A DNA stretch of 64,000 bases. It comes from Acidimicrobiia bacterium UBA2766. Lineage in GTDB: Bacteria > Actinomycetota > Acidimicrobiia > UBA2766. The stretch is from assembly GCA_002352645.1 (NCBI GenBank), contig DEIU01000004.1, positions 234 through 64,233 of the forward strand. Direction: 5' to 3'. How positions within the stretch are numbered: position 1 is the stretch's first letter; every line of letters begins with the position of its first letter. Under the pieces are notes generated by a model that was given only the letters and a program-made list of their open reading frames with translations, was not told the DNA's origin and searched no databases. The position numbers were made by a program, and so were the translations under genes. Shown piece by piece: positions 1-64,000 of this stretch.

Positions 1-938
1 CGGATTTTCGCACGATAGCCGGCCAGGGGATCGCGCGTCCGAGTGCGGATCTGCTCGATACCGTGTACCTGTGTGAACAGCGCCAGGAATGGTACCGCGA
101 CTTTGCCTATGCCAATCGGGAAGAACGGGTGGGCTTTGTTGGCATGTGCACGACGTCGACTCCTGTGCTCGAAGCCGCAGCAGCGATGCGAGATAGTCTC
201 GATTTCGATTTTGCGCACCGCCCAAAGTTTTCAACTTGGGCTGAGGCGCTCAGCGATCTGACGGAACGGGCAGAAGCAGCCGGTTTGCTTGTGATGAGGA
301 GCGGGATAGTCGGGAGTGACTCGCATCGCAAGCTTGACCCGCAAGAGTTCCGGGGGTTCGCTTTGGTCGACGACCTTGCGCCTGTGGTCTTCATCAACAC
401 AACGGATACGAAAGCCGCACAGATTTTCACGCTTGCGCACGAGCTTGCACACCTCCGGCTTGGCCAGAGCGCACTGGACGACCTTCCTGGCGGGGGCTTT
501 TCCGAGAGTGATAGCGAAGACTGGTGCAATCAAGTCGCAGCCGAGTTCCTTGTCCCGCGCGAAGAACTCGAGCAAGAGCACGATTCTGCAAATGGTCCCA
601 CCACGAAGGAGCTTGACCGGCTTGCCTGCTTCTTTAAAGTAAGCACACTCGTTGTGCTCCGTCGGATCTACGAGCTTGGCCAGATTAGCTGGGACGAATA
701 CCAAGTTGTCTACCAGGAGGAGCAAACAAGAGTGCTCGACATTGCCGCGGCCCGGCGAAGTCGCAGTGGTGGAAACTTCTACAAGACAGTTCCGGTACGA
801 ACAAGTAAACGATTCGCGCGGGCGGTCATTACCAGCACGCTTGAAGGCAAAATCCTGTATCGGGATGCAGCACACCTACTTGGTTTCAAGAAACTCTCTG
901 TCCTCTACAAACTCGGTCGGGATCTCGGTATTGCATAA
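1..938 (+). CDS. ImmA/IrrE-family (DUF955/M78-like) zinc metallopeptidase, probably 5'-partial (frame open to window start)
   Basis: ORF 63..938 has an HEXXH motif (FTLAHELAHLRLGQ) typical of ImmA/IrrE peptidases. The reading frame has no stop back to nt 3, so the N-terminus likely lies upstream of the window. Confidence 0.55.
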   Translation, partial: DFRTIAGQGIARPSADLLDTVYLCEQRQEWYRDFAYANREERVGFVGMCTTSTPVLEAAAAMRDSLDFDFAHRPKFSTWAEALSDLTERAEAAGLLVMRSGIVGSDSHRKLDPQEFRGFALVDDLAPVVFINTTDTKAAQIFTLAHELAHLRLGQSALDDLPGGGFSESDSEDWCNQVAAEFLVPREELEQEHDSANGPTTKELDRLACFFKVSTLVVLRRIYELGQISWDEYQVVYQEEQTRVLDIAAARRSRSGGNFYKTVPVRTSKRFARAVITSTLEGKILYRDAAHLLGFKKLSVLYKLGRDLGIA

Positions 939-940
939 AA

Positions 941-1462
941 ATGGCCTATCTACTTGACACGAACGCCTTCATTGAAGCAAAAAACCGCTGGTATGGCTTT
1001 GATTTCTGCCCGGCATACTGGACCTGGCTCGAGTCCATGAATGCAGCAGGGACCGTTTTCAGTATCGAGAAGATCAAAAACGAGATCGAAGCCGTCGACG
1101 ACGAACTTCTTTTCTGGGCGCGAACCCGGGGAGAAGCCTTCTTCTTGCAACCAGACGAAAAAGTGATGGAAAGTCTGACCGAGGTGAACACCTGGGCTGC
1201 GGAGAGCACCCACTACGACCCAGCCGCCATCAGGACCTTCTTTGATATTGCAGATTCGTATCTCGTCGCCCATGCGCACGCGTACGGTCACATTGTCGTG
1301 ACACAAGAACAAAAAGCAGACTCCCGTAAGAAAATAAAAATCCCGAACGCGTGCCTTGAGCTGCAAGTCGAGTATCTCGACGTCTTCAGGATGCTCCGAA
1401 TGGAGGGAGCAAATTTTGTTCTCGGAAACAACCGGCGACCTCCGGAGCCACCTGAAAACTAG
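941..1462 (+). CDS. DUF4411-like PIN-type nuclease domain protein (putative toxin/effector partner of the ImmA/IrrE peptidase)
   Basis: 173 aa, starts MAYLLDTNAFIEAK (PIN-like 'LDTN' acidic start). It begins 3 nt after the upstream peptidase gene. The DUF955+DUF4411 pairing is a recurrent two-gene module. Confidence 0.5.
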   Translation: MAYLLDTNAFIEAKNRWYGFDFCPAYWTWLESMNAAGTVFSIEKIKNEIEAVDDELLFWARTRGEAFFLQPDEKVMESLTEVNTWAAESTHYDPAAIRTFFDIADSYLVAHAHAYGHIVVTQEQKADSRKKIKIPNACLELQVEYLDVFRMLRMEGANFVLGNNRRPPEPPEN

Positions 1463-2016
1463 CCAGTGTCAGTCATCTGTGTGCTGTCTTGTCTGTGATG
1501 TTTGGCCAAATGCGTAGAGGTGATCTTTTCTTCGTTGTCAGTTGTCGAGTGAAGTTGATGAGCCAGTCGTCTGGGTTGTTTGCTGTGATGATCACTTCGC
1601 ATGCAGCTGTTTCGGGTGCAGCAGTGGGTACAGCAGAAGGAAGGGGATGAGTGTTTGGGTGCATGCGTTCTCTTGCCTCTTGAGCGCAGGCCTGGGGTCG
1701 GAAAGATTTTGGCAAGGTCCCCGGAGTGGGGAGGCTTTCCTGGGGCTGGAAAGAGTTCGGGGAGGTGTGTGGTGTAGGAGTTCTTTCTGGCTCGGGGGGC
1801 TTGAAGGGGGCGAGGTTGAGGGGAGAGAGGGGCATATTTTTTTTGGGGTGGCTGTGTATTGTGTTTTTTTCTTGATGGGCTGAATCGATTTTTTTGGAGC
1901 ATTGCGGGTTTTCTGTTTATGCCCTTCTTGCAGGTTTTTCATGTTGTGCGATTGATGTTTTGTTGTCTTTTTTTGAGAAAAGAGGTGTATGGTGCCTCCT
2001 TTTCGTGGCCAATTTT

Positions 2017-2052
2017 GGGAGAAGAAGAGAAGAAGAGAAGAAGAGAGAGAGG
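2017..2052. repeat. (GAA/GAG)n purine microsatellite within a 770-bp non-coding spacer
   Basis: gagaagaagagaagaagagaagaagagagagag read directly; flanked by G-runs at about 1690-1850. Confidence 0.5.
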
Positions 2053-2230
2053 TATCGCTGGGGTATGTGCAGAAGACAGAACCGATAGGGATATGTGCAG
2101 TTCCCTCATTTCCTGTGCCCTTCAGCCTAGGTACTACACATGCAGTCGATTATTGCATGCTGTGAAGAATTGCACAGTTTGGTATCAGCCTCCTTTCTGT
2201 GGGAGTTCGGACCGAGGGACGTGAAGAGAG

Positions 2231-4459
2231 ATGCCACCTTCGACATCTACCCGCAATAGCATCGCAGATCTTGTCGATCGCCGGCGCGCTTTTGCTGCTG
2301 CTGCTGAGCAGCGACGCGAGAGAATCGAAAAACTGAATTTGTCGCTGCAACAGCTGGCTCGTTTGCGCGAGAGGTTGTTGCGTACCTGCGACCAGGACGA
2401 TTTTGTTCATGAAGAAATGCGTATCTTTTACGACAAGATTCAGTCACTTGACGCGGACACTCTGTGTAGGCGCTTGCGGTCAGAGATGCAGGATTATGAC
2501 GGGGCACGTTCCCGTTTTAGCCGTACTACTTTGAATATCGCGGTGATCGGTCGTGCTCGTCAGGGGAAGAGCCGACTGCTGCAGGCGATTACCGGTTTGT
2601 CTTCCCGCGAACTTCCTGACGGAATGGGAGAAAACTGCACTGGTGTGAAGAGCACTATCTATAACAGTCAGACGACTGACCCTCACGGTGAGGTGTTCTT
2701 CCACGATGATGCTTCCTTTATAGGGGATGCAATCGGACCTTATTACGAGATGCTTGCTCTTGGGCCTCCTCCTTCTTCGATTGCTTCGTTTGCGAGCCAC
2801 CGGATTCCGGCGGCTTCCATGGAGGAAATGACCGTTCGTCAGACTGCGATGTATGACCGTTTGCAGATGATGCAGGAGCATCTTGACGAGTACCGTGATC
2901 TGTTGGGTGCAGAAAAGCGTCGTATTCCGCTAAGTCAATTGCGTGAATATGTGGCTCAGGACACTCCGGAAGGACGCCGTGATTACCGTAAGTATTTTGC
3001 GGTACGTCATGTGCATGCATATTGTGCTTTTCCTAATATGGAAGACGCTCCTATCGCGGTGATCGACCTTCCAGGCTTGGGTGATACGGGTTATGGTGAC
3101 GAAGAGCGTTTGCTGAATACGCTGAAGACCGAAGTTGATTTTGCGTTCTTCGTTCGTATGCCGCGCAGTACCGGAGTCGGCGACAGTTGGGCCGACATTG
3201 ATCTTGACTTGTACGACACTGCGAACAGCTCGCTAGAGGCCCTTCGTCTTGCGGACTGGTCGTTTTTGGTTCTGAACAAGGTACAGACCAAGAACAGCAA
3301 TAATGCTGATACTTGCGACATGCTCCGGTCTTCTCTTCCCCGTCAGTTTTTCTCCAGTGCCCAGTGTATTGTGGCGGACTGTGCAGAGGAATCAGAGGTC
3401 GAAGGCAAGGTACTTACCCCCGCTTTGGAATACCTTGAGACGCATCTTGAGGGTCTCGACCGAGAGTACGATGCGTACCATTCGAGAGAGCTTGACAAGC
3501 TTGTGACTGAGGTTGAGGGGACTCTTTCTTTTGCGGGAAGAGCTGTGACGCTGGGGCGAAGCGCCGATGCAGAAGCCCACGAAGTGTACAAAGATCTCTT
3601 CGATGACTTCTGGCACAAGATTTCAACAGGGCTTGAGCGTCTTGTGCGGGAGTTGAAAGAGACTCGTGACAGCGAAGACGAGCACTTCCGTCAGCATGTG
3701 GTTGCTCTCATTGAACACTGTGCAGAGACGGTGCCGCTCCCGACAGAAGACGAGATTTCCTCACGGCGAGACCATCGGGGTTCCTACGACACTGCCTATA
3801 GCGATTTCAGGAACGAGATGCGTTCCCAATTGTCACGCGAGTTCCTTCGCCTTGACAATGTGCTGCATCAGAGCATGGAAGAACTAAAGCAGCGGGTTGT
3901 CGAAATCTTGTGCTCAAGTGTGCGATTGGACCGTTTGGTTTCGATTGATGGTGGAGCGTCTCCCTGGTTGCATGGGTTCGGGAATGAACTGCCTCCGGAC
4001 TATCACCGCTTGAAAGAGGGATTCAGCGTCCTTGCCGGTTTTGAGCTCTCCTATCGTGGATTCATTCACCACCGGATCCGTCGAGAGCTTGATGTGCTGA
4101 CTCCTGACAGTGCAACGTCCTTTTCGCTGCCCACTCCCGCGGATTCTGCAATGGTGCGGGAACGTCTTGACGCGGCCTACCGGGAAGCCCTGCACGAGGC
4201 CGAACCTGCTCTTCTTGCTCTTGCCGCAGAGCCTAGCCAAGCGGCTTTCGGTATTACGGAGGAATTCGTGGACCGTATCTTGCGTGCGAAGCGAGTGGAA
4301 CGAGAGTGGGATGTGTATTTGAATAGGCACCGTCTGGTGCTTTGGCCCGAGGTGTTTGACCGTATCGGGGAATTGATGGAATTGAAGCAGGAGTGGGTGG
4401 AGGCTGTAACCCATGCGAGACATGCGACGGATGATCTCTCCCGCCTGCTTCCCCGGTGA
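2231..4459 (+). CDS. Dynamin-like large GTPase (bacterial dynamin-like protein; LeoA/IniA-like)
   Basis: 742 aa with an N-terminal coiled coil, P-loop G1 (GRARQGKSRLL), dynamin-type G3 (AVIDLPGLGD), an NK-type G4 (LVLNKVQTK) and a long helical C-terminal stalk. Confidence 0.7.
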   Translation: MPPSTSTRNSIADLVDRRRAFAAAAEQRRERIEKLNLSLQQLARLRERLLRTCDQDDFVHEEMRIFYDKIQSLDADTLCRRLRSEMQDYDGARSRFSRTTLNIAVIGRARQGKSRLLQAITGLSSRELPDGMGENCTGVKSTIYNSQTTDPHGEVFFHDDASFIGDAIGPYYEMLALGPPPSSIASFASHRIPAASMEEMTVRQTAMYDRLQMMQEHLDEYRDLLGAEKRRIPLSQLREYVAQDTPEGRRDYRKYFAVRHVHAYCAFPNMEDAPIAVIDLPGLGDTGYGDEERLLNTLKTEVDFAFFVRMPRSTGVGDSWADIDLDLYDTANSSLEALRLADWSFLVLNKVQTKNSNNADTCDMLRSSLPRQFFSSAQCIVADCAEESEVEGKVLTPALEYLETHLEGLDREYDAYHSRELDKLVTEVEGTLSFAGRAVTLGRSADAEAHEVYKDLFDDFWHKISTGLERLVRELKETRDSEDEHFRQHVVALIEHCAETVPLPTEDEISSRRDHRGSYDTAYSDFRNEMRSQLSREFLRLDNVLHQSMEELKQRVVEILCSSVRLDRLVSIDGGASPWLHGFGNELPPDYHRLKEGFSVLAGFELSYRGFIHHRIRRELDVLTPDSATSFSLPTPADSAMVRERLDAAYREALHEAEPALLALAAEPSQAAFGITEEFVDRILRAKRVEREWDVYLNRHRLVLWPEVFDRIGELMELKQEWVEAVTHARHATDDLSRLLPR

Positions 4460-4508
4460 TCCTTTTTGCGATTGCTGAAGATGCACCGATCTTTATATAG
4501 GGAGCGAA

Positions 4509-5600
4509 ATGGTCGGGAGACCCAAGCTCGATAGAGTCGATGTGATGATGCTTGGCCCTTCCGGTGTGGGAAAAACGAGCCTCCTCGCCGCGATGTACGA
4601 GCAATTTGCTGAGAATGTTCACGCTACAAATCTTACGTTGGTGCCGGACAAGTCCAGTCATGACCTATTGGAGAAGCGTCTTCGCGAACTGCGAAGCATT
4701 CCTGATGCGTTTGTCATGAAGGGATGGATGCCCGGCACAAAACAGGGACAGTCTTTTCATTTCCGTATTGGGAAAAATGGCAACGAGGACGATGGCACCT
4801 TTGTTGAGGAAGACGCGGACGAGAAGTCAAAAGACTCGAAACTCGCTGTGTGCTTCCATGATTTTCCTGGTGGGGATATGTCGAGTGATGATCCCGCGCA
4901 TCGCCGGCGAGTCTTGAACCTCTTACGAGAAGCGCGAGCGGTATTTGTTGCCATTGATACGCCTGCGCTTCTTGAACGTGGAGGCAAATGGCACGACAAA
5001 GTGAACCAGCCGGCGCGTGTGACTCGACTTTTCCAAGAAGCCTACGGTGGTATGGACTCAGAGACATTAGACCAACGTCTTGTGGTTTTTTGTCCATTGC
5101 GTTGCGAACGTTATGCGGAGGTTTCGCCGACAACTGGAGTCCGATACAAAAATCAGCGGGAGCGTCGTTCTCTTGGGGATGCGGTAGAAGTCGGGTATGC
5201 AAGCCTCATGCGCTTTTTTCAGGAAAGTGAACTTTTTCGGGAGAAGGTCGCTCTTGTTGTGACTCCTGTACAGACGATTGGCGGTGTGCGCCTTACTCGT
5301 GTCGAAGAAAATAAAGACGAAAACGCTTCTACCTTCTATTTTCGTCATGTAGGGGTTGGGCCTGGGTATGGGCCGGTTGATACCGATCAGCCGCTCCGTT
5401 ACTTGCTGCGTTTTATTTTGCAGTCCTATGTTTCTCGCCAGGAGACAGAGTGGGGGCCGTTCAAGCGGATGCGGCGCTGGTTTGGTGTAGATGAGGAGCT
5501 GGTAGCAGCGGCGCAACAGTTTGCAAATGGCTGTAAGCTCTCTGAAGATTTCCGCATTTTGCAGGGAGACGAGTTGCTTGGCATGGCGCTCGAGTCCTGA
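4509..5600 (+). CDS. Short paralogous dynamin-like GTPase (LeoB/LeoC/IniC-like partner)
   Basis: 363 aa with Walker A (GPSGVGKTSLL) and G3 (CFHDFPGGD), followed by a (V/A)FVAI pattern paralleling the upstream protein's DLPGLGD...FAFFV. It starts 50 bp after the upstream stop on the same strand. Confidence 0.65.
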   Translation: MVGRPKLDRVDVMMLGPSGVGKTSLLAAMYEQFAENVHATNLTLVPDKSSHDLLEKRLRELRSIPDAFVMKGWMPGTKQGQSFHFRIGKNGNEDDGTFVEEDADEKSKDSKLAVCFHDFPGGDMSSDDPAHRRRVLNLLREARAVFVAIDTPALLERGGKWHDKVNQPARVTRLFQEAYGGMDSETLDQRLVVFCPLRCERYAEVSPTTGVRYKNQRERRSLGDAVEVGYASLMRFFQESELFREKVALVVTPVQTIGGVRLTRVEENKDENASTFYFRHVGVGPGYGPVDTDQPLRYLLRFILQSYVSRQETEWGPFKRMRRWFGVDEELVAAAQQFANGCKLSEDFRILQGDELLGMALES

Positions 5601-5624
5601 ACGAACGGCGGGGGAGAGACCTTT

Positions 5625-6299
5625 GTGAAGGCGTTCGTCCAAACGCGCGGTTTTGCGCAGCATGAGGAATATCGATGGTATCCGAGTGAACCGAAAAATA
5701 TCGCATTCTCTGACATTCTTCAGCTTGTCGACTTAGGCGCGCCTTCTGTTGTCTTATGGCGTCACGAGGGAAATCTGCATTGCATGGTTTCAGGCCTCGA
5801 TGCTCGACGAGTGGATTTTCGCGACCGTCCTATCGAAAACTCTCTTGTGGTGATGGGCGGGCCGCGCGAAGGTCTTGACATTCAGTCGATCGCGTCAGAG
5901 GCCCTGCGTTTTCCTGAGACTCTCGCTTGTCTTGTGAGAGATAATATGGACAAAGAAGACGTCAACGGGAATGGGGACCCTCTGGTGCGTCCTCTGCGTC
6001 AAGTGGTGCTCCGTAAAGAGCTTGTTCTCAATGCAAACGATGAAATGGGTGTGCGTAAGGTCGCCAAAGACTCAGAAGAGAAGAGGGTGCATTTGGCGAG
6101 TTTGATTGAGACCACCCGTCTTCCAACGGTAGATGGCCCTCTGCTCCTTTGTACCGATCATAAGCCGGAAAAAGTTCTCGTGGATGCTGGTGTATGGCGG
6201 GGCTTGTCGACGCTGATAGAAGCAAGTGGGTGGAAAATCGTGGGGGAGAAGCCTCGCCGGAAAACCCGGGGTATTGGTCTGCTACGCCGGCGATTCTGA
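5625..6299 (+). CDS. Hypothetical protein, third gene of the GTPase operon
   Basis: 224-aa ORF with a GTG start 25 bp after the upstream stop. No recognisable motif; coding assignment rests on operon context. Confidence 0.45.
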   Translation: MKAFVQTRGFAQHEEYRWYPSEPKNIAFSDILQLVDLGAPSVVLWRHEGNLHCMVSGLDARRVDFRDRPIENSLVVMGGPREGLDIQSIASEALRFPETLACLVRDNMDKEDVNGNGDPLVRPLRQVVLRKELVLNANDEMGVRKVAKDSEEKRVHLASLIETTRLPTVDGPLLLCTDHKPEKVLVDAGVWRGLSTLIEASGWKIVGEKPRRKTRGIGLLRRRF

Positions 6300-6345
6300 G
6301 TTTCCCAACTTTTTGTTCTCTGTGGAGGGCGCAGCTTTCCCACAT

Positions 6346-7584
6346 TCATGGTTTGCTCTCGGTGTTGTGTACCGGCGGGAACCAAAAGGGGCCAAAAGGG
6401 CCTGTCTCTGTCTCTGGCTCTACCCCCAAGAGAACACTCGCGAACATTTTTTCGTAGAGTTGCAAGGTCGCAGCGGGGCCGAAACGAGCGTGCGCCCGCT
6501 CCCGAATGGCATGCTGATTGAATTCCCTGTAGCGGTTCACCGTGTGTGTAATGGCATGTGCCAAAGCCGTTGGATCATTCGGTTTGATAACGCGACCATC
6601 TTCTTCCCCCACAAAATATTCTGGGCCCCCACAGCGTGTCACGACGGTGGGGAGACCGGAAGCCAAAGCCTCCGCTGCCGCCACACAAAAGCTTTCTACT
6701 CTGGAAGGAAGAACGAAAATATGTGCTCTTTCCAAAAACCCGGCTATTGCGGAAGGAGGCTGGAATCCGTGGAATCGAACGCGGTCTGCAATCTGATATT
6801 GCTCGACGAGTTCTTCGGCATCTTTGCGTCCCTCTCCGTCGCCCACGAGGTCGAGTTCAAAGCGGGAGGGAAGCTTGGACATGGCTTTGATAAGCGTGGA
6901 CGTTCCTTTTTGTGGATGGAGCCGACCCACTGCAATAAGACGTACTTGTTCCTTTTCGAGGAGCGTACGCGATGGAAGATGGAATTTGTCTGTGTCGACA
7001 GCAAGAGGAATGGGATAGACGGGACGGTCCAGCATGTCAGCTACATCTGCTGCACAGGACGGACCACTTGCGCAGAGGAGGCGGGCGCGATGTTTCATCG
7101 TCCACATGGAGAATCGTTCAATCCGTCGTTCAGTGACTGCCGCTAAGTCGGGAGCTTCTTCTTGGTAAATGAGAGGAAGACGTAAAAGTGCTGCGACGAT
7201 TGCCGCGGTGACCCCAATGGGATGTGCAAAACGTACATAAACAAGGTCAAAAGGCTGTTCTGCATGGAGACGGCGCGCGCGACGCGCGATCTCGATTGCT
7301 CCCCTTGCCTGCCGGCCTGGTCCGCTTCCTGGCCGCACAAGCGGATCCTCGTAGAGGTTTCCATGGTCAGGTAGAGAAGGCTCGGGAGTTTCCTCACTCA
7401 TGCCGAGAAGCGCGACAGAATGGCCGGCACGGGCCAGAAGATGGGCCACTTCGCGGGCTGGAGTGAGTGCCGTTGGGTTTGTCCTGGTTGGCCAGAAAGG
7501 CATGATCCAGAGAAGGCGAAGAGCGCGCCCTTTGAAAAGGCCAGATGCCGAAATAGCGCGGAGATCTTGCTCACTTATTTTCAT
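6346..7584 (-). CDS. GT4-family (GT-B, group 1) glycosyltransferase
   Basis: C-terminal EX7E-type motif region (VLPSRVESFCVAAAEALASGLPTVVTRCGGPEYF). The true start is probably internal (MPFWPTRT...). Confidence 0.75.
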   Translation of the reverse strand: MKISEQDLRAISASGLFKGRALRLLWIMPFWPTRTNPTALTPAREVAHLLARAGHSVALLGMSEETPEPSLPDHGNLYEDPLVRPGSGPGRQARGAIEIARRARRLHAEQPFDLVYVRFAHPIGVTAAIVAALLRLPLIYQEEAPDLAAVTERRIERFSMWTMKHRARLLCASGPSCAADVADMLDRPVYPIPLAVDTDKFHLPSRTLLEKEQVRLIAVGRLHPQKGTSTLIKAMSKLPSRFELDLVGDGEGRKDAEELVEQYQIADRVRFHGFQPPSAIAGFLERAHIFVLPSRVESFCVAAAEALASGLPTVVTRCGGPEYFVGEEDGRVIKPNDPTALAHAITHTVNRYREFNQHAIRERAHARFGPAATLQLYEKMFASVLLGVEPETETGPFGPFWFPPVHNTESKP

Positions 7585-7958
7585 ATATGCTCACAAGCGG
7601 CAGAAAGTTGGGAGTGTTGACCGGCTGCTGACCGGTGTGGTGTTTTTTCGCTTCCGTCAGGTTGTTCTCCCTTCTAGAGGGCGATCTTTTTGTTGTGAAT
7701 TTCTGTCGTAAAAGCTTTTTCTCACGATTTACCAGATGCATGTGGCTATTGTAGAGAGTTCTGCTATGTGGCAATTTTTAGGAAAAGTTCTCTATAGGGC
7801 GAGAGACTTTTGGTTACTGAAGCTATTGTTGTTGGAGAAACTGTGGCCATGTCAGCAAATTTTCTCCTTATCTTCTAGACTTTGTAGTGGCCTTCTTGTT
7901 TTTTTGCTCCGCGTGGTTTCTCCTATCACTTGGGGTATTTTTTGGCACACTTGTAGTT

Positions 7959-8579
7959 ATGTTCCATTTTTCGCAACAGCATATTGATGCTTTCCTCCAA
8001 GACCTCGCTTCCTCGGCCCCTGCTCCTGGGGGCGGAGCAGTCTCGGCTCTGCAAGTCGCGATGGGTGCAGGGCTTGTCATGATGGTTTGTAACCTTACGA
8101 AAGAGGACCCTGAAGGGCGTGTTGCTGCGACTTTGCAACAGGCTGAAGACCTGAAAACGAGAGCGGTCGCTCTTGCTGATGAGGACGCGGCAGCTTTCCA
8201 AAAGGTGATCGACGCGTACGCGCTGCCGCGTGCGACAGCGGAACAAAAACAAGCACGCTCCAACAATGTGCAAGATGCCTTGAGGGGGGCAGGCAGTGCT
8301 GCGTTACGCATTGTGCAGGCAAGTCTCGAAGTTGTGTGTCTTGCGAGCGAACTTGCCCCTCACGCAAATCCTCATGTCATTACCGATGTGGGATGTGCTG
8401 CGTGTTGTGCACAGGCGGCAGCTGCAGGGGCAGGCTTGAATGTACGAGTGAACGTCTCTTTATTGCGAGACGCTGCTGGGACGGAGGAGATGTTGGCTGC
8501 ATTGAGGGAAAACCTCTCCGCGATAGAAAAAGCCGTTACCGCTACTCTTGTCTTCGTCGAAAAGGACCTGCCCTCATGA
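7959..8579 (+). CDS. Cyclodeaminase/cyclohydrolase family protein (formiminotetrahydrofolate cyclodeaminase / methenyl-THF cyclohydrolase, FchA/FTCD-C-like)
   Basis: HIDAFLQDLASSAPAPGGGAVSALQVAMGAGLVMMVCNLT is the characteristic motif. ORF 7887..8579; probable start is Met25. Its stop overlaps the folD start (ATGA). Confidence 0.7.
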   Translation: MFHFSQQHIDAFLQDLASSAPAPGGGAVSALQVAMGAGLVMMVCNLTKEDPEGRVAATLQQAEDLKTRAVALADEDAAAFQKVIDAYALPRATAEQKQARSNNVQDALRGAGSAALRIVQASLEVVCLASELAPHANPHVITDVGCAACCAQAAAAGAGLNVRVNVSLLRDAAGTEEMLAALRENLSAIEKAVTATLVFVEKDLPS

Positions 8580-9433
8580 TTCCTCTTTTTGGAGCAGATC
8601 TTGTTGCGCGTATTCGAGATGATATCGCCCTTGATGTAGAGGCTTTAGGAGCAAAGGGCATCCGGCCGCGTCTGGTGGTCTTTCTGGTAGGCGATGATGA
8701 TTCGGGTGCTTCCTACCGTAAGAGCATTGTGAAAGCTGCAGAACGATCTGATATCGAATACGAGGAACGTTTTTTTCCTGTTTCAGTCAGCACCGCTGAA
8801 CTCGTGAAAGCTGTGGCAGAACAAAGCCACGATCCAATGATGCACGGTATTCTTCTCCAGACACCTCTTCCTCCCCATATAGATGCAAATATCGTGGCCG
8901 ACGCAATTGATCCGTCAAAAGACATTGACGGGCTTGGGTCGTGCAGCGTGGGTCGGCTGCAATTGGGGCTGGATTGTTTTCCTCCGGCCACAGCCGAAGC
9001 TGTTGTTCGCCTTGCCGAGTTTGCAGAATTTCCTTTTCGCGGGGCACATGCTGTGGTGCTTGGGCGCAGCAACATCGTCGGTAAGCCTTGCGCTGCGCTT
9101 TTATTGCAGCGCAACGCAACAGTTACTATTTGCCATTCGCGCACGCGCGATTTGTGGGCGGTAACCCAAAAAGCAGACCTTGTTGTGGTAGGCGTTGGGA
9201 AGGCAGAATTTTTTGGAAAAAAGTACTTTCGTCCAGATGCCTTCATTATAGATGTGGGTATTCATGTTGTTGAAGGGCGTTTAGTGGGTGATGTGGATGG
9301 CAGTGTCATGAAATTTGGTACAGGTAGGCTTACTCCTGTGCCTGGTGGGGTTGGACCTGTCACGACTGCTCTTCTGATGGAGCATGTCGTTACAGCGGCC
9401 AAAAGAGTCGAGATGTCTTCCAAAGTCTTCTAG
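8576..9433 (+). CDS. folD: Bifunctional methylene-THF dehydrogenase/methenyl-THF cyclohydrolase
   Basis: MIPLFGADLVARIRDDI...YRKSIVKAAE...LLQTPLPPHID; 285 aa; start ATG 8576 overlaps the upstream stop. Confidence 0.85.
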   Translation: MIPLFGADLVARIRDDIALDVEALGAKGIRPRLVVFLVGDDDSGASYRKSIVKAAERSDIEYEERFFPVSVSTAELVKAVAEQSHDPMMHGILLQTPLPPHIDANIVADAIDPSKDIDGLGSCSVGRLQLGLDCFPPATAEAVVRLAEFAEFPFRGAHAVVLGRSNIVGKPCAALLLQRNATVTICHSRTRDLWAVTQKADLVVVGVGKAEFFGKKYFRPDAFIIDVGIHVVEGRLVGDVDGSVMKFGTGRLTPVPGGVGPVTTALLMEHVVTAAKRVEMSSKVF

Positions 9434-9866
9434 GAAGATACTGCTCCCTGTTCGTTTTTCTACGCTTGTTTCTTCCAGGCTGTTTCCAATGATCTCCGGG
9501 CTGAGAGTCTTTGGCCTGCTGAGGTCACACGCTTGGGTTTTGCGTGCCTGAAGGGAAGAAGGCGTGATAAACCTGCGAAAAGAAGCAATTTTGCCGCTTG
9601 GATGGGAATTTGCATAGTGGTATTGCCGAAAATGCAAAAGAAAGACCAGGGACACGGATGGTCGGTCCGTACTGTTTCTTCCAGTCTTTGTCGAAGTTCT
9701 TGTCGTTGGAAAATATGTATTTGTACGCAAATTAGGGATTCGACATAGGTCTTCAGTAGACTCAGCTGTTTCGGTAGGATTCCCGGTTCTCGGAAGAGAT
9801 CATCGTGCTCCTGTAAGAACGCGCACGCACAATATGGAAAGCAAGAAAATAGTGCTGGAAGGGTGG

Positions 9867-11198
9867 TTATGGGCGGGTGAAGGGAAGCGTGACGCTCTCT
9901 GTTTTTGTTTTTGTGTGACCGGGACCACTGACGCGCACTTTTGCAGTGTGTGTGCCAGGATCAATGCCTTTGATGGTGTGAGATCCTTTTCCGGCGTCAA
10001 ATGGGGTCTCTTCCTCATTCAAGCTGACAATGCTTCTCTCCGCATTTGATGCATCCCACTTGATTGTCACGTCATAGCTGAGCGGCCCGGAAGAGGTACT
10101 TGGGGTAAAAGAGACCTTGAATTCTTCAAAAACAGGAATGGGAGCTGTCGGATCTTGCGGCGTGGCAGCCTCTTCTTCGAAGAGGGGAGCATTCGCTGCC
10201 GAAGGGAGCGCGCTGTTTTGTGCTGGATTTTGGGTACTTGTTCCATTCGGGGAGTCGAGGGAGCTGTCGTCCCCATTCCCGGTGAGAAACACGAGGAGAA
10301 GCGTGATGATGAGGATAACCGCAGCGATGGATCCTGCACGCATAGTATTTGTGGCACCTGTCCACCAGTTGTTAAAACGGGTGAAAATCCGCCGAAAATT
10401 TCCGAAGAAAGTTGTGTTTTCGTCTTCTTGTGTGGGAATACCGTGATACTCGAGTTCGTTGTAGACGGTTCTCCGGGTCATGCGAGTGGGAAGATCGGCT
10501 TGCATGCTGGGGAGGTTATGCAGAGGATCGGGGCCAGTGCCCAGTTTGGATTTACAGATCTCGCAATTGTCCGCGTGGCGAAGAATTGGTGTGACAAGAG
10601 TCTCGTCTGGGCGATGTTCCGCAGTGAGCGTCATAAGCCTTGGACACTGGTTGCGAGAATTCGTCCAGATGTGAATAGCATCCGCGAGCTCCCAGGCTGC
10701 TGTTTTTGCCCGCAAGTAAATGCGTCCAGTTTGTTCTGGAGAGGTCTCGAGAACTTGGCCTGCTTGGTCCGGGGTGAGCCCGTAGCGAAGAGCTAAGACC
10801 AGTACGGAACGCTCGACTTCCCCAAGGCTGGCGATGGAAAAATAGCCTTCGAGATTTACCGGTTTAGGCTTTTCGTCTGGGTTGAGAGCTTGCTTGCGTA
10901 GTTCCCTAAACAGCGTTATTAGGCTGGTATCTGGTTTTTTCCCCATAGGGAGCCATCGTCGGGTAGAACGCCATAAGGTGAGGTAGGTCGTGATTAAGGG
11001 ACCGACAGCATCTTGGTCCCTTGGAATGTAGACCCGCGCGTAATCGAACGCCAATGGCAGGGAACGATGTACGAACTCTCCGAATGAGAGGCCTTCGAAT
11101 TCTTGGGGATTAGCTCGTTCTGGAGTAATTGTAGAAGCAGGAAGCATGGAAGGCTCCTGGGCGCAGTGACTCGCGTGATATAACCGCACGCCACCCAT
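9867..11198 (-). CDS. Sigma-70 (ECF-like region 2 + region 4) fused to zinc-finger anti-sigma-like domain, one TM helix and extracytoplasmic Ser/Thr/Pro-rich domain
   Basis: Region 4 HTH (LGEVERSVLVLALRYGLTPDQAGQVLETSPEQTGRIYLRAK), then H-x3-C-x2-C (HADNCEIC), TM segment (AGSIAAVILIITLLLVFL) and a low-complexity extracellular tail. Confidence 0.55.
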   Translation of the reverse strand: MGGVRLYHASHCAQEPSMLPASTITPERANPQEFEGLSFGEFVHRSLPLAFDYARVYIPRDQDAVGPLITTYLTLWRSTRRWLPMGKKPDTSLITLFRELRKQALNPDEKPKPVNLEGYFSIASLGEVERSVLVLALRYGLTPDQAGQVLETSPEQTGRIYLRAKTAAWELADAIHIWTNSRNQCPRLMTLTAEHRPDETLVTPILRHADNCEICKSKLGTGPDPLHNLPSMQADLPTRMTRRTVYNELEYHGIPTQEDENTTFFGNFRRIFTRFNNWWTGATNTMRAGSIAAVILIITLLLVFLTGNGDDSSLDSPNGTSTQNPAQNSALPSAANAPLFEEEAATPQDPTAPIPVFEEFKVSFTPSTSSGPLSYDVTIKWDASNAERSIVSLNEEETPFDAGKGSHTIKGIDPGTHTAKVRVSGPGHTKTKTESVTLPFTRP

Positions 11199-11742
11199 GT
11201 GAGGGGTTTTTTTATGTTCCTAGGGGTTTTCTTGCAACCTCTGAAGTTTTCCTTGGAAAAGTCAGAGGTAATCTTTGGACCTGAGAGTAGTAAGAGCGGG
11301 GTCAACGTTGTCTGACGGTAATCCGCTTTCTTCGGAATGAAGCATTATCGCAGATCTTTTGTGACGGTAGCGGAAGACTCTACTTCTTTTCCAAAGAGGT
11401 TCGTCTGTAGAGCTTTTTTGCGAGATCTGGGTGTTCTTGTGGAAGGATAGTCTTTTGATGATCTCTTTATGCTATCTATAATTGTTTGAGGTTTGCGGGG
11501 GATATTGCCATTGTTGGTGGTCTTTCTATAGAGCACTCGCTTTTCGAGTCGGTCTTACACGAGGGCCCAGGTGGGATTTGGTCTATGTAGGGTTTTTCTT
11601 TTTTCGCTCTGATTTCCCGAAGTGAGCTGCTGAGAAGTGGACTGTTTCTTTTTGCCGGAGCAGTTTGCCTGGATATCGCATCCGGTTTTTTCTGTGTTTT
11701 CTGCTATGCTTCTCCCGCGTTTATTGGTGTTGTACTGGTGTT

Positions 11743-11814
11743 GGCGGAGTAGCTCAGTGGCAGAGCAAACGGCTCATAATCGTTGTGTCGGCGGTTCGAA
11801 CCCGCCCTCCGCCA
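11743..11814 (+). tRNA. tRNA-Met (anticodon CAT; G1-C72 pair so elongator type, or possibly tRNA-Ile2/LAU)
   Basis: GGCGGAGTAGCTCAGTGGCAGAGCAAACGGCTCATAATCGTTGTGTCGGCGGTTCGAACCCGCCCTCCGCCA gives a cloverleaf with anticodon loop CT-CAT-AA. Confidence 0.8.
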
Positions 11815-12211
11815 CTCTTTTTATATGACTTCTTGGTGTATTTTTTCTGCGTTTTTTGTAGGAGTTTACTTTCCCGATAAAGCAGCTCTTAATCTGCGTT
11901 CATGCTACAAGGGGTGTGACGCAGGGAGCGTCGGAATGTTTTTCTGAAAATGCTGATGGCGCTTTTTTGGGCAGATTTTCTCGAGTAAACACTGTGCTGT
12001 GTTGTGTGTGTATCGCGTGGGGGACCGGTCTATTTCTCGCTTTTGCAGATCTGTTATGCGCTCTGTCTGTAAATTCCGGTTTGTCGGTGTTCTTATGCTT
12101 TCTCCGGAGAGGTTTTCCTAGACTCTCTAGGTGCGACTACCTCTTGGAGTATTCTGAAGTGGAGATCCGGGGGGGAAATCAGGGTATGGGCTGAGAGTTT
12201 TCAACGAAGTC

Positions 12212-13018
12212 TTGCGGAAAAGTTGGATTTCTCTGATGAAGGCGTCGCCGGGTTCTTTTTACCCTGGTCGTTGCTGGTCTATCCATAGTCCGCTCCATAG
12301 TCCGCTCGGTCATGGTTTTGCTGGGGGCATCCTTGGTGTCTGCGTTCTCTGGATTGTGGAAGAGCGACTTTGTGCGGAAGCGTCGAGCTGTTTTGCCGTT
12401 TTTCTGGTAACCGATGCCAGTGGTTGCCGTGTCGAATTTCTGAATACAACGGAGCCGTCCTTGAAGATAGATCCCTCTCTCGTCGAAAGGGCTGGGAAAG
12501 GCGATCCTGATGCGTTTGAGGAGATTGTTCGCCTCACCCATAGCGATATGTTTGGACTAGCGTACCGTCTTCTTGGTAATGAGGATGACGCTCGGGATGT
12601 CCTGCAAGACGCTTATTTAAGAGTGTATCGCTCTTTGAAAAAGTTCCGAGGGGACGCTCAGTTTTCAACTTGGATGTATCGGATCGTAGCGAACACGGCC
12701 TACACATATATGCGGAAACGGCAAAAACATCGTGCGGAACGTCTCGATGGTATTGAAGAGCCAGAATCTGAGTCGGTGCGGCCCGAGGACGCGTCAACGA
12801 ACACTGATTTGCGGGAACGTTTGAAGCAGTGTCTCCTGGCTCTTCCCCCTGATCAGCGGGTAGTGGTGGTGATGAAAGACATTTACGATCTGCCGCATGA
12901 GGATATTGCGAAAGAGCTCGGCATTTCTGTGACGGCCGCCAAAGTGCGGTTACACCGAGCGCGAAAGCGTTTGCGTGCAAGTCTGGAGTCGGAAGGAGCG
13001 ATAGATGCTGTTTCGTAG
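12212..13018 (+). CDS. ECF-type RNA polymerase sigma factor (sigma-70 regions 2 and 4)
   Basis: Region 2 (FEEIVRLTHSDMFGLAYRLLGNEDDARDVLQDAYLRVYRSLKKF...STWMYRIVAN) and region 4 (VVVMKDIYDLPHEDIAKELGISVTAAKVRLHRARKRL). The ORF maximum is given; the true start may be an internal TTG near 12461. Confidence 0.75.
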   Translation: MRKSWISLMKASPGSFYPGRCWSIHSPLHSPLGHGFAGGILGVCVLWIVEERLCAEASSCFAVFLVTDASGCRVEFLNTTEPSLKIDPSLVERAGKGDPDAFEEIVRLTHSDMFGLAYRLLGNEDDARDVLQDAYLRVYRSLKKFRGDAQFSTWMYRIVANTAYTYMRKRQKHRAERLDGIEEPESESVRPEDASTNTDLRERLKQCLLALPPDQRVVVVMKDIYDLPHEDIAKELGISVTAAKVRLHRARKRLRASLESEGAIDAVS

Positions 13019-13460
13019 GAGGGAACCCTCCGAAGCGAAACCAGATGCCGGGCAGATGCAGGCGGAAAAAGCAGATATCGTCGCAGCTTCTTTCGATTTA
13101 CCTGAGGAGCCCCGTCGAATTAAAAAGCATGATATCGACAGATATCTGGCTTTGCAGGATGATGAAGCGACCTATCAGCAGATGATCCGTATGCTCGGAA
13201 GTCTACGAAACGAGTCTCCGAGCGCATCGGCTGGAGACCTTGTGGACGAGGTGCTGGCCTATGTCTTTGTCGAGGGAGACCAGCAAATGAAGCGTCGTCT
13301 CCTGATATTCCTGAAAGCAGGGGGATTGGCTGCCTTGGTGGGGGGGGTAGTGGTTGTTGTGACAGTGCTCGGGCGGAACCCTCGTGTGGGGTCGCGTGTC
13401 GCAGAGTCGACGCGTCGTGGTCGAGAGATCTTTCTTTCTCGGGCAGCCGGGGGCAGGTGA
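13005..13460 (+). CDS. Putative membrane anti-sigma factor (overlaps sigma gene stop)
   Basis: 151-aa ORF overlapping the sigma-factor stop by 14 nt, with a single TM helix (LAALVGGVVVVVTVL). No zinc motif; call rests on context. Confidence 0.4.
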   Translation: MLFRRREPSEAKPDAGQMQAEKADIVAASFDLPEEPRRIKKHDIDRYLALQDDEATYQQMIRMLGSLRNESPSASAGDLVDEVLAYVFVEGDQQMKRRLLIFLKAGGLAALVGGVVVVVTVLGRNPRVGSRVAESTRRGREIFLSRAAGGR

Positions 13461-13964
13461 CAATAATGTTCTTCGCGATTTCTTTTCAGGGAAAAGTGAT
13501 GTCCGGGAGAAGTGACGCTATACTCAGTCGGTATCGCTGATGTTTTCCATCGGGTCATAGGTCGGACGTCACCTGTGCCAGGTCCGTCTGTCCTGGAATA
13601 TGCTTGCAGAAGGCGTGTGTTTTCACCTTTTCTCCAAAAGTGTTTTTCCAGGGATCCTTTGAAGTCCAGGAATTTCCCGAGGTGATACTCTGGGAATGTC
13701 GTAAAGTCAGTCTCGTTTTCTTTCTCAAAAGTGTTTGGGCAAGGTTCCGGGAAGGTTTTTATGCACGAGAGTAAGATCTTTTCGAGAAGTGCTTTTCAGC
13801 GCTTTCTCCGAGGGTTTTGCTGTAAGAAGCTTTCGGGCAAGAGTTCTGCGGCCGAGGCTGGTGTGTCAAACCGGCCAAAGACTTTTGAGGAGAGCAGTTG
13901 TGTTTTTTCCGTAAAAGTGGCAGGGGGAAAGCCAACTGCCGAGCGGATGGAATTTGCAGCGCAG

Positions 13965-14038
13965 AGGGGCGTAGCTCAATCTGGTAGAGCACTGGTCTCC
14001 AAAACCAGCGGTTGAGGGTTCAAATCCTTCCGCCCCTG
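13965..14038 (+). tRNA. tRNA-Trp (anticodon CCA)
   Basis: AGGGGCGTAGCTCAATCTGGTAGAGCACTGGTCTCCAAAACCAGCGGTTGAGGGTTCAAATCCTTCCGCCCCTG is near-identical in architecture to E. coli tRNA-Trp and sits at the conserved tRNA-Trp-secE-nusG position. Confidence 0.85.
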
Positions 14039-14174
14039 CAAGATGATGTCTTCCGTTTTCCTATGCCACACAGGTATTGGGAACGGTTGGTGTTGCGAGC
14101 AGGGTGCTCTAGAAGTGAGAGCAGCAGGCCACGGGGTGCTCTTCGGGTTTGCAGGAGAGTGACAAGGATCGTTT

Positions 14175-14474
14175 GTGAACCGACAGCTACGGCGGATGCA
14201 GGCTAAACAAGAGGCCGTTGAACAGCGGAAGCAGCAGTCTGCTCAGGTGCGTCAACAGGCCCAAAAAAAAGCCGTGCAGGAACAAAAACGTGTAGGAACA
14301 CGTCAGTTCACACGTGAAGTCATAGGCGAGATGCGAAAAGTGCTCTGGCCAACACAAGAACAAGTCAGAAATTCGACTTTGGTCGTGCTTGTCACTGTGT
14401 TTCTTCTTACCGGCTATATCTATATTGCTGACACATTGTTTAACAGTCTTATTTTCGAGGTGGTGTTCAGGTGA
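14175..14474 (+). CDS. secE: Preprotein translocase subunit SecE (with basic/Gln-rich N-terminal extension)
   Basis: C-terminal TM helix ([22 protein letters not shown]) and the conserved position before nusG. Confidence 0.8.
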
Positions 14475-15148
14475 GTGGCACCGTCGAGGGCGGATTGCAA
14501 GAGGATCTCTCATATTCTGAGGGAGACATCAGTGAGACTATCGAAGAAGATGTCACACGTGTTTTGCCTGTCGATACTGATGAGGACGACGAAGACGAAC
14601 TAGCGGAAACGAGTCCGTACGATAAGCCGGGTCAGTGGTATGTTGTTCATACTTATGCTGGTCAGGAGAATCAGGCAAAATCAAACCTCGAGAGCCGTAT
14701 CGTCTCCATGAACCAGGAGGACGATATTTACGAAGCGATCATTCCGATGGAGGATGTGATCGAATTCAAAGCGGGCAAGAAGCAGGTTGTCCCCAAAAAG
14801 ATTTTTCCTGGCTATCTCTTGGTTCGTATGTATGTGACAGACGAGGGATGGAATTGTGTTCGGCACACTCCTGGGATCACAGGTTTTGTGAGTTCTGGCA
14901 CTCGGCCTGTCCCGCTCACCCGTAAAGAGGTCGAGCGTATTCTCCAGGTGAAACCAGACAAGAAGGTCAAGCCGAAGCTCGACTGGGATGTGGGCGAGAA
15001 TGTCCGCGTCATGGGAGGGCCCTTCGCTGATTTCAATGGCACGATTTCCGAAATCAATGTCGATCAGTCCAAGCTCAAAGTGCTTGTCAATATTTTTGGG
15101 CGAGAGACTCCGGTCGAACTTGGTTTCGACCAAGTGGAAAAACTCTGA
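14471..15148 (+). CDS. nusG: Transcription termination/antitermination factor NusG (acidic N-terminal extension)
   Basis: NGN ([15 protein letters not shown]) and KOW ([21 protein letters not shown]) motifs; GTG start overlaps the secE stop. Confidence 0.85.
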
Positions 15149-15392
15149 GGCGGTTTTTCGGCGGATTTGCTCTGATTTAGCTTTCAGTCTGACGTAGAGG
15201 AAAACAAGAATTCCTCGATAATGATCTCTGCCTTCTGACTGCGTTTCCTTTTTTCAGGATCCATGAGCGAGGGAGTGCTGCATGGGGCTCAGGACAGAGT
15301 GAGTGTTTATTGTTTTACTGTGCGTGCTTTTTCTCGGAGTATTTGCGCTTCGCGAATCGCGCGGATGAAGAATACTTATAGGAGAATTACTA

Positions 15393-15821
15393 ATGGCACG
15401 CAAGAAAGTTACGGCTGTGGTGAAGTTGCAGATCCCTGCCGGTCAAGCGAGCCCTGCCCCTCCAGTGGGAACCGCGTTGGGGCCTCATGGTGTGGCAATC
15501 ATGGATTTTTGCAAGACCTACAATGCCCAGACCCAGAGTAAAATGGGGCAAATCGTTCCTGTTGAGATTACGATTTTCGAAGACCGCTCTTTTACGTTTA
15601 AAACGAAAACTCCCCCAACTTCTTTTTTGCTCATGCAGGCTGCAGGTATTGAAAAAGGGGCTGCCGACCCTTTGCGTGAGCGGGGAATTGGCTCTGTGAC
15701 CGGGGATGAGGTGCGCAGGATAGCAGAAGAGAAAATGCCGGACCTCAATGCAAAGGACCTGGAAGGGGCCGTGAAAATGGTCGAAGGGACCGCCCGCTCC
15801 ATGGGTATTGCAGTCTCTTGA
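15393..15821 (+). CDS. rplK: 50S ribosomal protein L11
   Basis: [45 protein letters not shown]. Confidence 0.9.
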
Positions 15822-16276
15822 CTGTCTTGACCTGCCGGCATCCATAGTGCTGTCTGCTGCCTGGTTGGTGTGTAGGGTCAGTCTGTGATCATGCCGGGCC
15901 GTGGCGAGTTTTCCTCCATATTCTCTCCGCGTTCTGGAACAGGAAAAATACGGGATTCTCCGCCAACACTGGCCGGCGAAAATCCTCAGTTTTCCTGGTT
16001 CTTCCTTGTCGAGATGTCTCTGGCAGAAGAGATGGAGACTCTTCCGCTTCGTCATTTTTCGGCGAAGCTATCGGGGGAGCTGCTGAGGGAAGGTTGCTTC
16101 CCGGCTGTTTTTCTCGGTGAAGGCCTGCGAAAACTTCTGAAGGTCTGTGTACAAGATCTGAAAAGGCGGGGACTAGGGGAGAGCATCGCTTCGGAAGCGA
16201 AGCAAAAATGGGGGAATGGATTGGGAGATACCTCCACCGGAGGTATTGTTTGCACCAATACTGAGAGGAAATAGGC

Positions 16277-16981
16277 ATGCGAAAACGCTGCAAGCGCTAT
16301 GAAAATGCCAAGCGTAATTATGATGTGGACGCTAGGTATAATCCGATTGAGGCGTTGTCTCTTATGAAAAGGATGGCGACAGCCAAATTCGATGAGTCAA
16401 TTGATCTTGCTGTGCGGTTGGGGATCGATCCCCGCAAGGCTGATCAGATAGTGCGCGGTACTGTGGCGCTTCCGCACGGAACGGGTAAAGACGTGCGAGT
16501 GGCTGTTTTTACCCAGGGTGCCGGCATAAAGGCTGCAGAGGAAGCCGGCGCTGACTTTGCCGGCGGAGATGAGCTGATTGCCGAAGTGGAAGGTGGCATG
16601 CTCGCTTTTGATGTTGCGATAGCGTCGCCCGACATGATGGGGAAGGTGGGGAAGCTCGGGAAGGTGCTTGGCCCGCGCGGTTTGATGCCAAACCCCAAGT
16701 CAGGAACGGTCACACCGAAAGTCGCTGAAGCAGTCGGCGAATTCAAGACAGGCCGCCTGGAATATCGCAACGACCGACAGGGCAATGTGCATCTTCCCGT
16801 CGGAAAAGCGAGTTTTGATGTGAACAAGCTGTTTGATAACTACATGGCCGTCATGGAAGAGCTCTACCGGGCAAAGCCTGCTCCCGCGAAAGGGCAGTAT
16901 GTGCGGAATGCTTCCCTGAGTTCGACAATGGGTCCATCGGTAAGGTTGGATTTGTCGAATTTGATGCCCTCGCTTGATTGA
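16277..16981 (+). CDS. rplA: 50S ribosomal protein L1
   Basis: FDESIDLAVRLGIDPRKADQIVRGTVALPHGTGK. Confidence 0.9.
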   Translation: MRKRCKRYENAKRNYDVDARYNPIEALSLMKRMATAKFDESIDLAVRLGIDPRKADQIVRGTVALPHGTGKDVRVAVFTQGAGIKAAEEAGADFAGGDELIAEVEGGMLAFDVAIASPDMMGKVGKLGKVLGPRGLMPNPKSGTVTPKVAEAVGEFKTGRLEYRNDRQGNVHLPVGKASFDVNKLFDNYMAVMEELYRAKPAPAKGQYVRNASLSSTMGPSVRLDLSNLMPSLD

Positions 16982-17945
16982 GTGAGTGCAGTTTGAGTCG
17001 CTCGCCCTTGTGCTTTTGCAGATTTTTCTGGCTTTTTCAAATTTCTATTGTGAAGTGTATCCAGAGTGAAGGTACCAGGGAAGTTTCTCGTGCAGTGGTT
17101 TCGTGAACTTCTCGAGGGCGAGGACTTTTTCTCGCGAGATAGTTGGAAATGGCGATTGAGGGAAAGTGGCTTTGTGGGGGAAGATCCCTGCGAGTATTTC
17201 TTTTTGGTCGTCTTTTCCAAGGTTTTGGGCAGATTTTTTGCTGAAGATGGGTTTTTGCCCGAGGCATGACCTGGAATCGTAGAGAAAACACAAGGAAGTT
17301 GTAGGAGGGGAATGCCCTGTGCTAGAATCTCCTTCTGCGCCGAAGAAGGCAGGTCCCTCACGGGTAATACACCGTATGAAGGTGTTTCCTGCTCAGGTGG
17401 TAATTTTGGCAGCGGACTGACAGGGACATTTCTCAATATCTAAGTGTCGTCCGTTTTGTTGAATCCTCTTCTTCTGCTTTTTGACTTTTGCCGTAGTGCT
17501 GTGTGTTTTGCGCGGGATTTTGATCTCGCAGTGTGCAGTCTATTGTCATTATGCCGCTTCTGGCACGATCGCGATAGTTCAGATATGCGGTAAGGGTGTT
17601 CCGTGAAGGACAAGCCTGGAAGGCTTGCGGAGGTTCTCGGTTGTGAGGGCTTTCTTTCAAGGAAAGAGCAGAAAGAAGGCGATAGATTGCCTCTGGGTTG
17701 GGCCAACGTAGGTTATCCAGTAATTTGCCCATGTTTCTGACAGAGGTGTTCTGGCGGAGTTATTGCTCAGCCGGTTGTGATCCAGTCGGGTCAAGGGGCG
17801 GTGGCTGGACCTGGGCGGAAGAAAACGCAAGACATGCGCGTTCTTCTTGTCTTGTGGTCAAGTATTTTCTTCTTTGGTATTGCTGATTCCTCTGTCGGGG
17901 CCGTGGCCGTGTAAGTGTCCGGGTCCGATCGTATCGGAGACGCCC

Positions 17946-18488
17946 ATGACGACTGTCCAGACAAGAGCCCCGCGACCGGAAAAGGTCGCAAAAGTGGAAG
18001 AGATTTCCACTTTTTTTGAGGAGGCACATGCTGTGCTCCTCACGGAATATCGTGGTCTGCCTGTCAGTGTTTTGCAGGATTTGCGGAAGCGTCTGCGAGA
18101 GTCTGATGCCCGTTATGTTGTGGTGAAGTGCAGTCTTGCCCGTCTTGCTGTGGAAAAACTTGGCATTTCGGACGTTGCTCCTATGCTGTTCGGTCCCACA
18201 GCTTTGGTTTTGTGTGGCGAAGACATTGGTGCTGCTGCCAAGACTGTCAAGGATTTCGCGAAAGAGAATGAGGCTCTTGTTCTCAAGGGCGGCTACCTTG
18301 AGGGCTCCGCTGTGGGCGAAGCCGACGTGCAAGCCCTTGCATCCCTCCCGAGTCGTTCTGTACTTCTCAGTCAAATTGCAGGCTTGCTGCAAGCCCCGAC
18401 TCAGCAGATGGCTACTTTGTTGCAAGCCCCGATTGTGGAAGTGTCAGGTTTGTTCCAGGCGTTGGTAGACAAGCGGGAAGCCGGCTGA
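17946..18488 (+). CDS. rplJ: 50S ribosomal protein L10
   Basis: MTTVQTRAPRPEKVAKVEEIST...LLTEYRGLPVSVLQDLRKRLRE; ATG at 17946 chosen inside ORF 17847..18488. Confidence 0.85.
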   Translation: MTTVQTRAPRPEKVAKVEEISTFFEEAHAVLLTEYRGLPVSVLQDLRKRLRESDARYVVVKCSLARLAVEKLGISDVAPMLFGPTALVLCGEDIGAAAKTVKDFAKENEALVLKGGYLEGSAVGEADVQALASLPSRSVLLSQIAGLLQAPTQQMATLLQAPIVEVSGLFQALVDKREAG

Positions 18489-18572
18489 CGTTTTCCCCCT
18501 ACTTTTTTAGCAGCAGTATTGTCTGCTTATTTTTCTTGAGTTTGTGTGATCGGAGAAGAGAGGAAGATCGCA

Positions 18573-18956
18573 ATGGCAAAAATTTCTACTGAAGACCTTT
18601 TGGCTACCTTTGAAGAGATGACAATCCTTGAGTTGAAGGATTTCAAGGACGCTTTCGAAGAGCGTTTTGATGTCACTGCTGCTGCCGCCCCTGTTATGAT
18701 GGCGATGGCCACTGGTGCTGAAGCCGGTGAACCCGCTGAAGAACAGACCGAATTTGATCTTATTCTTACGAGCGCGGGGGATAAGAAGATCCAGGTCATT
18801 AAAGAAGTGCGAAGCTTGACGAGCCTGGGGCTGAAAGAAGCCAAAGAAGTCGTTGACAGCGCGCCGAAGCCAATTCTCGAGGGTGTAAGTAAAGAGGACG
18901 TGGAAGCCGGAAAAGAGAAAATCGAAGCTGCCGGAGGCAGTGTCGAGATCAAGTAA
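18573..18956 (+). CDS. rplL: 50S ribosomal protein L7/L12
   Basis: [34 protein letters not shown]...[42 protein letters not shown]; RBS GGAGAAGAGAGGAAG upstream. Confidence 0.9.
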
Positions 18957-19583
18957 TGGGCGTTCTTCCTTGGAAGGGGCCATTTTCTTTCCAAAGTCTC
19001 ATGAGAAGCGAATGTGTTGCCAGACTGCTGTCTTCAGCACACGATTTTTTTCGTATGCGGCTCTGGTGAGTTTGTTTTTTTGGTATCTGGCATGATTTTC
19101 CATGCCAGATACCGAGTATTTCATGACCTCAGAGGGTCGTGAAACAGGTTTTTGCCCGCTCTGTGTGGTGGGGCGAATCGGGTTTTCTACCAGAGGAGCC
19201 TGTTGCCGGCGGTTTTATGGCCGCTCTTATGCAAACATGATGAGCTGTCCGTCCCATGCTTGTCTGCTTTTTGTCTTACTGGACGCAAAGAGGCAAGAGG
19301 AGGGAGAATAGTTCTTCTCGTGTTTTGCCCGCTTTTGATAGTTGTAAACTGCAAAAAACAGTTGGTTGGTGACTATGTATGTTATGCGGGTTGTATGACA
19401 CCCATTGACGTGGGCGTGGAGTCAGCGTACTCTGGGTGTAGGCAACAAAAATCCGTGAGATGCAGGGGAGGCCGCATCTCTACTGGGCAGAACAAAATCC
19501 GATGACTGAAACTAGCGCACATGCAGGAAGCTGCAGTGAGCTGGAAGTGCTGTTGTAAAAAAGTATGAGTGATGCTGAAAATA

Positions 19584-19612
19584 TTGACAATATGTCAGCA
19601 TCCTCTTAGAAT
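19584..19612 (+). promoter_or_regulatory. Consensus sigma-70 promoter upstream of rpoB (TTGACA-17bp-TAGAAT)
   Basis: ttgacaATATGTCAGCATCCTCTtagaat read directly, about 50 nt upstream of the rpoB TTG start. Confidence 0.45.
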
Positions 19613-19664
19613 TACAGATCGCTCTGTCCATGTGCATCTGTTGCCTGAAAAGGAGTGAGGCCCT

Positions 19665-22600
19665 TTGGCCGTTACGGCGCGCCCCGGTATCCGTGACCGT
19701 GTCTCCTTCGCCACTATCGAAGAAGGCTTACCGCTACCAGATCTCCTCGCTGTTCAAAAGAATTCTTTTGAATGGTTTATGCACGAAGGCATTGCCGAGG
19801 CCCTTCATGAGATCTCTCCCATCGAAGATTATTCGGGAAACCTTATCCTTGAGTTCGTTGACCACGAGTTTGAGGGTCCGAAATATTCTATCGAAGAATG
19901 CCGCGAACGGGATATGCAGTATGGCTGCCCTTTGTTCGTGACTGCCCGGTTTGGGAACCGTGAAACTGGTGAGATCAAAGAACAGCGAGTGTTCATGGGG
20001 GAATTCCCCATGATGACTCCTGCTGGAACTTTCATCATCAATGGGACAGAAAAGGTTGTTGTCAGTCAATTAGTGCGTAGTCCCGGCATTTATTTTGACG
20101 TTTCGACTGATAAAACTTCTGAAAAACTTCTGCATGGTGCCAAGGTCATTCCTGCCCGTGGTGCTTGGCTGGAGTTTGATATTGACAAGCGTGGCACGGT
20201 CGGTGTCCGGATTGACCGGAAGCGACGTCAGATCGTGACAATTTTATTGCGAGCGCTTGATTTTGGTGAAGTTGACCTTTCCACTAATGAGAGTATTCTC
20301 GAGTATTTTGGGGGGAATGAAGGTATCAGCGCGAGCTTGGAGCGCGATCATACTACGACGCGTGAAGAAGCTCTTATTGATATTTACCGGAAGCTTCGGC
20401 CTGGTGAACCGCCTTCAGTTGAAGCATCTCGTGGCCTGCTTGACCAGCTTTTCTTTTCGTCAAAACGCTACGATCTCTCTCGTGTGGGCCGCTACAAGAT
20501 CAACCAGAAGTTTGCTCTTTCCCCTGAGGCACACAAAGTTCATATTCTGACTCCCGACGACATTCTCCGAACAGTAAAGTACCTTGTGGACTTGTCCGAG
20601 GGGAAAAACGGTTTCTCGATTGACGACATCGATCATTTTGGAAATCGGCGAGTGCGGGCAGTGGGTGAACTCATTGCCAATCAGGTTCGTATTGGGCTTA
20701 CCCGTATGGAACGGGTTGTGCGTGAACGGATGACTACACAGGAAGTGGAGGCTATTACCCCCACGACCTTGATCAATATCCGTCCTTTGACTGCCGCAAT
20801 CAAAGAGTTCTTTGGTACTTCGCAGCTGTGTCAGCTCTATGACCAGACAAATTCCTTGACAGGCCTCACGCATAAACGACGCCTTTCGGCCCTTGGTCCT
20901 GGCGGGTTGTCGCGTGAACGAGCTGGTTTCGATGTGCGAGACGTGCATCCTAGTCACTACGGGCGTATGTGTCCGATTGAGACGCCAGAAGGTCCGAACA
21001 TTGGGCTGATCGGCTCTCTTGCAACCTACGCGCGAATCAATGATTACGGTTTTGTCCAGACTCCCTACCGTAGGGTTTCTGAAGGGGTCGTCCTCGACGA
21101 AATTTGTTATCTCGACGCGCACGAAGAAGATCGGTACACTATCGCACAAGCAAATGCTCCTATCGATCATGATACGGGGCATTTCAAGAATGACCGAGTG
21201 CTTTGCCGGCAGAAGGGCGAACCCGCTTATATTTCTCCGTGGCAAGTCGACTACATGGATGTTTCCCCGCGGCAGATTGTGTCTGTTTCGGCCTCTTGCA
21301 TTCCCTTCTTGGAGCACGACGACGCAAACCGGGCTCTCATGGGGTCCAATATGCAACGTCAGGCAGTGCCTCTTCTCCAAGTAGAAGCGCCCTATATCGG
21401 GACAGGAATGGAAGCGAGAGCGGCGCTCGACTCTGGGGATCTCCTGCGGGCCGAAGAAGATGGGGTTGTTACCGAAGTAGCCGGCGACCGTGTCGTGATT
21501 GAAACCTCGGGGACTGGGGAACGTCACACTTACCGTCTCTCCAAATTCCGTCGCTCGAACCAGTCAACCTGCATCAGCCAGCGTCCAATTGTGGAAGCAG
21601 GCATGCGGATTACCAAGGGAGACGTCCTCACGGACGCTGCGAACACCTCCCAAGGTGAGCTGGCTTTGGGGAAGAATCTACTTGTGGGCTTCATGACTTT
21701 TGAGGGCCACACGTTCGAAGACGCCATTGTGGTCTCCGATCGCCTCGTGCGTGATGACGTGTTGACGTCAGTGCACATCGAGGAGTACGAAATCGAAGCG
21801 CGTGACACCAAACTGGGTGAAGAAGACATCACGCGTGACATCCCCAATGTGTCCGAAGAGGTTCTTCGAGACCTTGATGAACGCGGAATTATTCGTATTG
21901 GGGCTGAAATTGGCCCAGGCGACTATCTCGTTGGCAAGGTAACTCCAAAAGGAGAGACTGAACTCACGCCAGAAGAGCGTTTGCTGCGGGCCATATTTGG
22001 TGAAAAAGCACGCGAAGTGCGGGATACTTCTCTCAAGGTTCCGCATGGAGAGTGGGGAAAGGTCATTGACGTCCGAGTGTACAGCCGGGAAGACAATGCT
22101 GACCTGAACCCTGGCGTGAATAGGCTTGTGCGTGTGTATGTGGCACAGAAGCGCAAGATCTCCGTTGGTGACAAGCTTGCGGGACGACATGGGAACAAGG
22201 GCGTTATTGCCACAGTACTACCTGTGAATGACATGCCTTTCCTTGCCGATGGGACTCCCCTGGACATTCTTTTGTCCCCATTGGGTGTGCCGACTCGAAT
22301 GAACGTGGGGCAGGTTCTGGAAACCCTTTTGGGTTGGGCCGCCTACAACGGATGGGAAGCAGGTCCTTGCGCTTCCGACCCGGGAAACGGCAAGATCGCT
22401 TCTGTTCGCGAACCGGCATCCTATATTTCGACGCCTATTTTTGATGGCGCGCATTGGTCGGATAATGAGGCCCAGGACGCCGGCATGAATCCGGACACGG
22501 GAGTACCGCACCAGTCTATTCAGGAGATGCTGCGGACATCTCGCTCTGGGCATGGTCTTCGACTCATTGGTGAAGACGGGAAAGCTCAGCTCTATGACGG

Positions 22601-23093
22601 GCGCACGGGTGAGCCTTACGATCGTCCAATTGCTATTGGTTTCATGTACATCTTGAAACTTTTGCACCTGGTTGATGACAAGATTCACGCCCGTTCGACC
22701 GGGCCTTACTCCATGATTACCCAACAGCCTTTGGGTGGAAAAGCCCAGTTTGGGGGGCAACGCTTCGGAGAGATGGAAGTGTGGGCGCTCGAGGCCTATG
22801 GGGCTGCGTATTGCCTGCAGGAACTGCTCACTATTAAGTCAGACGACGTGTTTGGCCGTGTCAAGGTCTACGAAGCCGTTGTCAAAGGCGAAAATGTTCC
22901 TGATCCTGGTTTGCCGGAATCGTTCAAGGTGCTGGTGAAAGAAATGCAGTCGCTGTGTCTCAATGTTGAAGTGCTCTCGCAGGAAGGCACGGAGATCGAG
23001 ATGCACAACTTCGAGGAAGACGCTTTCCGTACTGCCGAAGAACTGGGCATCGACATCTCTCGTCCAGAGCGAAGCGAAGTCGAGGAGGCATGA
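19665..23093 (+). CDS. rpoB: DNA-directed RNA polymerase subunit beta
   Basis: 1142 aa with conserved blocks throughout. TTG start is forced by an in-frame TGA at 19656 and is preceded by AAAGGAG. Confidence 0.9.
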
Positions 23094-26000
23094 GCACGGT
23101 GGCAGCGATCCAGCAGTCTCGGAATACTGATCTTCGTTTTGATCAAGTGCGTATTGGTCTTGCCACACCCGATCAGATTCGGGCGTGGTCAAACGGTGAG
23201 GTGAAGAAGCCCGAGACAATTAACTACCGCACCCTGAAGCCTGAGATGGAAGGCTTGTTTTGCCAGCGTATTTTTGGTCCAGTGAAAGACTGGGAATGCG
23301 CCTGTGGCAAGTACAAAAGGGTTCGCTTCAAGGGGATCATCTGCGAGCGCTGCGGTGTTGAGGTCACGCGTAAAAGTGTACGCCGGGAACGTATGGGTCA
23401 TATCGAGCTAGCGGCTCCTGTGACTCACATTTGGTATCTCAAGGGTGTTCCAAGCCGTCTTGGCTATCTTCTCGACGTTTCTCCAAAGGATCTTGAACGC
23501 GTTATCTACTTTGCTTCCTACATTGTGACGCATGTGGACCAAGAGAACCGGACAGCAGCTCTGCCGGAACTCGAAGTGCGTATGCGTAATGAATCTGACG
23601 AAGTCTGGAAACTCTACGAAGAGCGTGAGCAAAATCGTATGCTCCGCGTTGAAGAGGAACTTGCCTCGTTGGAAGAGGCAGGAGAATCTGCCGAGGAGAT
23701 TGAGTCTCGCCGTAAGCAGTTCGACAAAGAGATGCGAAAAGATTCGCAGCGGGATCGCGAACGTGTTGAAGAAGAAACGCAGCATCTGAGCGAAGTTTTC
23801 ACGACCTTTAAGGGCCTGAAAGAGCGGCAGCTTATAGAGAACGAATTCGTTTGGCGGGATTTGCGTGAGCGCTACGAAGAGTATTTTTCTGGTGGCATGG
23901 GTGCCGAGGCGATCCGGGAATTGCTTGAAACCATTGACCTAGATCAAACAGAAAGTGCGTTGCGCGAAGAAATTATCGTTAGTAAAGGACAAAAACGCGC
24001 ACGCGCTACCAAGCGTCTCAAAGTAGTGGCGGCTTTCAATCAGGGCGAAAACCGTCCTATCGGCATGATCCTGGAGTGTGTACCTGTTATCCCTCCGGAC
24101 CTTCGTCCAATGGTGCAGCTTGATGGTGGACGTTTTGCGACGTCCGACCTGAACGACCTGTACCGGAGAGTGATTAACCGGAATAACCGCCTGAAACGAC
24201 TGCTCGATTTGGGTGCTCCGGAGATCATTGTTAATAATGAAAAGCGCATGTTGCAGGAGGCCGTAGACGCTTTGCTCGATAATGGGCGTCGTGGTCGACC
24301 TGTCACGGGACCAGGGAACCGTCCTCTAAAGTCTATTTCGGACATGTTGAAAGGCAAGCAAGGCCGTTTTCGTCAAAACTTGCTTGGAAAGCGTGTCGAC
24401 TATTCTGGTCGATCGGTGATCGTCTGTGGTCCTCGTTTGCGTTTGCATCAGTGCGGGCTTCCAAAGCAGATGGCGTTGGAACTCTTCAAGCCTTTCGTTA
24501 TGAAACGTTTGGTGCAACAGGACTTGGCAGCCAACATCAAGTCTGCCAAACGCATGGTGGAGCGTCCGCGCCCTCAAGTCTGGGACATCCTCGAAGAGGT
24601 GATCAGCGAGCATCCCGTACTTTTGAACCGGGCACCTACTCTGCACCGTTTGGGTATCCAAGCTTTCGAGCCAGTGCTTGTGGAAGGGAAGGCCATCCAG
24701 ATTCACCCGTTGGTGTGCGCGGCGTTTAACGCGGACTTCGACGGGGACCAAATGGCTGTGCACGTCCCCTTGTCAATTGAGGCACAGGCTGAGGCACGAA
24801 TTCTCATGCTCTCGGCAAATAACCTGTTGTCTCCTGCTCATGGCCGCCCTCTTGTGACTCCGACGCAAGACATGGTGATCGGGGCGTTCTATCTCACAGC
24901 AGATCCTCCGAATGAACCTCCAGCAGAGATTCCAGTCTTTACTTCTCCAGTCCAAGTGCGTTTTGCCTACGACTCTTTTCTTGGGGACGGCAAGCGTGTT
25001 CTGAACTTGCATGACCGAGTCAGAGTGCGTGGTCTGAAGCCATCTCTACAAGATGAAATAATAGAGACCACAGTCGGACGCGTTATTTTCAACTCGACTT
25101 TTCCGGACTCGTATGGCTACGTCAACGAAGTCATTAAGAAAAAGGACTTGGGCCGTTTGGTCATAGAGTTGTACGAGCAGTGTACGCACACAGAAATTGT
25201 GAGGACGCTCGACAACCTGAAAGAGCTCGGGTTCCATTTCGCCACCGTGTCGGGTCTGACGTTTTCGATTGATGACGTGAAAGTGCCTGATGAAAAGTCC
25301 GATATTCTTGATGTCTACGAGAAGCGGGCCGAACGAGAGGAAAAAAACTACCGGGCAGGTGCGATCACGGAGCAGGAGCGTCGTCAGCGTTTGATTGAAA
25401 TCTGGCAAGAGGCTTCTGACAAAGTGAAAGATGCAATGGTCTCGAGGATGGGGAAAGATCCGTTTAACCCTATCCAGATGATGACCGACTCTGGTGCTCG
25501 TGGCCAGGTTATCCAGGTACGTCAGATTGGTGCGATGAGGGGTTTGGTAGCAAACCCAAAGGGCGAGATTATGCCTCGTCCTATCAAATCCAATTACCGT
25601 GAAGGACTCTCGGTTCTCGAGTACTTTATTTCCACGCACGGTGCACGTAAAGGACTCGCTGACACCGCGCTACGAACGGCAGACTCTGGTTATTTGACCC
25701 GTCGTCTTGTCGACGTTGCCCAAGAAGTCATCATTCGCGATGATGATTGTGGCACGACCCGAGGCATTGCGGTCCAGGTCAGCGAAGAAAAGCGGTCTTT
25801 GGAGAGCCAGCTGAAGGGCCGCTATCTCATGGAAGACCTTGTGGATGGGACCACAGGGGAAATCCTTCTCCACACAGGTGACCCAATCAAACGTACTCTC
25901 CTTCTTTCTATCGCGAAGGCAAAAATCGAATCTCTAAAAGTGCGTTCGGTTCTCTACTGCCAGTTGCGAGATGGGGTGTGCTCGAAGTGCTACGGCTTTG

Positions 26001-26983
26001 CTCTTGACACAGGAAAAAAGGTAGAGACGGGAGAGGCAGTCGGAACGATTGCGGCACAGTCTATTGGAGAGCCTGGAACCCAGCTCACTATGCGGACTTT
26101 CCACACTGGGGGTATCGCAGCAGGCGGTGACATCACACAGGGTTTGCCTCGTGTGCAAGAGCTGTTTGAAGCACGGACCCCGAAAGGGAAGGCAGAGATT
26201 TCCCACTCTTCTGGCCAGGTACGGATCCAACGTGACGAAGAGACGATGGACCGGACCATTATCGTTGAAGACGAGGATGGAGAAGAAGAGACACACGAGG
26301 TCGGTCGGCGAGTACGGATCCTTGTGGAAGACGGGGACAAAGTTTCTCCCGGCGATCCTCTGACCTTCGGTCCAATTGACCCGAAAGAACTGCTCGAGGT
26401 GAAGTCGAGTCGGGCTGTGCAAGAATATCTGGTAAATGAAGTGCAGCGTGTGTACTCCAGCCAGGGTGTTGACATTCACGATAAGCATATTGAGCTGATC
26501 GTGCGTCAGATGATGCGCAAGGTTGTGGTACAAGAGTCGGAAGAATCTGACTTTTTGCCTGGCGAGCGTGTGGACCAGCGTGTTTTCCAAGAGGCAAACA
26601 GGGTTTTGGTACAGGAGGGCAAAACCCCTGCTCAAGCTCGGCAAGAGCTGATGGGAATCACGAAGGCATCACTTGCGACAGACTCCTGGCTATCTGCTGC
26701 TTCCTTCCAAGAGACAACGCGGGTTTTGACAGAGGCTGCAATTGAGGGCAAGAGCGACAGCCTGAGAGGGTTGAAAGAGAATGTCATTATTGGCCGTCTC
26801 GTGCCGGCGGGAACGGGAGTTCGTTCTTATCGAGAGGTTGACCCGGACTTCCCTGAAGGTGCCGAAGTCATTAGCGTGCACCCCTTCTTCCAGACAGGTG
26901 GAGAAGAACAAATGTCGGCTGAGGAAGCTGCTGACTTCCTTCGTAAGATCGGAACTGGGTCTGTAAATACGGACGCTTCTTAA
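23090..26983 (+). CDS. rpoC: DNA-directed RNA polymerase subunit beta'
   Basis: Zn-binding [23 protein letters not shown], the NADFDGD catalytic motif and the C-terminal block. ATGA overlap with rpoB. Confidence 0.9.
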
Positions 26984-27027
26984 AGTGAAGGGGAAGAAGG
27001 GAAATCCTCTTCCCCCTCACTTTTTTG
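26984..27027 (+). terminator. Intrinsic terminator after rpoC
   Basis: AGTGAAGGGGAAGAAG-GGAAATC-CTCTTCCCCCTCACTTTTTTG: GC-rich stem followed by a T6 tract. Confidence 0.5.
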
Positions 27028-27047
27028 TGCAGACCAGCGAAAGAGTT

Positions 27048-27446
27048 ATGTCGGAGACAGAAAATCCAGGCCAATCAGATAATCCTTCTGTGTATGAAGT
27101 AGTTGGCGGAACTCCTGTTTTTCGTCAGATTGTGGATGCTTTTTATGCGGGTGTCGAGCAGGATACGCTGCTTCGTCCGATGTACCCTGAGGATCTTTCT
27201 GCAGCGAGAGAGCATCTTTTCTTGTTTCTCGTGCAGTATTGGGGAGGTCCCCCAGATTATTCCGCGCAGCGGGGGCATCCTCGGTTGCGGCGGCGGCATT
27301 TTCCTTTCCCTATAGATGAGGCTGCTCGTGATGCCTGGATGCATCATATGACGGGTGCGCTTGATGGCACTGGAATGCCTACTGAAGCACGCGAACAAAT
27401 GCGTGCTTACTTTGAGGATGCTGCAAGTTTTTTGATGAACAAGTGA
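27048..27446 (+). CDS. Group II truncated haemoglobin (2/2 Hb, trHbO-like)
   Basis: YEVVGGTPVFRQIVDAFYAGVEQDTLLRPMYP ... GHPRLRRRHFPFPIDEAARDAWMHHM. Start taken at Met22 of the ORF because the first 20 codons are the rpoC terminator hairpin. Confidence 0.7.
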   Translation: MSETENPGQSDNPSVYEVVGGTPVFRQIVDAFYAGVEQDTLLRPMYPEDLSAAREHLFLFLVQYWGGPPDYSAQRGHPRLRRRHFPFPIDEAARDAWMHHMTGALDGTGMPTEAREQMRAYFEDAASFLMNK

Positions 27447-27837
27447 AGAGAATTTTTTCGGTTTGCTCGTTCATTGTGTTTTTGTTTTTCTTGCGTGGCA
27501 GCTATACTTGGGAAACTTCTGATATGGGAAGGGCGCTTGTTCGCGCCTTTTGTCGTCGCTTTAGTGTTTTGAGTTGGCATTTCATTTCGTATGCTTGCTT
27601 CACGCCTCAACATGTTCCTTCCGGTAATGTCCGGTTGTTGATGTCCGATATGCTGTGCGATGGCGCCCATGTTCCAGTGGACCGGTCTCAGTTTTCTTGT
27701 TGGTTTCGGTCCTCGGTTCGAAAAATATTCGAGGTGTCGTTTTCCGTGTTGCGAATCTTGTAGAGAGGACTGCAAGGTCGTCGCGGTGTGCCAATCTGGT
27801 GTAATGAACGAGCCGAAGAGTCAGGCGAGGGTCCACG

Positions 27838-28209
27838 GTGCCGACTATCCAGCAGCTTGTCCGTCAGGGACGTAAGAGCAAGCCCAAGAAAAATGCCACT
27901 CCGGCATTGAGCGGTTCGCCTCAACGACGTGGTGTGTGCACGCAGGTAAAAACGCACACTCCGAAAAAACCGAACTCGGCTTTGCGGAAAATTGCTCGAG
28001 TGCGGCTTATGACTGGAGTTGAGGTGACTGCGTATATTCCTGGAGAAGGACATAACCTCCAGGAGCACTCGATTGTGCTTGTGCGTGGGGGCCGTGTGAA
28101 AGACCTTCCAGGTGTGCGCTACAAGATCATCCGCGGCGCTCTTGACGCAGCAGGTGTTGAAGGGCGTCAGCGTAGTCGTTCTCTATACGGTACGAAGAAA
28201 GATAGTTAA
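27838..28209 (+). CDS. rpsL: 30S ribosomal protein S12
   Basis: [12 protein letters not shown]...[10 protein letters not shown]...[17 protein letters not shown]; GTG start. Confidence 0.9.
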
Positions 28210-28213
28210 TCCG

Positions 28214-28684
28214 ATGCCTCGAAAAGGTCCTGCTCCACGGCGAGATTTGAATGCCGATCCAGTGTTTCACTCTGTGCTGGTGACCCAGCTGGTGAACAAG
28301 GTACTCCTGCATGGAAAGAAGACCACTGCAGAACAGATTGTCTATAAGGCTCTGGATATTTGCGCAGAACGGGCAGGCTCTGATCCAATTCAAATATTGA
28401 AGAAAGCCATTGACAATGCCCGTCCACACTTGGAAGTGCGTAGTCGGCGTGTTGGCGGCGCGACCTATCAGGTGCCGGTCGAGGTTCGCCCGCGACGTGG
28501 TGTGTCATTGTCTATTCGATGGATTGTGCAGTTTTCCCGGAAACGGCGAGAGAAGTCGATGGCCGAGCGTCTTGCCGGCGAATTGCTCGACGCAGCAAAT
28601 GGTGTCGGGGCGGCAGTGAAACGTCGTGAAGACACCCACAAAATGGCTGATGCGAACAGAGCCTTTGCTCACTATCGCTGGTAA
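28214..28684 (+). CDS. rpsG: 30S ribosomal protein S7
   Basis: [36 protein letters not shown]. Confidence 0.9.
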
Positions 28685-28940
28685 AAAGCTTTTTTTGGCT
28701 TATCATGCTTATATGAGAGAGCGGTTTTCTGTTGGTGTCTGGCAGGTACCCGCGGATCTTTTTCTATTCTTTCCCGGAGGTTTTCTCAGGGCGTCTTGAC
28801 TCTCTTCTCAGTGTGAGTATGGTGCGTTCGAGCGGATCCTGGATTCCATTCGATTGTAATTTCATTACACGGCACATAGGTGGGTGTCATGTTGGGACCT
28901 GTGGTCTGTGGCGCTCATACCTCGAAAGCGATGACGAAAA

Positions 28941-31034
28941 ATGACTGACATTAAGCGCGAAACCCCCTTGGAGCGCCTACGAAATATCGGGATTATGGCG
29001 CATATTGATGCCGGGAAGACCACGACAACAGAACGTATCCTCTACTACACCGGTCGTACGTACAAGATCGGTGAAGTCCATGACGGCGGTGCTGTGATGG
29101 ACTGGATGGCGCAGGAGCAGGAGCGTGGTATTACTATCACTTCTGCTGCGACTACCTGTGAATGGAGTGGGCACGCGATCAATATTATTGATACGCCTGG
29201 CCACGTCGACTTCACTATTGAAGTTGAGCGCTCTTTGCGTGTACTTGACGGTGCTGTTGCTGTTTTTGATGCGGTTGCCGGTGTGGAGCCCCAATCCGAG
29301 ACGGTATGGCGACAGGCAAATCGTTATCGCGTTCCCCGTATTTGTTTTATCAATAAAATGGATAGAATCGGGGCGAATTTTGACAAGGCAGTAGATACGA
29401 TTCGAGATCGTTTAGGTGCTATTCCTGCTGTCGTGCAGTTGCCTGTAGGTGTCGAACAAGATTTTTCTGGTGTGGTTGATCTTGTTGAGATGCGTGCATA
29501 TATTTGGAAAGGGGAAGAGCACGATTTTGATGTGGTCGAGATCCCTGACGATTTGCGCGCGCGGGCCGAGACAGCTCGTCACGACCTTATCGAAGTGATA
29601 GCTGATCATGACGATGAGGTCATGGAGGCATTTCTTGAGGAACGGGAGTTGTCTCCCGCTCAGATCAAGAGGGCTTTGCGTGCCGCGACACTCGATATCT
29701 CGGTAACACCAGTTTTTTGTGGGAGCGCATTTAAAAATAAGGGTATTCAGCCTTTGTTGGATGCTGTGATCGACTATCTTCCTAGTCCTTTGGATATTCC
29801 TCCTGTGACAGGTAGCCATACGAAAACACAAGAACTTGTGGAACGCCCGCCTGATGATGAAGCTCCCTTTAGCGCTTTGGCATTCAAGATCATGTCCGAT
29901 CCGTATGTCGGGAAGCTCACTTATTTTCGGGTCTACTCCGGCAAAGTTGAGAAGGGGATAACCCTTCTCAATGCTTCGTCAGGGAAGAAAGAGCGGCTGG
30001 GACGGATTTTGCAGATGCATGCCAAGACCCAGGAAGATCGCGCCTATGTTATGACTGGAGACATTGTCGCCGCCGTTGGTCTGAAGGCCACAAAAACCGG
30101 TGAGACTTTGTGTGCTCCTTCCGCCCCAATTGTGCTGGAGTCACTTGACGTTCCTACTCCGGTTATCAAGGTTGCGATCGAACCCCGTTCGAAAGCTGAC
30201 CAAGATAAACTTTCGAAGGCACTTGTTTCCCTTTCGGATGAAGATCCAACCTTTGTCGTGCAGGGAGACGAGGAGACCGGCCAGACCACGATTTCTGGTA
30301 TGGGCGAGTTGCATCTGGAAGTTCTTGTTGATCGGATGGTGCGGGAATTTGGTGTGAGTGCCGATGTCGGGCGGCCGCAAGTGGCCTATCGGGAGACCCT
30401 CACGCGTCCTGTTGAGAATGTGGATGTGACTTTCAAGCGTCAAACAGGTGGTCGCGGGCAGTTTGCACGTGTCAAGATTAATTTGACGCCTCTTCCTCTC
30501 GAAGGGGAGGAATCCTATGAATTTGTTGACAGCATTAAAGGAGGCGCGATCCCCCGAGAGTATATTCCCAAGGTTAACGAAGGCATTCGTACAACGATGG
30601 AGACCGGCATACTTGCTGGGTATCCGATGGTTAATGTCAGAGTTAATCTTGTGGACGGGAACTACCATGAGGTGGACTCGTCTGAAATGGCCTTCAAAAT
30701 TGCTGGGTCCATGGCTTTTAAGCAAGGTGCCCAGAAAGCGAAGCCAGTTTTACTCGAGCCCATCATGTCAGTTTCCGTGACGACTCCCGAAGATTACATG
30801 GGGGATGTGATAGGTGATCTTTCGAGCCGACGAGGGAGAATCGGAGCGATGACTGCTCGCGGAGGTGAGCAGGTTGTCGATGCAGAAGTCCCTCTGGCAG
30901 AGATGTTCGGGTATGCTACCGATCTGCGTTCACGCACCCAGGGGCGAGCGACCTACTCGATGCAGTTCCATTCCTACCGAGAAGTGCCGGGGCCGATCGC
31001 TGCTGAGATCATTGCTCGCATTCGAGGGGAATGA
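28941..31034 (+). CDS. fusA: Elongation factor G
   Basis: [25 protein letters not shown]...DTPGHVDF...NKMDR. Confidence 0.9.
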
Positions 31035-31259
31035 CCGTCAGAGTGCCGCGCTGAATGTAGGTTCTTCACGAGGCGAGTTTTTCGAGTGGAAGCGTGGTGG
31101 GCCAGTGTCTTCTACTGGTTCTCTCGCCTGCTGAATGCGCGGTAACTCAGACCCATGATGAAGAAAGGCAAGCCCTCTCATATTGAGATGGGCAGGGAAT
31201 TCGTTCAGTCTTGAGACTAAGCAGCGGCTGATGGATTCATCCGAGGAGGAAGCACACAG

Positions 31260-32447
31260 ATGAGCAAGGAGAAGTTCGAGCGGACCAAGCCGCACGTCAA
31301 CATCGGGACCATTGGTCATATTGACCACGGGAAGACGACGCTCACCGCGGCTATCACGAAGGTTCTCTCCGATCAAATCGAGGGGTCGACGGCCACCCCT
31401 TTCGATGAAATTGATAAAGCGCCGGAAGAGCGTGAGCGCGGGATTACAATCGCCATTGCGCACGTCGAGTATGAGACAGAAAACCGTCATTATGCTCATG
31501 TTGACTGTCCTGGTCACGCCGACTACATCAAAAACATGATCACAGGTGCCGCCCAAATGGACGGTGCGATTCTGGTTGTGTCTGCTGATGACGGGCCTAT
31601 GCAGCAGACACGGGAACATATTCTTCTCTGTTATCAGGTAGGAGTTCCCTATATCGTGGTTTTCCTCAACAAGTGTGACATGGTCGATGACGAAGAGCTT
31701 CTCGACCTTGTTGAACTTGAAGTGCGTGAACTACTTAGCGTGTACAATTTCCCAGGTGATGATGTTCCCGTTATTCGCGGTTCAGCGCTGAGGGCTCTCG
31801 AAGGTGACGACAAATATGTCGGATCCGTTCTGGAGCTGATGGCGACGGTTGACGAGTACATTCCCCAACCCGAACGGGATGTGGACAAAGATTTTCTCAT
31901 GCCTATTGAGGACGTCTTTTCCATCCAGGGTCGTGGAACTGTGGTCACAGGCCGTGTCGAGAGCGGCATCTTGAAGAAGATGGAAGAGGTGGAGATCGTC
32001 GGGATCAAGTCCACTCAGAAGACAACCGCAACTGACCTGGAGATGTTTCGGAAGCTGCTCGACGAGATTCAGGCTGGAGACAATGCCGGTGTCTTGTTGC
32101 GAGGAGTTGATAAAGAGGAAGTCTCTCGTGGGCAGGTGCTTGTCAAGCCTGGCACTATTACGCCGCACAAGAAGTTTGAGGCTCAGGTCTATTGCCTGAC
32201 GAAAGAAGAGGGAGGTCGTCACTCTCCCTTCTTCCCCGGGTATCGTCCGCAGTTCTACTTTCGCACGACTGATGTCACAGGATCTATCACTTTGCCTGAA
32301 GGCACAGAAATGGTGATGCCTGGCGACAATACAGACTTGACGGTAGAGCTACACGAGCCTATCGCTATGGAAGACGGTCTGAAGTTCGCGATCCGTGAAG
32401 GCGGACGGACTGTGGGAGCAGGCCGTGTGATCAAAATCCTCGAATAG
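31260..32447 (+). CDS. tuf: Elongation factor Tu
   Basis: [33 protein letters not shown]...[26 protein letters not shown]. Confidence 0.9.
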
Positions 32448-32521
32448 AGGATCACCCTTCCTGATTTTTTATCTTGCCGGCAAAATTCCCTTGAGAGAGG
32501 GAGCTGTCAAGGATAAAACGT

Positions 32522-32576
32522 AAACGACCAATCGCGAAAAGGTTTTCCTTTTTACGATTGGTCGTTTTTCTTTTCT
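32522..32576 (+). terminator. Intrinsic terminator after tuf
   Basis: AAACGACCAATCG-[20 nt loop]-CGATTGGTCGTTTTTCTTTTC: perfect 13-bp stem plus a U-tract. Confidence 0.6.
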
Positions 32577-33683
32577 ACAACAGAGTTGAGGTTTGTTTTC
32601 TAGGCGTTTATCGTCTAGACTAATGTCGTTGTCTGTGATATCGACATTCTCGCGTATCGTTTTTCTTCTGCCTTTTTTCTGGCATAAGCAGTAGGCGTGC
32701 CTTCGAGGGAATCTTGTGCGAAAAGGCTTTGTAGTCCTTTTTCGTTGGGTTTCTCCCCGTAGGTGGGTGTTTGTCATTATTGGCAGTTGTAGAAGAAATT
32801 CGGAAACGAAGAAGCCCGGGAACCAGGCGAAATCGTCTGAGGCATTGCTTCCAAGAGGCCCGGTATGTCGGAACAAGTGCATAATCTAGGCCGTGAGCGG
32901 TAGTGCCGTTCGGGGTGCGTCTCGGTTTTTTCGAGTTCAGCCCGAACGGTCATTGCTGTCTCTGTCTGTAGACGACAAGTGCGAACGTCAGGGAGAGTGA
33001 CTCTCTCTGGGTTTGCTTACCAGAAGCCTTTTTTGTCATCTGGTTGGCACTCGACATGGTTCTCCGTGAGCGGCGCTCAAAGTGCTCGGATATTTTCTGG
33101 GCGGAAGTTTGAGGGCGTTTCGTTGATATGCCGCGTAGGTGTGTCGGCGAGAGCAAAAAAGGTTTGTTGTGCTTTGGCAGAACGAACCTTTGAGTTTGCT
33201 TGTGACGAAGCTTTTGTGGCGATTGTGAAGACAATTTGCCGGGGTTTACTGGGAGCATCCTGTCGACTGTTTTGCCAGGAGCTGAAGAAGGCTCGCTTGG
33301 TTTTGTCGTTTTCTTCGGTTTGGTGTCTCTGCTTGCGTCTTTGCCTGCAGTGGCTGTTTCTTCGTTCCGTACGGGCCTCTTTTGAGATGGGTTTTGCCAC
33401 GAGAGTGCTCTGCCTGTGCGGTGTGCTTCGTTCCTCGTTTTCGCTGCGCGGCGTGTGCTGCGCGGTTTTTGAGATTCCCGTGGCGAGATAGCGCAGCAGG
33501 TTTGGTGTGTTGAGGCTGGAAAAGAGGTCTTTTCACGCTGGTTGCCCAGCTTGTAGCCTGCTGTTTTCCCTGAGTTGTGTACGCCGCTATTGGGTCGCTG
33601 GCGAGGTGTTGACAGCCACAAGGCAAATTGACAGGGATTTATGCCCTGGCGCCCCTCTGGCGGGGAAGATTAAAAGGAGAGTG

Positions 33684-34004
33684 ATGGCCGGGCAGCAGCG
33701 TATCCGCATTCGGCTCAAAGCCTATGACCATGAGGTGGTCGATCAGTCCGCGCGCAAGATCGTGGAGACTGTTGTGCGCACGCAAGCGCGGGTGTGCGGG
33801 CCGATTCCCCTTCCGACTGAACGACACCGTTATTGTGTGATCCGTTCACCCCACAGGCATAAAGACTCTCGTGAGCATTTTGAAATGCGGATTCACAAGC
33901 GTCTTCTTGACATTGTTGATCCCACTCCGAAAACGGTTGATTCGCTTCAGCGTCTTGACCTTCCAGCGGGTGTTGACATTGAGATCAAGGTGCATCAAGG
34001 GTGA
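33684..34004 (+). CDS. rpsJ: 30S ribosomal protein S10
   Basis: [28 protein letters not shown]...; ATG at 33684 preceded by AAAGGAGAG. Confidence 0.9.
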
Positions 34005-34050
34005 GGGATGTGTGGCAGGCAAGTTTTAGATTGTTGCGAAAGAGCGCTGC

Positions 34051-34707
34051 ATGAAGGGAATCCTCGGAAAAAAAGTCGGCATGACGCAGATCTTCGATGA
34101 AGATGCTCGCGTTGTGCCGGTGACAGTCGTAAAAGTGGCCGGATGTCGTGTGGGCCAAGTGAAAACACTTGAGACCGACGGCTATGAAGCAATGCAACTT
34201 TGTCTGGGCGAGAAGAAACGTTCGAAGGCAACGAAGCCAGAGATCGGTCATGCCAAGAAATACGAGATTGAGCCTGCTCGCCATACGGTTGAAGTCCGCT
34301 CTGTCGGTCCTCCTCCTTACGAGTCCGGGCAGTCTGTGACGGCTGATATTTTTGCAGATGGCGATCTTGTGGACGTTGTCGGTGTTTCCAAGGGAAAAGG
34401 CTTCACCGGCGTGATGAAGCGCCATAATTTTGCTGGTCAACGTGCAAGTCATGGTGCTCACCGTATCCACCGGCACCCTGGTTCCATCGGAATGTGTGCG
34501 ACTCCTTCCCGTGTTTTTAAAGGGAAGCGCATGGCGGGGCGTCATGGAGCGCAGCAGACAACCGTGCATAACCTCACAATTGTCGCTGCTGATCCTGAGC
34601 GGGAGATCATTCTTCTGAAAGGTGCAGTTCCTGGCCCTAAAGGCGGTTTGGTTTTGGTGCGGGGACAGGCAAAGAAGAAACTGCTGAAGCAGAAGGGGAT
34701 CCTCTGA
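34051..34707 (+). CDS. rplC: 50S ribosomal protein L3
   Basis: [29 protein letters not shown]. Confidence 0.9.
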
Positions 34708-35378
34708 TGGTGGATCTTTTTCACAAAACTGGTGAAGTCGTAGGTTCTGTTGAGCTTGATCCCAATCTTTTTGGGATTGAGCCGAATATGGCAGTGATGT
34801 ACCAAGTCGTTGTGGCGCAGCGTGCAGCTGCTCGTGCTGGTACTCATAAGACAAAGACCCGTGCGCAAGTGCGTGGTGGAGGTGCCAAGCCCTGGCGCCA
34901 AAAAGGCACTGGTCGTGCTCGTCAGGGTTCGATCCGTTCACCTCAATGGGTAGGTGGAGGAGTGGTGCATGGTCCAACTCCACGGAGTTATGCCCAGTCC
35001 ACTCCGAAGAAAATGGTGCGATTGGCTTTGCGTTCGGCCTTGTCCGATCGGGCCCAAACTGATCGAGTCCGGGTTTTGGACGAGTTTGGATTTGCGCATC
35101 CCTCAACAAAAGAGGCGAAGGCTCTGCTTGCTGCGCTTTCCGTTGAAAAGCGTGTGGTTGTGGTGCTGCATTCTTTTTCGGATGAGAACTCTTGGAAGTC
35201 CTTTCGGAACCTTCCGCTAGTGCATATTTTGAGTGCTGATCAAGTGAATACTTATGATGTGCTCCGTTCGGACTGGCTGGTTTTCAGTCAAGAATCGCTT
35301 TCTGCACTGAGTACGTGTTTTTCAGGGACTCCTGAGGGCTCTTCTGCAGACTCTGTGGAAAAGGAGGTGGCAGTGTGA
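34707..35378 (+). CDS. rplD: 50S ribosomal protein L4
   Basis: [36 protein letters not shown]. Confidence 0.9.
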
Positions 35379-35671
35379 AAGACGCGCGTGATGTCATTCT
35401 CGCCCCTGTTGTCTCGGAGAAATCCTATGACTTGATTGAACGGGCGAATACCTATACTTTTAAAGTGCATCCCCATGCGAACAAGATTGAGATTCGCCAG
35501 GCTGTGGAACAGCTTTTTGATGTGCGTGTCGAAAATATCAACACCTTGAACAGGTCAGGCAAGCGTAAGCGGAATCGCCGTACTTTTCAGTGGGGTCAAC
35601 GTGCCGCGCGTAAGCACGCTATGGTGAAACTTGCAGCAGGGGATACTATTCCAATTTTTGAGGGGGCGTGA
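35375..35671 (+). CDS. rplW: 50S ribosomal protein L23
   Basis: [44 protein letters not shown]; GTG start overlaps the rplD stop. Confidence 0.9.
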
Positions 35672-35674
35672 TTC

Positions 35675-36508
35675 GTGGGAATTCGAAAGCGTAATCCCAC
35701 TTCTCCTGGTCGTCGTTTTCAGACTGTCTCGGACTTTTCTGAGATTACGAAAACAAAGCCAGAGCGGTCTCTTACTGCCAAGATTTCGAAAACTGGCGGT
35801 CGGAACTCCTATGGTCGAATCACCACACGTCACCGCGGAGGCGGACACAAACGACGTTACCGGATTGTGGATTTTCGGCGTAAAAAAGATGGTGTTCCCG
35901 CGAAAGTAGCGGCGATCGAGTACGATCCGAATCGTAACGCTCGAATCGCTCTGCTTCACTATCGGGATGGTGAGAAGCGTTATATTATTGCTCCTCATCG
36001 CCTTAGTGTTGGTGACGTCGTAGAGTCTGGCCCCAAGGCCGACATCAAACTGGGAAATGCGCTACCACTCAGCAATATCCCTGTTGGTACGACTATTCAC
36101 TGTATTGAGTTTAAGCCAGGTGCCGGCGCCAAGATTGCTCGGGCTGCAGGTGCATCTGTGCAACTCATGGCAAAAGACGAGAAGCTTGCACAACTCCGCA
36201 TGCCTTCAGGGGAATACCGGCTTGTTCCGGTGATTTGTCGGGCGACTGTTGGAGAAGTCGGAAATAGTGAGCACGAACTCATCAAGCTGGGGAAAGCTGG
36301 TCGGAAACGGTGGAAGGGCGTGCGTCCTACTACACGTGGTGTGGCTATGAACCCAGTCGATCATCCGCTTGGCGGCGGGGAGGGGAAGTCCTCTGGTGGA
36401 CGTCACCCCGTTTCCCCTTGGGGAAAGTTGGAGCGTCCGACTCGCTCAAAGAAAAATCGTTCTAACCAGTACATCGTTCGTCGTCGCCGCAAGCGCGGTC
36501 GTCGCTAA
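35675..36508 (+). CDS. rplB: 50S ribosomal protein L2
   Basis: [24 protein letters not shown]...[18 protein letters not shown]. Confidence 0.9.
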
Positions 36509-36525
36509 GAGGAAGGGGAGAAGCA

Positions 36526-36810
36526 ATGCCGCGCAGCTTGAAAAAAGGGCCTTTTGTCGACGATCACCTCTTGAAAAAGGTTGACCGACTCAATAAGTCG
36601 GGAGACAAGAGAATTGTCAAAACTTGGTCCCGTCGTTCCACCATCATTCCTGAAATGGTGGGGCATACGATTGGGGTGCATGACGGGCGCAAACATGTTC
36701 CTGTTTTTATCAGTGAGTCCATGGTCGGCCACAAACTTGGCGAGTTCGCTCCCACGCGGACTTTCCGCCACCACGCCGGCCAAGACCGTTCTGCAAGGGT
36801 GCGCCGATGA
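36526..36810 (+). CDS. rpsS: 30S ribosomal protein S19
   Basis: [19 protein letters not shown]...[16 protein letters not shown]. Confidence 0.9.
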
Positions 36811-37184
36811 CCACCGATCTTGCTGCCGAAAAGCCGCTTGAGGCGCGTGCAATTCTACGGGGAGTGCGATGCACACCTCGAAAGTTGCGGATTCTCGTGG
36901 ACCTGGTGCGTGGGATGCCTGTGGTGGAAGCACGCCGTATTCTTTACTTCTCTGGGAAAGGCGGGGCTGAGCTTATTATCAAGACCCTTGATTCCGCAGT
37001 TGCCAACTCTGAGAATGGGCCGCTTGGCGTGGGAGAAGATGAGCTTTATATCTCGACTATTACGGTCGACGAAGGCCAGATGCTCAAACGATGGCGGGCG
37101 CGGGCTCGAGGTCGAGCCTATCGAGTGCGGAAACGATTGAGTCATCTGTCTATTTCTGTTGCTGAGATTCCGGAGGAAAGCTGA
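36807..37184 (+). CDS. rplV: 50S ribosomal protein L22
   Basis: [35 protein letters not shown]. Confidence 0.9.
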
Positions 37185-38146
37185 TGGGTCAGAAGATTCA
37201 TCCTTATGGATTCCGCCTCGGCATTGTCACTGACTGGAAGTCCCGCTGGTATGCCGACAAGATGTACCAGGACTATTTGATAGAGGACTGGAAAATTCGT
37301 GACTATGTAATGAGGCAGCTCCCGCACGCCTTGATAAGCAGGATTGAGATTGAGCGGACGCGAGACCGCTTGCGTGTGGATGTCCACACCGCTCGTCCTG
37401 GGATTGTCATTGGGCGGCGCGGTGTTGAGGCTGACCGTTTGCGTGGTGTGATTGACCGCATGACAGGCAAGCGCGTGCAGCTCAATGTGGTTGAGGTCGA
37501 AAAGCCTGAACTTGATGCTCGTCTTGTCGCTCAGAACGTGGCTGAGCAGTTGCGTGGACGGGTGAGTTTTCGTCGGGCCATGAAACGGGCGATGCAGAAT
37601 GTTCTCAAAGCAGGGGCTTTGGGAGTGCGAGTCCAGTGTTCTGGGCGTCTTGGCGGGTCTGAAATGGCCAGGACCGAGTGGTACCGAGAGGGGCGAGTTC
37701 CGCTCCACACATTGCGTGCCGATATCGATTACGGTTTTTACGAATCCAAGACAAACTTCGGCGTTATTGGCGTGAAAGTCTGGATTTATAAAGGCGACAT
37801 CGACATTATCAGTCGGGAACGGGCGGAGAAGATTTCTGCTGAAGCCGCCATGGCAGCAGGGGATGCTGCACCTCGACGCAATGGGCGTCGACGTGGAAGC
37901 GCGAAGTTGGGCGGAAACAAAGACAGTAAGACTCCTGCTGAATTTTCCCCAAGCGAGAACATACCACGCCGACCGCGTCCTCCGGTTCCGCTTGAGGACT
38001 CCCCGGAAGCAATTTCTGCTGGGTCGGAAGCTGTTTCCGATGAGGCCAAAGTTGCAGTTGAGGTCGTTTCGAGCGAGACTACCCGTTCTGCTGATCAGCA
38101 GAACGGGAATGGCTCGGCTGCTCCTCCGGAGGGAGGTGATGCTTGA
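37184..38146 (+). CDS. rpsC: 30S ribosomal protein S3 (with ~90-aa Ala/Pro/Arg-rich C-terminal extension)
   Basis: [24 protein letters not shown]...; 320 aa. Confidence 0.9.
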
Positions 38147-38559
38147 TGTTGATGCCGAAGCGTACGCGCTACCGTAAGCAACAACGTGGGCGTCGCACTG
38201 GGCTTGCGAAAGGCCACACCGAAGTGAAATTCGGAGAATACGGCATACAAGCACTCTCAGCTGGTTGGGTCACAAACTCTCAGATTGAAGCTGCTCGTAT
38301 TGCAATCACGCGCTATATCAAGCGTGGCGGGAAGGTGTGGATCACCATTTTTCCCGATAAGCCAGTAACAGAGAAGCCTGCAGAGACTCGCATGGGGTCT
38401 GGAAAAGGCTCACCTGAACGCTGGGTTGCTGTCGTGCGACCTGGTCGTGTGATGTTTGAACTTGCTGGGGTTGACGAAGAAACAGCTCGTGAGGCTATGC
38501 GTCTTGCTGGTCACAAGTTGTCCTTGAAGACGCGTTTCGTGAAGCGAGATGTGGAATGA
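38143..38559 (+). CDS. rplP: 50S ribosomal protein L16
   Basis: [37 protein letters not shown]. Confidence 0.9.
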
Positions 38560-38987
38560 CCAAGGCTGCTGAACTACGCGAGTTGAATCGTGACGAACTT
38601 GAACAACTTCTTTCTGAAGCGAAAGAAGAGTCGTTCAATCTTCGTTTCCAATATGCGACGGGTCAATTTGATCGGACACATCGTTTCCGTGAACTTCGTC
38701 GTGAAATTGCTCGTATCCTGACTGTTCTCGGAGAACAGGCGGAAAGCGAAGCTGAAGCTGCTGTAGCTGTGCAAGAAGAGCGCGTTACTGCAGAAACAGG
38801 CGATCATCTTTCTTTGCGGCAGCGCTGGCGAGCTCGTCGTCAAGCTCGTTCCCTTCGTCTCGTTGAAGCCGAGACGAAAGCAGCCGGACGCGCTGGAGAA
38901 AACATCGAGCTTGTTGTTCCGCAGGAAGAAGAAGTGCCGGTGCCTTCGCAAGAAGAAGTGCCGGCGTTTTCCCAAGAAGAGCGCTGA
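38556..38987 (+). CDS. rpmC: 50S ribosomal protein L29 with ~75-aa C-terminal acidic/repetitive extension
   Basis: N-terminus [32 protein letters not shown] is canonical L29. The ORF continues to 143 aa, ending ...[20 protein letters not shown]. Confidence 0.8.
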
Positions 38988-39061
38988 TGTTATCGAGGTC
39001 AGTGTTTCTGCTGTTGGCAGTATCGCCGTGTCAGATTACGAGCAGACAGAGGAGACTGTGA

Positions 39062-39328
39062 ATGTCTGATTCTATTGAACGCGGTCGTCGCAAAATCCGG
39101 GAAGGAATCGTTGCCGGCGACAAGATGAACAAAACGGTGACGGTCCTTGTTGCTGAGCGGACGCGTCACCCTTTGTATGGAAAAATTCTGACTCGAAGCG
39201 TGAAATTGCATGCGCATGACGAAAAGAATGAGGCCCGGATGGGGGATCGTGTGCGCATTGTCGAGACGCGACCTTTGTCGAAGCTGAAACGCTGGCGGCT
39301 TGAAGAGATTATGGAGCGCGCCAAGTGA
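39062..39328 (+). CDS. rpsQ: 30S ribosomal protein S17
   Basis: [33 protein letters not shown]. Confidence 0.9.
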
Positions 39329-39693
39329 TCCAGCAGGAATCGCGACTGAGGGTCGCGGATAACACAGGTGCGAAAGAGGTTCTCTGTATTAAGGTACTCG
39401 GCGGATCGAAGCGTCGTTACGCTTCCATTGGTGATGTGTTTGTCGCGACAGTGAAAGACGCAATGCCAGGTGGAAACGTGAAAAAAGGCGAAATCGTTCG
39501 ATGCGTTGTTGTACGTGTGAAGCAGCAAAAACGTCGTCCGGATGGGAGCTACATCCGATTCGACGAGAATGCAGCTGTCATTATTGACAATAACCGCCAG
39601 CCTCGTGGGACGCGTATTTTTGGTCCAGTTGGACGTGAATTGCGGGAAGCACGTTTTATGCGGATTGTTTCCCTGGCTCCTGAGGTGCTCTGA
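39325..39693 (+). CDS. rplN: 50S ribosomal protein L14
   Basis: [28 protein letters not shown]. Confidence 0.9.
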
Positions 39694-40004
39694 TGAAGAT
39701 CAGAAAGGGCGATAAAGTAAAAGTAATCGCAGGCAAAGACCGTGTGCGTGGACATACCGGCAATGTAGTGCGAGTTCTGCCCGAGCGTAACCGTGTCATT
39801 GTTGAAGGTGCGGGTATTGCCAAGCGCCATCAAGCGCCTCGCAGACAGAATGAGCAGGCGGGGATCATTGAGAAGAACATGCCAATTCATGTTTCGAATG
39901 TGATGATTCTCTGTGACAAATGTGGTCCGACGCGCCTTGGTGCCGGCACTGACGAAGACGGTAGAAAGTATCGTGTCTGCCGGAAGTGTGGGAGTGAGCT
40001 GTGA
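39693..40004 (+). CDS. rplX: 50S ribosomal protein L24 (KOW domain plus C-terminal Cys4 zinc ribbon)
   Basis: [25 protein letters not shown]...; C-terminal CDKCGPTR...CRKCGSEL. Confidence 0.9.
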
Positions 40005-40546
40005 CAGCACCACGCCTAAAACAAAAATATCTGAGTGAGGTTCGCCCAAAATTACAGGAAGATTTCTCTCTTCCAAATGTCATGCTCGTACCTAAGTTCG
40101 AGAAGATCGTGGTCAATATGGGCCTCGGTATCGCAGCGTCTGACAGCAAAGTTATTGACTCTGCTGTGGAAGAACTCGCTGTGATTACCGGTCAAAAACC
40201 AAAAGTCACTCGAGCTCGCAAGTCGATCGCTGGTTTTAAACTCCGAGCCGGCCAGACTATTGGTGCTATGTGTACGGTGCGTGGCGATCGTATGTGGGAG
40301 TTTTTTGACCGTCTGGTGACCTTGTCTATTCCGCGTATTCGAGATTTTCGGGGTCTTTCCCCCGATAGCTTTGATGGCCGTGGTAATTACACCTTTGGTG
40401 TGACAGAGCAGCTTATTTTTCCTGAGATCGATTATGACCAGGTGAAAGAAGTGCGTGGGATGGACATCACGATCGTCACCACTGCGAGGACAAATGAGGA
40501 AGGCCGCGCGCTATTGCAGGCTTTCGGGTTCCCCTTCCGCCGCTGA
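40001..40546 (+). CDS. rplE: 50S ribosomal protein L5
   Basis: [37 protein letters not shown]. Confidence 0.9.
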
Positions 40547-40559
40547 CAAGGAGCAAGGT

Positions 40560-40796
40560 TTGGCACGGAAAGCATTGATAGTGAAGCAGAAGCGGATCGC
40601 TGCAGCGGTTCTTCATGACCGTACACGAGTCGCGTCTGGTATGAAGCCCAAGGCCTTCAAGTCCCGTGAGTACACTCGTTGTCAGAGATGTGGCAGGCCA
40701 CACTCTGTGTATCGCAAGTTTGGTCTTTGTCGCATCTGCCTACGGGCAATGGCGCACAATGGCGAAATCCCCGGCGTGACCAAGGCATCGTGGTGA
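40560..40796 (+). CDS. rpsN: 30S ribosomal protein S14 type Z (zinc-binding, C-x2-C...C-x2-C) with ~16-aa internal insertion
   Basis: TTG start after AAGGAG; ALIVKQKR...[41 protein letters not shown]. 78 aa against the ~61 typical for type Z. Confidence 0.8.
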
Positions 40797-40806
40797 GGTA
40801 GCAGGA

Positions 40807-41235
40807 ATGGTCGTTACGGACCCTGTTTCTGACATGTTGACCAGAATTCGGAACTCGGCACTTGTTTACAATGAAGTTGTGTCGATGCCGACGTCGAAAT
40901 TACGCGTCGCGCTTGCCGGAATTTTGGAAGACGAAGGTTATATCGAAGGCTATTCCCTGCGGGATGCGTGTCCTGAAGAGGAACGTGCGCACCCGAGCGG
41001 GGGACAGCGTGTTCTTGAGGTCAAGCTAAAGTACGTTGACAACCGTAAACGTGTGATTAGTGGACTCAAGCGTGTTTCAAAGCCCGGTCTTCGGGTCTAT
41101 TCGAAATCGAAGTCACTTCCCCGTGTGATGGGCGGTCTCGGTATCGCGATCATTTCCACTTCTGCTGGGATTATGACTGATCGTGAGGCACGACGCCGGA
41201 ACATCGGTGGTGAAGTGCTGTGTTATGTGTGGTAA
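40807..41235 (+). CDS. rpsH: 30S ribosomal protein S8
   Basis: [20 protein letters not shown]...GGEVLCYVW. Confidence 0.9.
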
Positions 41236-41247
41236 GGCACGAAGTCT

Positions 41248-41784
41248 ATGAGTCGTATTGGCAATAAGCCCATTACGTTCCCTTCTGAGGTTGAAATCAA
41301 GATCGCGGATGGGAGTATCAGTGTGAAAGGACCTAAGGGGTCCTTGTCACAAGACATCCCAGAGCAAATTGCCTTGTTGCAAGAAGGTAACGAGGTCGTT
41401 GTACAACGATCAGATAATACGCCCAGTGTGCGTTCTCTGCATGGATTAACACGGTCTCTTGTTGCAAACATGGTGCAAGGTGTCACCGGTGGTTTCAAAA
41501 AAGAACTAGAGATTGTGGGCGTGGGTTATCGTGTTGCACTGAAGGGAAAAAGCCTGGAATTTCAGGTTGGATATTCTCATCTCGTGCGCGTGATGCCGCG
41601 TGAGGGAATTGTCTTGTCTACTCCTTCTCCGACAAGAGTTGTGGTAGAGGGGATTGACAAACAGGCCGTTGGTCAGATGGCCGCAGATATCCGGGGAATC
41701 CGTCGACCTGAGCCATATAAGGGCAAAGGAATTCGGTATGTCGGTGAGCATGTCCGGCGCAAGGCCGGCAAGGCCGGCGCGTAA
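41248..41784 (+). CDS. rplF: 50S ribosomal protein L6
   Basis: [33 protein letters not shown]. Confidence 0.9.
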
Positions 41785-41804
41785 GCCGAAGCGGGAGGGC
41801 AAAA

Positions 41805-42161
41805 ATGAAGAAAAAGCTCAAAACGCATCAGCAACGTGTACGGCGTAGGGTCCGAGTTCGCAAGAAAGTTACGGGGACAGCGCAGCGTCCGCGTCTTTCG
41901 GTTCGTCGTTCCAATCGGCATTTTCATGTGCAGGTGATCGACGATGTAAGTGGACATACTTTGGCTGCTGTTTCAACCTTGCAGGCTGATGCGCCTGACG
42001 GTAACAACCTCGAATGTGCGAGAGCCGTGGGGAAGACGATCGGTGAGCGGGCCAAGGCTGCCGGTGTGCAGACAGTGATTTTTGACCGAGGCGGATGCAA
42101 ATACCACGGTCGCGTGAAGGCTCTAGCTGATGCAGCGCGTGAGGCCGGGCTCGAGTTTTGA
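41805..42161 (+). CDS. rplR: 50S ribosomal protein L18
   Basis: [31 protein letters not shown]...[23 protein letters not shown]. Confidence 0.9.
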
Positions 42162-42181
42162 AGGTGTGAAAGAAGGAGATT

Positions 42182-42736
42182 ATGGCGCAAGATGATCGCA
42201 GTCCGTTTGAAGAGCGGGTTGTTAATGTCAATCGTGTCGCCAAAGTCGTGAAGGGCGGTCGCCGTTTTAGTTTCACTGCTTTGGTGGTGGTTGGAGACCG
42301 TAAAGGGAAAGTCGGCGTAGGGTACGGCAAGGCAAAAGAAGTTCCCGCGGCTATCCAAAAAGCCATTGAGCTCGCGAAGCGAGATATGCTGAAAGTGCCG
42401 ATGGCCGGAGCGACGATTGTGCACCCTGTGATTGGACAAAAGGGCGCGGGACGGGTTTTGCTGAAGCCCGCGGCTCCTGGAACAGGGGTAATTGCCGGCG
42501 GTGCAGTGCGGGCAATTCTGGAATGCGCAGGTGTGAAAGACGTCCTTGCGAAGTCGCTGGGGTCGGCCACTCAGATTAATGTGGCACACGCTGCGATGGA
42601 TGGACTGCGCTCTTTGCGTTCTCCTGCCGATGTGGCGCGTTGGCGCGGGAAAAAGCCTGAAGAGATTACGCCACGAAAACTGTTGAAGGCGTGCAACGAG
42701 ACCCAGAATACAGTAGCCGCTGGAGTGCAGGAGTAG
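42182..42736 (+). CDS. rpsE: 30S ribosomal protein S5
   Basis: [49 protein letters not shown]. Confidence 0.9.
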
Positions 42737-42741
42737 GTTGA

Positions 42742-42921
42742 GTGGCAGAGCTTTGTATCACACAAATTCGCAGCACAATCGGCAATAAACCGAAGGCGCG
42801 TGCGACGATGCGCGCTTTGGGCTTGCGAAAAATTCGACAGTCAGTCGTAAAAGAGGACACGCCCGAGGTTCGGGGAATGCTACAGCGAGTCTCTCATCTC
42901 GTCTTAGTGAAGGAAGTGTGA
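42742..42921 (+). CDS. rpmD: 50S ribosomal protein L30 (59 aa; below ORF-track size cutoff)
   Basis: Manual translation from GTG 42742: (M)AELCITQIRSTIGNKPKARATMRALGLRKIRQSVVKEDTPEVRGMLQRVSHLVLVKEV*. Confidence 0.8.
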   Translation: MAELCITQIRSTIGNKPKARATMRALGLRKIRQSVVKEDTPEVRGMLQRVSHLVLVKEV

Positions 42922-43382
42922 GACAAGTGGCAGAGGAAGAAAGAACTCCGATTAAACTGCATGATCTCCGACCTCCTGCTGGAGCGAGAAGTAAGAAGGT
43001 CCGCGTCGGCCGTGGTGAAGGCGGTCGAAGAGGGAAAACTGCTGGTCGTGGTACAAAAGGTCAGAAGGCCCGCGGGACGACTCGTCTTGGTTTTGAGGGA
43101 GGGCAGCTTCCCTTGGTGCAACGTGTTCCGAAGGCAAAGGGGTTTAGGAACCCATTTCGTGTTTCGTACAATGTTGTAAATGTGGGAGACTTGAAAGATC
43201 TTGGTCCAGAGATTACGCCTGAACTTTTGAAAGAAAAAGGCGTTGTTCCCCACAAGGGTCTGGTCAAGGTGCTTGGTGATGGTGAAATCACAGCTTCGTT
43301 AGCAGTGAAAGCGCATGCTTTTTCTAAATCGGCAGTCGCTAAGCTGGAAGCTGCTGGTGGTTCAGCTGAAGTTGTGTCGTAA
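42918..43382 (+). CDS. rplO: 50S ribosomal protein L15
   Basis: KLHDLRPPAGARSKKVRVGRGEGGRRGKTAGRGTKGQKAR. Confidence 0.9.
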   Translation: MRQVAEEERTPIKLHDLRPPAGARSKKVRVGRGEGGRRGKTAGRGTKGQKARGTTRLGFEGGQLPLVQRVPKAKGFRNPFRVSYNVVNVGDLKDLGPEITPELLKEKGVVPHKGLVKVLGDGEITASLAVKAHAFSKSAVAKLEAAGGSAEVVS

Positions 43383-43467
43383 CGTATATCCTTATAAATT
43401 GTGTGCTGCAGTGGGGTTGTTCTGGACCTTCACTGGTTTGGAGTGTAGGCGCATGATTTTTGATCTC

Positions 43468-43499
43468 GCTTTGTCGCTCCCCTAGGGGAGCGACAAAGC
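43468..43499 (+). other. Perfect 15-bp-stem hairpin in rplO-secY spacer
   Basis: GCTTTGTCGCTCCCC-TA-GGGGAGCGACAAAGC read directly; no flanking U-tract. Confidence 0.4.
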
Positions 43500-43546
43500 A
43501 GTAGATTAGTTCTGGAAATTGGCAGCATCGGTAAAGGAGACGCGAG

Positions 43547-44869
43547 GTGATTTCTTCCCTCGCCAACATATTCAAAGTGCCAGATCTTCGGAAGAAGATC
43601 TTGTTTGTGCTGTTTATTATTGGCCTTTATCGGTTAGGAACGCATGTCCCGGTACCAGGAATAGATTTTGATGCGCTAGAACGACTGAGGGATGAAGGAA
43701 TAGGCGGGATCGCAAATCTCGTTGATTTTTTCTCGGGTGGCGCACTTGAACGTGTTTCGGTTTTCTCTCTTGGGATCATGCCCGCGATTACCGCTTCGAT
43801 TATCATCCAGCTCCTCACTGTGGTTATTCCGAAGTTTGAGCAGTGGCGGGAAGAGGGAGAAAGCGGGCAGAAAAAAATCACGCAGTGGACGCGTTACCTC
43901 ACGCTTATTTTGGCTGTTATTCAGTCCTCTGGTTTTGTCTACTTGTTTTCCCAAGGGCAAATCACTCCCGGCGGTGGTGGGGGGTCGATTGATATCCTGG
44001 GGCCAGGGAACCACGAGTGGTGGCGTTATGGTCTTATGGTATTGACGATGACAACAGGGACTGTTCTCGTCATGTGGCTTGGCGAGCTGATTAGTCAGCG
44101 TGGTATCGGAAACGGGATGTCCCTGCTGATTTTTGCTTCTGTGGTATCTGCGTTGCCTTCTGAGGGAAATCGCATTTGGCAACAGAATCCAGCGCAATTT
44201 TTCGTCATCTTGATGATCTTTTTCGCGATGATCGTGGCAATTGTTTTTATTGAATCGGGAGAGCGCCGGATTCATGTGCAGTTTGCGAAGCGGATTGTAG
44301 GACGTCGGCAGACACAAGGGGGATCCACCTATATTCCGCTCAAGGTGAATACCGGTGGTGTGATCCCTGTTATTTTTGCCAGCTCAATTCTGACAATTCC
44401 TGCCTTAATTCTTTCGGTGGTTCCCTCGGATGGCTGGGGAGAGTCTTTGCGCTCTTGGGTGGAGAACAATCTTCAAAATCAAACGAGCCCTGTGTATGTG
44501 CTTTCGTACTTTCTTCTTGTGATCGGGTTTTCTTACTTCTATAACATGATTCAATTTGACCCTTGGAGACAGGCAGATTTTCTCAAAAAACAAGGGGGAT
44601 ATATTCCCGGTGTCCGTCCTGGTGACGCTACTGCAAACTATTTTTCCCGTATTCTGAATCGCTTGACTTTGCCTGGTGCTCTCTATCTTGCTTTTGTAGC
44701 TCTTGTGCCTTTGGTTGTTTTGGCAGTGTGGAACGTTTCTGCCTTTACTTTCGGTGGCGTGTCACTGCTCATTACGGTGGGTGTGGCTCTTGAGACAATG
44801 AAACAGATTGATAGCCAATTGACCATGCGTAATTACGAAGGTTTCTTGTCGATGTCTCGATCGAAATAA
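43547..44869 (+). CDS. secY: Preprotein translocase subunit SecY
   Basis: 440 aa, multiple TM helices; LYRLGTHVPVPGID...ALGIMPAITASIIIQLL. Confidence 0.9.
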   Translation: MISSLANIFKVPDLRKKILFVLFIIGLYRLGTHVPVPGIDFDALERLRDEGIGGIANLVDFFSGGALERVSVFSLGIMPAITASIIIQLLTVVIPKFEQWREEGESGQKKITQWTRYLTLILAVIQSSGFVYLFSQGQITPGGGGGSIDILGPGNHEWWRYGLMVLTMTTGTVLVMWLGELISQRGIGNGMSLLIFASVVSALPSEGNRIWQQNPAQFFVILMIFFAMIVAIVFIESGERRIHVQFAKRIVGRRQTQGGSTYIPLKVNTGGVIPVIFASSILTIPALILSVVPSDGWGESLRSWVENNLQNQTSPVYVLSYFLLVIGFSYFYNMIQFDPWRQADFLKKQGGYIPGVRPGDATANYFSRILNRLTLPGALYLAFVALVPLVVLAVWNVSAFTFGGVSLLITVGVALETMKQIDSQLTMRNYEGFLSMSRSK

Positions 44870-44993
44870 TGGAGCATCTCTGGTTTGGCGTGACAATGAG
44901 GTTCTGGTGGTATGGAGTGCAAAGTGTTTCGCGTAGCGCACTAGCCCAGTGGTGGTTGCGCTGGGAAGTTTGTAATGTCGAGGTGACAGGTCA

Positions 44994-45551
44994 ATGAAGC
45001 GGATTATTCTCATCGGCCCGCCAGGTGCTGGGAAAGGAACACAAGCTGTCCGTCTGGCGGCGAAAGAAGATTTTGCCTGGATTTCTACAGGCGACATGTT
45101 CCGAGATGCTATTAAAAAGCAGACCCCAATGGGGTGTGAAGCCCAGAAGTATGTTGAAGGTGGTCTGCTTGTTCCGGATGAGACAGTTGTAGGTCTTGTT
45201 TTGGAGCGTCTGGAAGCACCGGACTGTGAGAAAGGCTTTCTTTTGGATGGTTTTCCTCGAACAGTGGCACAGGCAGAGGCGCTTGGTGCAGCTTTTGGGA
45301 AAAACAGTATTACTGCAGTTTTGCATATTGTTGTACCAGAAGAAATTCTGGTGAGTCGGATTCGGAAGCGTGCCGAGGAAGAGGGACGCGTGGATGACTC
45401 TGTCGCGACCTTTGAGAAGCGCCTTGGCGTGTATCTGCAGGACACTGCGCCAGTTGTAGCTTATTACGACTCAATTGGTGTGTTGCGTACGGTTGATGGT
45501 GTTGGCGACGTGGAGGAGGTTTATCAGAGGATTCTTCGTGTGATCGAGTGA
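44994..45551 (+). CDS. adk: Adenylate kinase (short form, no zinc lid)
   Basis: MKRIILIGPPGAGKGTQA...GFLLDGFPRTVAQAEAL. Confidence 0.9.
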   Translation: MKRIILIGPPGAGKGTQAVRLAAKEDFAWISTGDMFRDAIKKQTPMGCEAQKYVEGGLLVPDETVVGLVLERLEAPDCEKGFLLDGFPRTVAQAEALGAAFGKNSITAVLHIVVPEEILVSRIRKRAEEEGRVDDSVATFEKRLGVYLQDTAPVVAYYDSIGVLRTVDGVGDVEEVYQRILRVIE

Positions 45552-46253
45552 TCGTTGAAAGATATCCTGGCATGAGATGAGAAGTACAATATTTGCGCGT
45601 AGAGTGTTTTTGCGGGAGAATGTTGTCGAAGGTGTGTCAGGAAAATTAGTTATTGCGGAGTTGGCGCACTTTATTTTTTAAAATGCCTGCTTGCTGTCGC
45701 ATGTCAGAGCAGCACCAAGATGTATAGTGTGCTGTAAATGTACGAAACAGGCTGTCGATGGTCTCTTGTGTGAGGCAAGATTCACGTCTTGTGTCGAGCT
45801 GTGATTTTCTCTTGATTATCCGGGATTCGGCACCCAGGTGTGAGACGAGTTTGTGGTTTTCCAGTTTGTGTGCGGTACGCGGATTTTTCGCGTGTTGGCA
45901 CTGTGCTCTCGCTGTGCGAGGTCATTGCACATAGCCATCGCATATGATCGTGTCGATTTTGCGCCTTGTGTGTGTATATCCCAATGGGAAGTTTCTCTTA
46001 TCTCTGTGCACAGAATGCGTGGCCTCATAGGCCGAGTTACGAGTCTGTTCTTTTGGGAGAGTGGAGAGGGACCGAGTTTTTGTTTTCTCGGTGTTTTGAA
46101 TAGCACTGGGGTTGCATGGTTTCAAAACTATGTAGATGCAGTCCTGGTTACCTCTGTTCCCAAGAGAAAGAGTCTACTGTTCGACGATTGGAAGCTGCTG
46201 ATGCTAGACTTGTTCATCGACTGTCGGCAAAATGAGGAAGTTTACGCGCGCTG

Positions 46254-46475
46254 ATGGCGAAAAAAGAGAATACTTTGGAAGTCGAAGGTACGGTTATCGA
46301 ACCGTTGCCTAACGCGATGTTCCGGGTCGAGTTGCCAAACGGTCACAAGGTTCTTGCTCACATATCGGGGAAGATGCGTATGCACTACATCCGCATTCTT
46401 CCAGGAGATCGTGTCCTTGTTGAAATGTCTCCATATGACTTGGAGCGAGGACGTATTATCTATCGGTACAAGTGA
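46254..46475 (+). CDS. infA: Translation initiation factor IF-1
   Basis: [73 protein letters not shown]. Confidence 0.9.
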
Positions 46476-46513
46476 GTGTATTATTTGTTGATTTCGGTGT
46501 GTTTGGAGTAGAT

Positions 46514-46627
46514 GTGAAGGTTCGGCCTTCTGTCAAGAAGATTTGTGAAAAGTGTCGAATTATTCGGCGACATGGTCGCGTGATGGTGATTTGCGAAAAT
46601 CCGCGTCACAAACAGCGACAAGGTTAA
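46514..46627 (+). CDS. rpmJ: 50S ribosomal protein L36 (zinc-binding C-x2-C-x12-C-x4-H form; below ORF-track cutoff)
   Basis: Manual translation from GTG: [37 protein letters not shown]. Confidence 0.8.
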
Positions 46628-47037
46628 ACGACGGAGTTCCTGAAGGAGCGCTCCGGTCGGGCGTCTTCCCCACAGGTCCTTGCCTTTTCCTGTGAAAAGA
46701 GGGCTCTATGGAGAAGAGGCTGTCTTTGTAAGTAAGCAACTCTTACTTGCGGCAGCCCTTTGGGATGGGCGGAGGCGTGCTGTCGAGGTTGAGTGAATGT
46801 TGATGTGTTTTGGAGCCGTTTGCTGCGGTTGTGTGGCGCTCCGGGCATTCTTGCATGACAACCGAGATTTACTACACGAGATCTGCCACAAGGGAGAAGA
46901 GAACGAGACGATATTGTCCATTTTTGGGTCACTGGTTTATCAGTGAGTGTCTCGTTGTAGAGCAGGAGCGATGCCTCTGCTCTCCTCTTGACCTCCTTTT
47001 GGAGGGGAGAAGGGAACAGAACAGAAAGTGACGAGCT

Positions 47038-47424
47038 ATGGCACGTATTGCTGGGGTTGACCTTCCTCGCGACAAGCGGACGGAAATTGGGTTGACATAT
47101 ATTTTTGGTATGGGGATCTCTCGTGCGCGTGAAACCTGCCGAGGCACAGGAGTCGGCCCTGACACGCGTGTCCGCGATCTGACCGACGAGGAAGTAAGCC
47201 GGCTTCGCACCTGGATTGACGGTCATTACAAGATTGAGGGAGATCTCCGTCGTGAGGTCAACCAAGACATAAAGCGGAAGATCGAGATCGGGTGTTATCA
47301 GGGCATCCGTCATCGGCGTGGTTTGCCAGTGCGAGGACAGCGCACACACACAAACGCTCGGACTAGGAAAGGTCCAAAGCGGAATGTGGGCATCAAGAAG
47401 AAGCCGAGAATTCGAAAGCACTGA
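47038..47424 (+). CDS. rpsM: 30S ribosomal protein S13
   Basis: [26 protein letters not shown]. Confidence 0.9.
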
Positions 47425-47449
47425 GTCGGACAGAACGAGGATTTGTCAA

Positions 47450-47848
47450 GTGACACAAAGAGGTGCTGCAGGGCGTCGGCCTCGCCGGCGTGAGCGCAAA
47501 AACATATCACATGGGGCTGCCCATGTGAAAACGTCTTTTAACAATACGATTGTCACTATTTCCGATGTGCAAGGGAACACTGTTTCTTGGGCTTCGTCGG
47601 GAAATGTGGGTTTCAAAGGTTCGCGGAAGTCGACGCCTTTTGCTGCACAGCTTGCTGCGGAACAAGCCGCAAAGCGTGCCATTGAGCATGGGATGCGCAA
47701 GGTCGACGTTTTTGTTCGTGGTCCGGGATCCGGACGTGACACAGCCGTGCGTTCTTTACAGAATGCTGGGCTTGAGGTTGTGAGTATCAAAGATGTCACT
47801 CCTGTTCCGCATAATGGGTGCCGTCCCAAGAAGCGCCGCCGTGTCTGA
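47450..47848 (+). CDS. rpsK: 30S ribosomal protein S11
   Basis: GTG start inside ORF 47318..47848; ...[35 protein letters not shown]. Confidence 0.85.
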
Positions 47849-47877
47849 CATCGTGTATTGGTAAGGGTGACACGAAA

Positions 47878-48498
47878 ATGGCTAAAGAAACGGATCCGAG
47901 TTGTAAGAAGTGCAGGCGTGAGCGCCGGAAACTGTTCCTAAAGGGACAGCGTTGCTACAGTGTGAAATGTGGCATTGAACGGCGTCCGTACCCGCCAGGG
48001 ATACACGGGCGGGGACGCGTGCGTGAGTCCGAGTATCTTCTTCAGCTTCGCGAAAAACAGAAGGCACGACGTTTTTACGGCGTACTAGAGCGGCAGTTTC
48101 GCCACTATTACGACGAAGCGACGCGTAAGAAAGGCATTACTGGGGAGAACCTTTTGTTCTTCCTCGAACGCCGTCTCGACAATATTGTGTACCGATCAGG
48201 GATGGCAGCTTCCCGTGCACAGGCTCGCCAGCTTGTGAATCACGGTCATTTCCGCGTGAACGGTCGGAAGATGTCTATTCCTTCCTATCGGGTGCGGAAA
48301 GGTGATGTCATCGAGTTGCGTGAAAAAAGTCGCAATCTGGTGGTTATCCGTCACGCGCTGGACACTAATCCCCCGCCCCCGGAATGGCTCAGGGTGACGC
48401 AGTCTGCTTCTCAAGTGGAAGTGCTCGATCTTCCCACCCGAGAGCAGGTCGATGTCCCAGTGCAGGAACAGCTTATTGTGGAGTTGTACTCCAAATAG
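47878..48498 (+). CDS. rpsD: 30S ribosomal protein S4 (with N-terminal Cys4 zinc-ribbon)
   Basis: [36 protein letters not shown]...; start at Met21 of the ORF. Confidence 0.85.
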
Positions 48499-48512
48499 GA
48501 AGGACTTGTTCT

Positions 48513-49472
48513 GTGCTTATCGTTCAGCGTCCGCAAATTCGTCAAGAACCAGTCTTTGGCCGCGAGCGCGTGCTTGCCAATTTTGTTGTCGAGCCGCTTG
48601 AGCCCGGTTTGGGGTACACTATCGGCAACAGTTTGCGTCGGGTGCTCCTCTCCTCTATTCCTGGAGCGGCCATCACTTCAGTGACTTTTCGGCAGGCTCT
48701 GCATGAGTTCACCACTATCCCGGGAGTTCGAGAAGATGTCACTGACATTATTCTCAACCTCAAAGATGTGATTCTCTCTTCAACGAGTGATGAGTCTGTC
48801 ACTCTTACTCTGAATGTTGCCGGCCCAGGAGTGGTGACAGCAGGAGATATTCGAGCGACTTCTGATGTGGAGATTGTGAACCCCGAGCTTGTGCTGGCCC
48901 ATGTGAATGAAAAGGGCCGGTTGGAACTCGAAGTGATTGTAGAACGGGGACGTGGGTATCTCGTTGCGGAGAAAAACAAACGTCCGAATCAGCCGATTGG
49001 CATGATTCCGATTGACGCCATTTTTTCTCCTGTTCGTCGAGTTGCGTACAGTGTCGAACCTACTCGAGTTGAGCAGGCCACGGACTATGACCGTCTCACC
49101 TTGATTGTTGAGACTGATGGTTCCATGACTCCTGAAGAGGCTATTAGCTCTGCAGGAAAGACACTTGTCGGCCTGGTTGATCTTTTTTCGGATATCGGAG
49201 ATGGTGAAGGGCTTGAGATCGGGGAGCTTGTGACAGAGACACAAGTGACACCCGAACTTGAGATGTCGATTGAAGAATTGAATCTTTCGGAGCGTCCAAA
49301 TAATTGTTTGAAGCGGGCGCAAGTCAACATGGTCGCTGAGTTGATTGAAAAGTCTGAAGACGACCTGCTTTCTATTACAAACTTCGGGCAGAAGTCCCTC
49401 GACGAAGTGAAAGCCAAGCTAGGAGAGCTTAGTTTGCATCTCAAGGGAAGTCCGGCGGCGGTGAAGGAGTAA
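48513..49472 (+). CDS. rpoA: DNA-directed RNA polymerase subunit alpha
   Basis: GTG start after AGGAAGGA; [12 protein letters not shown]...[24 protein letters not shown]. Confidence 0.85.
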
Positions 49473-49474
49473 GG

Positions 49475-49825
49475 ATGCCGAAACCGCGTAAAGGTCCTCG
49501 TCTGGGCGGAAGTCCGGCACATGAACGTAAGATTCTTTCGAATCTCGCTGCTGCGCTCTTTGTTTCGGAGAGCATTGTGACAACTGAGGCGAAAGCAAAG
49601 GCATTGCGCCCGTATGCTGAGCGTCTTATCACAAAGGCAAAAGACGGAAGTGTGCATGCGAGAAGGCAAGTACTTGCCAAGATCCAAGACCGGGATGTAG
49701 TCCACAAACTTTTTGATGAGATTGGGACGCGTTACGAAGATCGCTCCGGTGGATATACCCGTGTCGTAAAGATGGCCCCCCGTAAAGGGGACGGTGCGCC
49801 TATGTCTTTGATAGAGCTTGTGTGA
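49475..49825 (+). CDS. rplQ: 50S ribosomal protein L17
   Basis: [53 protein letters not shown]. Confidence 0.9.
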
Positions 49826-49943
49826 GGTGTTCTGGAGTTTTCTCCAGTTATTTTGAGGAATGAGACTTGCCAGTGTGTTACTGCACTGGTAAGTCCCATT
49901 TTATGGGGCTGACCTTCAGGTTTTTCGGGAGGACAGGCTTGCT

Positions 49944-50702
49944 ATGCGTGTGCGAATGCTTGTCGCGTATGATGGCACAGATTTTCATGGCTGGGCGAAG
50001 CAGCCCGATGATCTTCCTACTGTGCAGGGGGCTATTGAAGGCAGCATGGCGAAAGTTCTCGGCTTTCGCGTACCCCTGAGTGTTGCTGGTCGTACGGATG
50101 CTGGTGTGCATGCTCGTGCACAGGTCGTGTCGTGTGATTTGCCGGGGGATGCCGACTTATTCCGCCTGGAGAAGAGTCTGAATCGTTTGTGCGGACCGAC
50201 TATATCGGTGCGTGAGATGCAAGAGGCTGTTCCCGATTTTGATGCCCGGTTTTCGGCAGTTTCGCGTGTCTATCGTTATCGGTTACGGACCGAGAGGTTC
50301 CCCGATCCCTTTGCGTTTCGTTTTTCCTGGCATGTTGCCCGCTCCCTGGATGTAGAGAAAATGAATCTGGCAGGCCAGTGCCTTGTGGGCGAGCATGATT
50401 TTGCGACTTTTTGCAAAAAGGGCTGTGCAGGAGGGACCTGCCGGCGAGTGTTCTCTCTGTGTGTGCTGCATGACGAAACGTGCAGCGAAGTAGAGACAGT
50501 CAGCGTATGGATTTCTGCCAACGCTTTTTGTCATCAAATGGTGCGTGCAATTGTCGGCCTATTGGTGGGAGTGGGAGAGGGGCGTCGCGATCTTCATGCC
50601 GTGGAAGAAGCCTTGCACGCCAAAGATCGCAGGGCAAACTCTGTCGTTGCTCCGCCTCAAGGTCTGACTTTGTGGTCTGTGCAATACGGGGAGGAGCACT
50701 AG
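49944..50702 (+). CDS. truA: tRNA pseudouridine(38-40) synthase
   Basis: MRVRMLVAYDGTDFHGWAKQ...LSVAGRTDAGVHARAQVVSCD. Confidence 0.85.
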   Translation: MRVRMLVAYDGTDFHGWAKQPDDLPTVQGAIEGSMAKVLGFRVPLSVAGRTDAGVHARAQVVSCDLPGDADLFRLEKSLNRLCGPTISVREMQEAVPDFDARFSAVSRVYRYRLRTERFPDPFAFRFSWHVARSLDVEKMNLAGQCLVGEHDFATFCKKGCAGGTCRRVFSLCVLHDETCSEVETVSVWISANAFCHQMVRAIVGLLVGVGEGRRDLHAVEEALHAKDRRANSVVAPPQGLTLWSVQYGEEH

Positions 50703-50738
50703 AGGGCAGACCGTAAGGTTCCTTCGGGCATCTTGCCC

Positions 50739-51101
50739 TTAATTTCCTCGTCGTACGGTGTATCCCATTTTTTCAAGGGCACTTGCGAGTTTGGCTCGAT
50801 GATCTCCTTGTAGCTCAATCAGGGAGTCTTTTGCAGTTCCTCCCGTTCCGCAGATCGCCTTGAGACGTTTGGCAAGAGGGGTAAGGCTGGTTTTGTCGGC
50901 GTTGAACCCCTCAACGATGCTGACTGTTTTTCCCTTTCTTCCGGTCTTTTCTTTGCGCACAATGAGCTGGGTCTGTGCGGCGGGAAGATGCGATGCTCCG
51001 GTGTCGTGCGTCGACCGGGAGGGAGATGTGGTTTTGGCAGGTTTTTTTCCTGTCGATGGTTTCCCTGTTTCTGAGGTATAAACGATTTTGGGACCGCTCA
51101 T
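50739..51101 (-). CDS. SUI1/YciH-family translation initiation factor-like protein
   Basis: 120 aa; C-terminal SUI1 fold region KTVSIVEGF...LKAICGTGGTAKDSLIELQGDHRAKLASALEKMGY. Confidence 0.65.
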   Translation of the reverse strand: MSGPKIVYTSETGKPSTGKKPAKTTSPSRSTHDTGASHLPAAQTQLIVRKEKTGRKGKTVSIVEGFNADKTSLTPLAKRLKAICGTGGTAKDSLIELQGDHRAKLASALEKMGYTVRRGN

Positions 51102-51443
51102 GACTTCCTAGCTGTGTGGACGCGAGCAAAGAAGCTGGAAAACTCTGGGAAGAGAAGACCTTGGGTCTCTTACTTTAGGTCTCTTCAGGATGGTTTGGCA
51201 CGCTGGAGAAGAAAATATCGAGAGCAGAAAAAAGACGAGACGACCCGCTCCGAGATTTGGCGGAGCGGGTCACGCTGATCCGAAGCCAAGGGGGACGCCC
51301 CGGATCTTGCACCGGAAGGGGGCCGGTGATTCGCGTTCTATTGTCTCGTCTACGGAGGTATCACTTACGTGATGACCATACTCTATGCCTAACAATGGCG
51401 ATTTCGCATTGGGGAAAGGAAGGAATTCTCTTCTTTCTTTTTA

Positions 51444-52724
51444 TCAAAAGTTATAAGGTCTGGTTTTGTTTTCAGGGATCGTGACATGAGGGAGAATGTC
51501 TTTTCCTCTGAGCCCAAGAATCAGATGGAGGCTGTCTTCAGGGTCTTCGAGGCTCAAGCTAGTGATCTCTTTAATGCGATTGAGCCGGTAACGTATGGTT
51601 TGTGGGTGTGTGTGGAGAATTTTGGCGGTTCTTGTTGGGCTTTGTCCTAATAAAAAGTACGTTTCCAGTGTGCGAACGAGGTCAGTACTTCGAGTTTTAT
51701 CGTATTCGATAAGAGGAGCGATTGTGTGTTCGACTAGCTCAGCCAGGAGAGCGGGTTCTTTGCGAAGTATGCGGTCGAGGACAGCTTCTTCATAATCCAC
51801 GATAGTGGTTTTTGATGAACGTGCGATTGCGAGGGCTTCGATTGCTTCTAAATAGCCTTGTCGTACTCCGGTGAAACCGAGACGAGGTCTCGTGATTCCG
51901 ACACAAAGATCTACTTCCATAGTGAGACGAGTGATCGATTTGACGAGATCTTCGTAATCGTCAGGAGTGGGTGAGGGACGCAAGATTACGATTTCCCCGC
52001 GGATTGTCGTGACAAAGCTGCGGGGAAATCGCTGTGCAACATCTTCTTCTATGGTGCTGTGCAGATGGGAACACTCGGATGTTCCTACGACTGCGACACT
52101 GTGCTCAATAGCCGGTTCCCAACCGATGTTTTCTGCCCGTTCCAGGGCTGTTTCACCGGCGAGTTCCCCGTAGAGAAGGTCGAGCAGGAAAGAACGCCGT
52201 TCCTCTTCGTTTTCCCGGAGCATCCGGGCTTGTTCTCTGGTGTAGTCGTGCGCAGCAAGGTTCGAGATGACGTCGACCCAGTACATGATTGCTTCGGCGA
52301 CCCACAGTGCAGCTTCTCGGTCGTGGTTGTTGGCTTTTGCGACCTTGTGCAGCGTGGCACCGGCTGATCGTGCCCAGATGCGGAAGGCTTGGAGGAGGTC
52401 TCCGAGAGGGATGCCTTGTGCTGCTCGGTCTGCTCCCACATTGGCGAGGGAGTGGGCGACGGCCTCGTTTGGGGGGTGACCGCTACGGAGCGTCTCGATA
52501 AAAGAGGCGTATACATAAGAGGCAGCGCGTCGTGTGTCTGCGGCAACTTCGTCACCTCGGACGCGATAAATCGGGACTTCGGTAAGGATGGCTTGCAGCG
52601 TGGCTTCGACCATGTCATTGATATGCTTATCGAGGTCGTCGGCTATGTCTTTCACCCCTGGGGGAGGAGGACGCTGCGGCACTGCTCTGGAAGTTGCTGT
52701 TGCTGTTGTAAGATTGTCGGGCAT
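51444..52724 (-). CDS. PucR/CdaR-family transcriptional regulator
   Basis: C-terminal PucR-type HTH (LETYFLLGQSPTRTAKILHTHPQTIRYRLNRIKEITSL). Confidence 0.65.
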   Translation of the reverse strand: MPDNLTTATATSRAVPQRPPPPGVKDIADDLDKHINDMVEATLQAILTEVPIYRVRGDEVAADTRRAASYVYASFIETLRSGHPPNEAVAHSLANVGADRAAQGIPLGDLLQAFRIWARSAGATLHKVAKANNHDREAALWVAEAIMYWVDVISNLAAHDYTREQARMLRENEEERRSFLLDLLYGELAGETALERAENIGWEPAIEHSVAVVGTSECSHLHSTIEEDVAQRFPRSFVTTIRGEIVILRPSPTPDDYEDLVKSITRLTMEVDLCVGITRPRLGFTGVRQGYLEAIEALAIARSSKTTIVDYEEAVLDRILRKEPALLAELVEHTIAPLIEYDKTRSTDLVRTLETYFLLGQSPTRTAKILHTHPQTIRYRLNRIKEITSLSLEDPEDSLHLILGLRGKDILPHVTIPENKTRPYNF

Positions 52725-52978
52725 GAAAGAGTCTCCAACTTTGCTGTCGTGAGACGGTGCACAGTAGTTTTGGTCTGTACTGGGTATGCGCTCCTGCGGT
52801 ATTCCACTACACTTTGGCCTTGCGAAGTGTCGAGTTGGAAACTCGGGCCGTCTTTTCGGTTGCAGTCTGAGCGCACGACAACAGGGCGGGGCGCTTGATC
52901 TTTGTGTCTAGTGGTTTTTTGCCTTCTGCTCGCTGGCTGTCGCAATAGTTTTTGTCCTTCGATTGTTTTGGAGCATTG

Positions 52979-53419
52979 GTGCGCACGTATACGCCAAAGC
53001 CTAATGAGGTGGCGCGCTCATGGCATGTGATTGATGCTGAAGGCAGGGTGCTTGGTCGTCTTGCTTCTGAGATCGCATCCCTTTTGCGCGGAAAGCACAA
53101 GCCTCAGTTCAGCTATCATGTTGACCTGGGAGACCATGTCATTGTTGTGAATGCCGACAAACTAGTGGTGTCGGCAGACAAGGCACGTCAGAAAATACAT
53201 TATCGTCATACAGGGTATCCCGGCGGGTTGAAAGAGACGCGGCTGGGTGATGATCTGATCTCTCGACCACAAGAAGTGCTTCGACGTTCTGTGAAAGGGA
53301 TGCTTCCGAAGAACCGTCTTGCCCGTAAGAGCCTGAAACGTTTGCGGGTCTATGCCGGCCCCGATCATCCGCATCAAGCACAGCTTAAGTCGATCTCGAA
53401 CGAGCGTGAGGAGTCCTGA
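52979..53419 (+). CDS. rplM: 50S ribosomal protein L13
   Basis: GTG start inside ORF 52952..53419; VRTYTPKPNEVARSWHVIDAEGRVLGRLASEIASLLRGKHKP. Confidence 0.85.
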   Translation: MRTYTPKPNEVARSWHVIDAEGRVLGRLASEIASLLRGKHKPQFSYHVDLGDHVIVVNADKLVVSADKARQKIHYRHTGYPGGLKETRLGDDLISRPQEVLRRSVKGMLPKNRLARKSLKRLRVYAGPDHPHQAQLKSISNEREES

Positions 53420-53422
53420 GGA

Positions 53423-53815
53423 ATGCCTGCTCATTTGTGTCAAACCACGGGGCGGCGGAAGTCTGCTGTCGCTCGTGTCCGCCTGCGTGAAGGAACAGGC
53501 GTCATCAGCGTGAATGGTCGCTCGTTTGAAGACTATTTCTCTTCTGTTTCGCACCGTAGGATTGTGATATCGCCTTTTGATGCGGTTGATGCTTCTGCCC
53601 GCTATGACGTGGATGCCAGGTTGTCAGGAGGCGGTGTCTCCGGTCAGGTTGGCGCGCTTGTGCTTGGGATCGCGCGTGGTCTTGTTGAATTGGATGAAGA
53701 ACTTCGTCCTGTTCTGAAGTCCCAGGGATTTTTAACACGGGATGCTCGTCGTAAGGAACGCAAAAAGTACGGTCTGAAAAAGGCCCGGAAAGCCCCGCAG
53801 TACTCAAAAAGGTGA
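53423..53815 (+). CDS. rpsI: 30S ribosomal protein S9
   Basis: [27 protein letters not shown]...[17 protein letters not shown]. Confidence 0.9.
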
Positions 53816-55224
53816 GGCTTCGTTTTGGTACCGACGGTATTCGTGGGGTAGCCAACACCGAGTTGTCTGCCAGTTTGTCGCTTGCTGTCGGTGAAATAGT
53901 TGGGCGGGTTCTCGTGGAAAGTTCTGCGAAAGACCCGCTCTTTCTTTTGACGAAACCTGCTTCTGCAGGGATTTTGCCGCTTGTTCTCATCGGAGAAGAC
54001 ACTCGTCGTTCTTCTCCGATGTTGCGTGCTGCGTTGTCGGCGGGACTGGCCGCGAATGGCGTGGATGTCGTGTCTCTCGGCGTTGTGCCTACGGGTGCTG
54101 TTGCCATTCTCGTGCGTGAGATGCACGCGATCGGTGGGGCAATGGTCTCTGCCTCGCACAATCCTTCTCGGGATAATGGCCTGAAATTTTTTGGCATGAG
54201 CGGGCAAAAACTCACAGACCCGCAACAAGCCCGTATTGAAGCAGAACTCGACAAAAGGCTGGACGGGCAGCCGGAGACAAGACCGGACACACCTGTTGTT
54301 GGCTCGCGCTTTCGGAATAGCGAGATCGGGATGGTGAGTGTCGATGACGGTCTGGTAGACAAGTATTTGCACGCGCTCCTGCAGAGTGTTGAGACTCCGC
54401 TATCTGGCCTCCGCGTGGTGATCGATGCCGCAAACGGTTCTGCTTTTCGTCTTGGGGCGCGGGTTTTACGCGAAGCTGGGGCAGAGGTTGAAACCTTGTT
54501 TGACGTGCCGGATGGCGGCAATATCAACGCCTCTTGCGGGGCGACAGCACCGCACTCTCTTGCGCGTGTTGTGGTCGATCGTGGGGCTGATATAGGTCTG
54601 GCGTTTGACGGGGATGCAGATCGCCTTATCGCTGTTGATGAACAGGGCGCTGTGGTCGATGGGGACGGTATCCTGGCAGTTCTCGCGCTGGCGTTGCATG
54701 AAAAGGGTACTTTGGGCGGCGATGCCATTGTCGCCACTGTCATGAGTAATGTCGGTCTTTCTCTGGCGCTGCGGTCATATGGGATTGGTGTGCGCGAGTG
54801 TGCGGTTGGTGACCGTAATGTTTTGCTTTCTCTGGAGAAAGAGGGGCTGTACCTTGGTGGTGAGCAGTCTGGGCACGTGATTTTTCGTCATTTGGCACCG
54901 ACGGGGTGTGGTTTGCTCACGGCCTTGCAATTGTGTCAAAGGGTAGTGATGGCGGGTGTTCCTCTGTCGGAGCTGTCAGGGGTGATGACGAAATATCCGC
55001 AGATATTGCGGAATGTCGATTTGGAAGACCGCGCGCGTTGTGACGAGGCAAAAGATTTTTGGCGTGAGGTAGAATCGGTACGGTCTGATCTGGGAGAGGT
55101 TGGGCGTCTTGTTGTCCGCCCTTCTGGGACCGAGCCAAAGCTCCGCATTATGGCGCAAGCACCTACTGAAGAGGCAGCAGAGGCGGCAGTCGCTCGCATT
55201 GAAGCTGCACTTGCTTATTTGTGA
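53812..55224 (+). CDS. glmM: Phosphoglucosamine mutase
   Basis: [14 protein letters not shown]...[16 protein letters not shown] (active-site Ser loop); GTG overlaps the rpsI stop. Confidence 0.85.
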
Positions 55225-55540
55225 GAAGTCTTTTTCCGCTGTTCGGGTGGGGTGTAGTCTGCTTTTTCCCTGTTTTGTCTGCTGTTTGCGGGGTCTTCTG
55301 CTCTGGGTCCTCTTTTGTCCCCTTTTTCAGCATGAAAAGAGGGTATTCCCGTGAAATCGCCCCGTGGAAAGGCGGGTTTGCTTTTTTCCCGGTATTGTGG
55401 TGAGGGAACAGGATCGTAAGGTGTGGGGTGCAATCGGTGTTTTTGTACTACTGTACGGACTCCTGCATGCCGATCATGGAAGAGACGAGAAGAGAGCAGG
55501 GTGTGCGTACGTTGTTGTCGTACGTTGATGTTGTTGAAAA

Positions 55541-55735
55541 AAGCGCCTGACCTCTTTTAGAGGTGACGAGGAAGAAGGGGATTGAAAGACAGTTCTGACT
55601 GGCTTTCATATCGAAGATTCGGCGGGTGCCCCTCCGGCTTCCATGGGTCGTGACGGTTTCCGGTAAAACCGGGGAGTGATTCCCGAGACAAAACGGTGCC
55701 GATCGTGGTTTGTTGATCATGGTTTGATCATGATT
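55541..55735 (+). ncRNA. glmS ribozyme (GlcN6P-responsive self-cleaving riboswitch) in glmS 5' leader
   Basis: AGCGCC...GUGACGAGGA...AUCGAAGAUUCGGCGGGUGCCCCUCCGGCU...GGGGAGUGAUUCCC closely parallels the Bacillus glmS ribozyme core (..GACGGAGGA..AUCGAAUUUUCGGCGGAUGCCUCCCGGCU..GGGGGUGACUCCU..). It lies about 170 nt upstream of glmS. Confidence 0.65.
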
Positions 55736-55899
55736 AATGTCATGCTGGTTGGCTTGAGAGTTATGAGCCGATAAGTATGGGTTCTGGAACTCTGAAATTT
55801 CAGAGGAACCGTCCTGCTGCTCTACGCGTCTATTTGATGGAGACGCGCCGTCAACGTGTGTAGTCATCATGTGTTGGGAGCGTGTAGCGAGGAGAGAGC

Positions 55900-57741
55900 A
55901 TGTGCGGCATTGTTGGTTTTGTGGGCGAGAAGCCCGCTCTGCCTGTCCTGCTTGATGGTCTGTCGCGTCTGGAGTACCGAGGGTACGATTCCGCAGGAGT
56001 TACCCTGCAGGGAAATGCTGGACTCCGGACAGTTCGAACAGTTGGAAAAATTGCTGACCTTGTGGGAAGTCCTGACTTGGCAGGCCTGCATGGGACAACA
56101 GGTCTTGGTCACACGCGTTGGGCAACGCACGGAAAGCCAAGTGAGGAGAATGCCCACCCGCACAGTGATGGCAAAGAATCGCTTGTCATTGTGCACAACG
56201 GGATCATTGAGAATCATCATGAGCTCCGGGCTGATCTGATTGGTCAAGGGGTATCTTTTCGTAGCCAGACCGATTCGGAAGTGATTGCTCATCTTTTGGG
56301 ATGTCGTCAGATAAAGCACCCAGAAGAAGATCTTGTTGAGGCTGTGCGGGCGGTGATGCGCCAACTTGACGGAACGTTTGCTTTGGGGGTGATGTCAGCC
56401 CGTTTTCCTGGTGTGCTGGTCGGTGTCCGTCGTGTGGCTCCACTTATTGTGGGTATGGCGCAAGACTGCGCGCTTTTGGCCTCCGATATTCCTGCCATCT
56501 TGGCGGAGACTCGCGAGGTGGTTGTTCTGGAAGACGACCAGATTGTGGAGCTGACGACACAGGGAATTCGTCTTGTCGATGCTGAGGGCGAAGAACTGCC
56601 TGTGCGCACGAAGACGATTGCGTGGGATTTGGCTGCGGCAGAACGTGGAGGCTATGAGCATTTCATGCTGAAAGAGATCCACGAGCAACCGCAGGCTATT
56701 GCAGATACTTTGCGCGGTCGGATTGATCTTGCTTCAGGAAGACTTTTGCTCGACGAGCTGCGTATTGGCGATGAGGGGATACGCCAGATTGACAAGGTGT
56801 TCGTGGTGGGTTGTGGGACAAGTTACCACGCTGGGCTTGTGGCAAAGTATGCCATTGAACACTGGGCCAGGCTCCCCGTGGAGATTGATATTGCGTCGGA
56901 GTTCCGGTATCGAGATCCAGTTCTTGACGCGCAAACTCTTGTTGTGGGAGTGAGCCAGTCTGGCGAGACAATCGACACGATTGCTGCTTTGCGGTATGCC
57001 AAGGATTTACAGGCGAAGACGGTGTCAGTGACGAATGTCGTGGATTCCACGATGTCGCGCGAAACAGACATGGTGATTTATACCCATGCTGGTCCAGAAA
57101 TTGGCGTGGCGGCAACAAAAACCTTTACCGCGCAGATTGCTGCGCTTGAGCTTTTTGCTTTGTATCTTGCCCAGTCGCTGCAGCGGCTTTACCCAGCGGA
57201 AGTGCGTGATCTTCTGCATCAAATGCAACATGTGCCTTCTCAGATCTCTGAGGTTTTTTCGCTTGATGAGGCGATTCTGGAGGAGGCGAAGACCTGGGCT
57301 GATGTTTCTGATGCCTTCTTCCTTGGAAGGGGATCTTCGTATCCCACGGCGCTGGAGGGTGCGCTCAAAATGAAGGAGATCTCCTATTTACACGCTGAAG
57401 GTTATGCCTCGGGAGAATTGAAACATGGCCCACTGGCCTTGATTGAAGAGGATGTTCCTGTGGTCGCAGTCGCCACAGATTCGCGTGTCAGCGCGAAGAC
57501 CCTCTCAAATGTGGCGGAAGTTGAGGCTCGTGGTGGCCGTATCATCATGATTCGGAATGTGGGCAGTGATGATTTTGGTCTTTCCCCGGACACGCTCTTT
57601 GAAGTGCCTGCGACGCATGAGCTGTTCGCGCCCATGATTGACAGCGTTGTTTTACAGCTTCTTTCTTATCATGTCGCGACTTTGCGAGGATGCAATGTTG
57701 ACAAGCCTCGCAATCTTGCGAAAACCGTAACTGTGGAATAA
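55900..57741 (+). CDS. glmS: Glutamine--fructose-6-phosphate aminotransferase
   Basis: MCGIVGFVGEKPA... (N-terminal Cys nucleophile), two SIS domains, C-terminal ...VDKPRNLAKTVTVE. Confidence 0.9.
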   Translation: MCGIVGFVGEKPALPVLLDGLSRLEYRGYDSAGVTLQGNAGLRTVRTVGKIADLVGSPDLAGLHGTTGLGHTRWATHGKPSEENAHPHSDGKESLVIVHNGIIENHHELRADLIGQGVSFRSQTDSEVIAHLLGCRQIKHPEEDLVEAVRAVMRQLDGTFALGVMSARFPGVLVGVRRVAPLIVGMAQDCALLASDIPAILAETREVVVLEDDQIVELTTQGIRLVDAEGEELPVRTKTIAWDLAAAERGGYEHFMLKEIHEQPQAIADTLRGRIDLASGRLLLDELRIGDEGIRQIDKVFVVGCGTSYHAGLVAKYAIEHWARLPVEIDIASEFRYRDPVLDAQTLVVGVSQSGETIDTIAALRYAKDLQAKTVSVTNVVDSTMSRETDMVIYTHAGPEIGVAATKTFTAQIAALELFALYLAQSLQRLYPAEVRDLLHQMQHVPSQISEVFSLDEAILEEAKTWADVSDAFFLGRGSSYPTALEGALKMKEISYLHAEGYASGELKHGPLALIEEDVPVVAVATDSRVSAKTLSNVAEVEARGGRIIMIRNVGSDDFGLSPDTLFEVPATHELFAPMIDSVVLQLLSYHVATLRGCNVDKPRNLAKTVTVE

Positions 57742-57757
57742 AGAACTGTGGAGTAAA

Positions 57758-57795
57758 GGAGGAGGACAGGCCCAGGCCTGTCCTCCTCCTTCTGG
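57758..57795 (+). terminator. GC-rich hairpin terminator after glmS
   Basis: GGAGGAGGACAGG-CCCAGG-CCTGTCCTCCTCC then TTCTGG. Confidence 0.45.
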
Positions 57796-57981
57796 TGATG
57801 TGGGACTGGTGATGTGGGAAAAGAGTCGCGAAAAAGTTCCTTGCAGACCAGAGGGAGAAGAGGCCGGAGAAGGGACTGAAGGCAGGGCTCAGGAAGAATT
57901 GTAAGAGAACTACAAGGTGTAAGTGGTTCTTTTGTAAAAGCCTATTTTTCTTTTCGGAAGGGGGAATGTGAGAATTCCAGG

Positions 57982-59625
57982 ATGAATCTTGCCTCTTCTG
58001 TGTTCGAGCGAAATCCGCGTCAACATACGGCAGTATTGCGTCCGGCCCGTATGGCCGCAGCCGATCGTGCTGCAATCGCGGCAGGCACACCGGGTCGCGA
58101 ACTGATGGAGCGAGCGGGTGGTGCCTGCACTCGGGTTGCTGTGCGCCAGGCAGGGGGAATTGGGGGCGCACGTTTTCTTGTGCTTGCCGGTCCTGGGAAT
58201 AACGGTGGGGACGGATTTGTCGTTGCCCGTCGTTTACGTGAGCAACGTGGCGCGGTGCGTTGTCTTTTTGTGGGTGATCCTCATGAGATACGAGGAGATG
58301 CTGCACTGCATGCTGATCTGATGCGTAGATCTGGTGTGCCTTTGTCGGTCGTTGACGGACAGAGCGCGCTTCCACCTGCTGATGTTGTGGTTGATGCTCT
58401 TTTCGGGACAGGGTTTCGTGGGGCGTTGACGGGTGCTGCTGCGGCTTTGGTCGATCGGCTTTCCCTGCTTCCCGAGAGTGTTCGAGTCGTGTCGGTTGAT
58501 ATGCCTTCTGGAGTGAATGGAAGGACGGGAGAGGTTTTGGGCCCTGTTGTGCGTGCCAATTGCACAGTGGCAGTACAAGCGTTGAAGCCTGGCCTTTTGC
58601 TGGGGGAAGGGGCAGAGCGGGCTGGAGAAATACATTGTGTGGATATTGGGATTCCTCTCCCGGAGCGTCCGGATGCCTGGTGTGCTGATCTGTCTACTGC
58701 GGTGAGTGCTGTACCGTTGCGTGGGGTTTCTGCTCATAAATGGCAGGCAGCTGTCTTGGTGATCGGGGGGTCTACGGGCATGACAGGTGCCCCGCAACTT
58801 GCTGCTCGTGCTGCTTTTCGTGCGGGCGCCGGCCTTGTGACCCTGGCTACCGCGCGTGTGGTGTCTGAAATCGTGCAGATGGGCACACCAGAAGTGATGA
58901 CTGTTGCTTTGCCGGACGATGGGTCTGGGATAGGGCCAGGTGCTGACCAGTTTTTACGGGAACGTATACCGTTTGCCAGATATGGTGCGCTTGCTCTCGG
59001 AATGGGTTTAGGTCGCGCGGGCCATCTTCGAGCATTCGTGCAGTCGGTCTTGGCTGCTTCTCCCAATCCTGTTGTGTTGGACGCTGATGGTCTGAACGCG
59101 TTGAGACCGGATGATCTTGTTGCGGCGCGTGCTCCTCTTGTGCTTACTCCGCACGTAGGAGAGTTGGCTCGACTTGGGTGCGAGATTGGCGATGCTGCGG
59201 ATCGTCTTGAAAAGGTACAGGCCGCGGCGCAGGCATGGGGGTCGGTCCTGCTTGCGAAGGGACCGGTCACGATTGTGGCAGCCCCGGGAGCTGTGCCAGT
59301 GTTTTGTACGTCTGGTACTTCTGACTTGGGAACTGCAGGGTCGGGAGATGTGTTGAGTGGGGTTATTGCAGCGTATATTGCTCGTGGGGCTTCTTTGCAG
59401 GATGCTGCGGTTGCCGGTGCATGCGTGCATGGTCGGGCAGGTTGGCGTGCGGCGACTCGGGGGGAGAGCCGGACGATGGAGCATTCTGTAGGGGTTGGGA
59501 TACGACCTGGTTTTTCTCCTCTTTCCCGTGCTGTTTTTCGCCCTGTTGCCCGATGGATTGTGGCAGGGGATGTGATTGAGGAACTTGGGAGCGCGGAAAT
59601 GCAATTGCGCGAGTGCACGGGGTGA
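57982..59625 (+). CDS. nnr: Bifunctional NAD(P)H-hydrate epimerase / ADP-dependent NAD(P)H-hydrate dehydratase (YjeF_N + YjeF_C)
   Basis: LAGPGNNGGDGFVVARRL (YjeF_N) and GSGDVLSGVIAAYIARG (carbohydrate-kinase-like C domain). Confidence 0.75.
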   Translation: MNLASSVFERNPRQHTAVLRPARMAAADRAAIAAGTPGRELMERAGGACTRVAVRQAGGIGGARFLVLAGPGNNGGDGFVVARRLREQRGAVRCLFVGDPHEIRGDAALHADLMRRSGVPLSVVDGQSALPPADVVVDALFGTGFRGALTGAAAALVDRLSLLPESVRVVSVDMPSGVNGRTGEVLGPVVRANCTVAVQALKPGLLLGEGAERAGEIHCVDIGIPLPERPDAWCADLSTAVSAVPLRGVSAHKWQAAVLVIGGSTGMTGAPQLAARAAFRAGAGLVTLATARVVSEIVQMGTPEVMTVALPDDGSGIGPGADQFLRERIPFARYGALALGMGLGRAGHLRAFVQSVLAASPNPVVLDADGLNALRPDDLVAARAPLVLTPHVGELARLGCEIGDAADRLEKVQAAAQAWGSVLLAKGPVTIVAAPGAVPVFCTSGTSDLGTAGSGDVLSGVIAAYIARGASLQDAAVAGACVHGRAGWRAATRGESRTMEHSVGVGIRPGFSPLSRAVFRPVARWIVAGDVIEELGSAEMQLRECTG

Positions 59626-59651
59626 ATGGTGTGGATGTGTCTGGTTCTTTG

Positions 59652-60779
59652 ATGGGTACGAGGCGTTTTCGTCCGTCGTGGTTGACTATTGACGATGGCG
59701 CGTTGAAACGCAATATCACAAAGTTGTGTTCTCTCGCTGGTGATGCGCGCTATTGCGCCATTGTGAAGGCGAATGCCTATGGGCATGGAGCACTTCGTGT
59801 GGCAGAGGCTGCAGTGGAGTGTGGTGCGGGCATGCTGGGAGTTGCCACTCTGGAAGAAGCTGTCGAGTTGCGGGAGGGGGGGATTGATGCGCCAATTTTA
59901 TTGTTATCTGAGCCTTCGGAGGAGGTTTTGGCGGATCCTTATTCTCCGCTGCTTTCCTATGGGATAGAAACAACGGTGTATTCAGAAGTGGGGATTGTGG
60001 CGCTGGATGGGGCTGCGTGTGCGCATGGCACTGTCGCTCCTGTCCACCTCAAGGTGAATACAGGGATGAATCGAGTGGGTGTGCAGCCTGAGTATGTGTT
60101 GGCGTTGGCGAAGCGGATTGTCGTGGGGGAAGGGCTGCGTTTGGCGGGGGTTTGTTCTCATTTCGCAATGGCGGATACACCAGATGATTCCTTTACTTTG
60201 TTGCAGGCTGATCGTTTTGATGCTGCTTTGGATTTGTTGGCAAGCGAGGGAATCTCGACGGGCGTCCGGCATCTTGCCAATTCTGCGGGCTTGCTTTCTG
60301 ATCCAGTGAGATATCGATACGATATGGTGCGATGTGGGATAGCCCAGTATGGTTTCTCGCCAAGTGCGGCATTAGCCGGGCGTCTTTGTTTGGAGCCTGT
60401 GCTTTCTTTGCGGTCGCGGCTTGCTTTTGTGCGCCGGTTGCGCGCGGGGGAGGGGATCTCCTATGGCCACCAACATGTCGTTGACCGTTCTACTTGGATT
60501 GGGACAGTGCCACTTGGGTATGCGGACGGTGTGCTCCGCTCTTTGTCGGGGCGAGTGAATGTGCTGGTGAGAGGAGTGCCGAGGCCGATTGTGGGGAATA
60601 TCACGATGGATCAATTCATGGTGGATTTGGGGGAAGCAGGGGGAGATGTTGGTGATGAGGTTGTTTTGTTGGGAAGGCAAGGGGAGGTGGAGATTACGGC
60701 GCAGGACTGGGCGCTTGCGCTAGATACGATTTCGTATGAAATCCTTTGTGGGATAGGGGAGCGTGTGCCGCGCGAGTAG
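59652..60779 (+). CDS. alr: Alanine racemase
   Basis: PLP-lysine motif AIVKANAYGHG; start at Met14 of ORF 59613..60779. Confidence 0.8.
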   Translation: MGTRRFRPSWLTIDDGALKRNITKLCSLAGDARYCAIVKANAYGHGALRVAEAAVECGAGMLGVATLEEAVELREGGIDAPILLLSEPSEEVLADPYSPLLSYGIETTVYSEVGIVALDGAACAHGTVAPVHLKVNTGMNRVGVQPEYVLALAKRIVVGEGLRLAGVCSHFAMADTPDDSFTLLQADRFDAALDLLASEGISTGVRHLANSAGLLSDPVRYRYDMVRCGIAQYGFSPSAALAGRLCLEPVLSLRSRLAFVRRLRAGEGISYGHQHVVDRSTWIGTVPLGYADGVLRSLSGRVNVLVRGVPRPIVGNITMDQFMVDLGEAGGDVGDEVVLLGRQGEVEITAQDWALALDTISYEILCGIGERVPRE

Positions 60780-60792
60780 GGGAAGATATGTT

Positions 60793-61845
60793 GTGAGAGA
60801 GATTTGTGCCGGAGTTCTCACCTCTGGGATAAAGGTTGGTCACTGGACACACCCTGATATTTCTACTGGGGTGACCGTTGTGGTTCCGTCTGTACGCGGA
60901 GTGTGTGCTGTTGATGTGAGCGGGGGATCTCCGGCGACGCGAGAAACTGATCTTTTGGCTTCTTGGCGACGTGTCGATCGCGTGGATGCCATTGTTTTTT
61001 CCGGTGGATCTGCATATGGGCTTGGTGCAGCGCATAGCGTGATGTTGGCGCTGGCGGCACAAGGGCAGGGTCATCGGACTTCTTATGGTTTTGTACCTAT
61101 TGTTCCTGCGGCCTGCATTTACGATTTATTTTTTGCAGGAGTAGATGAAAACAGTGTTCCCCGGCACCCGCCAGTTGACGCGGGCAAAGCAGCCTTTGCC
61201 GCTGCGACTTCTTCGCCTGAATGGGGATGTGTAGGCGCAGGTGCAGGGGCAACAGTAGGAAAAACCTTAGGGTTTCGATCGGCCATGAAATCGGGGATAG
61301 GTGCGGCTGCACTTCTTTTTGACGGTCAGAATTTCGCAGCCGATAGTGCCTGTGCCGAAGTAAATGGTGGGCACGATTTGGCCCTTGGGGCTATTGCAGT
61401 TGTGAACCCAGTGGGAGACGTTGTTGAAGATGATGGTGCTGTGATTGCAGGTTGCCGTGCTTCTTCTTATATCCAAGCAAAAGCGTCCTGGGATAGTTTC
61501 CGGTCACAAGAGCGAGAAAACACTACTCTCGTTGTGGTGACCACGAACGCGGTTCTTGACGCAGCCGCTTGTTATGCTTTGGCGCGTACCGCTCAAGATG
61601 GGATTGGGCGTGCCGTGCGTCCTGCGCATACGCGTTATGACGGGGATGTGGTCTTTGCCTTGTCGACAGCGGACCTTTCCCGGACAGATGGTTTCTCCCA
61701 CAAGCTTGTGGATAAAGCGGTGAATGAAAGCGCGGACCGTCTCGTTTCTCAGGTGCCAGATGTTGTTGGTGCTGCTGTGCGTCATGCTGTACGTTCTGCC
61801 ACCTCAGTCGAGAGCATGCCGAGTGTGCATCTCCAGAAGAAGTGA
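60793..61845 (+). CDS. P1/S58-family (DmpA/L-aminopeptidase-like) peptidase
   Basis: KVGHWTH...TGVTVVVP...FSGGSAYGLGAA pattern of the DmpA/ArgJ-like Ntn-hydrolase family; GTG start chosen just after the alr stop. Confidence 0.6.
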   Translation: MREICAGVLTSGIKVGHWTHPDISTGVTVVVPSVRGVCAVDVSGGSPATRETDLLASWRRVDRVDAIVFSGGSAYGLGAAHSVMLALAAQGQGHRTSYGFVPIVPAACIYDLFFAGVDENSVPRHPPVDAGKAAFAAATSSPEWGCVGAGAGATVGKTLGFRSAMKSGIGAAALLFDGQNFAADSACAEVNGGHDLALGAIAVVNPVGDVVEDDGAVIAGCRASSYIQAKASWDSFRSQERENTTLVVVTTNAVLDAAACYALARTAQDGIGRAVRPAHTRYDGDVVFALSTADLSRTDGFSHKLVDKAVNESADRLVSQVPDVVGAAVRHAVRSATSVESMPSVHLQKK

Positions 61846-62032
61846 TTCTGGGTGGAAATGTGCGGCAGGTTGGCGTTTACAGAGGCTCACTACAGAGATT
61901 TTTCAGATTGTGTGTTGGCCGAAGATTATTTTGTGGCGGTCGAGTAAATCAGGATGCCGGCTTTCCCGAATGCTCCGAACGGCATGAGTAGAGAATCTGG
62001 TTTGCGCAGGCCGAAGGGCAGATATCAGGAAT

Positions 62033-62863
62033 GTGAAAATGGATGTTACTGACGCTTTTGCATGGCTGGCTGAGAAGGCTGGGAGTTGTACACGCTGCAC
62101 ACTCTCGCAAACCCGTACGAATGTGGTATTTGGTGATGGCAGTCCAACAGCCGATTTGATGTTTGTGGGTGAAGCACCCGGGCAAAAAGAGGACGAACAA
62201 GGAATTCCCTTTGTTGGTCGATCAGGCCAACTTCTGAACAAACTTGCGACGGAAGTGGGCATTACCCGTTCTGAAATCTACATAGCGAATGTGTTGAAGT
62301 GCCGACCTCCTGCAAATCGTAATCCACTTCCCGAAGAAATTCAGGCATGTACACCTTTTTTGGACCGTCAGATTCGGTTTATTAAACCTGCTGTCATTGT
62401 GCCGCTTGGGAATTTTGCAACGAAGTATTTGCTTGAAGAAAAGCAGGGTATTACTCGTTTACGCGGCCAATGTTTTCCCTGGCGCGGTGCTGTGGTGATT
62501 CCGACTTTCCACCCTTCGGCGGCAATTCGACCAGGGGGCGGGGCGAGACTCGCGGACATGCGGCGCGACTTCGCTTTGATTCGACGTACCATCGATGCAG
62601 CGCGTCATCGGACGAAGGAGCAGTCTGACTCTTATTCGAGAGACGCGCATGGGGAGTCTCTTTTGGCGTCTCCCCATGACCAATCAGAAATGACAAGAGA
62701 CAAGGAGGCTGTGAGCTTGTCTGGTGAGACAAATGCCAGTGAGCCCATGGCTTCGTCCCTGTCTCCTGTAGTGACGCCTGTCGATGTTGATCTCACCGTG
62801 CCGACGGCGCCCGACACGCCGGTGGAGGCATCACGCCATGCTGGACAGCTGGGACTGTTCTAA
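62033..62863 (+). CDS. Family-4 uracil-DNA glycosylase (4Fe-4S type) with ~80-aa low-complexity C-terminal tail
   Basis: GSCTRCTLSQTRTNVVFGDGSPTADLMFVGEAPGQKEDEQGIPFVGRSGQLL...LKCRPP...FHPS. Confidence 0.75.
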   Translation: MKMDVTDAFAWLAEKAGSCTRCTLSQTRTNVVFGDGSPTADLMFVGEAPGQKEDEQGIPFVGRSGQLLNKLATEVGITRSEIYIANVLKCRPPANRNPLPEEIQACTPFLDRQIRFIKPAVIVPLGNFATKYLLEEKQGITRLRGQCFPWRGAVVIPTFHPSAAIRPGGGARLADMRRDFALIRRTIDAARHRTKEQSDSYSRDAHGESLLASPHDQSEMTRDKEAVSLSGETNASEPMASSLSPVVTPVDVDLTVPTAPDTPVEASRHAGQLGLF

Positions 62864-63431
62864 TCAATTGCACCTGACAAGTTCTTCTTGCGACGCCACT
62901 ATTGCGTTGGGGCGGATGCTTGGAAGTCTTTTCGAACCTGGAGATATCGTGATCTTGGGCGGAGAGCTTGGTGCGGGCAAAACTGCATTTGCATCAGGTG
63001 TCGCTGCTGCATTCGATGTTGAGGACATTGTGTGGAGCCCTACATTTGTTTTGTGCAGAGAGCTGGCCGGAAAGGAAAAACTGCTTCATTTGGATCTGTA
63101 CCGGCTCGATACTTTGGGAGAACTCGAAGATCTCGGTCTGTCGGAACTGATCGACTCAGGAGCGATTTTGCTCGTGGAGTGGGGAGACGTTGCTGCTCCT
63201 GTGTTTGGGGCGCAACGTTTGGAGGTCTCGTTTCATTACCCGCCGGAAACAGTCACCCCAGATGAAGTGCATGCGGAAAACTCCAGTCAGGATCTCGCGC
63301 TTTTTTTGGGAGAACCGTGGGAAACGCGCCGCTTGTTGGGTCTTCGGTCCTATGGTTCTGCTTGGCAAAGGCGCTGGGGGGAGATTGCGAAAAAAGTGGA
63401 AGAATGGCAAGGCCTATGGCGCGTGCAGTGA
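62835..63431 (+). CDS. tsaE: tRNA threonylcarbamoyladenosine biosynthesis protein TsaE (YjeE)
   Basis: DATIALGRMLGSLFEPGDIVILGGELGAGKTAFASG...LDLYRL; start inside ORF 62784..63431 and overlaps the UDG 3' end. Confidence 0.7.
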   Translation, partial: AMLDSWDCSNQLHLTSSSCDATIALGRMLGSLFEPGDIVILGGELGAGKTAFASGVAAAFDVEDIVWSPTFVLCRELAGKEKLLHLDLYRLDTLGELEDLGLSELIDSGAILLVEWGDVAAPVFGAQRLEVSFHYPPETVTPDEVHAENSSQDLALFLGEPWETRRLLGLRSYGSAWQRRWGEIAKKVEEWQGLWRVQ

Positions 63432-63486
63432 AAACAGATGTTTTGTCAGCTTGGATACAGATGTTGTGGGAGCTTGGAGGTGAAGC

Positions 63487-64000
63487 ATGCTATTTCTAAC
63501 CATTTCGACTTCCACAGAACAGGGAATGGTCGCCATTGGTTCGAGCGAACGTGTTTTGGCGAGTGCTTCTGTGGGAAAGGCACAAGCGCAGGGCGAATTT
63601 TTGACTCCTGCGATCGAGTTTTGTGCCTGCCAAGCCCAGGTTGATTTGAGGCAGATTGCCGGTGTTGCTGTGGATCGAGGTCCGGGACTTTTCACGGGGT
63701 TGCGTATCGGCGTTGCGACCGCAAAAGCCATTGCTTTGACCTTGTCTGTTCCGATGGTGCCGCTTGAATCGCTTGACCTTTTGGCTTTTGCTGCCCGTGT
63801 GGCTCGCCGTCCCATCTGGTCTTTACTTGATGCCCGCCGCGGAGAGGTGTTTGCCGCGCGCTACCGACCAACTCCAGGAGGAGTGGAACGCTCTTCAGAC
63901 TATAGGCTGGCGACTCCAAATGCTCTTGTTGGGGATCTGATGACCGAAACAGAAGATGTGCTTTTAGTGGGGAATGGGGCTTGCCAATACTATGACGTTT
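63487..64000 (+). CDS. tsaB: tRNA threonylcarbamoyladenosine biosynthesis protein TsaB (YeaZ), 3'-partial at window edge
   Basis: Manual translation: MLFLTISTSTEQGMVAIGSSERVLASASV...GVAVDRGPGLFTGLRIGVATAKAIALTLSVPMVPLESLD; no stop before the window end. Confidence 0.7.
   Translation, partial: MLFLTISTSTEQGMVAIGSSERVLASASVGKAQAQGEFLTPAIEFCACQAQVDLRQIAGVAVDRGPGLFTGLRIGVATAKAIALTLSVPMVPLESLDLLAFAARVARRPIWSLLDARRGEVFAARYRPTPGGVERSSDYRLATPNALVGDLMTETEDVLLVGNGACQYYDV

Follow-up and report, generated by a model that had tools for sequence, protein, structure and literature searches.

The first two genes of the window, a 64,000-nucleotide stretch of a contig from Acidimicrobiia bacterium UBA2766 (DEIU01000004.1), very probably form an autonomous type II toxin-antitoxin (TA)/abortive-infection module that combines an HTH-M78 peptidase (ORF1) with a PIN nuclease of the DUF4411 class (ORF2). 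The prototype of this class is VapBC52 of Mycobacterium tuberculosis (Rv2515c/Rv2514c; PDB 9VZY and 9VZZ), whose structure and function were characterized in June 2026 (Singh et al., NAR; PMC13273310), and the module is also functionally akin to RosmerTA. Both proteins belong to the expected families and are collinear with VapB52 and VapC52, their catalytic and cleavage-site residues are intact, and the two genes are strictly coupled in relatives. The coordinates of the genes and of their key residues are collected in Table 1.

Identification of the M78 peptidase and the DUF4411 nuclease

ORF1 is read in frame 3 and terminates in a TAA codon (positions 936 to 938), its 5′ end being cut by the window edge. 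The earlier note had assigned its HELAH motif to the ImmA/IrrE family of zinc peptidases and had predicted an N-terminal HTH domain upstream of the window. The Pfam search agreed with the former assignment (PF06114, Peptidase_M78; E = 2.6e-15, score 56.7 bits, cutoff 22), and the predicted domain was found on a sister contig, L001, which supplied the 77 residues that are absent from the window and form an XRE-like HTH. The full-length protein comprises 388 aa (L001:6205-7371), with the M78 peptidase in the middle and a helical domain at the C terminus; the match of its N terminus to the Pfam HTH_3 model is below threshold (E = 0.0014). Residues 9 to 381 of the 388 align with residues 4 to 383 of the 393 in the VapB52 chain 9vzy_A (phmmer, E = 2.4e-22). 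Among the PADLOC models, 16 for RmrA matched ORF1, the best at an E value of 7e-18.

ORF2 encodes a protein of 173 aa that begins MAYLLDTNAFIEAK and runs from an ATG codon at position 941 to a TAG codon at positions 1460 to 1462. It matches the entire profile of PF14367, DUF4411 (positions 1 to 159 of 159; E = 1.3e-50, score 171.7 bits, cutoff 23.5), and the match to the classical PIN model PF01850 is below threshold (E = 0.003). Taken as sequence matches, the Pfam assignments of both proteins are far beyond chance. The best PDB sequence matches of ORF2 are the VapC52 chains 9vzy_D (E = 4e-7) and 9vzz_A, and a search for homologs returned 2,297 at an E value of ≤1e-5. An AF2 model of the protein (pLDDT 93.5) was compared with known structures by Foldseek, and the top matches were the VapC/FitB PIN toxins 3h87, 3zvk, and 2h1c, along with 6sd6. 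ORF2 is thus PIN-like by sequence and, as modeled, by fold, in line with the family assignment made from its acidic start in the earlier note. The PADLOC search with ORF2 yielded no match at an E value of ≤0.01, either to a toxin model or to RmrT.

Table 1. Coordinates of the two genes and of their key residues in the window
Feature	Position	Strand	Basis
ORF1, predicted VapB52-like antitoxin/sensor	3..938	+	C-terminal 311 of 388 aa; PF06114, VapB52 alignment
Asp-Phe-Arg (D78-F79-R80), "FR motif"	3..11	+	Alignment with VapB52 D-F75-R76
HELAH, zinc-binding and catalytic motif (H223, E224, H227)	438..452	+	Read from sequence
Asp236, position of the VapB52 "cysteine switch" Cys229	477..479	+	Gapless alignment from HEXXH
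Glu249, third zinc ligand, in E-x-W-C-N motif	516..518	+	Alignment
ORF2, DUF4411 PIN-like nuclease, predicted VapC52-like toxin	941..1462	+	PF14367
Asp6, first PIN acidic residue	956..958	+	Invariant in alignments A1 and A2
Glu48, second PIN acidic residue	1082..1084	+	Invariant in alignments A1 and A2
Asp54, further invariant acidic residue	1100..1102	+	Alignments A1 and A2
Asp105, third PIN acidic residue	1253..1255	+	Invariant in alignments A1 and A2; aligned to VapC52 "AADPF"
Glu123 in V-V-T-x-E, fourth PIN acidic residue	1307..1309	+	Invariant in alignments A1 and A2

Conservation of the catalytic residues and divergence of the switch position

Residue conservation in ORF1 was counted over 75 homologs, VapB52 among them. 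The H, E, and H of the HELAH motif are present in all 75 proteins and align with H216 and H220 of VapB52. A second zinc ligand downstream of HEXXH, which the earlier note had set as a check on its peptidase assignment, was found in Glu249, also invariant (75/75) and aligned to E245 of VapB52 and to the Glu of IrrE. Residues D78, R80, H223, E224, H227, E249, C252, and N253 are all invariant. The first two of these belong to the Asp-Phe-Arg sequence encoded by the first three codons of the window, which joins the N-terminal and middle domains; F79 is shared by 84% of the homologs, and the motif lies in the context P-[ILV]-P-D-F-R-T. The authors of the VapB52 study proposed this FR motif as the probable self-cleavage site (PMC13273310). 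In ORF2, the first acidic residue, Asp6, corresponds to that replaced in VapC52 D6A, a designed active-site variant that was crystallized (PMC13273310), and the VVTQE sequence around the fourth is identical in VapC52.

Where VapB52 has its cysteine switch, 68/75 proteins (91%) have Ser and 6 have Asp, the ORF1 of the window among the latter; Cys occurs only in VapB52 itself. The zinc-capping Cys of the VapB52 type (C229), which CapP also has, is thus replaced by D236 in ORF1. Because ORF1 has Asp at the switch position and the majority of its relatives have Ser, the way in which the peptidase is held off must, judging from the alignment, differ in detail from that of VapB52. Likewise, because 74 of the 75 compared proteins possess Ser or Asp at this position, the cysteine switch described for VapB52 cannot be how auto-inhibition generally works in the M78-DUF4411 antitoxin family, a minor new point that has better support than the hybrid Lamassu reading considered below.

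Coupling of the two genes and their spread

The stop codon of ORF1 is separated from the start codon of ORF2 by two bases (positions 939 to 940). An M78 gene is located directly upstream of the DUF4411 gene and on the same strand at all 80 related loci, which come from many phyla. At 76/80 of these loci, the stop codon of the first gene overlaps or touches the start codon of the second, with an overlap of 1 nt at 66, an overlap of 4 nt at 6, and abutting codons at 4. Co-oriented type I restriction-modification (R-M) genes accompany the pair at 25/80 loci, and a co-oriented HsdM-like gene does so at 23/80; on an Acetobacter plasmid, the pair is embedded in the arrangement hsdM-hsdS-[pair]-abi-hsdR. 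The records bearing the pair include 42 from plasmids and only 2 from phages. These observations bear out the expectation of the earlier note that the arrangement recurs in defense islands, TA modules, and mobile elements. None of the 80 loci shares the neighbors that the pair has in the window. Because the genes are always coupled, the neighbors are never retained, and type I R-M genes are co-oriented with approximately 30% of the loci, we regard the pair as an autonomous, mobile, defense-island module.

Downstream of the pair, the window contains a DO-GTPase2 operon, as identified by Pfam. The adjacency on which the earlier note had remarked is real in the window and is not kept elsewhere: homologs of the 742-, 363-, and 224-aa proteins were found at 0/80 loci. 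The genes of the operon are also strongly constrained, unlike the pair, and this different selection regime marks the operon as a neighbor only and not a partner.

Under a different reading, ORF1 would be an ImmA/IrrE-type anti-repressor protease serving a mobile element or a DNA-damage regulon, and ORF2 would be an unrelated nucleic-acid enzyme, with no toxin involved. The M78 domain is indeed common to ImmA, IrrE, and CapP (ORF1 matches the capP model at 1e-11 and IrrE in the PDB at E values of 0.002 to 0.003), and PHROG 2439, which ORF1 matches at 2e-32, is annotated as "transcriptional regulator." However, the likeness to IrrE is limited to approximately 95 residues, whereas the full length of ORF1 matches VapB52, in which the HTH is likewise fused to the peptidase. 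The strict, translationally coupled pairing with a PIN gene at every locus also argues against this reading, as does the setting: separate ImmR-, DdrO-, or CapH-like repressors, integrases, and CBASS genes were not found in positions 1 to 8000 of the window or on L001. We consider the anti-repressor reading extremely unlikely.

Several local features were also surveyed. Rfam families and tRNAs were not detected in positions 1 to 8000 of the window or on L001, and the GC content (0.48 to 0.58 throughout L001) displays no clear shift that would mark an island. Upstream of ORF1, no sigma-70-like site and no convincing promoter or operator was identified. The same region possesses a 12-nt inverted repeat (L001:5939-5969) and an 11-nt direct repeat at 6033 and 6131, both of them weak features.

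The upstream Lamassu genes

Two Lamassu genes were identified upstream of the window on L001 with PADLOC: lmuC (3233-3892; PDLC03872, 2e-68) and lmuB (3889-5928; PDLC03864, 1.7e-138). The pair begins 277 nt past lmuB, at the place usually taken by lmuA, and the same arrangement is present in three strain variants. Every informative relative of this Lamassu subtype (L087, L088, and L093) has the order lmuC-lmuB-lmuA, and so do all of the approximately 40 metagenome loci in which lmuB is followed by 2 kb or more of sequence. In tblastn searches, the LmuA proteins of L087 and L093 had no match in the window, L001, L083, or L086, and the PADLOC LmuA models matched neither ORF1 nor ORF2. Two other candidates for the missing gene were rejected. 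The 1.6-kb ORF-free stretch before lmuC (L001:1640-3232), considered as an lmuA pseudogene, produced no PADLOC match at an E value of ≤1 in the three forward frames, and the 742-aa protein, considered as a divergent LmuA, displayed no similarity by BLASTP (E > 1) and no match to an LmuA model. A scan of viral contigs with LmuC also returned no match.

The position of the pair raises the alternative that it has replaced LmuA as the effector of LmuC-LmuB, yielding a hybrid Lamassu in which the sensing of DNA ends is relayed to a protease-gated PIN nuclease; the SMC-like LmuBC would then make or present the DNA signal that activates the peptidase. The pair stands where the relatives invariably carry lmuA, with no remnant of that gene and alike in the strain variants, and both Lamassu and VapB52/CapP answer to aberrant DNA (PMC13273310; 10.1101/2022.05.11.491447). 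Against this, lmuB or lmuC was found at 0/80 DUF4411 loci and M78 or DUF4411 genes at 0/80 lmuC loci, and, as no LmuA model matches either protein, the pair lacks the domain with which LmuA docks to LmuBC. In addition, it is self-sufficient elsewhere, the constraint on lmuB and lmuC is relaxed, and the arrangement is confined to a single lineage and hence to a single event. A hybrid system is therefore very unlikely, and the pair most likely came to occupy the usual position of lmuA by chance. Taken together, the region is a composite defense island made up of an orphan lmuC-lmuB, the TA pair, and the DO-GTPase operon, and it reaches ∼4.8 kb past the left edge of the window.

Selection between strains

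The substitutions between strains number 24 nonsynonymous and 9 synonymous in the pair, which fits neutrality (p = 0.54), albeit with small counts, and 46 and 16, respectively, in lmuB/lmuC, which fits neutrality as well (p = 0.54). The flanking downstream genes, with 3 nonsynonymous and 13 synonymous substitutions, are strongly constrained (p = 2e-6), and the pattern in the pair differs from that in these genes (Fisher p = 6e-4). The substitution pattern thus leaves current function of the pair in this lineage unproven. It counts against the TA reading, as do the low identity to VapBC52, the missing switch Cys, W229R and the other departures from conserved columns described below, the lack of a PADLOC toxin match to ORF2, and the lack of a convincing promoter or operator.

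This pattern could instead indicate that the pair is a decaying or silent remnant, with its reading frames intact and selection lost, in a degrading island beside an effectorless Lamassu. Both proteins depart from columns conserved at ≥90% more often than do 90% of their relatives (7 of 66 such columns in DUF4411 and 9 of 135 in M78), and one departure, W229R, adjoins the active site of ORF1, at a position that is Trp in 92% of relatives. The adjoining Lamassu lacks lmuA, even though Lamassu defense requires all of its components (10.1101/2022.05.11.491447). However, the pair, lmuB, and lmuC are without a stop codon or frameshift in the two to three variants available for each, at ∼2 to 3% divergence, and every catalytic and motif residue of the pair is intact. 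Most of the departures are conservative, and H122Q of ORF2 is common to the active VapC52; a high dN/dS is also commonly seen in defense and TA genes under diversifying selection, and the counts are small. On balance, decay of the pair is unlikely, though less so than the alternatives considered above.

Proposed mechanism and significance

For an intact TA module of the VapBC52 class, the mechanism can be outlined by analogy with the prototype, in which single-stranded DNA (ssDNA) induces VapB52 to cleave itself and remove its N-terminal domain, with the zinc ligands described, and in which VapC52 cleaves tRNA and confers phage resistance when overexpressed (PMC13273310). From these parallels, we infer the toxicity of ORF2, its neutralization by ORF1, and the trigger, self-cleavage, and RNA target of the pair. 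ORF2 would be a PIN endoribonuclease that depends on Mg/Mn and probably cleaves tRNA. ORF1 would act as a large three-domain antitoxin that occludes the toxin on binding it and that probably also autoregulates its operon. A danger signal, most likely single-stranded or damaged DNA arising from phage infection or DNA damage, would switch on the peptidase, as for VapB52 and CapP. The activated peptidase would then cut its own chain at the P-x-P-D-F-R-T linker, freeing the toxin-binding N-terminal domain, and the released nuclease would arrest translation.

The assignment gives a confident functional label to genes that automatic annotation would name "ImmA/IrrE family metallo-endopeptidase" and "DUF4411 family protein," and it ties the two genes to a prototype whose crystal structures are known and for which a trigger has been proposed. 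In addition, it places that prototype in a large family, with more than two thousand DUF4411 homologs. Because this family is widespread across many phyla, strictly coupled, and often embedded in type I R-M operons, an anti-phage role beyond mycobacteria is supported. Since the FR motif and zinc ligands are universal and the Cys switch is not, the activation model drawn from VapB52 and CapP should be reconsidered for the majority of family members.

Comparison with known systems

As judged by sequence comparison, the pair is a distant relative of VapBC52 in a family that is already known, and its novelty is lower because this homolog has been characterized (PMC13273310). The gene order, antitoxin and then toxin, is the same, and the toxin is a DUF4411 PIN protein with the same acidic residues. 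ORF1 is collinear with VapB52 over its whole length, from the XRE-like N-terminal domain through the M78 HEXXH and Glu to the C-terminal helical domain, with D-F-R kept, and VapBC52 chains are the best PDB matches of both proteins. The two systems differ in that their identity is only ∼24% and that the host phylum and genomic context are not the same. ORF1 is also the shorter protein, at 388 aa versus 415 aa in VapB52, as it lacks the disordered 23-residue N-terminal extension, and its loop from HEXXH to Glu is 3 residues shorter.

The architecture had been anticipated bioinformatically. A combination of COG2856-Xre with PIN was predicted by Makarova et al. in 2009 (PMC2701414), and Matelska et al. 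described in 2017 a three-component TA class, DUF4411.1, as a bioinformatic prediction without a mechanism (PMC5499597). In that class, a single-domain DUF4411 gene with four conserved acidic residues lies just after a fused HTH-DUF955 (M78) gene, and the pair displays no architectural difference from it.

Phage defense is also provided by the TA module RosmerTA (RmrA/RmrT; Millman et al. 2022; Ernits et al. 2023, PMC10440598). ORF1 is RmrA-like, as both antitoxins combine an Xre HTH with an ImmA-type zinc peptidase, with the similarity lying mostly within the peptidase domain. In contrast, ORF2 matches no PADLOC RmrT model; the described RmrT toxins have an unknown function or depolarize membranes. 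The ImmA hub has been reported to pair with PIN-like toxins too (PMC10440598).

The CapP/CapH, IrrE/DdrO, and ImmA/ImmR systems likewise rely on an M78 peptidase that is activated by DNA damage or ssDNA and cuts an HTH protein, and the likeness of ORF1 to CapP is limited to the peptidase domain. In those systems the repressor is a separate protein, whereas in ORF1 the HTH is fused to the protease and cleavage is proposed to occur in cis, and the output proposed for the pair is release of a toxin, not de-repression. The pair has no nearby CBASS, ICE, or radiation regulon, and ORF1 lacks the GAF domain of the IrrE type and the Cys switch. Finally, classical VapBC and FitAB modules share with ORF2 the PIN fold and the acidic active site. 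Their antitoxins are RHH, AbrB, or PHD proteins of 8 to 13 kDa, whereas that of the pair would be a multidomain peptidase of 388 aa, and ORF2 further differs from their toxins in possessing a DUF4411-specific C-terminal helix.

A zinc-peptidase and DUF4411 gene pair related to VapBC52

The first 1462 bases of the window hold two reading frames in the same direction, ORF1 and ORF2, with two bases between the ORF1 stop codon and the ORF2 ATG (see the table). In Pfam searches, ORF1 matched Peptidase_M78 (PF06114; E=2.6e-15; score 56.7 bits, cutoff 22) and ORF2 matched DUF4411 over the entire profile (PF14367; E=1.3e-50), with the classical PIN model just under threshold for ORF2 (E=0.003). Given these clear assignments and the HELAH motif in ORF1, the pair proposed in the earlier note is real, far beyond chance. 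Both genes were confirmed; the sole correction to their extents is that ORF1 is incomplete inside the window.

Features of the window and of the sequence to its left on metagenome contig L001
Feature	Position	Strand	Description
lmuC and lmuB	L001:3233-5928, left of window		Lamassu core; 219 aa (PADLOC 2e-68) and 679 aa (1.7e-138)
ORF1	open from base 3 (frame 3) to TAA 936-938	+	M78 peptidase gene; continues beyond left edge of window
HELAH motif of ORF1	438-452	+	HEXXH zinc motif
ORF2	ATG 941 to 1462	+	DUF4411 gene; 173 aa, N-terminal start MAYLLDTNAFIEAK
GTPase operon	2231-6299		Three genes; 742-, 363-, and 224-aa proteins
tRNA-Met	11743-11815		Core-genome landmark
tRNA-Trp	13965-14039		Core-genome landmark
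Large ORFs	19665-32447		Read as rpoB, rpoC, fusA from size and order
EF-Tu ORF	31260-32447		PDB search
glmS ribozyme	55531-55711		61 bits

An exact-sequence look-up with ORF2 retrieved two metagenome contigs of the same lineage, L001 (91.7 kb) and L002 (4.1 kb). Window base 1 corresponds to L001 6434, and the complete ORF1 (388 aa) lies at L001:6205-7371, such that the window starts at residue 78. The 77 residues outside the window contain an XRE-type helix-turn-helix (HTH), as had been suspected for the missing N terminus; Pfam HTH_3 was under threshold (E=0.0014), and ORF1 matched PHROG 2439, "transcriptional regulator," at 2e-32.

The pairing of COG2856-Xre and PIN proteins was predicted by Makarova et al. 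in 2009, with Rv2515c given as an example (PMC2701414), and was extended by the classification of Matelska et al. in 2017, in which DUF4411.1 is a PIN-like family of the VapC group (PMC5499597). The Rv2515c pair of Mycobacterium tuberculosis was characterised as VapBC52 by Singh et al. (NAR, June 2026; PMC13273310). According to that study, VapC52 is a DUF4411 PIN tRNase, and VapB52, the antitoxin (415 aa), consists of an N-terminal HTH, a middle M78 peptidase, and a C-terminal domain covering the toxin active site, and binds VapC52 at a VapB52:VapC52 stoichiometry of 1:2. The VapB52 zinc ligands are H216, H220, and E245, with Cys229 as the cap (the "cysteine switch"). Its N-terminal domain is removed by HEXXH-dependent self-cleavage triggered by ssDNA, for which the "FR motif" F75-R76 was proposed as the probable site. 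VapC52 also cuts the tRNAs of phage D29, and its overexpression leads to phage resistance (PMC13273310).

Searched against all PDB sequences, ORF2 matched the VapC52 chains only (9vzy_D, E=4e-7, and 9vzz_A). The best PDB match of full-length ORF1 was the VapB52 chain 9vzy_A (E=2.4e-22), with residues 9-381 of 388 aligned to 4-383 of 393; thus, the two proteins are collinear across all three domains. IrrE matched ORF1 across only ∼95 residues (E=0.003). The AlphaFold2 model of ORF2 (pLDDT 93.5) best matched VapC and FitB PIN toxins in the PDB (Foldseek); the structure library ends in April 2026, and neither 9VZY nor 9VZZ chains were among these matches.

Conserved residues were identified by aligning 75 antitoxin sequences (ORF1, VapB52, and 73 partner proteins from the 80 related loci described below). 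The ORF1 residues D78, R80, H223, E224, H227, E249, C252, and N253 are invariant, and E249 provides the further zinc ligand after HEXXH on which the earlier peptidase call depended. D78 and R80 sit inside a conserved P-[ILV]-P-D-F-R-T, which places the FR motif in D-F-R, the three codons with which the window opens (nt 3-11). The invariant residues of ORF2 are D6, E48, D54, D105, and E123; its VVTQE motif occurs unchanged in VapC52. One defining VapBC52 feature is missing: the position of the switch cysteine, to which the alignment runs without gaps from HEXXH, is Asp236 in ORF1. This position is Ser in 68/75 sequences, Asp in 6/75, and Cys in VapB52 alone; as judged from the alignment, the cysteine switch is not general in the family. 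Residue 229 is Arg in ORF1 versus Trp in 92% of relatives.

The pair as a mobile unit

The DUF4411 family is large, with 2297 matches at E≤1e-5. A scan of GTDB species representatives yielded 80 loci, 51-62% identical, that belong to Actinomycetota, Pseudomonadota, Verrucomicrobiota, Planctomycetota, Acidobacteriota, Chloroflexota, Myxococcota, Bacillota, and other phyla. An ORF1 homologue of narrowly grouped length (379-387 aa) was located directly upstream of the DUF4411 gene on the same strand in 80/80 loci. At the stop and start codons, the two genes share 1 nt (66 loci) or 4 nt (6 loci) or adjoin directly (4 loci), which suggests that they are translationally coupled. Homologues of LmuB, LmuC, and the 742-, 363-, and 224-aa neighbours were found in 0/80 of these loci. 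Thus, the pair is a self-contained, horizontally mobile unit.

The usual surroundings of the pair are defence genes. An HsdM-like methylase was present in 23/80 loci, always in the same orientation and for the most part 1-4 kb upstream, and HsdM or HsdR was present in 25/80. Homologues occurred in 42 plasmid records, 22 of them conjugative, and in only 2 of 50,697 phage records. These counts bear out the statement that the arrangement recurs in defence and mobile settings. Across phyla, the pair is often found inside type I restriction-modification operons; on an Acetobacter vaccinii plasmid (NZ_CP043507.1, 69467-77949), the RefSeq gene order is hsdM, hsdS, ImmA/IrrE metallo-endopeptidase, DUF4411, Abi, hsdR.

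Genomic neighbourhood

To the left of the window, LmuA is not present beside lmuC-lmuB in L001, nor is an lmuA remnant detectable there. The gene order is lmuC-lmuB-lmuA in three relatives of the same Lamassu subtype (L087, L088, and L093; LmuA match, 1e-121), and lmuA directly follows lmuB in all ∼40 metagenome loci whose sequence extends ≥2 kb beyond lmuB; none of these relatives carries M78/DUF4411 genes. In the window lineage, the pair begins 277 nt after lmuB, exactly at the expected place of lmuA, in an arrangement identical in three strain variants. It is unusual for the pair to occupy the place of lmuA in a Lamassu locus that lacks this gene. Lamassu function requires all components (10.1101/2022.05.11.491447). 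A functional hybrid of lmuCB and the pair would have a single lineage as its sole support and is very improbable; the simplest reading is an orphaned lmuCB adjoining an independently acquired TA pair.

Further upstream, ∼1.6 kb before lmuC (L001:1640-3232) contain no ORF longer than ∼150 aa on either strand; neither an Rfam family nor a tRNA was detected there, and PADLOC matched none of the three + strand frames. An equivalent gap is present in the strain contig L086, and the region may represent a long leader or what is left of a decayed gene. Between lmuB and ORF1 are a 12-nt inverted repeat just past the lmuB stop codon (GCTGTTCTGGTA N7 TACTGGAACAGC, L001:5939-5969) and an 11-nt direct repeat with copies 98 nt apart (ATAGTGATACG / ATTGTGATACG, L001:6033-6043 / 6131-6141), which are a candidate terminator and candidate operators for HTH binding.

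Downstream, a 770-nt spacer without an ORF (window 1463-2230) separates ORF2 from the GTPase operon. This spacer is rich in G and T, contains poly-T runs, carries a (GAAGAG/GAAGAA)n purine tract at ∼2020-2050 and a terminator-like hairpin at L001:8429-8445 (∼window 1982-1998), and has no Rfam match. Its identity across four strain contigs is 99%, save a 14-nt indel at ∼1636, and it is therefore better conserved than the adjoining DUF4411 gene. In the operon, the 742-aa protein has weak similarity to Dynamin_N and LeoBC (E ∼1e-3 to 1e-4), the 363-aa protein barely exceeds the gathering cutoff for DO-GTPase2 (PF19993; 27.2 bits versus 27), and the 224-aa protein has no match. None of the 80 DUF4411 loci contains this operon, which probably represents a distinct conflict/defence system; it shares an island with the pair as a neighbour and is no conserved partner of it. 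Elsewhere in the window, EF-Tu is the only member of its 90% cluster, which suggests that the lineage is poorly sampled.

Selection between strains

Counts in the strain comparisons are small and come from two or three strain variants. Between window/L001 and L083, the pair has 24 non-synonymous and 9 synonymous differences, not distinguishable from neutrality (binomial p=0.54), and lmuB and lmuC are likewise near-neutral (46 and 16, versus L086). The GTPase operon has 0 non-synonymous versus 8 synonymous differences, indicating strong purifying selection; combined with the glycosyltransferase and FolD genes, the ratio is 3:13 (p=2e-6 versus neutrality). With these small counts, the pair differs from the downstream genes at a Fisher p of 6e-4. 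The DUF4411 alleles (window 941-1462 versus L083:2412-2933) have 13 non-synonymous and 2 synonymous changes, several of them grouped between residues 58 and 65 and one of them (G156R) located in the C-terminal helix; such a pattern may stem from relaxed constraint or from diversifying selection that acts on the antitoxin interface.

Of the family columns that are ≥90% conserved, the window proteins differ at 7/66 (DUF4411) and 9/135 (M78), above the 90th percentile of their relatives and inside their range, and most departures are conservative. No strain has a frame disruption, and every catalytic residue is retained. Two readings are compatible with these data: early decay, or selection that is diversifying or relaxed, as is often seen in defence genes; present function of the pair in this lineage is predicted as likely.

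Proposed mechanism and relation to known systems

Both proteins belong to the families of, and are collinear with, VapB52 and VapC52; the PIN tetrad, zinc site, and FR linker are intact, and operonic coupling is strict across phyla. By extension from the VapBC52 prototype and from CapP, IrrE, and ImmA, the N- and C-terminal domains of ORF1 would bind an ORF2 dimer and hold its nuclease activity in check. The M78 peptidase would be switched on by a danger signal in the form of nucleic acid, most likely ssDNA that arises when phages replicate or DNA is damaged, and would then cut its own chain at the D-F-R linker. Loss of the N-terminal domain would free the PIN nuclease to cleave tRNAs or other RNAs and arrest translation, with abortive infection or growth arrest as the predicted outcome. 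With no capping Cys in ORF1, the auto-inhibition step must differ from that of VapB52. In principle, the zinc could be capped by Asp236, by analogy with astacin zymogens, in which an Asp does so (the "aspartate switch"). Most of the clade has Ser at this position, and Ser is a poor zinc ligand.

Identity with CapP/CapH, ImmA/ImmR, or IrrE/DdrO was rejected because the pair has no separate repressor gene, CBASS, ICE, or damage regulon. The pair is predicted to work like RosmerTA, which also combines a Zn-peptidase-HTH antitoxin with a toxin; by the PADLOC definition it is not a member, since none of the RmrT models recognises ORF2. The DUF4411.1 class of Matelska et al. (PMC5499597) is an exact fit, and VapBC52 is the closest known system, with which the pair shares every sequence-testable feature of the type but the cysteine switch.

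Follow-up and report, generated by a model that had tools for sequence, protein, structure and literature searches.

Three genes are lined up on the forward strand of the window, that is, the whole stretch of 64,000 nucleotides from Acidimicrobiia bacterium UBA2766 that was analysed here: the gene of protein A (2231..4459, ATG start, 742 aa), a bacterial dynamin-like large GTPase, that of protein B (4509..5600, ATG start, 363 aa), a P-loop GTPase assigned by its sequence to the DO-GTPase2 family (TRAFAC class), and that of protein C (5625..6299, GTG start, 224 aa), whose uncharacterised family has an alpha/beta domain in two lobes. The intergenic gaps measure 49 bp (A-B) and 24 bp (B-C), and the three reading frames are exactly those delimited in an earlier note on this DNA. 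The features it had described upstream are all present as well: a gene for an ImmA/IrrE protein (Peptidase_M78; 63..938, +), cut by the window start to the C-terminal 291 of 388 aa, its partner gene for a PIN-like DUF4411 protein (941..1462, +; Pfam PF14367, E 1.3e-50; PIN, E 0.003), and a G-rich intergenic spacer of 768 bp (1463..2230) 5′ of the A gene. The spacer, which presumably serves the trio as promoter/leader region, is 99% identical across four further assemblies of the same species, the differences being an indel of a 14-bp unit and changed lengths of G- and T-tracts; a scan of it for consensus promoters and terminators gave no more sites than shuffled sequence.

The ImmA/IrrE protein, which is uncut (388 aa) in locus L001, matches Pfam PF06114 (E 2.3e-15) and, in PADLOC, RmrA, PDC-M69B and CapP-like models. 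Just 5′ of the window start, the same locus encodes LmuC (E 1.3e-67; 3666-4325) and the SMC-like ATPase LmuB (E 3.5e-140; 4322-6376), the two proteins by which a Lamassu system is recognised; an LmuA effector was not found among the two upstream ORFs tested. With Lamassu genes adjoining, the accessory, defence-like context is stronger than had been claimed. That the trio lies away from housekeeping genes holds only in part: FTCD/folD follow after 1.6 kb, and a secE...rpoB-rpoC-fusA-tuf-ribosomal cluster occupies much of the remaining window.

Protein A is a dynamin-like fold protein. In its AlphaFold model an N-terminal helical bundle precedes a G domain (residues ~100-385) and an all-helical neck/trunk (387-737), the succession of large GTPase domain and helical neck/trunk with DLP fold that defines the dynamin superfamily; the long-helix N-terminus and the helical stalk foreseen from the sequence are thus both there. 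Motifs G1 to G3 are located at GRARQGKS 107-114, C-T-G 136-138 and DLPGLGDTG 279-287, G1 and G3 having been named before, and are invariant across 38 A-family sequences as GxAxQGKS, CTG and DxPGLGDTG. In G4 of the same sequences N349 is the sole invariant residue (N-[RQHK]-x-x); the Asp responsible for guanine specificity is absent, which counts against the conflict role considered below. Against Pfam Dynamin_N (PF00350) A scores 18.8 bits, below the gathering cutoff of 27, and, of its homologues at 40% identity, about one in three has a precomputed match to this model. Neither a TM segment nor a strongly hydrophobic paddle was found in A (maximum 19-residue hydropathy 0.92); its nearest structural relatives are the membrane-remodelling DLPs SynDLP, mitofusins, Campylobacter DLP1/2 and IniA. 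When its profile was compared with PDB sequences, Irgb10 and Irga6 were the best matches, weak ones (E 0.006-0.9) confined to the N-terminal helices and the G1-G3 region.

The P-loop (GPSGVGKTSLL, 16-26) and the G3 motif (FHDFPGG, 116-122) ascribed to B are likewise present and conserved among its homologues. The idea built on them, that A and B are two paralogous dynamin-like GTPases, has to be given up: BLASTP of A against B is not significant (best E 0.58), and profile-profile comparison aligned only 26 P-loop columns, with a probability of 4.9%. A truncated or stalk-less dynamin was rejected for B because the P-loop alone is common to A and B, a Dynamin_N match is absent and B groups with the DO-GTPase2 family. 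Scored with the Pfam models for DO-GTPases (PF19993 and PF19975), the window protein is borderline for DO-GTPase2 (PF19993; 27.2 bits, gathering cutoff 27), which is matched by all 23 aligned B homologues (best E 1.6e-12); 10 of the 23 also match DO-GTPase1. Invariant in the B family are GxxGVGKT, FxD[YF]PG, E156, TPVQTxG and P-x-[KR]-C-E, the latter replacing NKxD. The only candidate for the Walker B Glu that is reported as typical of DO-GTPases, placed by this analysis directly after the Gly of DxPG (G3+1), occurs in 9 of the 23 members; the window protein has Gly there. Relative to cyanobacterial members of ~320 aa, B of the window has two lineage-specific insertions; no TM segment and no Cys-rich N-terminus, i.e., no N-terminal zinc ribbon, was found in it, and the PDB sequences that it matches (Rab6/Ypt6/Rab7 and FtsY) align with it over the P-loop only.

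The third gene had been set down as lacking any recognisable motif and as part of a non-canonical gene complement; C belongs, however, to a conserved family encoded directly 3′ of B elsewhere. Its domain of ~210 aa is possibly longin-like: the first lobe has an apparent longin topology, a five-stranded antiparallel sheet in the order b-b-a-b-b-b-a(-a) and a fold match to a known longin being taken as the criterion, and the top fold matches are longin, roadblock and DENN regulators of small GTPases. None of Pfam, PADLOC and PHROGs includes a model of this domain, and in 56 family members its conserved part gave zero Pfam matches at E<=0.05. A C-terminal TM helix is present in 109 of 142 members, and among the tails are He_PIG Ig arrays, WD40 repeats and pentapeptide repeats. 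C of the window is without the membrane helix and outer tail typical of most members, and the missing anchor counts against a conflict-role model which relies on it; the faster change of C as compared to A and B (mean identity 38% vs 57%) counts in its favour.

The trio is not an oddity of one genome but the standard gene order of a widespread module. Among the 70 loci with enough downstream sequence, A is accompanied by B in 59 and by both B and C in 58, on the same strand and with gaps of ~12-20 bp (A to B) and ~9 bp (B to C); loci L084 and L158 have duplicated B-C cassettes behind one A. The pairwise identity matrices of the three proteins are correlated (r = 0.73-0.82; best of 500 permutations 0.28), and it is near certain that A, B and C constitute one conserved GTPase module. 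A collection of one genome per species (185,579 species) contained 338 loci, the best 80 of which are mostly from cyanobacteria, others from Synergistia, Vulcanimicrobiota, Chloroflexaceae, Blastocatellia, Bacillota and Hyphomicrobiales. The module is horizontally mobile and patchy across phyla; that rpoC of the window host is unsplit and collinear with actinobacterial beta′ speaks for a conflict role. The module was found in each assembly from the window species and in many from Planktothrix agardhii, so it may be retained stably instead of being quickly gained and lost, which counts against a conflict role. Also against it, IMG/VR yielded no A-family gene.

The neighbours of A-B-C loci are variable, and there is no conserved fourth gene. 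Some encode CHAT/caspase-STAND proteins, a type IIG methylase, or SNF2 or Upf1-like helicases; as CHAT, WD40 and STAND genes are very common in cyanobacteria, adjacency to them is weak evidence. PADLOC matches are confined to a minority of 149 neighbours and cyanobacterial neighbours are often housekeeping genes (GcpE, CtpA-type S41 protease, PFK, ClpB), both of which count against a conflict role. A full C-family domain (129 bits) is part of a phage portal/pilot protein (Phage_portal_3 plus InPase), the contig of which carries MuF, tail and capsid genes and is listed in IMG/VR. Portal-InPase fusions have been interpreted as counter-defence proteins which the phage injects (PMC5512222); one instance only of a phage-borne C domain was found, which counts against the conflict role.

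Starting from the fold and family assignments of the two GTPases, the conservation and co-evolution of the operon, its patchy spread across phyla, the defence genes next to it here and the C-like domain of a phage, we infer that A-B-C may be an undescribed membrane-associated conflict (anti-phage) system, with B and C as sensing and switch part and A as output, and put the probability of this at roughly one half. B would act as a Rab-like molecular switch and C as its dedicated partner, the domain of C maybe serving as a longin/DENN-like platform of the GEF, GAP or adaptor kind for small GTPases, with the invariant patch R62/D64/R68/N72/S73 as candidate arginine finger. A single membrane helix would, in most genomes, anchor C and place a tail of variable type (Ig-like, WD40 or other) on the opposite side, so that the B-C pair would sense and set the threshold. 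B-GTP/C would then recruit or release A, a dynamin-like mechanochemical GTPase without its own membrane anchor. Assembled into oligomers at the cytoplasmic membrane, A would remodel the bilayer, the outcome being either a sealed membrane and later lysis, as with DynA, or a disrupted one and abortive infection. For the window, where C is without anchor, the complex is proposed to be soluble or to reach the membrane by another route. In favour of a conflict role are the Lamassu LmuC/LmuB genes and the ImmA-DUF4411 pair directly upstream, the variable neighbourhood of the loci and the definition of the DO-GTPase2 family in predicted conflict systems (PMC7159879); phage defence by dynamin-like proteins is known for Eleos (bioRxiv 10.1101/2022.05.11.491447) and DynA (PMC8844932). 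Against it counts that no toxic effector domain (nuclease, protease, pore-former) was recognised in A, B or C.

The fixed pairing of a Rab-like P-loop GTPase (B) with a putative regulator (C) and the apparent longin topology of the first lobe of C recall eukaryotic and Asgard pairs of small GTPase and regulator, such as Rab7-Mon1/Ccz1, Rag-FLCN/FNIP and GATOR1, and Rab35-DENND1, as well as bacterial MglA-MglB/MglC. In the animal IRG system, effector GTPases are controlled by regulatory GTPases. The IRG/GBP/Mx interferon-induced GTPases resemble A in being immune GTPases of the dynamin superfamily which act on membranes or viral structures; the likeness in sequence is limited to the stretch noted above. 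It is conceivable, and for now tentative, that the trio represents a new, eukaryote-like class of anti-phage system in which infection is sensed at the envelope by a Rab-like GTPase together with an anchored longin-type regulator, the two then licensing a dynamin-like protein for action on the membrane, and in which the phage would inject a decoy of the regulator domain within its portal/pilot protein.

A role outside immunity is possible, if somewhat doubtful: A might repair or reshape the cytoplasmic or thylakoid membrane under stress, with B and C as its local regulator and anchor, as modelled on proposals for IniA/IniC, for DynA under antibiotic stress and for SynDLP. Such membrane maintenance is consistent with the remodelling activity of A's nearest structural relatives, with the concentration of the family in thylakoid-bearing, often filamentous cyanobacteria, the DLPs of which have been discussed in these terms (PMC5827413), with the many loci amid housekeeping genes, with the lack of a toxic effector domain and with the constancy of the trio in the window species and many Planktothrix strains. 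It accords less well with so few loci among so many species, patchy even within cyanobacteria, with their occurrence in unrelated non-photosynthetic phyla, the window host included, and with the link of B's family to conflict systems; moreover, the trio lies here within a Lamassu/ImmA-DUF4411 island, and C is fast-evolving, has variable outer tails and recurs in a phage virion protein. The paired bacterial DLPs compared (Campylobacter jejuni DLP1/DLP2, the Nostoc BDLP tandem pair, B. subtilis DynA, mycobacterial IniA/IniC, Synechocystis SynDLP) function as homo- or hetero-oligomers of DLPs, each bringing its own membrane paddle, whereas A, without a clearly hydrophobic segment, has as partners a small GTPase and a further protein that is anchored in the membrane.

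An unlikely reading is that of a divergent "GTPase-centric" DO-GTPase/GAP1 conflict system as described by Kaur, Burroughs, Iyer and Aravind (2020), C being a GAP1 diverged past recognition and A replacing a second DO-GTPase. These systems share with the trio the Pfam family of B (PF19993, with DO-GTPase1 matched in part), a GTPase with a dedicated downstream partner, and an often membrane-proximal setting with variable extracytoplasmic repeats and mobile neighbourhoods (PMC7159879), which the TM helix and Ig-like tails of C parallel. They are defined, however, by a GAP1 protein downstream of or fused to the GTPase, and by a conserved Walker B Glu, N-terminal zinc ribbons in most members and a GASH or FNIII companion: neither GAP1-N, -M or -C nor GASH or FNIII was found with Pfam in C (56 members) or A, B is devoid of the zinc ribbon and, in the window, of the candidate Glu, and C is far below the size of a three-domain GAP1. 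Further, the second GTPase of the trio is dynamin-like and its distribution mainly cyanobacterial, while DO-GTPase systems are reported as all but absent from cyanobacteria and dynamin is unmentioned there (PMC7159879). Very improbable is the proposal of the earlier note, an Eleos (LeoA/LeoBC) or IniB/A/C-type system on tandem paralogous dynamins. Like Eleos (Millman et al. 2022) and E. coli LeoABC, the trio is an operon around a bacterial dynamin-like GTPase with a second nucleotide-binding protein encoded directly downstream and other defence systems adjoining; but Eleos consists of two consecutive dynamin-fold proteins, whereas the second GTPase here is a stalk-less DO-GTPase2 protein of ~320-360 aa, and the possibly longin-like, usually membrane-anchored C has no counterpart in either system. 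The matches of A to PADLOC LeoBC (E 1.8e-4, 18.8 bits, 80/601 positions) and LeoA (E 0.09) cover the P-loop region only, far short of family level, B and C match no PADLOC Leo model, and the two DLPs preceded by IniB in one stress-induced operon that make up IniABC are missing, there being no IniB-like gene; membership in both systems was therefore ruled out.

Bacterial dynamins are widespread and mostly without known role; to our knowledge, no defence operon built on a dynamin other than Eleos has been described, and how Eleos works is not known. The module described here links a dynamin with two further proteins, a small GTPase as switch and a dedicated partner that is usually anchored in the membrane; the three can be taken apart by experiment into putative sensor, switch and effector. 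With it the DO-GTPase family reaches into cyanobacteria, from which such systems were thought to be nearly missing, C defines a protein domain without a model in the three profile collections, and the phage portal protein carrying that domain offers itself as a candidate inhibitor. Should C prove to be longin-like, the module would also bear on the pre-eukaryotic depth of small GTPase-longin regulation and of its link to dynamin; and if the eukaryote-like design were true, the set of small GTPase, longin and dynamin known from eukaryotic traffic and from interferon-induced GTPase immunity would gain a bacterial immune counterpart.

The three open reading frames of the trio lie on one strand of the window: A (2231-4459) encodes a bacterial dynamin-like GTPase of 742 residues, B (4509-5600) a DO-GTPase2-family GTPase of 363 residues, and C (5625-6299, with a GTG start) a protein of 224 residues; the gaps are 49 bp between A and B and 24 bp between B and C. 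These positions and the shared strand are exactly those of the earlier note, and the motifs reported there are real and conserved, being GRARQGKS and DLPGLGDTG in A and GPSGVGKTSLL and FHDFPGG in B. The GTG start of C coincides with the N-termini of its homologues in the alignment. A scan of the trio locus for promoter and terminator consensus sequences returned sites no better than those in shuffled sequence.

Relatives of A are encoded at 338 loci, as found by a pattern scan of one genome per species across 185,579 species. The best 80 of these loci were examined, 70 of which had at least 2.6 kb of sequence downstream of A; B is present in 59 of the 70 and B together with C in 58, the genes being co-stranded with typical gaps of 12-20 bp from A to B and 9 bp from B to C, and about eleven of the 70 hold solo A paralogues. 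Over 59 loci and the window, the identity matrices of A, B and C correlate with r = 0.73-0.82, the maximum in 500 permutations being 0.28; C is the fastest-diverging protein of the three. Two B-C cassettes follow a single A in a Bacillota MAG (locus L084, 3476-7601) and in a metagenome contig (L158, 4165-7299); the latter stops just past the second B, and its second C is known only from a companion contig (L159, 1870-2721). The duplicated cassettes, and a protein that is a tandem C-C fusion (P0259), fit a functional pairing of B and C, which suggests that the two form a duplicable sensing and switching unit. Analysis of the neighbours gave no fixed fourth gene, the flanking genes being variable; in one clade, a small AAA_33 or Coq4-like gene sits between A and B. 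The AAA_33 gene, encoding a P-loop kinase-like protein of 156-162 residues, occurs in four Laspinema/Oscillatoria loci (L013, L014, L019 and L026; A and B about 1 kb apart), and a Coq4-like gene replaces it in one Chroococcidiopsidaceae locus (L021, 10407-11060).

The identification of A as one of the bacterial dynamin-like proteins was correct. The Pfam Dynamin_N model scores window A at 18.8 bits, below its threshold of 27 bits; a confident AlphaFold model (pLDDT 87.9, from an alignment of 38 sequences) predicts long N-terminal helices, then a G domain, then an all-helical C-terminal half. Both motifs of A are kept across homologues together with an invariant C-T-G, and the G4 motif retains Asn alone (N-[RQHK]-x-x), Asp being absent. 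No transmembrane helix or strongly hydrophobic segment was seen in A.

B had been taken for a stalk-less paralogue of A, which was not borne out: BLASTP finds no significant match between the two, and profile-profile alignment (hhalign) pairs 26 P-loop columns only, at 4.9% probability. Window B matches Pfam DO-GTPase2 (PF19993) just at the gathering score, and the model is matched by 23 of 23 aligned B homologues (best E 1.6e-12), ten of which also match DO-GTPase1. An invariant P-x-[KR]-C-E stands in the place of NKxD in the family; the sole candidate for the reported Walker-B Glu lies at G3+1, a position assigned here, and occurs in 9 of the 23 members, with Gly in window B. This family was defined by Kaur et al. 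(PMC7159879) as the one that supplies the GTPase in "GTPase-centric" conflict systems. The trio was searched for a GAP1, a zinc ribbon and a GASH or FNIII partner, and none was found; DO-GTPase/GAP1 systems have a GAP1 partner, and because the trio is without one it is not a member of them.

The third gene had been regarded as an oddity, and this view has to be given up. A word-indexed search with C matched the window's own sequence alone; in Nostoc sp. JL23, the gene following B is 28% identical to C (E 5e-15), and an exhaustive phmmer search yields 171 cluster representatives, so that C belongs to a conserved family. Its members share an N-terminal domain of about 210 residues, in which the near-invariant positions include G9, Y16, W18, P23, R62, D64, R68, N72, S73, T177, W191, R192 and S195. 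A single hydrophobic helix and then a variable tail follow this domain in 109 of 142 full-length members; among the tails are He_PIG Ig-like arrays and WD40 repeats, and pentapeptide repeats occur without a transmembrane helix. Examples of such tails are at L049 (11211-13442), L063, L009 and L080 (11226-12218), with up to five He_PIG Ig-like repeats. In conflict systems, it is the sensor or surface-exposed parts that show variability of this kind. Window C stops directly after the conserved domain, without an anchor, as does a minority of members of 225-231 residues. No Pfam, PADLOC or PHROG model covering the domain was found; GAP1 and other Pfam domains were rejected as its identity, since in the 56 members searched the conserved domain matched none of them, and comparison of the fold with viral structures (BFVD) gave no significant match. 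In a confident AlphaFold model (pLDDT 89.5, pTM 0.85), the first lobe has the order b-b-a-b-b-b-a-a, which is longin topology, and is followed by a second, alpha/beta lobe.

Among the best 80 of the 338 loci, carriers of the module are overwhelmingly cyanobacteria, with single MAGs each from Synergistia, Vulcanimicrobiota, Chloroflexaceae, Blastocatellia, Bacillota and Hyphomicrobiales. The window species is uncultured and represented by a MAG (GCA_002389445.1) and several metagenome contigs; the trio is present in every assembly of it, and its genome is absent from the A-family matches in the scan of GTDB representatives. In cyanobacteria rpoC is split in two. The rpoC of the window is a single gene encoding 1297 residues, collinear end to end with the beta' subunits of Streptomyces and Mycobacterium, and S19 groups with Acidimicrobiia sequences; these indirect signals make an actinobacterial host probable. 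Window A, B and C share no more than about 41%, 45% and 38% identity with any other copy among the 59 loci, which points to patchy inheritance with an old transfer of the module across phyla. A metagenome scan with FolD returned the same species at 99-100% identity and the next relative at no more than 45%; judged by sequence comparison, the host lineage is deeply isolated. The window stretches 19665-26983 and 31260-32447 go with this picture: RpoC is collinear with actinobacterial beta', and EF-Tu is the only member of its 90% cluster.

Upstream of A, a gene pair at 63-1462 encodes an ImmA/IrrE Peptidase_M78 protein (388 residues in full, truncated at the window start) and a DUF4411 PIN-like protein; the two look like a toxin-antitoxin or defence-regulator pair, and their PADLOC matches are of the RmrA, CapP and PDC-M69B-like kind. 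A G-rich spacer of 768 bp (1463-2230) separates the DUF4411 gene from A. It is 99% identical across other assemblies of the species, which vary by an indel of a 14-bp unit (GAAGGAAGGGAGTT) and in the length of G- and T-tracts; these changes modify a proline-rich minus-strand ORF (1459-1902), of 147 residues in the window, 217 in contig L004 and 161 in contig L006. Downstream, 46 bp from C and convergent with it, lies a GT4 glycosyltransferase gene (6346-7584, minus strand), found in every assembly of the species and also matching Pfam GT4-conflict (E 1e-12). After it come FTCD_C and folD and, farther on, genes for an ECF sigma factor, secE, rpoB, rpoC, fusA, tuf and ribosomal proteins. These flanks mark the trio locus as an accessory insert near core genes: the accessory context claimed in the earlier note stands, its placement "away from housekeeping genes" does not. 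A glmS ribozyme (55531-55711; Rfam RF00234, 61 bits) lies upstream of an ORF of 613 residues (55900-57741), presumably glmS.

In the window genome, the trio closes a defence island. Upstream of the window start (contig L001, 3666-6376) are genes matching Lamassu LmuC (E 1.3e-67) and LmuB (E 3.5e-140), followed by a small ORF, the ImmA/IrrE and DUF4411 pair and, at the end, A-B-C; two ORFs upstream were tested for an LmuA effector, and neither was recognised as one. B's family, too, is otherwise known only from predicted conflict systems (PMC7159879). Caspase/CHAT-STAND-WD40 proteins, a type IIG methylase, and SNF2 and Upf1-like helicases are encoded beside the trio at several cyanobacterial loci; these flanks lend weak support to a conflict role, weak because housekeeping genes adjoin the trio in many other loci. 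The same housekeeping neighbours, and the lack of a toxic effector domain in the trio, count for the main rival explanation, held less likely, that the trio is a non-immune membrane-maintenance module. Precedents for dynamin-like proteins in defence are Eleos (bioRxiv 10.1101/2022.05.11.491447) and DynA (PMC8844932). As a conflict system, the trio may work with B as the switch and C as the anchor and regulator of B; a sensor role may fall to the outer tail of C, and C's patch of invariant Arg, Asp and Asn is a candidate for a catalytic finger. The effector would be A, brought to the membrane and sealing or disrupting it.

One member of the C family is phage-borne. The phage portal/pilot protein P0366 (1082 residues) joins Phage_portal_3, InPase and a linker to a C-family domain of full length (residues about 785-995; 129 bits with our own family HMM), and also carries two hydrophobic stretches; it is encoded at L089 (6632-9880) and also on L090, L091 and L092 (IMGVR_UViG_3300020202_001071), next to MuF, tail and capsid genes on a contig listed as viral in IMG/VR. 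Portal-InPase fusions have been argued by Iyer et al. (PMC5512222) to be packaged and injected, acting on host machinery and defences, and in this single case the C domain is possibly an injected decoy or anti-defence domain; a decoy would be expected to take just such a form, a phage delivering its own version of a protein that serves as partner in a host module. A search of IMG/VR found no A-family genes on phage contigs, and PHROGs gave nothing for A or C.

Membership in Eleos/LeoABC or in IniABC, which the earlier note had put forward as candidates, was not upheld. Eleos/LeoABC requires two dynamins, and neither its models nor those of any other catalogued system in PADLOC gave a family-level match to A, B or C (PADLOC-DB v2 has no model for the trio); IniABC was likewise rejected, and an NCBIfam search with the trio gave nothing useful. 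In the way it would work, the trio comes closest to a cross between a bacterial dynamin operon and a DO-GTPase system. Jilly et al. (2018) catalogue dynamin-like proteins of cyanobacteria, partly from species that also figure here, with a downstream gene given as "hypothetical protein", and their unclassified group may include some A-family genes; no paper describing the trio was found. The trio locus is thus a member of a conserved module, undescribed so far as could be found in the literature, and putatively a variant of the dynamin-based and GTPase-centric conflict systems.

Follow-up and report, generated by a model that had tools for sequence, protein, structure and literature searches.

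The minus-strand gene described here, one of those carried by the window (the whole 64,000-nucleotide [nt] stretch of Acidimicrobiia DNA that was analyzed), encodes a single polypeptide in which a sigma2-like segment, a sigma4-like helix-turn-helix (HTH), a ZAS-type anti-sigma domain, a predicted transmembrane (TM) helix, a low-complexity linker, and a PKD/Ig-like ectodomain follow one another from the N to the C terminus (Table 1). Comparisons made through intermediate relatives support the descent of this protein from a family of actinobacterial ECF sigma factors with a built-in anti-sigma domain, and the protein is a fast-evolving, degenerate member of this already known fused class. We give a probability of about 50% to the whole explanation, in which the protein would be a fused ECF sigma factor that is restrained by its built-in ZAS anti-sigma domain and freed to redirect RNA polymerase. 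The explanation is weakest where it assumes that sigma activity has been kept, since several sigma2 hallmark residues have been lost.

Table 1. Features of the gene, its product, and the adjoining locus (window coordinates)
Feature	Residues	Position	Strand	Remarks
Whole gene	1-426	9867..11147	-	426 aa plus stop; likely true gene, from the ORF list, Shine-Dalgarno sequence and start codon, and the identical public protein P0001
AGGAG ribosome-binding site		11154..11158	-	6 nt upstream of the ATG at 11147
Degenerate sigma2-like domain	18-90	10878..11096	-	Helices 22-40, 44-63, and 76-87
Sigma4-like HTH domain	102-165	10653..10844	-	
ZAS-type anti-sigma domain	166-236	10440..10652	-	Conserved helix 222-234, followed by a G-I-P motif
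Putative zinc ligand	C168	10644-10646	-	
Putative zinc ligand	H191	10575-10577	-	
Putative zinc ligand	C195	10563-10565	-	
Putative zinc ligand	C198	10554-10556	-	
Single TM helix	271-289	10281..10337	-	Predicted N-in/C-out
Low-complexity linker	290-337	10137..10280	-	Extracytoplasmic; Pro/Ala/Ser/Asn-rich
PKD/Ig-like beta-sandwich	338-426	9870..10136	-	Extracytoplasmic; seven strands; 89 aa
tRNA-Met (CAT)		11743..11815	+	Between the target gene and the neighboring ECF sigma operon; context only
Canonical ECF sigma neighbor		12236..13018	+	Pfam Sigma70_r2 1e-16, Sigma70_r4_2 1.5e-19; TIGR02937 115 bits
Single-TM protein		13005..13460	+	151 aa; its first 14 nt overlap the 3' end of the ECF sigma gene

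The ORF list contains an open reading frame of 443 aa at positions 9867 to 11198 on the minus strand, and these were the coordinates of the original prediction. The frame exists, but the gene likely starts at Met18 of it (window position 11147), since the ribosome-binding site lies 6 nt in front of this codon, public gene calls use the same start, and the N-terminal sequence MLPAST is shared with the only close homologue, P0002. When the upstream regions of the two genes were aligned, AGGAG was the only conserved block. Residue numbers throughout refer to the 426-aa form. An identical protein (P0001) is encoded on 10 or more contigs, drawn from assemblies of NCBI, ENA, JGI, and Logan; thus, the frame is a real gene and not an artefact. 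The public copies examined carry neither a name nor a Pfam assignment. Another frame of 426 aa in the window (51444 to 52724) was considered as a paralogue and rejected, as inspection by eye suggests an unrelated regulator of the PucR/CdaR-like type.

Profile searches of the target with curated models were negative for the sigma modules. No match to Pfam Sigma70_r2 (PF04542), to the sigma4 models PF08281 and PF04545, or to zf-HC2 (PF13490) was found at an E value of ≤10, and the lack of a sigma-70 region match is an outcome that the original prediction had itself named as its refutation. Weak Pfam matches to ANTAR and DUF959 (E = 0.1 to 0.2) were set aside as chance. From NCBIfam, TIGR02937 gave an E value of 0.026 and 14.2 bits (cutoff, 42.9), covering residues 105 to 148, i.e., region 4 only. 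A word-indexed protein search yielded one close homologue only, to which a family-alignment query added little, and no relatives were found in a species-representative genome collection scanned with the protein and with the two-sequence alignment.

An exhaustive HMMER search returned 88 matches, mostly proteins of about 500 aa aligned across sigma4 and ZAS, and linked some 75 fused proteins of roughly this size to the target; P0020 was discarded as a spurious low-complexity match. Sigma70_r2 was recognized by Pfam in 65 of 77 aligned sequences and Sigma70_r4_2 in 51 of them, and TIGR02937 scores reached 65 to 75 bits in the relatives L013p, P0007, P0009, and P0011. Nearly all relatives carry H-x3-C-x2-C, then a TM helix located 50 to 200 residues downstream of the ZAS motif, and then a P/S/T-rich tail of 120 to 250 aa. 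When the profile of the target pair (target plus P0002) was aligned by hhalign with that of 71 relatives, the probability was 99.8% (E = 2.7e-30), and the alignment was colinear over residues 18 to 245. The relatives' profile in turn matched the solved ECF sigma factors AlgU, SigW, and RpoE with E values of 4e-29 to 1e-22, whereas the target-pair profile matched no sigma among solved structures. Homology to fused ECF sigma factors follows from these four lines taken together, namely, the HMMER search, the Pfam matches of the relatives, the hhalign result, and the relatives' profile against solved sigmas. Homology of the sigma2-linker-sigma4 unit to bona fide ECF sigma factors was found by profile-profile comparison, structure, and synteny, with sigma2 alone giving a weak signal. 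This transitive homology supports the architectural reading of a sigma-like part, a ZAS anti-sigma domain, a TM helix, and an extracytoplasmic part in one polypeptide. Of the sigma-70 region 2-like and region 4 HTH segments in the original prediction, the assignment is borne out by deep homology (hhalign, synteny, and fold) and is not recovered by the curated models.

The two sigma-like segments differ in how well they align on their own. For the sigma2-like segment, hhalign against the relatives gave E values of 0.003 and 0.0013 at a probability of 10 to 18%, which is not significant, and BLASTP against the neighboring canonical ECF sigma gave an E value of 0.046, in register. The hhalign alignment places the segment in register with regions 2.1 to 2.4 of the relatives, and the weak sigma2 matches (hhalign and two BLASTP comparisons) and the AlphaFold model all share one register. 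In this register, the target retains F22, D35, A37, A47, Y55, W59, R81, R84, and A87-L88-N89, with both arginines of region 2.4 kept in P0002 as well, and is altered at positions that are 88 to 96% conserved in 67 canonical relatives (W29S, D31P, Q52I, D53T, W to T78, and N to K85). The segment is 56% identical to that of P0002. Following a linker of only about 15 to 20 residues, the sigma4-like segment by itself matched the family profile with an E value of 6e-12. It retains L108, L116, L118, R121, and W161, together with R146 and K148 in the recognition helix. Canonical relatives conserve the arginine matching R146 at 94%; at this position, the closest homologue and positional orthologues have A, D, D, and L, which argues for relaxed constraint on DNA binding in this subclade.

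The zinc-finger anti-sigma-like motif of the original prediction was confirmed and completed by an upstream cysteine, giving C168-x22-H191-x3-C195-x2-C198 within a helical domain. The four positions are invariant in the 71 relatives, which were aligned without the target pair, and the three cysteines are all the cysteines of the protein. By itself, this segment aligned with an hhalign E value of 7.6e-12. PF13490 is insensitive for this family, since it matches only 1 of 77 members.

A first AlphaFold run with the two-sequence alignment left the N-terminal 127 residues unmodeled (pLDDT, <50). AlphaFold2 with the family alignment, which is dominated by true sigma factors that guided the model, gave a pLDDT of 83.8, with residues 11 to 240 mostly above 85 (sigma2-like segment, 86 to 95; ZAS domain, 89 to 98). 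In this model, the ZAS domain begins 3 residues past the last sigma4-like helix of the same chain. Foldseek matched the model to CnrH and SigW chains from anti-sigma complexes with TM-scores of 0.65 to 0.67 (normalized to the target), and the sigma-like domains of PhyR were the best fold matches; the latter may simply reflect a compact sigma2/sigma4 arrangement.

About 35 residues separate the ZAS domain from the TM helix, whose Kyte-Doolittle maximum is 2.68; the N-terminal flank of the helix has a net charge of +2 and the C-terminal flank one of −3. A signal peptide was rejected, as the helix lies far from the N terminus, and the TM helix of the original prediction therefore stands. Beyond it, a Ser/Thr/Pro-rich extracytoplasmic tail of about 150 aa had been described. 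The extracytoplasmic tail is retained in our description, but its 137 aa comprise a 48-aa low-complexity linker (16% Pro; pLDDT, <50) and a folded beta-sandwich with a pLDDT of about 90 to 97. Foldseek related the latter to a PKD domain and to Ig-like domains of glycosidases and a chitinase, and HMMER matches to the region were PKD-repeat proteins. Identity to P0002, taken as a measure of selection in support of the main explanation, is 56 to 66% in the cytoplasmic segments versus 24 to 32% in the outside part, with the linker being the least conserved segment (24% identity and a 14-residue indel). Taken together, a single-pass type II membrane protein is predicted, with a cytoplasmic N-terminal half and its ectodomain outside the cell.

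The canonical ECF sigma gene nearby is transcribed divergently from the target gene and is a conserved neighbor in related genomes. The 151-aa protein encoded behind it is presumed to be its cognate anti-sigma factor, a role that we infer; it has no family match in Pfam or NCBIfam, and a small protein (96 to 172 aa) occupies the same position in the loci L010, L011, and L013. The target stays beside a canonical ECF sigma and a small TM protein in four Acidimicrobiia loci, and in related Acidimicrobiia the gene at this position adjoins the ECF sigma/anti-sigma pair and secE-nusG. Genes at the same position range from a canonical fused ECF sigma to degenerate forms like the target. On a related marine Acidimicrobiia contig, a 435-aa fused protein lies between the ECF sigma/anti-sigma pair and secE; this positional orthologue has canonical sigma2 motifs, a Pfam Sigma70_r2 match, and a TIGR02937 score of 69.6 bits, and BLASTP aligned the target with it colinearly from sigma2 to ZAS (E = 8e-6). 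Positional orthologues are about 24% identical, whereas RpoB is 81% identical. Linkage to the ECF neighbor was absent in the more distant relatives checked, and the P0007 contig (2.3 kb) is too short to show it.

The locus thus offers a natural series at one chromosomal position, with a canonical fused ECF sigma at one end and strongly degenerate forms at the other, from which it could be learned how a sigma domain decays or acquires a new use next to a built-in anti-sigma domain that remains intact. Proteins of this kind escape curated HMM thresholds. Searches for regulatory signals at the locus were negative: nothing beyond the ribosome-binding site is conserved between the upstream regions of the target and P0002, no ECF-type promoter turned up there, and a scan for sigma-70-like promoters and terminators remained at background level. 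Shared ECF bipartite motifs (GGAAC-N16-18-CGT and de novo k-mer pairs) did not rise above noise in the upstream regions of the fused genes (five loci) and of the neighboring ECF genes (four loci).

We reasoned that binding in cis by the ZAS domain would combine with tethering to the membrane to silence the sigma-like module. Regulated proteolysis or a conformational change would then follow, set off either by a signal that reaches the ectodomain or by thiol/zinc chemistry of the ZAS site, and the freed cytoplasmic module would redirect RNA polymerase as an ECF sigma. Proteolytic release, also part of the original prediction, is a model carried over from the literature by analogy. A functional sigma as the released product is uncertain, since in this subclade part of the sigma2 and sigma4 determinants has degenerated. 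The altered sigma2 positions, the short sigma2-sigma4 linker, the negative promoter search, and the failure of the curated models likewise count against the explanation. If the module still works, the protein only adds a divergent example, from an uncultured lineage, to a known class. It is possible, though on balance doubtful, that the module has instead lost RNA polymerase and promoter binding and that the protein is a membrane-tethered sigma mimic with a ZAS domain that modulates another ECF system, for instance the neighboring ECF sigma and its small membrane protein, either by sequestering that sigma through ZAS or by titrating its anti-sigma factor with the mimic in the manner of PhyR. 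Such a pseudo-sigma is suggested by the subclade of P0001, P0002, P0006, P0010, and P0012, in which canonical residues of region 2.2, region 2.3/2.4, and the sigma4 recognition helix have been lost and the ZAS ligands and core hydrophobic residues are invariant. Like the target, P0010 and P0012 have no sigma HMM match, and none of P0006, P0010, and P0012 scores above the gathering threshold (region 4 matches below it: Sigma70_r4, E = 0.086, in P0006 and Sigma70_r4_2, E = 0.007, in P0012). Sigma mimicry is also an established mechanism (PMC4814048, PMC4551977), and the PhyR fold matches, a weak PhyR-family match (E = 0.13), the gene's retention next to a canonical ECF sigma and a small TM protein in four loci, and its rapid divergence relative to RpoB all point the same way. 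Against it stand the two region 2.4 arginines retained in the target and P0002, R146 and K148 retained in the target, and the neighboring sigma's own overlapping putative anti-sigma gene; moreover, the tRNA gene and about 1 kb separate the target from the ECF unit in the window, the more distant relatives checked lack the linkage, and the fold matches may come from compactness alone. We put forward only tentatively that the subclade's fused protein has given up sigma activity and turned into a membrane-anchored pseudo-sigma, a mimic that its own ZAS domain would hold and that would engage in partner switching on the ECF pair beside secE-nusG.

Activation could also do without proteolysis, although we consider this unlikely. 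ZAS proteins such as RsrA sense redox through ZAS residues, and in the target the only three cysteines are the invariant ZAS ligands; oxidation of an RsrA-like thiol/zinc switch for redox or electrophiles would release zinc and loosen the cis anti-sigma contact, and the protein would remain at the membrane or act from there. However, zinc is structural in many ZAS domains (RsiW, RslA, and ChrR), which do not serve as redox switches; without cleavage, a sigma held at the membrane could hardly reach RNA polymerase on the nucleoid; and conservation of the TM helix and ectodomain speaks for a signal from outside. A plain membrane anti-sigma factor with 165 N-terminal residues that are unrelated to sigma factors and resemble one by chance would agree with the missing Pfam sigma match and the insignificant sigma2-like region, but this highly improbable reading is already disfavored by the sigma4-like segment, which on its own matches relatives that are bona fide sigmas, by colinearity from region 2.1 to ZAS, by the canonical sigma2 of the syntenic orthologue, and by the fold matches to ECF sigma chains. 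That an assembly error or a frameshift merged two genes, one for a sigma and one for an anti-sigma, is already refuted: independent assemblies from four sources contain the identical protein, P0002 and the roughly 75 relatives show the same architecture, and indels relative to P0002 preserve the reading frame.

Returning to the fused ECF sigma reading, we compared the protein with known systems. The original prediction called fused ECF-sigma/anti-sigma proteins uncommon, which is overstated, for the architecture defines whole groups (ECF48, ECF52, and ECF53) and is found in IutY of ECF243 (PMC8999054, PMC5826349). Release by Prc/RseP-regulated intramembrane proteolysis has been demonstrated experimentally for IutY only (PMC8999054), and ECF48, ECF52, and ECF53 are predicted to be released by proteolysis likewise (PMC8999054, PMC5826349). 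Such fusions are the "one-component systems" of the sigma world; hardly any has been studied, with experiments confined to SCO4117 and IutY. Like the target, SCO4117 of Streptomyces coelicolor (ECF52) combines an ECF sigma, a ZAS domain, a TM helix, a Pro-rich stretch, and a C-terminal domain outside the cell (PMC5826349), and its truncated form with the sigma-factor domain only still modulates development and activates expression of its own gene (PMC8999054, PMC5826349). ECF52 occurs in Actinobacteria only, with proteolytic release proposed (PMC5826349), and the target agrees with it in architecture and in its host, which RpoB (81% identity to named MAGs) places in Acidimicrobiia. SCO4117 is, however, recognizable by TIGR02937 and pfam13490, both of which fail on the target, and ends in a carbohydrate-binding module (PMC5826349); the target is a shorter protein (426 aa) of Acidimicrobiia with a PKD/Ig-like fold at its C terminus, and Pfam detected no carbohydrate-binding module of the kind that, with a long Pro stretch, marks ECF52. 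In ECF48 and ECF53, a C-terminal ZAS-like zinc finger with one or two TM helices is the predicted built-in anti-sigma (PMC8999054), and the relatives (about 500 aa, with one TM helix) agree with the published description of these groups. Neither group has a characterized member, and the target differs in its degenerate sigma2.

Stand-alone ZAS proteins (RsiW/SigW, RsrA/SigR, RslA/SigL, and ChrR/RpoE) share with the target H-x3-C-x2-C and an upstream fourth ligand in a helical anti-sigma domain that, in these proteins, binds sigma2 and sigma4. RsiW is a single-pass protein degraded by regulated intramembrane proteolysis, with which the predicted topology of the target is consistent, and the sigma-like part of the target model can be superposed on SigW as seen in its complex with RsiW. 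In these systems, however, ZAS is a separate polypeptide encoded beside its own sigma, whereas in the target it belongs to the same chain. IutY of Pseudomonas putida likewise joins its sigma to a membrane anti-sigma within a single chain (PMC8999054); unlike the target, it is of the FecI/FecR type, without ZAS, proteobacterial, and coupled to a TonB-dependent receptor, and a sequence relationship beyond the ECF fold is not expected.

PhyR resembles the target in that its sigma2/sigma4-like domain has degenerated beyond recognition as a sigma by score (PMC4814048, PMC4551977), but it is soluble, alphaproteobacterial, and equipped with a receiver domain, with neither ZAS nor TM helix; once phosphorylated, PhyR binds the anti-sigma factor NepR. 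Pfam found no receiver domain in the target, and the PhyR family model scored 12 bits against a cutoff of 240, so that the resemblance is a lead for the pseudo-sigma reading and does not establish membership. If that reading were true, the protein would represent a counterpart of the PhyR-NepR-EcfG logic that spans the membrane, is gated by proteolysis or redox, and arose independently in Actinomycetota.

The 443-codon open reading frame on the minus strand in the interval 9867 to 11198 carries no ribosome-binding site at its first two in-frame start codons, and an AGGAG motif lies 6 nt 5′ of the ATG at position 11147 (Met18 of that frame). This start is also adopted in public gene calls, and it gives the protein an MLPAST start in common with its only close homologue, P0002. 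Based on these three observations, the target gene was delimited to 9867 to 11147 and codes for 426 residues, the numbering of which is used here. Since the identical protein is present on at least 10 contigs of NCBI (GCA_002389445.1), ENA, JGI, and Logan assemblies, an assembly artefact was ruled out, and the chance that the target is an artefact of any kind is negligible.

The original prediction of a sigma/anti-sigma/membrane fusion had staked itself on a match to a sigma-70 region model, and by that criterion it would have failed: a Pfam search at E ≤ 10 retrieved no sigma domain, no zinc finger, and nothing else credible from the target, and the sole sigma match in NCBIfam (TIGR02937, over the region-4-like stretch) reached 14.2 bits against a cut-off of 42.9 (E = 0.026). 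A PhyR-family model was matched at E = 0.13. The H-x3-C-x2-C motif is present, as C168-x22-H191-x3-C195-x2-C198, and the putative zinc-binding anti-sigma (ZAS) ligands C168, C195, and C198 are the only three cysteines of the protein. The proposed TM helix was likewise borne out by a single strong hydrophobic segment (residues 271 to 289) with a net charge of +2 before and −3 after it, for which an N-in/C-out topology is predicted; its reading as a signal peptide was rejected. The tail, announced as about 150 residues rich in Ser/Thr/Pro, measures 137 residues and is of low complexity only at residues 290 to 337, a disordered linker rich in Pro/Ala/Ser/Asn. Residues 338 to 426 are confidently predicted by AlphaFold to form a seven-strand beta-sandwich, the fold of which matches PKD and other Ig-like domains in Foldseek and the sequence of which finds matches in PKD-repeat proteins.

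A word-indexed search of 5.8 billion proteins returned the target itself and P0002 alone (46% identity, same architecture), whereas the two-sequence profile, run exhaustively with HMMER against 1.84 billion cluster representatives, yielded 88 proteins at E ≤ 1e-3, most of them about 500 residues long and aligned over query positions of about 100 to 240. Among the 77 aligned sequences, Pfam recognized Sigma70_r2 in 65 and Sigma70_r4_2 in 51, and nearly all display H-x3-C-x2-C, then a TM helix, and then a Pro/Ser/Thr-rich tail of 120 to 250 residues; the C-terminal domains are PASTA in two of the proteins and CBM_2 in one. C168, H191, C195, and C198 are invariant across the 71 relatives aligned without the target pair (the target and P0002). 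When the pair was compared with these relatives by hhalign, the two were colinear over residues 18 to 245 (probability 99.8%, E = 2.7e-30). The sigma4-like and ZAS segments are each significant alone (E = 6e-12 and 7.6e-12), but the sigma2-like segment falls short of significance (E = 0.003, probability about 10%; E = 0.0013 and 18% with six subclade sequences). The relatives' profile matched the solved ECF sigmas AlgU, SigW, RpoE, CnrH, and SigE (E = 4e-29 to 1e-16), while the target-pair profile matched none of the solved sigmas; thus, the homology of the target to ECF sigmas is transitive.

The two-sequence alignment gave no AlphaFold model of the N-terminal 127 residues. With the 77-sequence alignment, which is dominated by true sigmas, a mean pLDDT of 83.8 was obtained (mostly >85 for residues 11 to 240), with helices matching sigma2 (22–40, 44–63, and 76–87), sigma4 (110–121, 126–133, and 137–164), and an anti-sigma domain (169–174, 182–194, 196–199, and 222–234). 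The ZAS helices probably dock onto the sigma-like module. Apart from Ig-like structures matching the ectodomain, the best PDB matches in Foldseek were PhyR sigma-like domains, CnrH, SigW, and SigG1, with TM-scores on the target of 0.67 for CnrH (in CnrH-CnrY) and 0.65 for SigW (in SigW-RsiW).

In the hhalign register, the target keeps F22, D35, A37, A47, Y55 (replacing F), W59, R81, R84, and A87-L88-N89, which align with family regions 2.1 to 2.4, and it has changed at positions 88 to 96% conserved in 67 canonical relatives (W29S, D31P, Q52I, D53T, W to T78, and N to K85). Sigma4 structural positions are retained (L108, L116, L118, R121, L133, and W161). At the recognition-helix position where 94% of the canonical relatives have Arg, the target has R146, but P0002 has A, the subclade relatives P0006 and P0010 have D, and a third, P0012, has L. 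We take R146 and K148 to be the counterparts of E. coli sigmaE R176 and R178. P0010 and P0012 lack any Pfam sigma2 match, P0006 matches only Sigma70_r4 (E = 0.086), and a further relative, P0023, is intermediate. Between the target and P0002, identity is 56% in the sigma2-like, 58% in the sigma4-like, and 66% in the ZAS segment versus 24% in the linker and 32% in the ectodomain, indicating that the cytoplasmic module is under selection, whatever its role.

The RpoB of the window is 81% identical to proteins of Acidimicrobiia bacterium MAGs, then 78%, before a drop to 69%. The host therefore belongs to a sparsely sampled lineage of Acidimicrobiia (Actinomycetota), which accounts for the few close homologues of the target. 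The target is flanked by folD and tRNA-Met and is divergent from a canonical ECF sigma gene, the end of which overlaps a 151-aa single-TM gene; tRNA-Trp, secE, nusG, rplK, rplA, rplJ, rplL, rpoB, and rpoC follow. Beside secE-nusG, four Acidimicrobiia loci conserve a set of three genes for the fused sigma/ZAS/TM protein, the canonical ECF sigma, and a small membrane protein of 96 to 172 aa. Among the more distant relatives, P0011 and P0023, the contigs of which extend far enough to show their surroundings, have no ECF neighbour; the P0007 contig was left out as too short. In the marine orthologue, the DVAQDTF and WLYSIARH motifs are canonical, Pfam recognizes Sigma70_r2, and TIGR02937 reaches 69.6 bits; the alignment of this protein with the target is colinear over the stretch between region 2.1 and the ZAS motif (E = 8e-6). 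Given this and the shared position, the target has a bona fide fused ECF sigma as its positional orthologue. It is only about 24% identical to its positional orthologues, versus 81% for RpoB of the same genomes, and, judged from these sequences, the gene evolves very fast, at an unusual rate for a regulatory protein.

Coordinates of the target, the conserved three-gene set, and other features
Feature	Sequence	Coordinates	Remarks
Target gene	Window	9867-11147 (-)	Rate comparison with L010:2444-3754
RpoB	Window	19665-23093	Rate comparison
Three-gene set	Window	9867-13460	Fused gene divergent
Three-gene set	L010 (GCA_020850945.1)	2444-5114	Fused gene divergent; 436 aa (P0012)
Three-gene set	L011 (GCA_019695375.1)	1850-4763	Fused gene divergent; 511 aa, resembling P0006 and P0010
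Three-gene set	L013 (marine contig)	1161-4165	Fused gene (435 aa) on same strand and in same operon, directly 3′ of ECF sigma and 172-aa protein; preceded by receiver-domain gene
Canonical ECF sigma	Window	12236-13018 (+)	Region 12212-13018 called at 260-268 aa
tRNA-Met (CAT)	Window	11743-11815	Between target and ECF sigma operon
tRNA-Trp	Window	13965-14039	5′ of secE
NusG	Window	14471-15148	Acidic N-terminal extension (~55 residues) before NGN domain
ORF between rplK and rplA	Window	15885-16274	127-129 aa in public assemblies; no family match
Upstream cluster	Window	63-6300	
PKD/cadherin-repeat protein	L012 (RpoB 78% identical)	1-8170	>3800 aa, upstream of rplJ; replaces secE-nusG/ECF locus
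SfLAP-family membrane protein	L005	1697-2371	3′ of P0002 gene

Several other features of the region were recorded. The sigma2 domain of the neighbouring ECF sigma begins only near residue 100, and its orthologues have 183 to 227 aa; either its start was called too early or it bears a Cys-rich hydrophobic N-terminal extension. At the tRNA-Met position, L010 and L011 have only about 280 to 420 nt and no called gene. A tRNA-Trp gene precedes secE in many bacteria. The 151-aa putative anti-sigma shows a weak SfLAP-family match (E = 0.028), and the ORF between rplK and rplA is possibly a miscall in the leader region of rplA. The upstream cluster, possibly of defence or toxin-antitoxin-like nature, encodes an M78 peptidase with PADLOC RmrA/CapP-like matches (E of about 1e-13), a DUF4411 protein, a 742-aa protein weakly matching LeoBC, a 363-aa protein matching DO-GTPase2 only faintly, and a 224-aa unknown. 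Every 2-kb bin of positions 1 to 64000 has a positive GC skew (cumulative 4.78), which would fit a window on one replichore, the leading strand of which carries the ribosomal and RNAP operons.

We consider it about an even bet (roughly 0.5) that the target is a fused ECF sigma/anti-sigma protein that carries out transmembrane signalling by itself. On this reading, the sigma-like module would be held at the membrane in cis by the ZAS domain until a cue at the PKD-like ectodomain triggers regulated proteolysis, and the freed module would then act as an ECF sigma. The analysis itself shows the order of the domains, their homology, the invariance of the ligands, the topology signals, the folding of the ectodomain, and selection on the cytoplasmic part; zinc binding, cis inhibition, proteolysis, and sigma activity are inferred. 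The main rival, possible but clearly less probable, is a pseudo-sigma that would mimic a sigma or switch partners, with the conserved ECF pair next to it as a possible point of action. Hallmarks of DNA and core binding are lost across the subclade, there are PhyR-like fold matches, and the neighbourhood is conserved, all in its favour; however, several key Arg residues are retained in the target, and a putative anti-sigma already accompanies the neighbouring ECF sigma. A redox-switch variant of the fused architecture is unlikely, and an N-terminus unrelated to sigma factors is very improbable.

The fused architecture, called uncommon in the original prediction, is in fact already defined in the actinobacterial groups ECF48, ECF52, and ECF53 as well as in IutY (PMC8999054, PMC5826349, PMC7826278), so that the word was an overstatement. 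Cleavage by Prc/RseP has been demonstrated for IutY, proteolytic release is similarly predicted for ECF48, ECF52, and ECF53, and a truncated version of SCO4117 with the sigma domain only still modulates development (PMC8999054, PMC5826349). Unlike ECF52, the target is devoid of a carbohydrate-binding module, which bars its assignment to that group, and it fails the curated models of ECF sigma and zf-HC2. The kind of protein is not new; the target is an Acidimicrobiia derivative of it that evolves fast, is invisible to HMMs, and bears a PKD-like sensor domain.

Follow-up and report, generated by a model that had tools for sequence, protein, structure and literature searches.

The window, by which we mean the whole 64-kb stretch of DNA analyzed, contains a glmS locus in the order rplM-rpsI-glmM-ribozyme-glmS-nnr-alr. 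The ribozyme lies in the glmM-glmS intergenic region, which is 675 nt long. The product of the ORF at 55900-57741 begins with MCGIVG and carries GATase_6/7 and two SIS domains, identifying it as GlmS, the product of the regulated gene. The genes and signals of the locus, together with the tRNA genes of the window, are listed below.

11743-11814, plus strand: tRNA gene (Rfam, 66.3 bits)
13965-14038, plus strand: tRNA gene (Rfam, 70.3 bits)
51444-52724, minus strand: PucR-type regulator gene
52952-53419, plus strand: rplM
53423-53815, plus strand: rpsI
53812-55224, plus strand: glmM
55361-55388, plus strand: putative intrinsic terminator of glmM
55505-55525, plus strand: 7-bp hairpin GCGTACG...CGTACGT with a U-rich tail, 17 nt upstream of the cleavage site
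55531-55711, plus strand: match to the glmS ribozyme family, RF00234
55712-55895, plus strand: structured spacer, with 189 nt from the ribozyme to the glmS start codon
55889-55894, plus strand: Shine-Dalgarno sequence GAGGAG, read from the sequence 5 nt 5' of the glmS ATG
55900-57741, plus strand: glmS, glutamine--fructose-6-phosphate aminotransferase, 613 aa
57982-59625, plus strand: nnr, bifunctional NAD(P)H-hydrate repair enzyme gene
59613-60779, plus strand: alr

The window is presumably the conserved rpoB (19665-23093), rpoC (23090-26983), fusA, tuf, ribosomal-protein and rpoA region, the names being assigned from ORF sizes and order. Nearly all large ORFs lie on the plus strand. GC content is about 52%, and GC skew is positive in every 2-kb bin of positions 1-64000 (0.05-0.26), strongly and uniformly so. 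Downstream of glmM, the stretch 55361-55388 is likely an intrinsic terminator judging by its form, CCCGTGGAAAGGCGGG followed by a T-rich run (a terminator-like site at 55361-55376 plus its tail). The presence of this terminator-like site 3' of glmM implies that a separate glmS promoter probably lies within about 55390-55530. A search of this interval for a sigma-70-like promoter found none, and the absence of such a site is unsurprising in an actinobacterium. The hairpin at 55505-55525 could be a 5'-terminal protective stem of the glmS leader that is lost upon ribozyme cleavage, or a second terminator-like site.

The original prediction placed a glmS ribozyme in the glmS leader, and this was borne out. 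With cmscan and Rfam 15, the whole 64-kb window gave an RF00234 match at 55531-55711 on the strand of glmS, with 61.2 bits and an E-value of 1.1e-11. The gathering score of the family is 37, and the match spans model positions 1-167 of 167. The same match was recovered when the intergenic region was scanned alone. RF00234 and the two tRNAs were the only families above the Rfam threshold in the window, and a search of the intergenic region for other RNA families at a permissive threshold gave no more than chance-level matches. The four core segments that had been named are present in order on the plus strand, namely AGCGCC at 55542-55547, GTGACGAGGA at 55563-55572, ATCGAAGATTCGGCGGGTGCCCCTCCGGCT at 55610-55639 and GGGGAGTGATTCCC at 55672-55685, and the pseudoknotted P1/P2/P2.1/P2.2 core can be folded from them. 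The range assigned at first, 55541-55735, takes in the whole element and overshoots its 3' end by about 25 nt; the 3' limit is given by the 3' strand of the proximal P3.1, which ends at 55708.

An identical GlmS protein was found on 18 metagenome contigs. Seven of these contigs were fetched and showed 99.6-100% identity to the window over 6.2-6.8 kb. Among these strain variants, the 181-nt element carried no substitutions and the rest of the intergenic region had five variable sites, a difference that is not statistically significant (P of about 0.2 for five sites). The next GlmS relatives were 61-66% identical, and the named ones were "Acidimicrobiia bacterium" MAGs. With RpoB, a handful of relatives stood at 78-81%, followed by a sharp fall to 69% or below. 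By both proteins, the organism belongs to a small, uncultured clade of Acidimicrobiia. The ribozyme was present in five of the seven distinct clade relatives (L090/L091, L092/L093, L094/L095 and L097), at the same position upstream of glmS. It was absent from L088/L089 and L096, in which glmS starts 76 or 12 nt after the upstream gene. A regular-expression search of 80 species-representative GlmS loci returned one true ribozyme, and 20 of those loci were then scanned with Rfam. None of the 14 other Actinomycetota/Acidimicrobiales glmS loci scanned with Rfam contained the ribozyme, and Firmicute loci have it. Since the ribozyme is confined to certain Gram-positive and related lineages, it had also been proposed as a phylogenetic marker. 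The host does fall in a Gram-positive phylum (Actinomycetota, Acidimicrobiia-like), but the patchy presence among relatives makes the ribozyme a poor marker, and RpoB and GlmS identify the organism far better.

The ribozyme-bearing clade relatives share with the window a syntenic glmM ... glmS-nnr-alr arrangement and near-identical sequences of the core, P3, P3.1 and P4.1. Unlike the window, they have an A after GGCGG, lack the extra hairpin described below, and have spacers of 47-76 nt instead of 189 nt before glmS. In these relatives (L090-L095 and L097), glmM and the ribozyme are also separated by a gene of about 400 aa whose Pfam match, to ABHD18, is weak or faint. In the window, a 316-nt non-coding stretch takes the place of this gene, and a tblastn search of the window found no remnant of it.

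The core pairing scheme was adopted from two mutational studies (PMC11602151, PMC7125110). In B. subtilis numbering, P2.1 consists of C38-G55 and G39-C54, P2.2 pairs C2-C5 with G63-G66, and P2 includes G48-C72 (PMC11602151). In T. tengcongensis core numbering, P2.1 pairs 28-30 with 43-45, and P2 is flanked by the linkers 39-42 and 57-60 (PMC7125110). Applied to the window, this scheme gives the following elements.

55542-55547, plus strand: cleavage-site motif AGCGCC, with cleavage between A55542 and G55543 assigned by homology
55544-55547 with 55621-55624, plus strand: P2.2, CGCC with GGCG
55550-55564, plus strand: P1, a minimal 6-bp hairpin ACCUCU-UUU-AGAGGU (55550-55 with 55559-64)
55565-55572, plus strand: J1/2, GACGAGGA
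C55567-G55568-A55569 with U55611-C55612-G55613, plus strand: P2.1
G55571, plus strand: equivalent of the catalytic G (B. subtilis G42, T. tengcongensis G40)
55574, 55575 and 55577-80 with 55629-34, plus strand: P2, GAAGGGG (55574-55580) with CCCCUC, A55576 bulged
55583-55608, plus strand: extra hairpin UGAAAGaCAGU-UCUG-ACUGgCUUUCA, 26 nt, 10 bp plus one A.G mismatch
A55614-U55619, plus strand: pair closing the loop AGAU
G55625, plus strand: equivalent of B. subtilis G67, which contacts A-1
G55626, plus strand: equivalent of B. subtilis A68, normally A
55635-55650, plus strand: P3, CGGCU-UCCAUG-GGUCG (55635-39 with 55646-50)
55641-45 with 55704-08, plus strand: P3.1, CCAUG with CGUGG, the 3' strand homologous to the CGUGG of relatives
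55654-55701, plus strand: P4/P4.1 peripheral domain
55654-56 with 55699-701 and 55660-62 with 55694-96, plus strand: P4
A55665-67 and A55690-92, plus strand: IL4 adenines
55670-75 with 55680-85, plus strand: P4.1, capped by the GNRA tetraloop GUGA at 55676-79

The window, five clade relatives and three Firmicute ribozymes were aligned with MAFFT, giving nine sequences. All canonical helices of the glmS ribozyme could be drawn for the window sequence, and its catalytic and ligand-pocket nucleotides were intact. MAFFT mis-registered P2, so the pair count was made on the alignment without it, and P2 and P3.1 were judged sequence by sequence; the per-sequence helix listing leaves out the L092 row, for which the anchor expression mis-fired. 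With P2 excluded, 83% of cells were paired in the canonical fold, versus 37-47% when the partners were slid by 1-3 columns. On the same alignment, 19 pairs showed compensatory changes, and none of 500 shuffles matched the observed values.

The individual helices agreed with this result. P1 was 100% paired, with compensatory changes in four of five pairs, and P4.1 was 95.8% paired with covariation in all six. P2.2 was 96.9% paired, three of its pairs being invariant and one compensatory (C-G to U-A in L056). P2.1 was 100% paired and offers no evidence of covariation, because its pairs never vary; the invariance of P2.1 and of most of P2.2 is as expected for active-site helices. The GACGAGG junction at 55565-55571 was likewise invariant in all nine sequences. 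Judged per sequence, P2 covaries, reading AGGGG/CCCCU in the window and AGCGGGU/ACCCGCU, GGAGGGU/ACCCUCC and UUGGGAA/UUCCCAA elsewhere. P3 was 82.5% paired. The column count for P3.1 was poor (35.9%) and is unreliable because MAFFT misaligned the 3' tails; by the per-sequence listing and by eye, P3.1 has 5 bp at the homologous site, including one G.U. A second candidate for the 3' strand, CAUGG at 55718-55722, would be a perfect complement. Compared with the consensus, P4 is weak, consisting of two 3-bp segments (58% and 92% paired) around a 3x2 internal loop, and cmscan flagged three non-canonical pairs. Minimum free energy (MFE) folding of the isolated element gave z -0.08 versus shuffles, with the P2 region likewise near 0. 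Such values are expected for a pseudoknotted RNA and are uninformative either way.

The most conspicuous departure from the consensus is the hairpin at 55583-55608. With its flanks it amounts to 28 inserted nucleotides that none of the sampled relatives has, visible as a gap in the alignment and confined to the lineage of the window. The hairpin was predicted in the folds of both the full element and the P2 region, and it is identical in the seven strain-level contigs. The cmscan alignment places 31 extra nucleotides inside the "P2a" loop; we rejected this placement and put the insertion in the P2-to-P2.1 linker instead. The block AUCGA-N4-UCGGCGG aligns column for column with all relatives, and because it is invariant, the insertion must sit in the 3-4-nt linker that runs from the P2 5' strand to the P2.1 3' strand. 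The window was searched for further copies of the inserted hairpin or of the spacer, as a test for a mobile-repeat origin, and none were found. In a k-seq study of the B. subtilis ribozyme, every substitution at U50, U51 and A52 gave yields of 0.78-0.89 (PMC11602151). Andreasson et al. found P2 and its adjacent linkers prone to harmless rearrangement, with the 39-42 linker rearrangement-tolerant (PMC7125110). We read the 55583-55608 hairpin as an expansion, specific to this lineage, of a short linker that tolerates mutation. Most likely it extends outward from the active site, with a neutral or mildly stabilizing effect.

Insertions at this linker were also sought in metagenomes with a pattern that required 16 or more additional nucleotides between GACGAGG and UCGA. 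The scan yielded more than 119 stretches, and 80 of them were fetched. Roughly half of those 80 proved to be fortuitous matches in GC-rich coding DNA and were set aside, leaving about 40 real glmS ribozymes with linker insertions. These formed two classes. Eight loci, seven of them distinct (L112, L119, L128, L130, L135/L163, L136 and L139), carried a single hairpin; six of the seven reached the Rfam gathering score, and the contig of the seventh, L136, ends just past P2. As in the window, these ribozymes have one hairpin between the P2 5' strand and the UCGA of P2.1, flanked on either side by 1-5 unpaired nucleotides. In contrast to the window, their hairpin sequences and lengths are unrelated to it, and their P1 and P4 backgrounds differ. 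The unrelated hairpin sequences indicate that the linker is a recurrent, independently used site of expansion, and these hairpins are not homologues of the window hairpin.

A glmS start codon lies downstream of nearly all insertion-bearing ribozymes assessed. In the single-hairpin class, the loci assessed were L112, L119, L128, L130 and L139, and all but L119 are followed by this start codon. L161 has no obvious glmS start downstream. At L119, the single-hairpin ribozyme (12542-12718, minus strand, 57.1 bits) is followed by an ORF resembling a HAD-family hydrolase (MRFDGLIFDLDGTLWD...) in place of glmS. Ribozymes of the glmS class are rarely associated with genes other than glmS.

About 32 of the roughly 40 real ribozymes belonged to the second class, a widespread one in environmental DNA, in which two hairpins are arranged in the stereotyped form GGUU-stem-YUAAC-stem-GGAAAA-UCGA. 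Four of the five variants of this class that were scanned fell below the Rfam gathering score. A (T)TTTCC run complementary to the conserved GGAAAA follows a short P3 in this class (L098-L177; for example L122 5012-5107, L106, L099, L168 and L177). In some subgroups (for example L122, L101, L149, L168 and L177) the distance from the core to the glmS ATG is only about 50 nt, which leaves no room for a P4 domain. One metagenome contig with a two-hairpin glmS ribozyme also carries a glycine riboswitch (L107 689-781, minus strand, 39.9 bits). McCown, Roth and Breaker reportedly described, in 2011, Deinococcus-Thermus glmS ribozyme variants with additional stems in the catalytic core. The two-hairpin metagenome class may correspond to, or extend, that variant. 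The window resembles the reported Deinococcus-Thermus variants in having an extra stem in the core of a natural glmS ribozyme, but it has one hairpin and not two and keeps the standard P3/P4 domain.

Compared with the canonical glmS ribozymes of RF00234 (B. subtilis, B. anthracis and T. tengcongensis types), the element shares the cleavage-site motif, the double-pseudoknot core, identical core nucleotides, the P3/P3.1/P4/P4.1 domain, the IL4 adenines, the GNRA tetraloop and the location in the glmS 5' UTR. It differs in its 26-nt linker hairpin, in a P1 of only 6 bp with a 3-nt loop, in the G at the A68 position, in the 3x2 internal loop of P4 and in the 189-nt structured spacer. Its host is an Acidimicrobiia-like actinobacterium, whereas the canonical hosts are Firmicutes. 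The extra core hairpin and the long structured spacer aside, the element is an ordinary representative of a well-known class of RNA.

These deviations could be read as signs of decay, in which GlcN6P-dependent cleavage has been abolished or badly impaired by the 28-nt insertion in the core, the change from A to G at 55626 and the weak P4, and glmS is no longer regulated in this way. The RF00234 score of the window, 61.2 bits, is the lowest among the clade ribozymes, the five distinct relatives scoring 68.6-76.4 bits. Loss of the ribozyme does occur in this lineage, as L088/L089 and L096 are entirely without it. At the position of G55626, each of the other eight aligned ribozymes has an A, as does every one of the roughly 40 real metagenome ribozymes, so that the G of the window is unique among them. 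The lower score is probably due to the minimal P1, the interrupted P4 and the insertion. In B. subtilis, A68G gave a product yield of 0.82, versus 0.27-0.29 for A68C and A68U (k-seq; PMC11602151). Since A68G is active and A68C/U are low, a purine appears to be enough at this position. The linker that received the insertion tolerates every substitution in the same data, and insertions there have commonly arisen independently in ribozymes still linked to glmS. Moreover, the catalytic and ligand-pocket nucleotides all remain intact, Watson-Crick or G.U pairing is kept in the helices, and the strain variants carry none of their substitutions in the element. On this evidence we regard a decaying relic as very unlikely.

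The spacer between the ribozyme and glmS is the second unusual feature. Its MFE was -73 kcal/mol, versus -56.5 +/- 4.1 kcal/mol in shuffles (z -4.04, 0/200). The predicted fold contains hairpins at 55712-38, 55740-80 and 55790-805, the last being a perfect 16-nt palindrome (CTCTGAAATTTCAGAG), and a further long-range domain that extends to the ribosome-binding site. No sequence similarity between the spacer and the relatives was found, nor was there an Rfam match in the spacer at a permissive threshold.

This structure raises the question of additional control. We consider it highly improbable that the linker hairpin and the 189-nt spacer together form an added regulatory module, for instance by sequestering the P2.1 strand in an alternative fold or by changing, as a structured block, what becomes of the cleaved mRNA. 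If this were true, the ribozyme would integrate a second signal. A composite regulator, in which an active ribozyme is joined by a second control layer from the hairpin at 55583-55608 and/or the spacer, could act through an alternative fold in which the hairpin is extended into the P2.1 3' strand and P2, through a protein-binding site, through a block to 5'-3' exonuclease or through sequestration of the ribosome-binding site. The excess of structure in the spacer and its confinement to the window lineage would fit such a regulator. A strain SNP, 55715 G>A, changes a G.U to an A-U pair in the spacer hairpin at 55712-38, and a fold of a sub-fragment pairs G55580-A55581-U55582 with A55610-U55611-C55612, in competition with P2 and P2.1. 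This competing extension is, however, absent from the fold of the full element, the spacer holds no Rfam motif, and no homologues of the spacer or hairpin were found in which covariation could be followed. Linker hairpins also vary widely in sequence across lineages, the pattern to be expected of neutral expansion. A composite regulator thus seems to us barely credible.

We are highly confident that the RNA encoded at 55531-55711 is a functional glmS ribozyme-riboswitch, situated in the glmS 5' UTR of an uncultured, Acidimicrobiia-like actinobacterium. The analysis shows that it belongs to this family and documents its secondary structure, its covariation, its gene context and the conservation of its catalytic nucleotides. 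In the mechanism we propose for this ribozyme, the leader would be transcribed from a separate promoter downstream of the glmM terminator. It would fold into the doubly pseudoknotted P1/P2/P2.1/P2.2 core, braced by the P3/P3.1/P4/P4.1 domain. Its dependence on the ligand, the precise site of cleavage and the route of decay are inferred from the glmS ribozyme family. Accumulated glucosamine-6-phosphate, the product of the GlmS pathway, would bind a preformed pocket and serve as catalytic cofactor when the RNA is cut between A55542 and G55543. Cleavage would produce a 2',3'-cyclic phosphate end and leave a glmS-bearing downstream fragment with a 5'-OH. In B. subtilis, RNase J1 degrades the 5'-OH glmS fragment (Collins et al. 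2007, reviewed in PMC3997798). By analogy, an RNase J-type 5'-3' exoribonuclease may degrade the fragment here, leading to less GlmS and hence negative feedback.

Herein, our results leave the understanding of the glmS ribozyme class unchanged. They provide a correct annotation of a metabolite-sensing ribozyme in a little-known clade of uncultured Acidimicrobiia-like organisms, some lineages of which have the ribozyme while others have lost it. For engineering, the linker offers a permissive site at which to graft aptamers or tags. Together with the metagenome variants, the element of the window reveals the P2-to-P2.1 linker of the glmS core as a natural hot spot for hairpin insertions. Variation at this linker helps to refine the RF00234 covariance model, as most of the two-hairpin variants scanned currently fall below the Rfam threshold.
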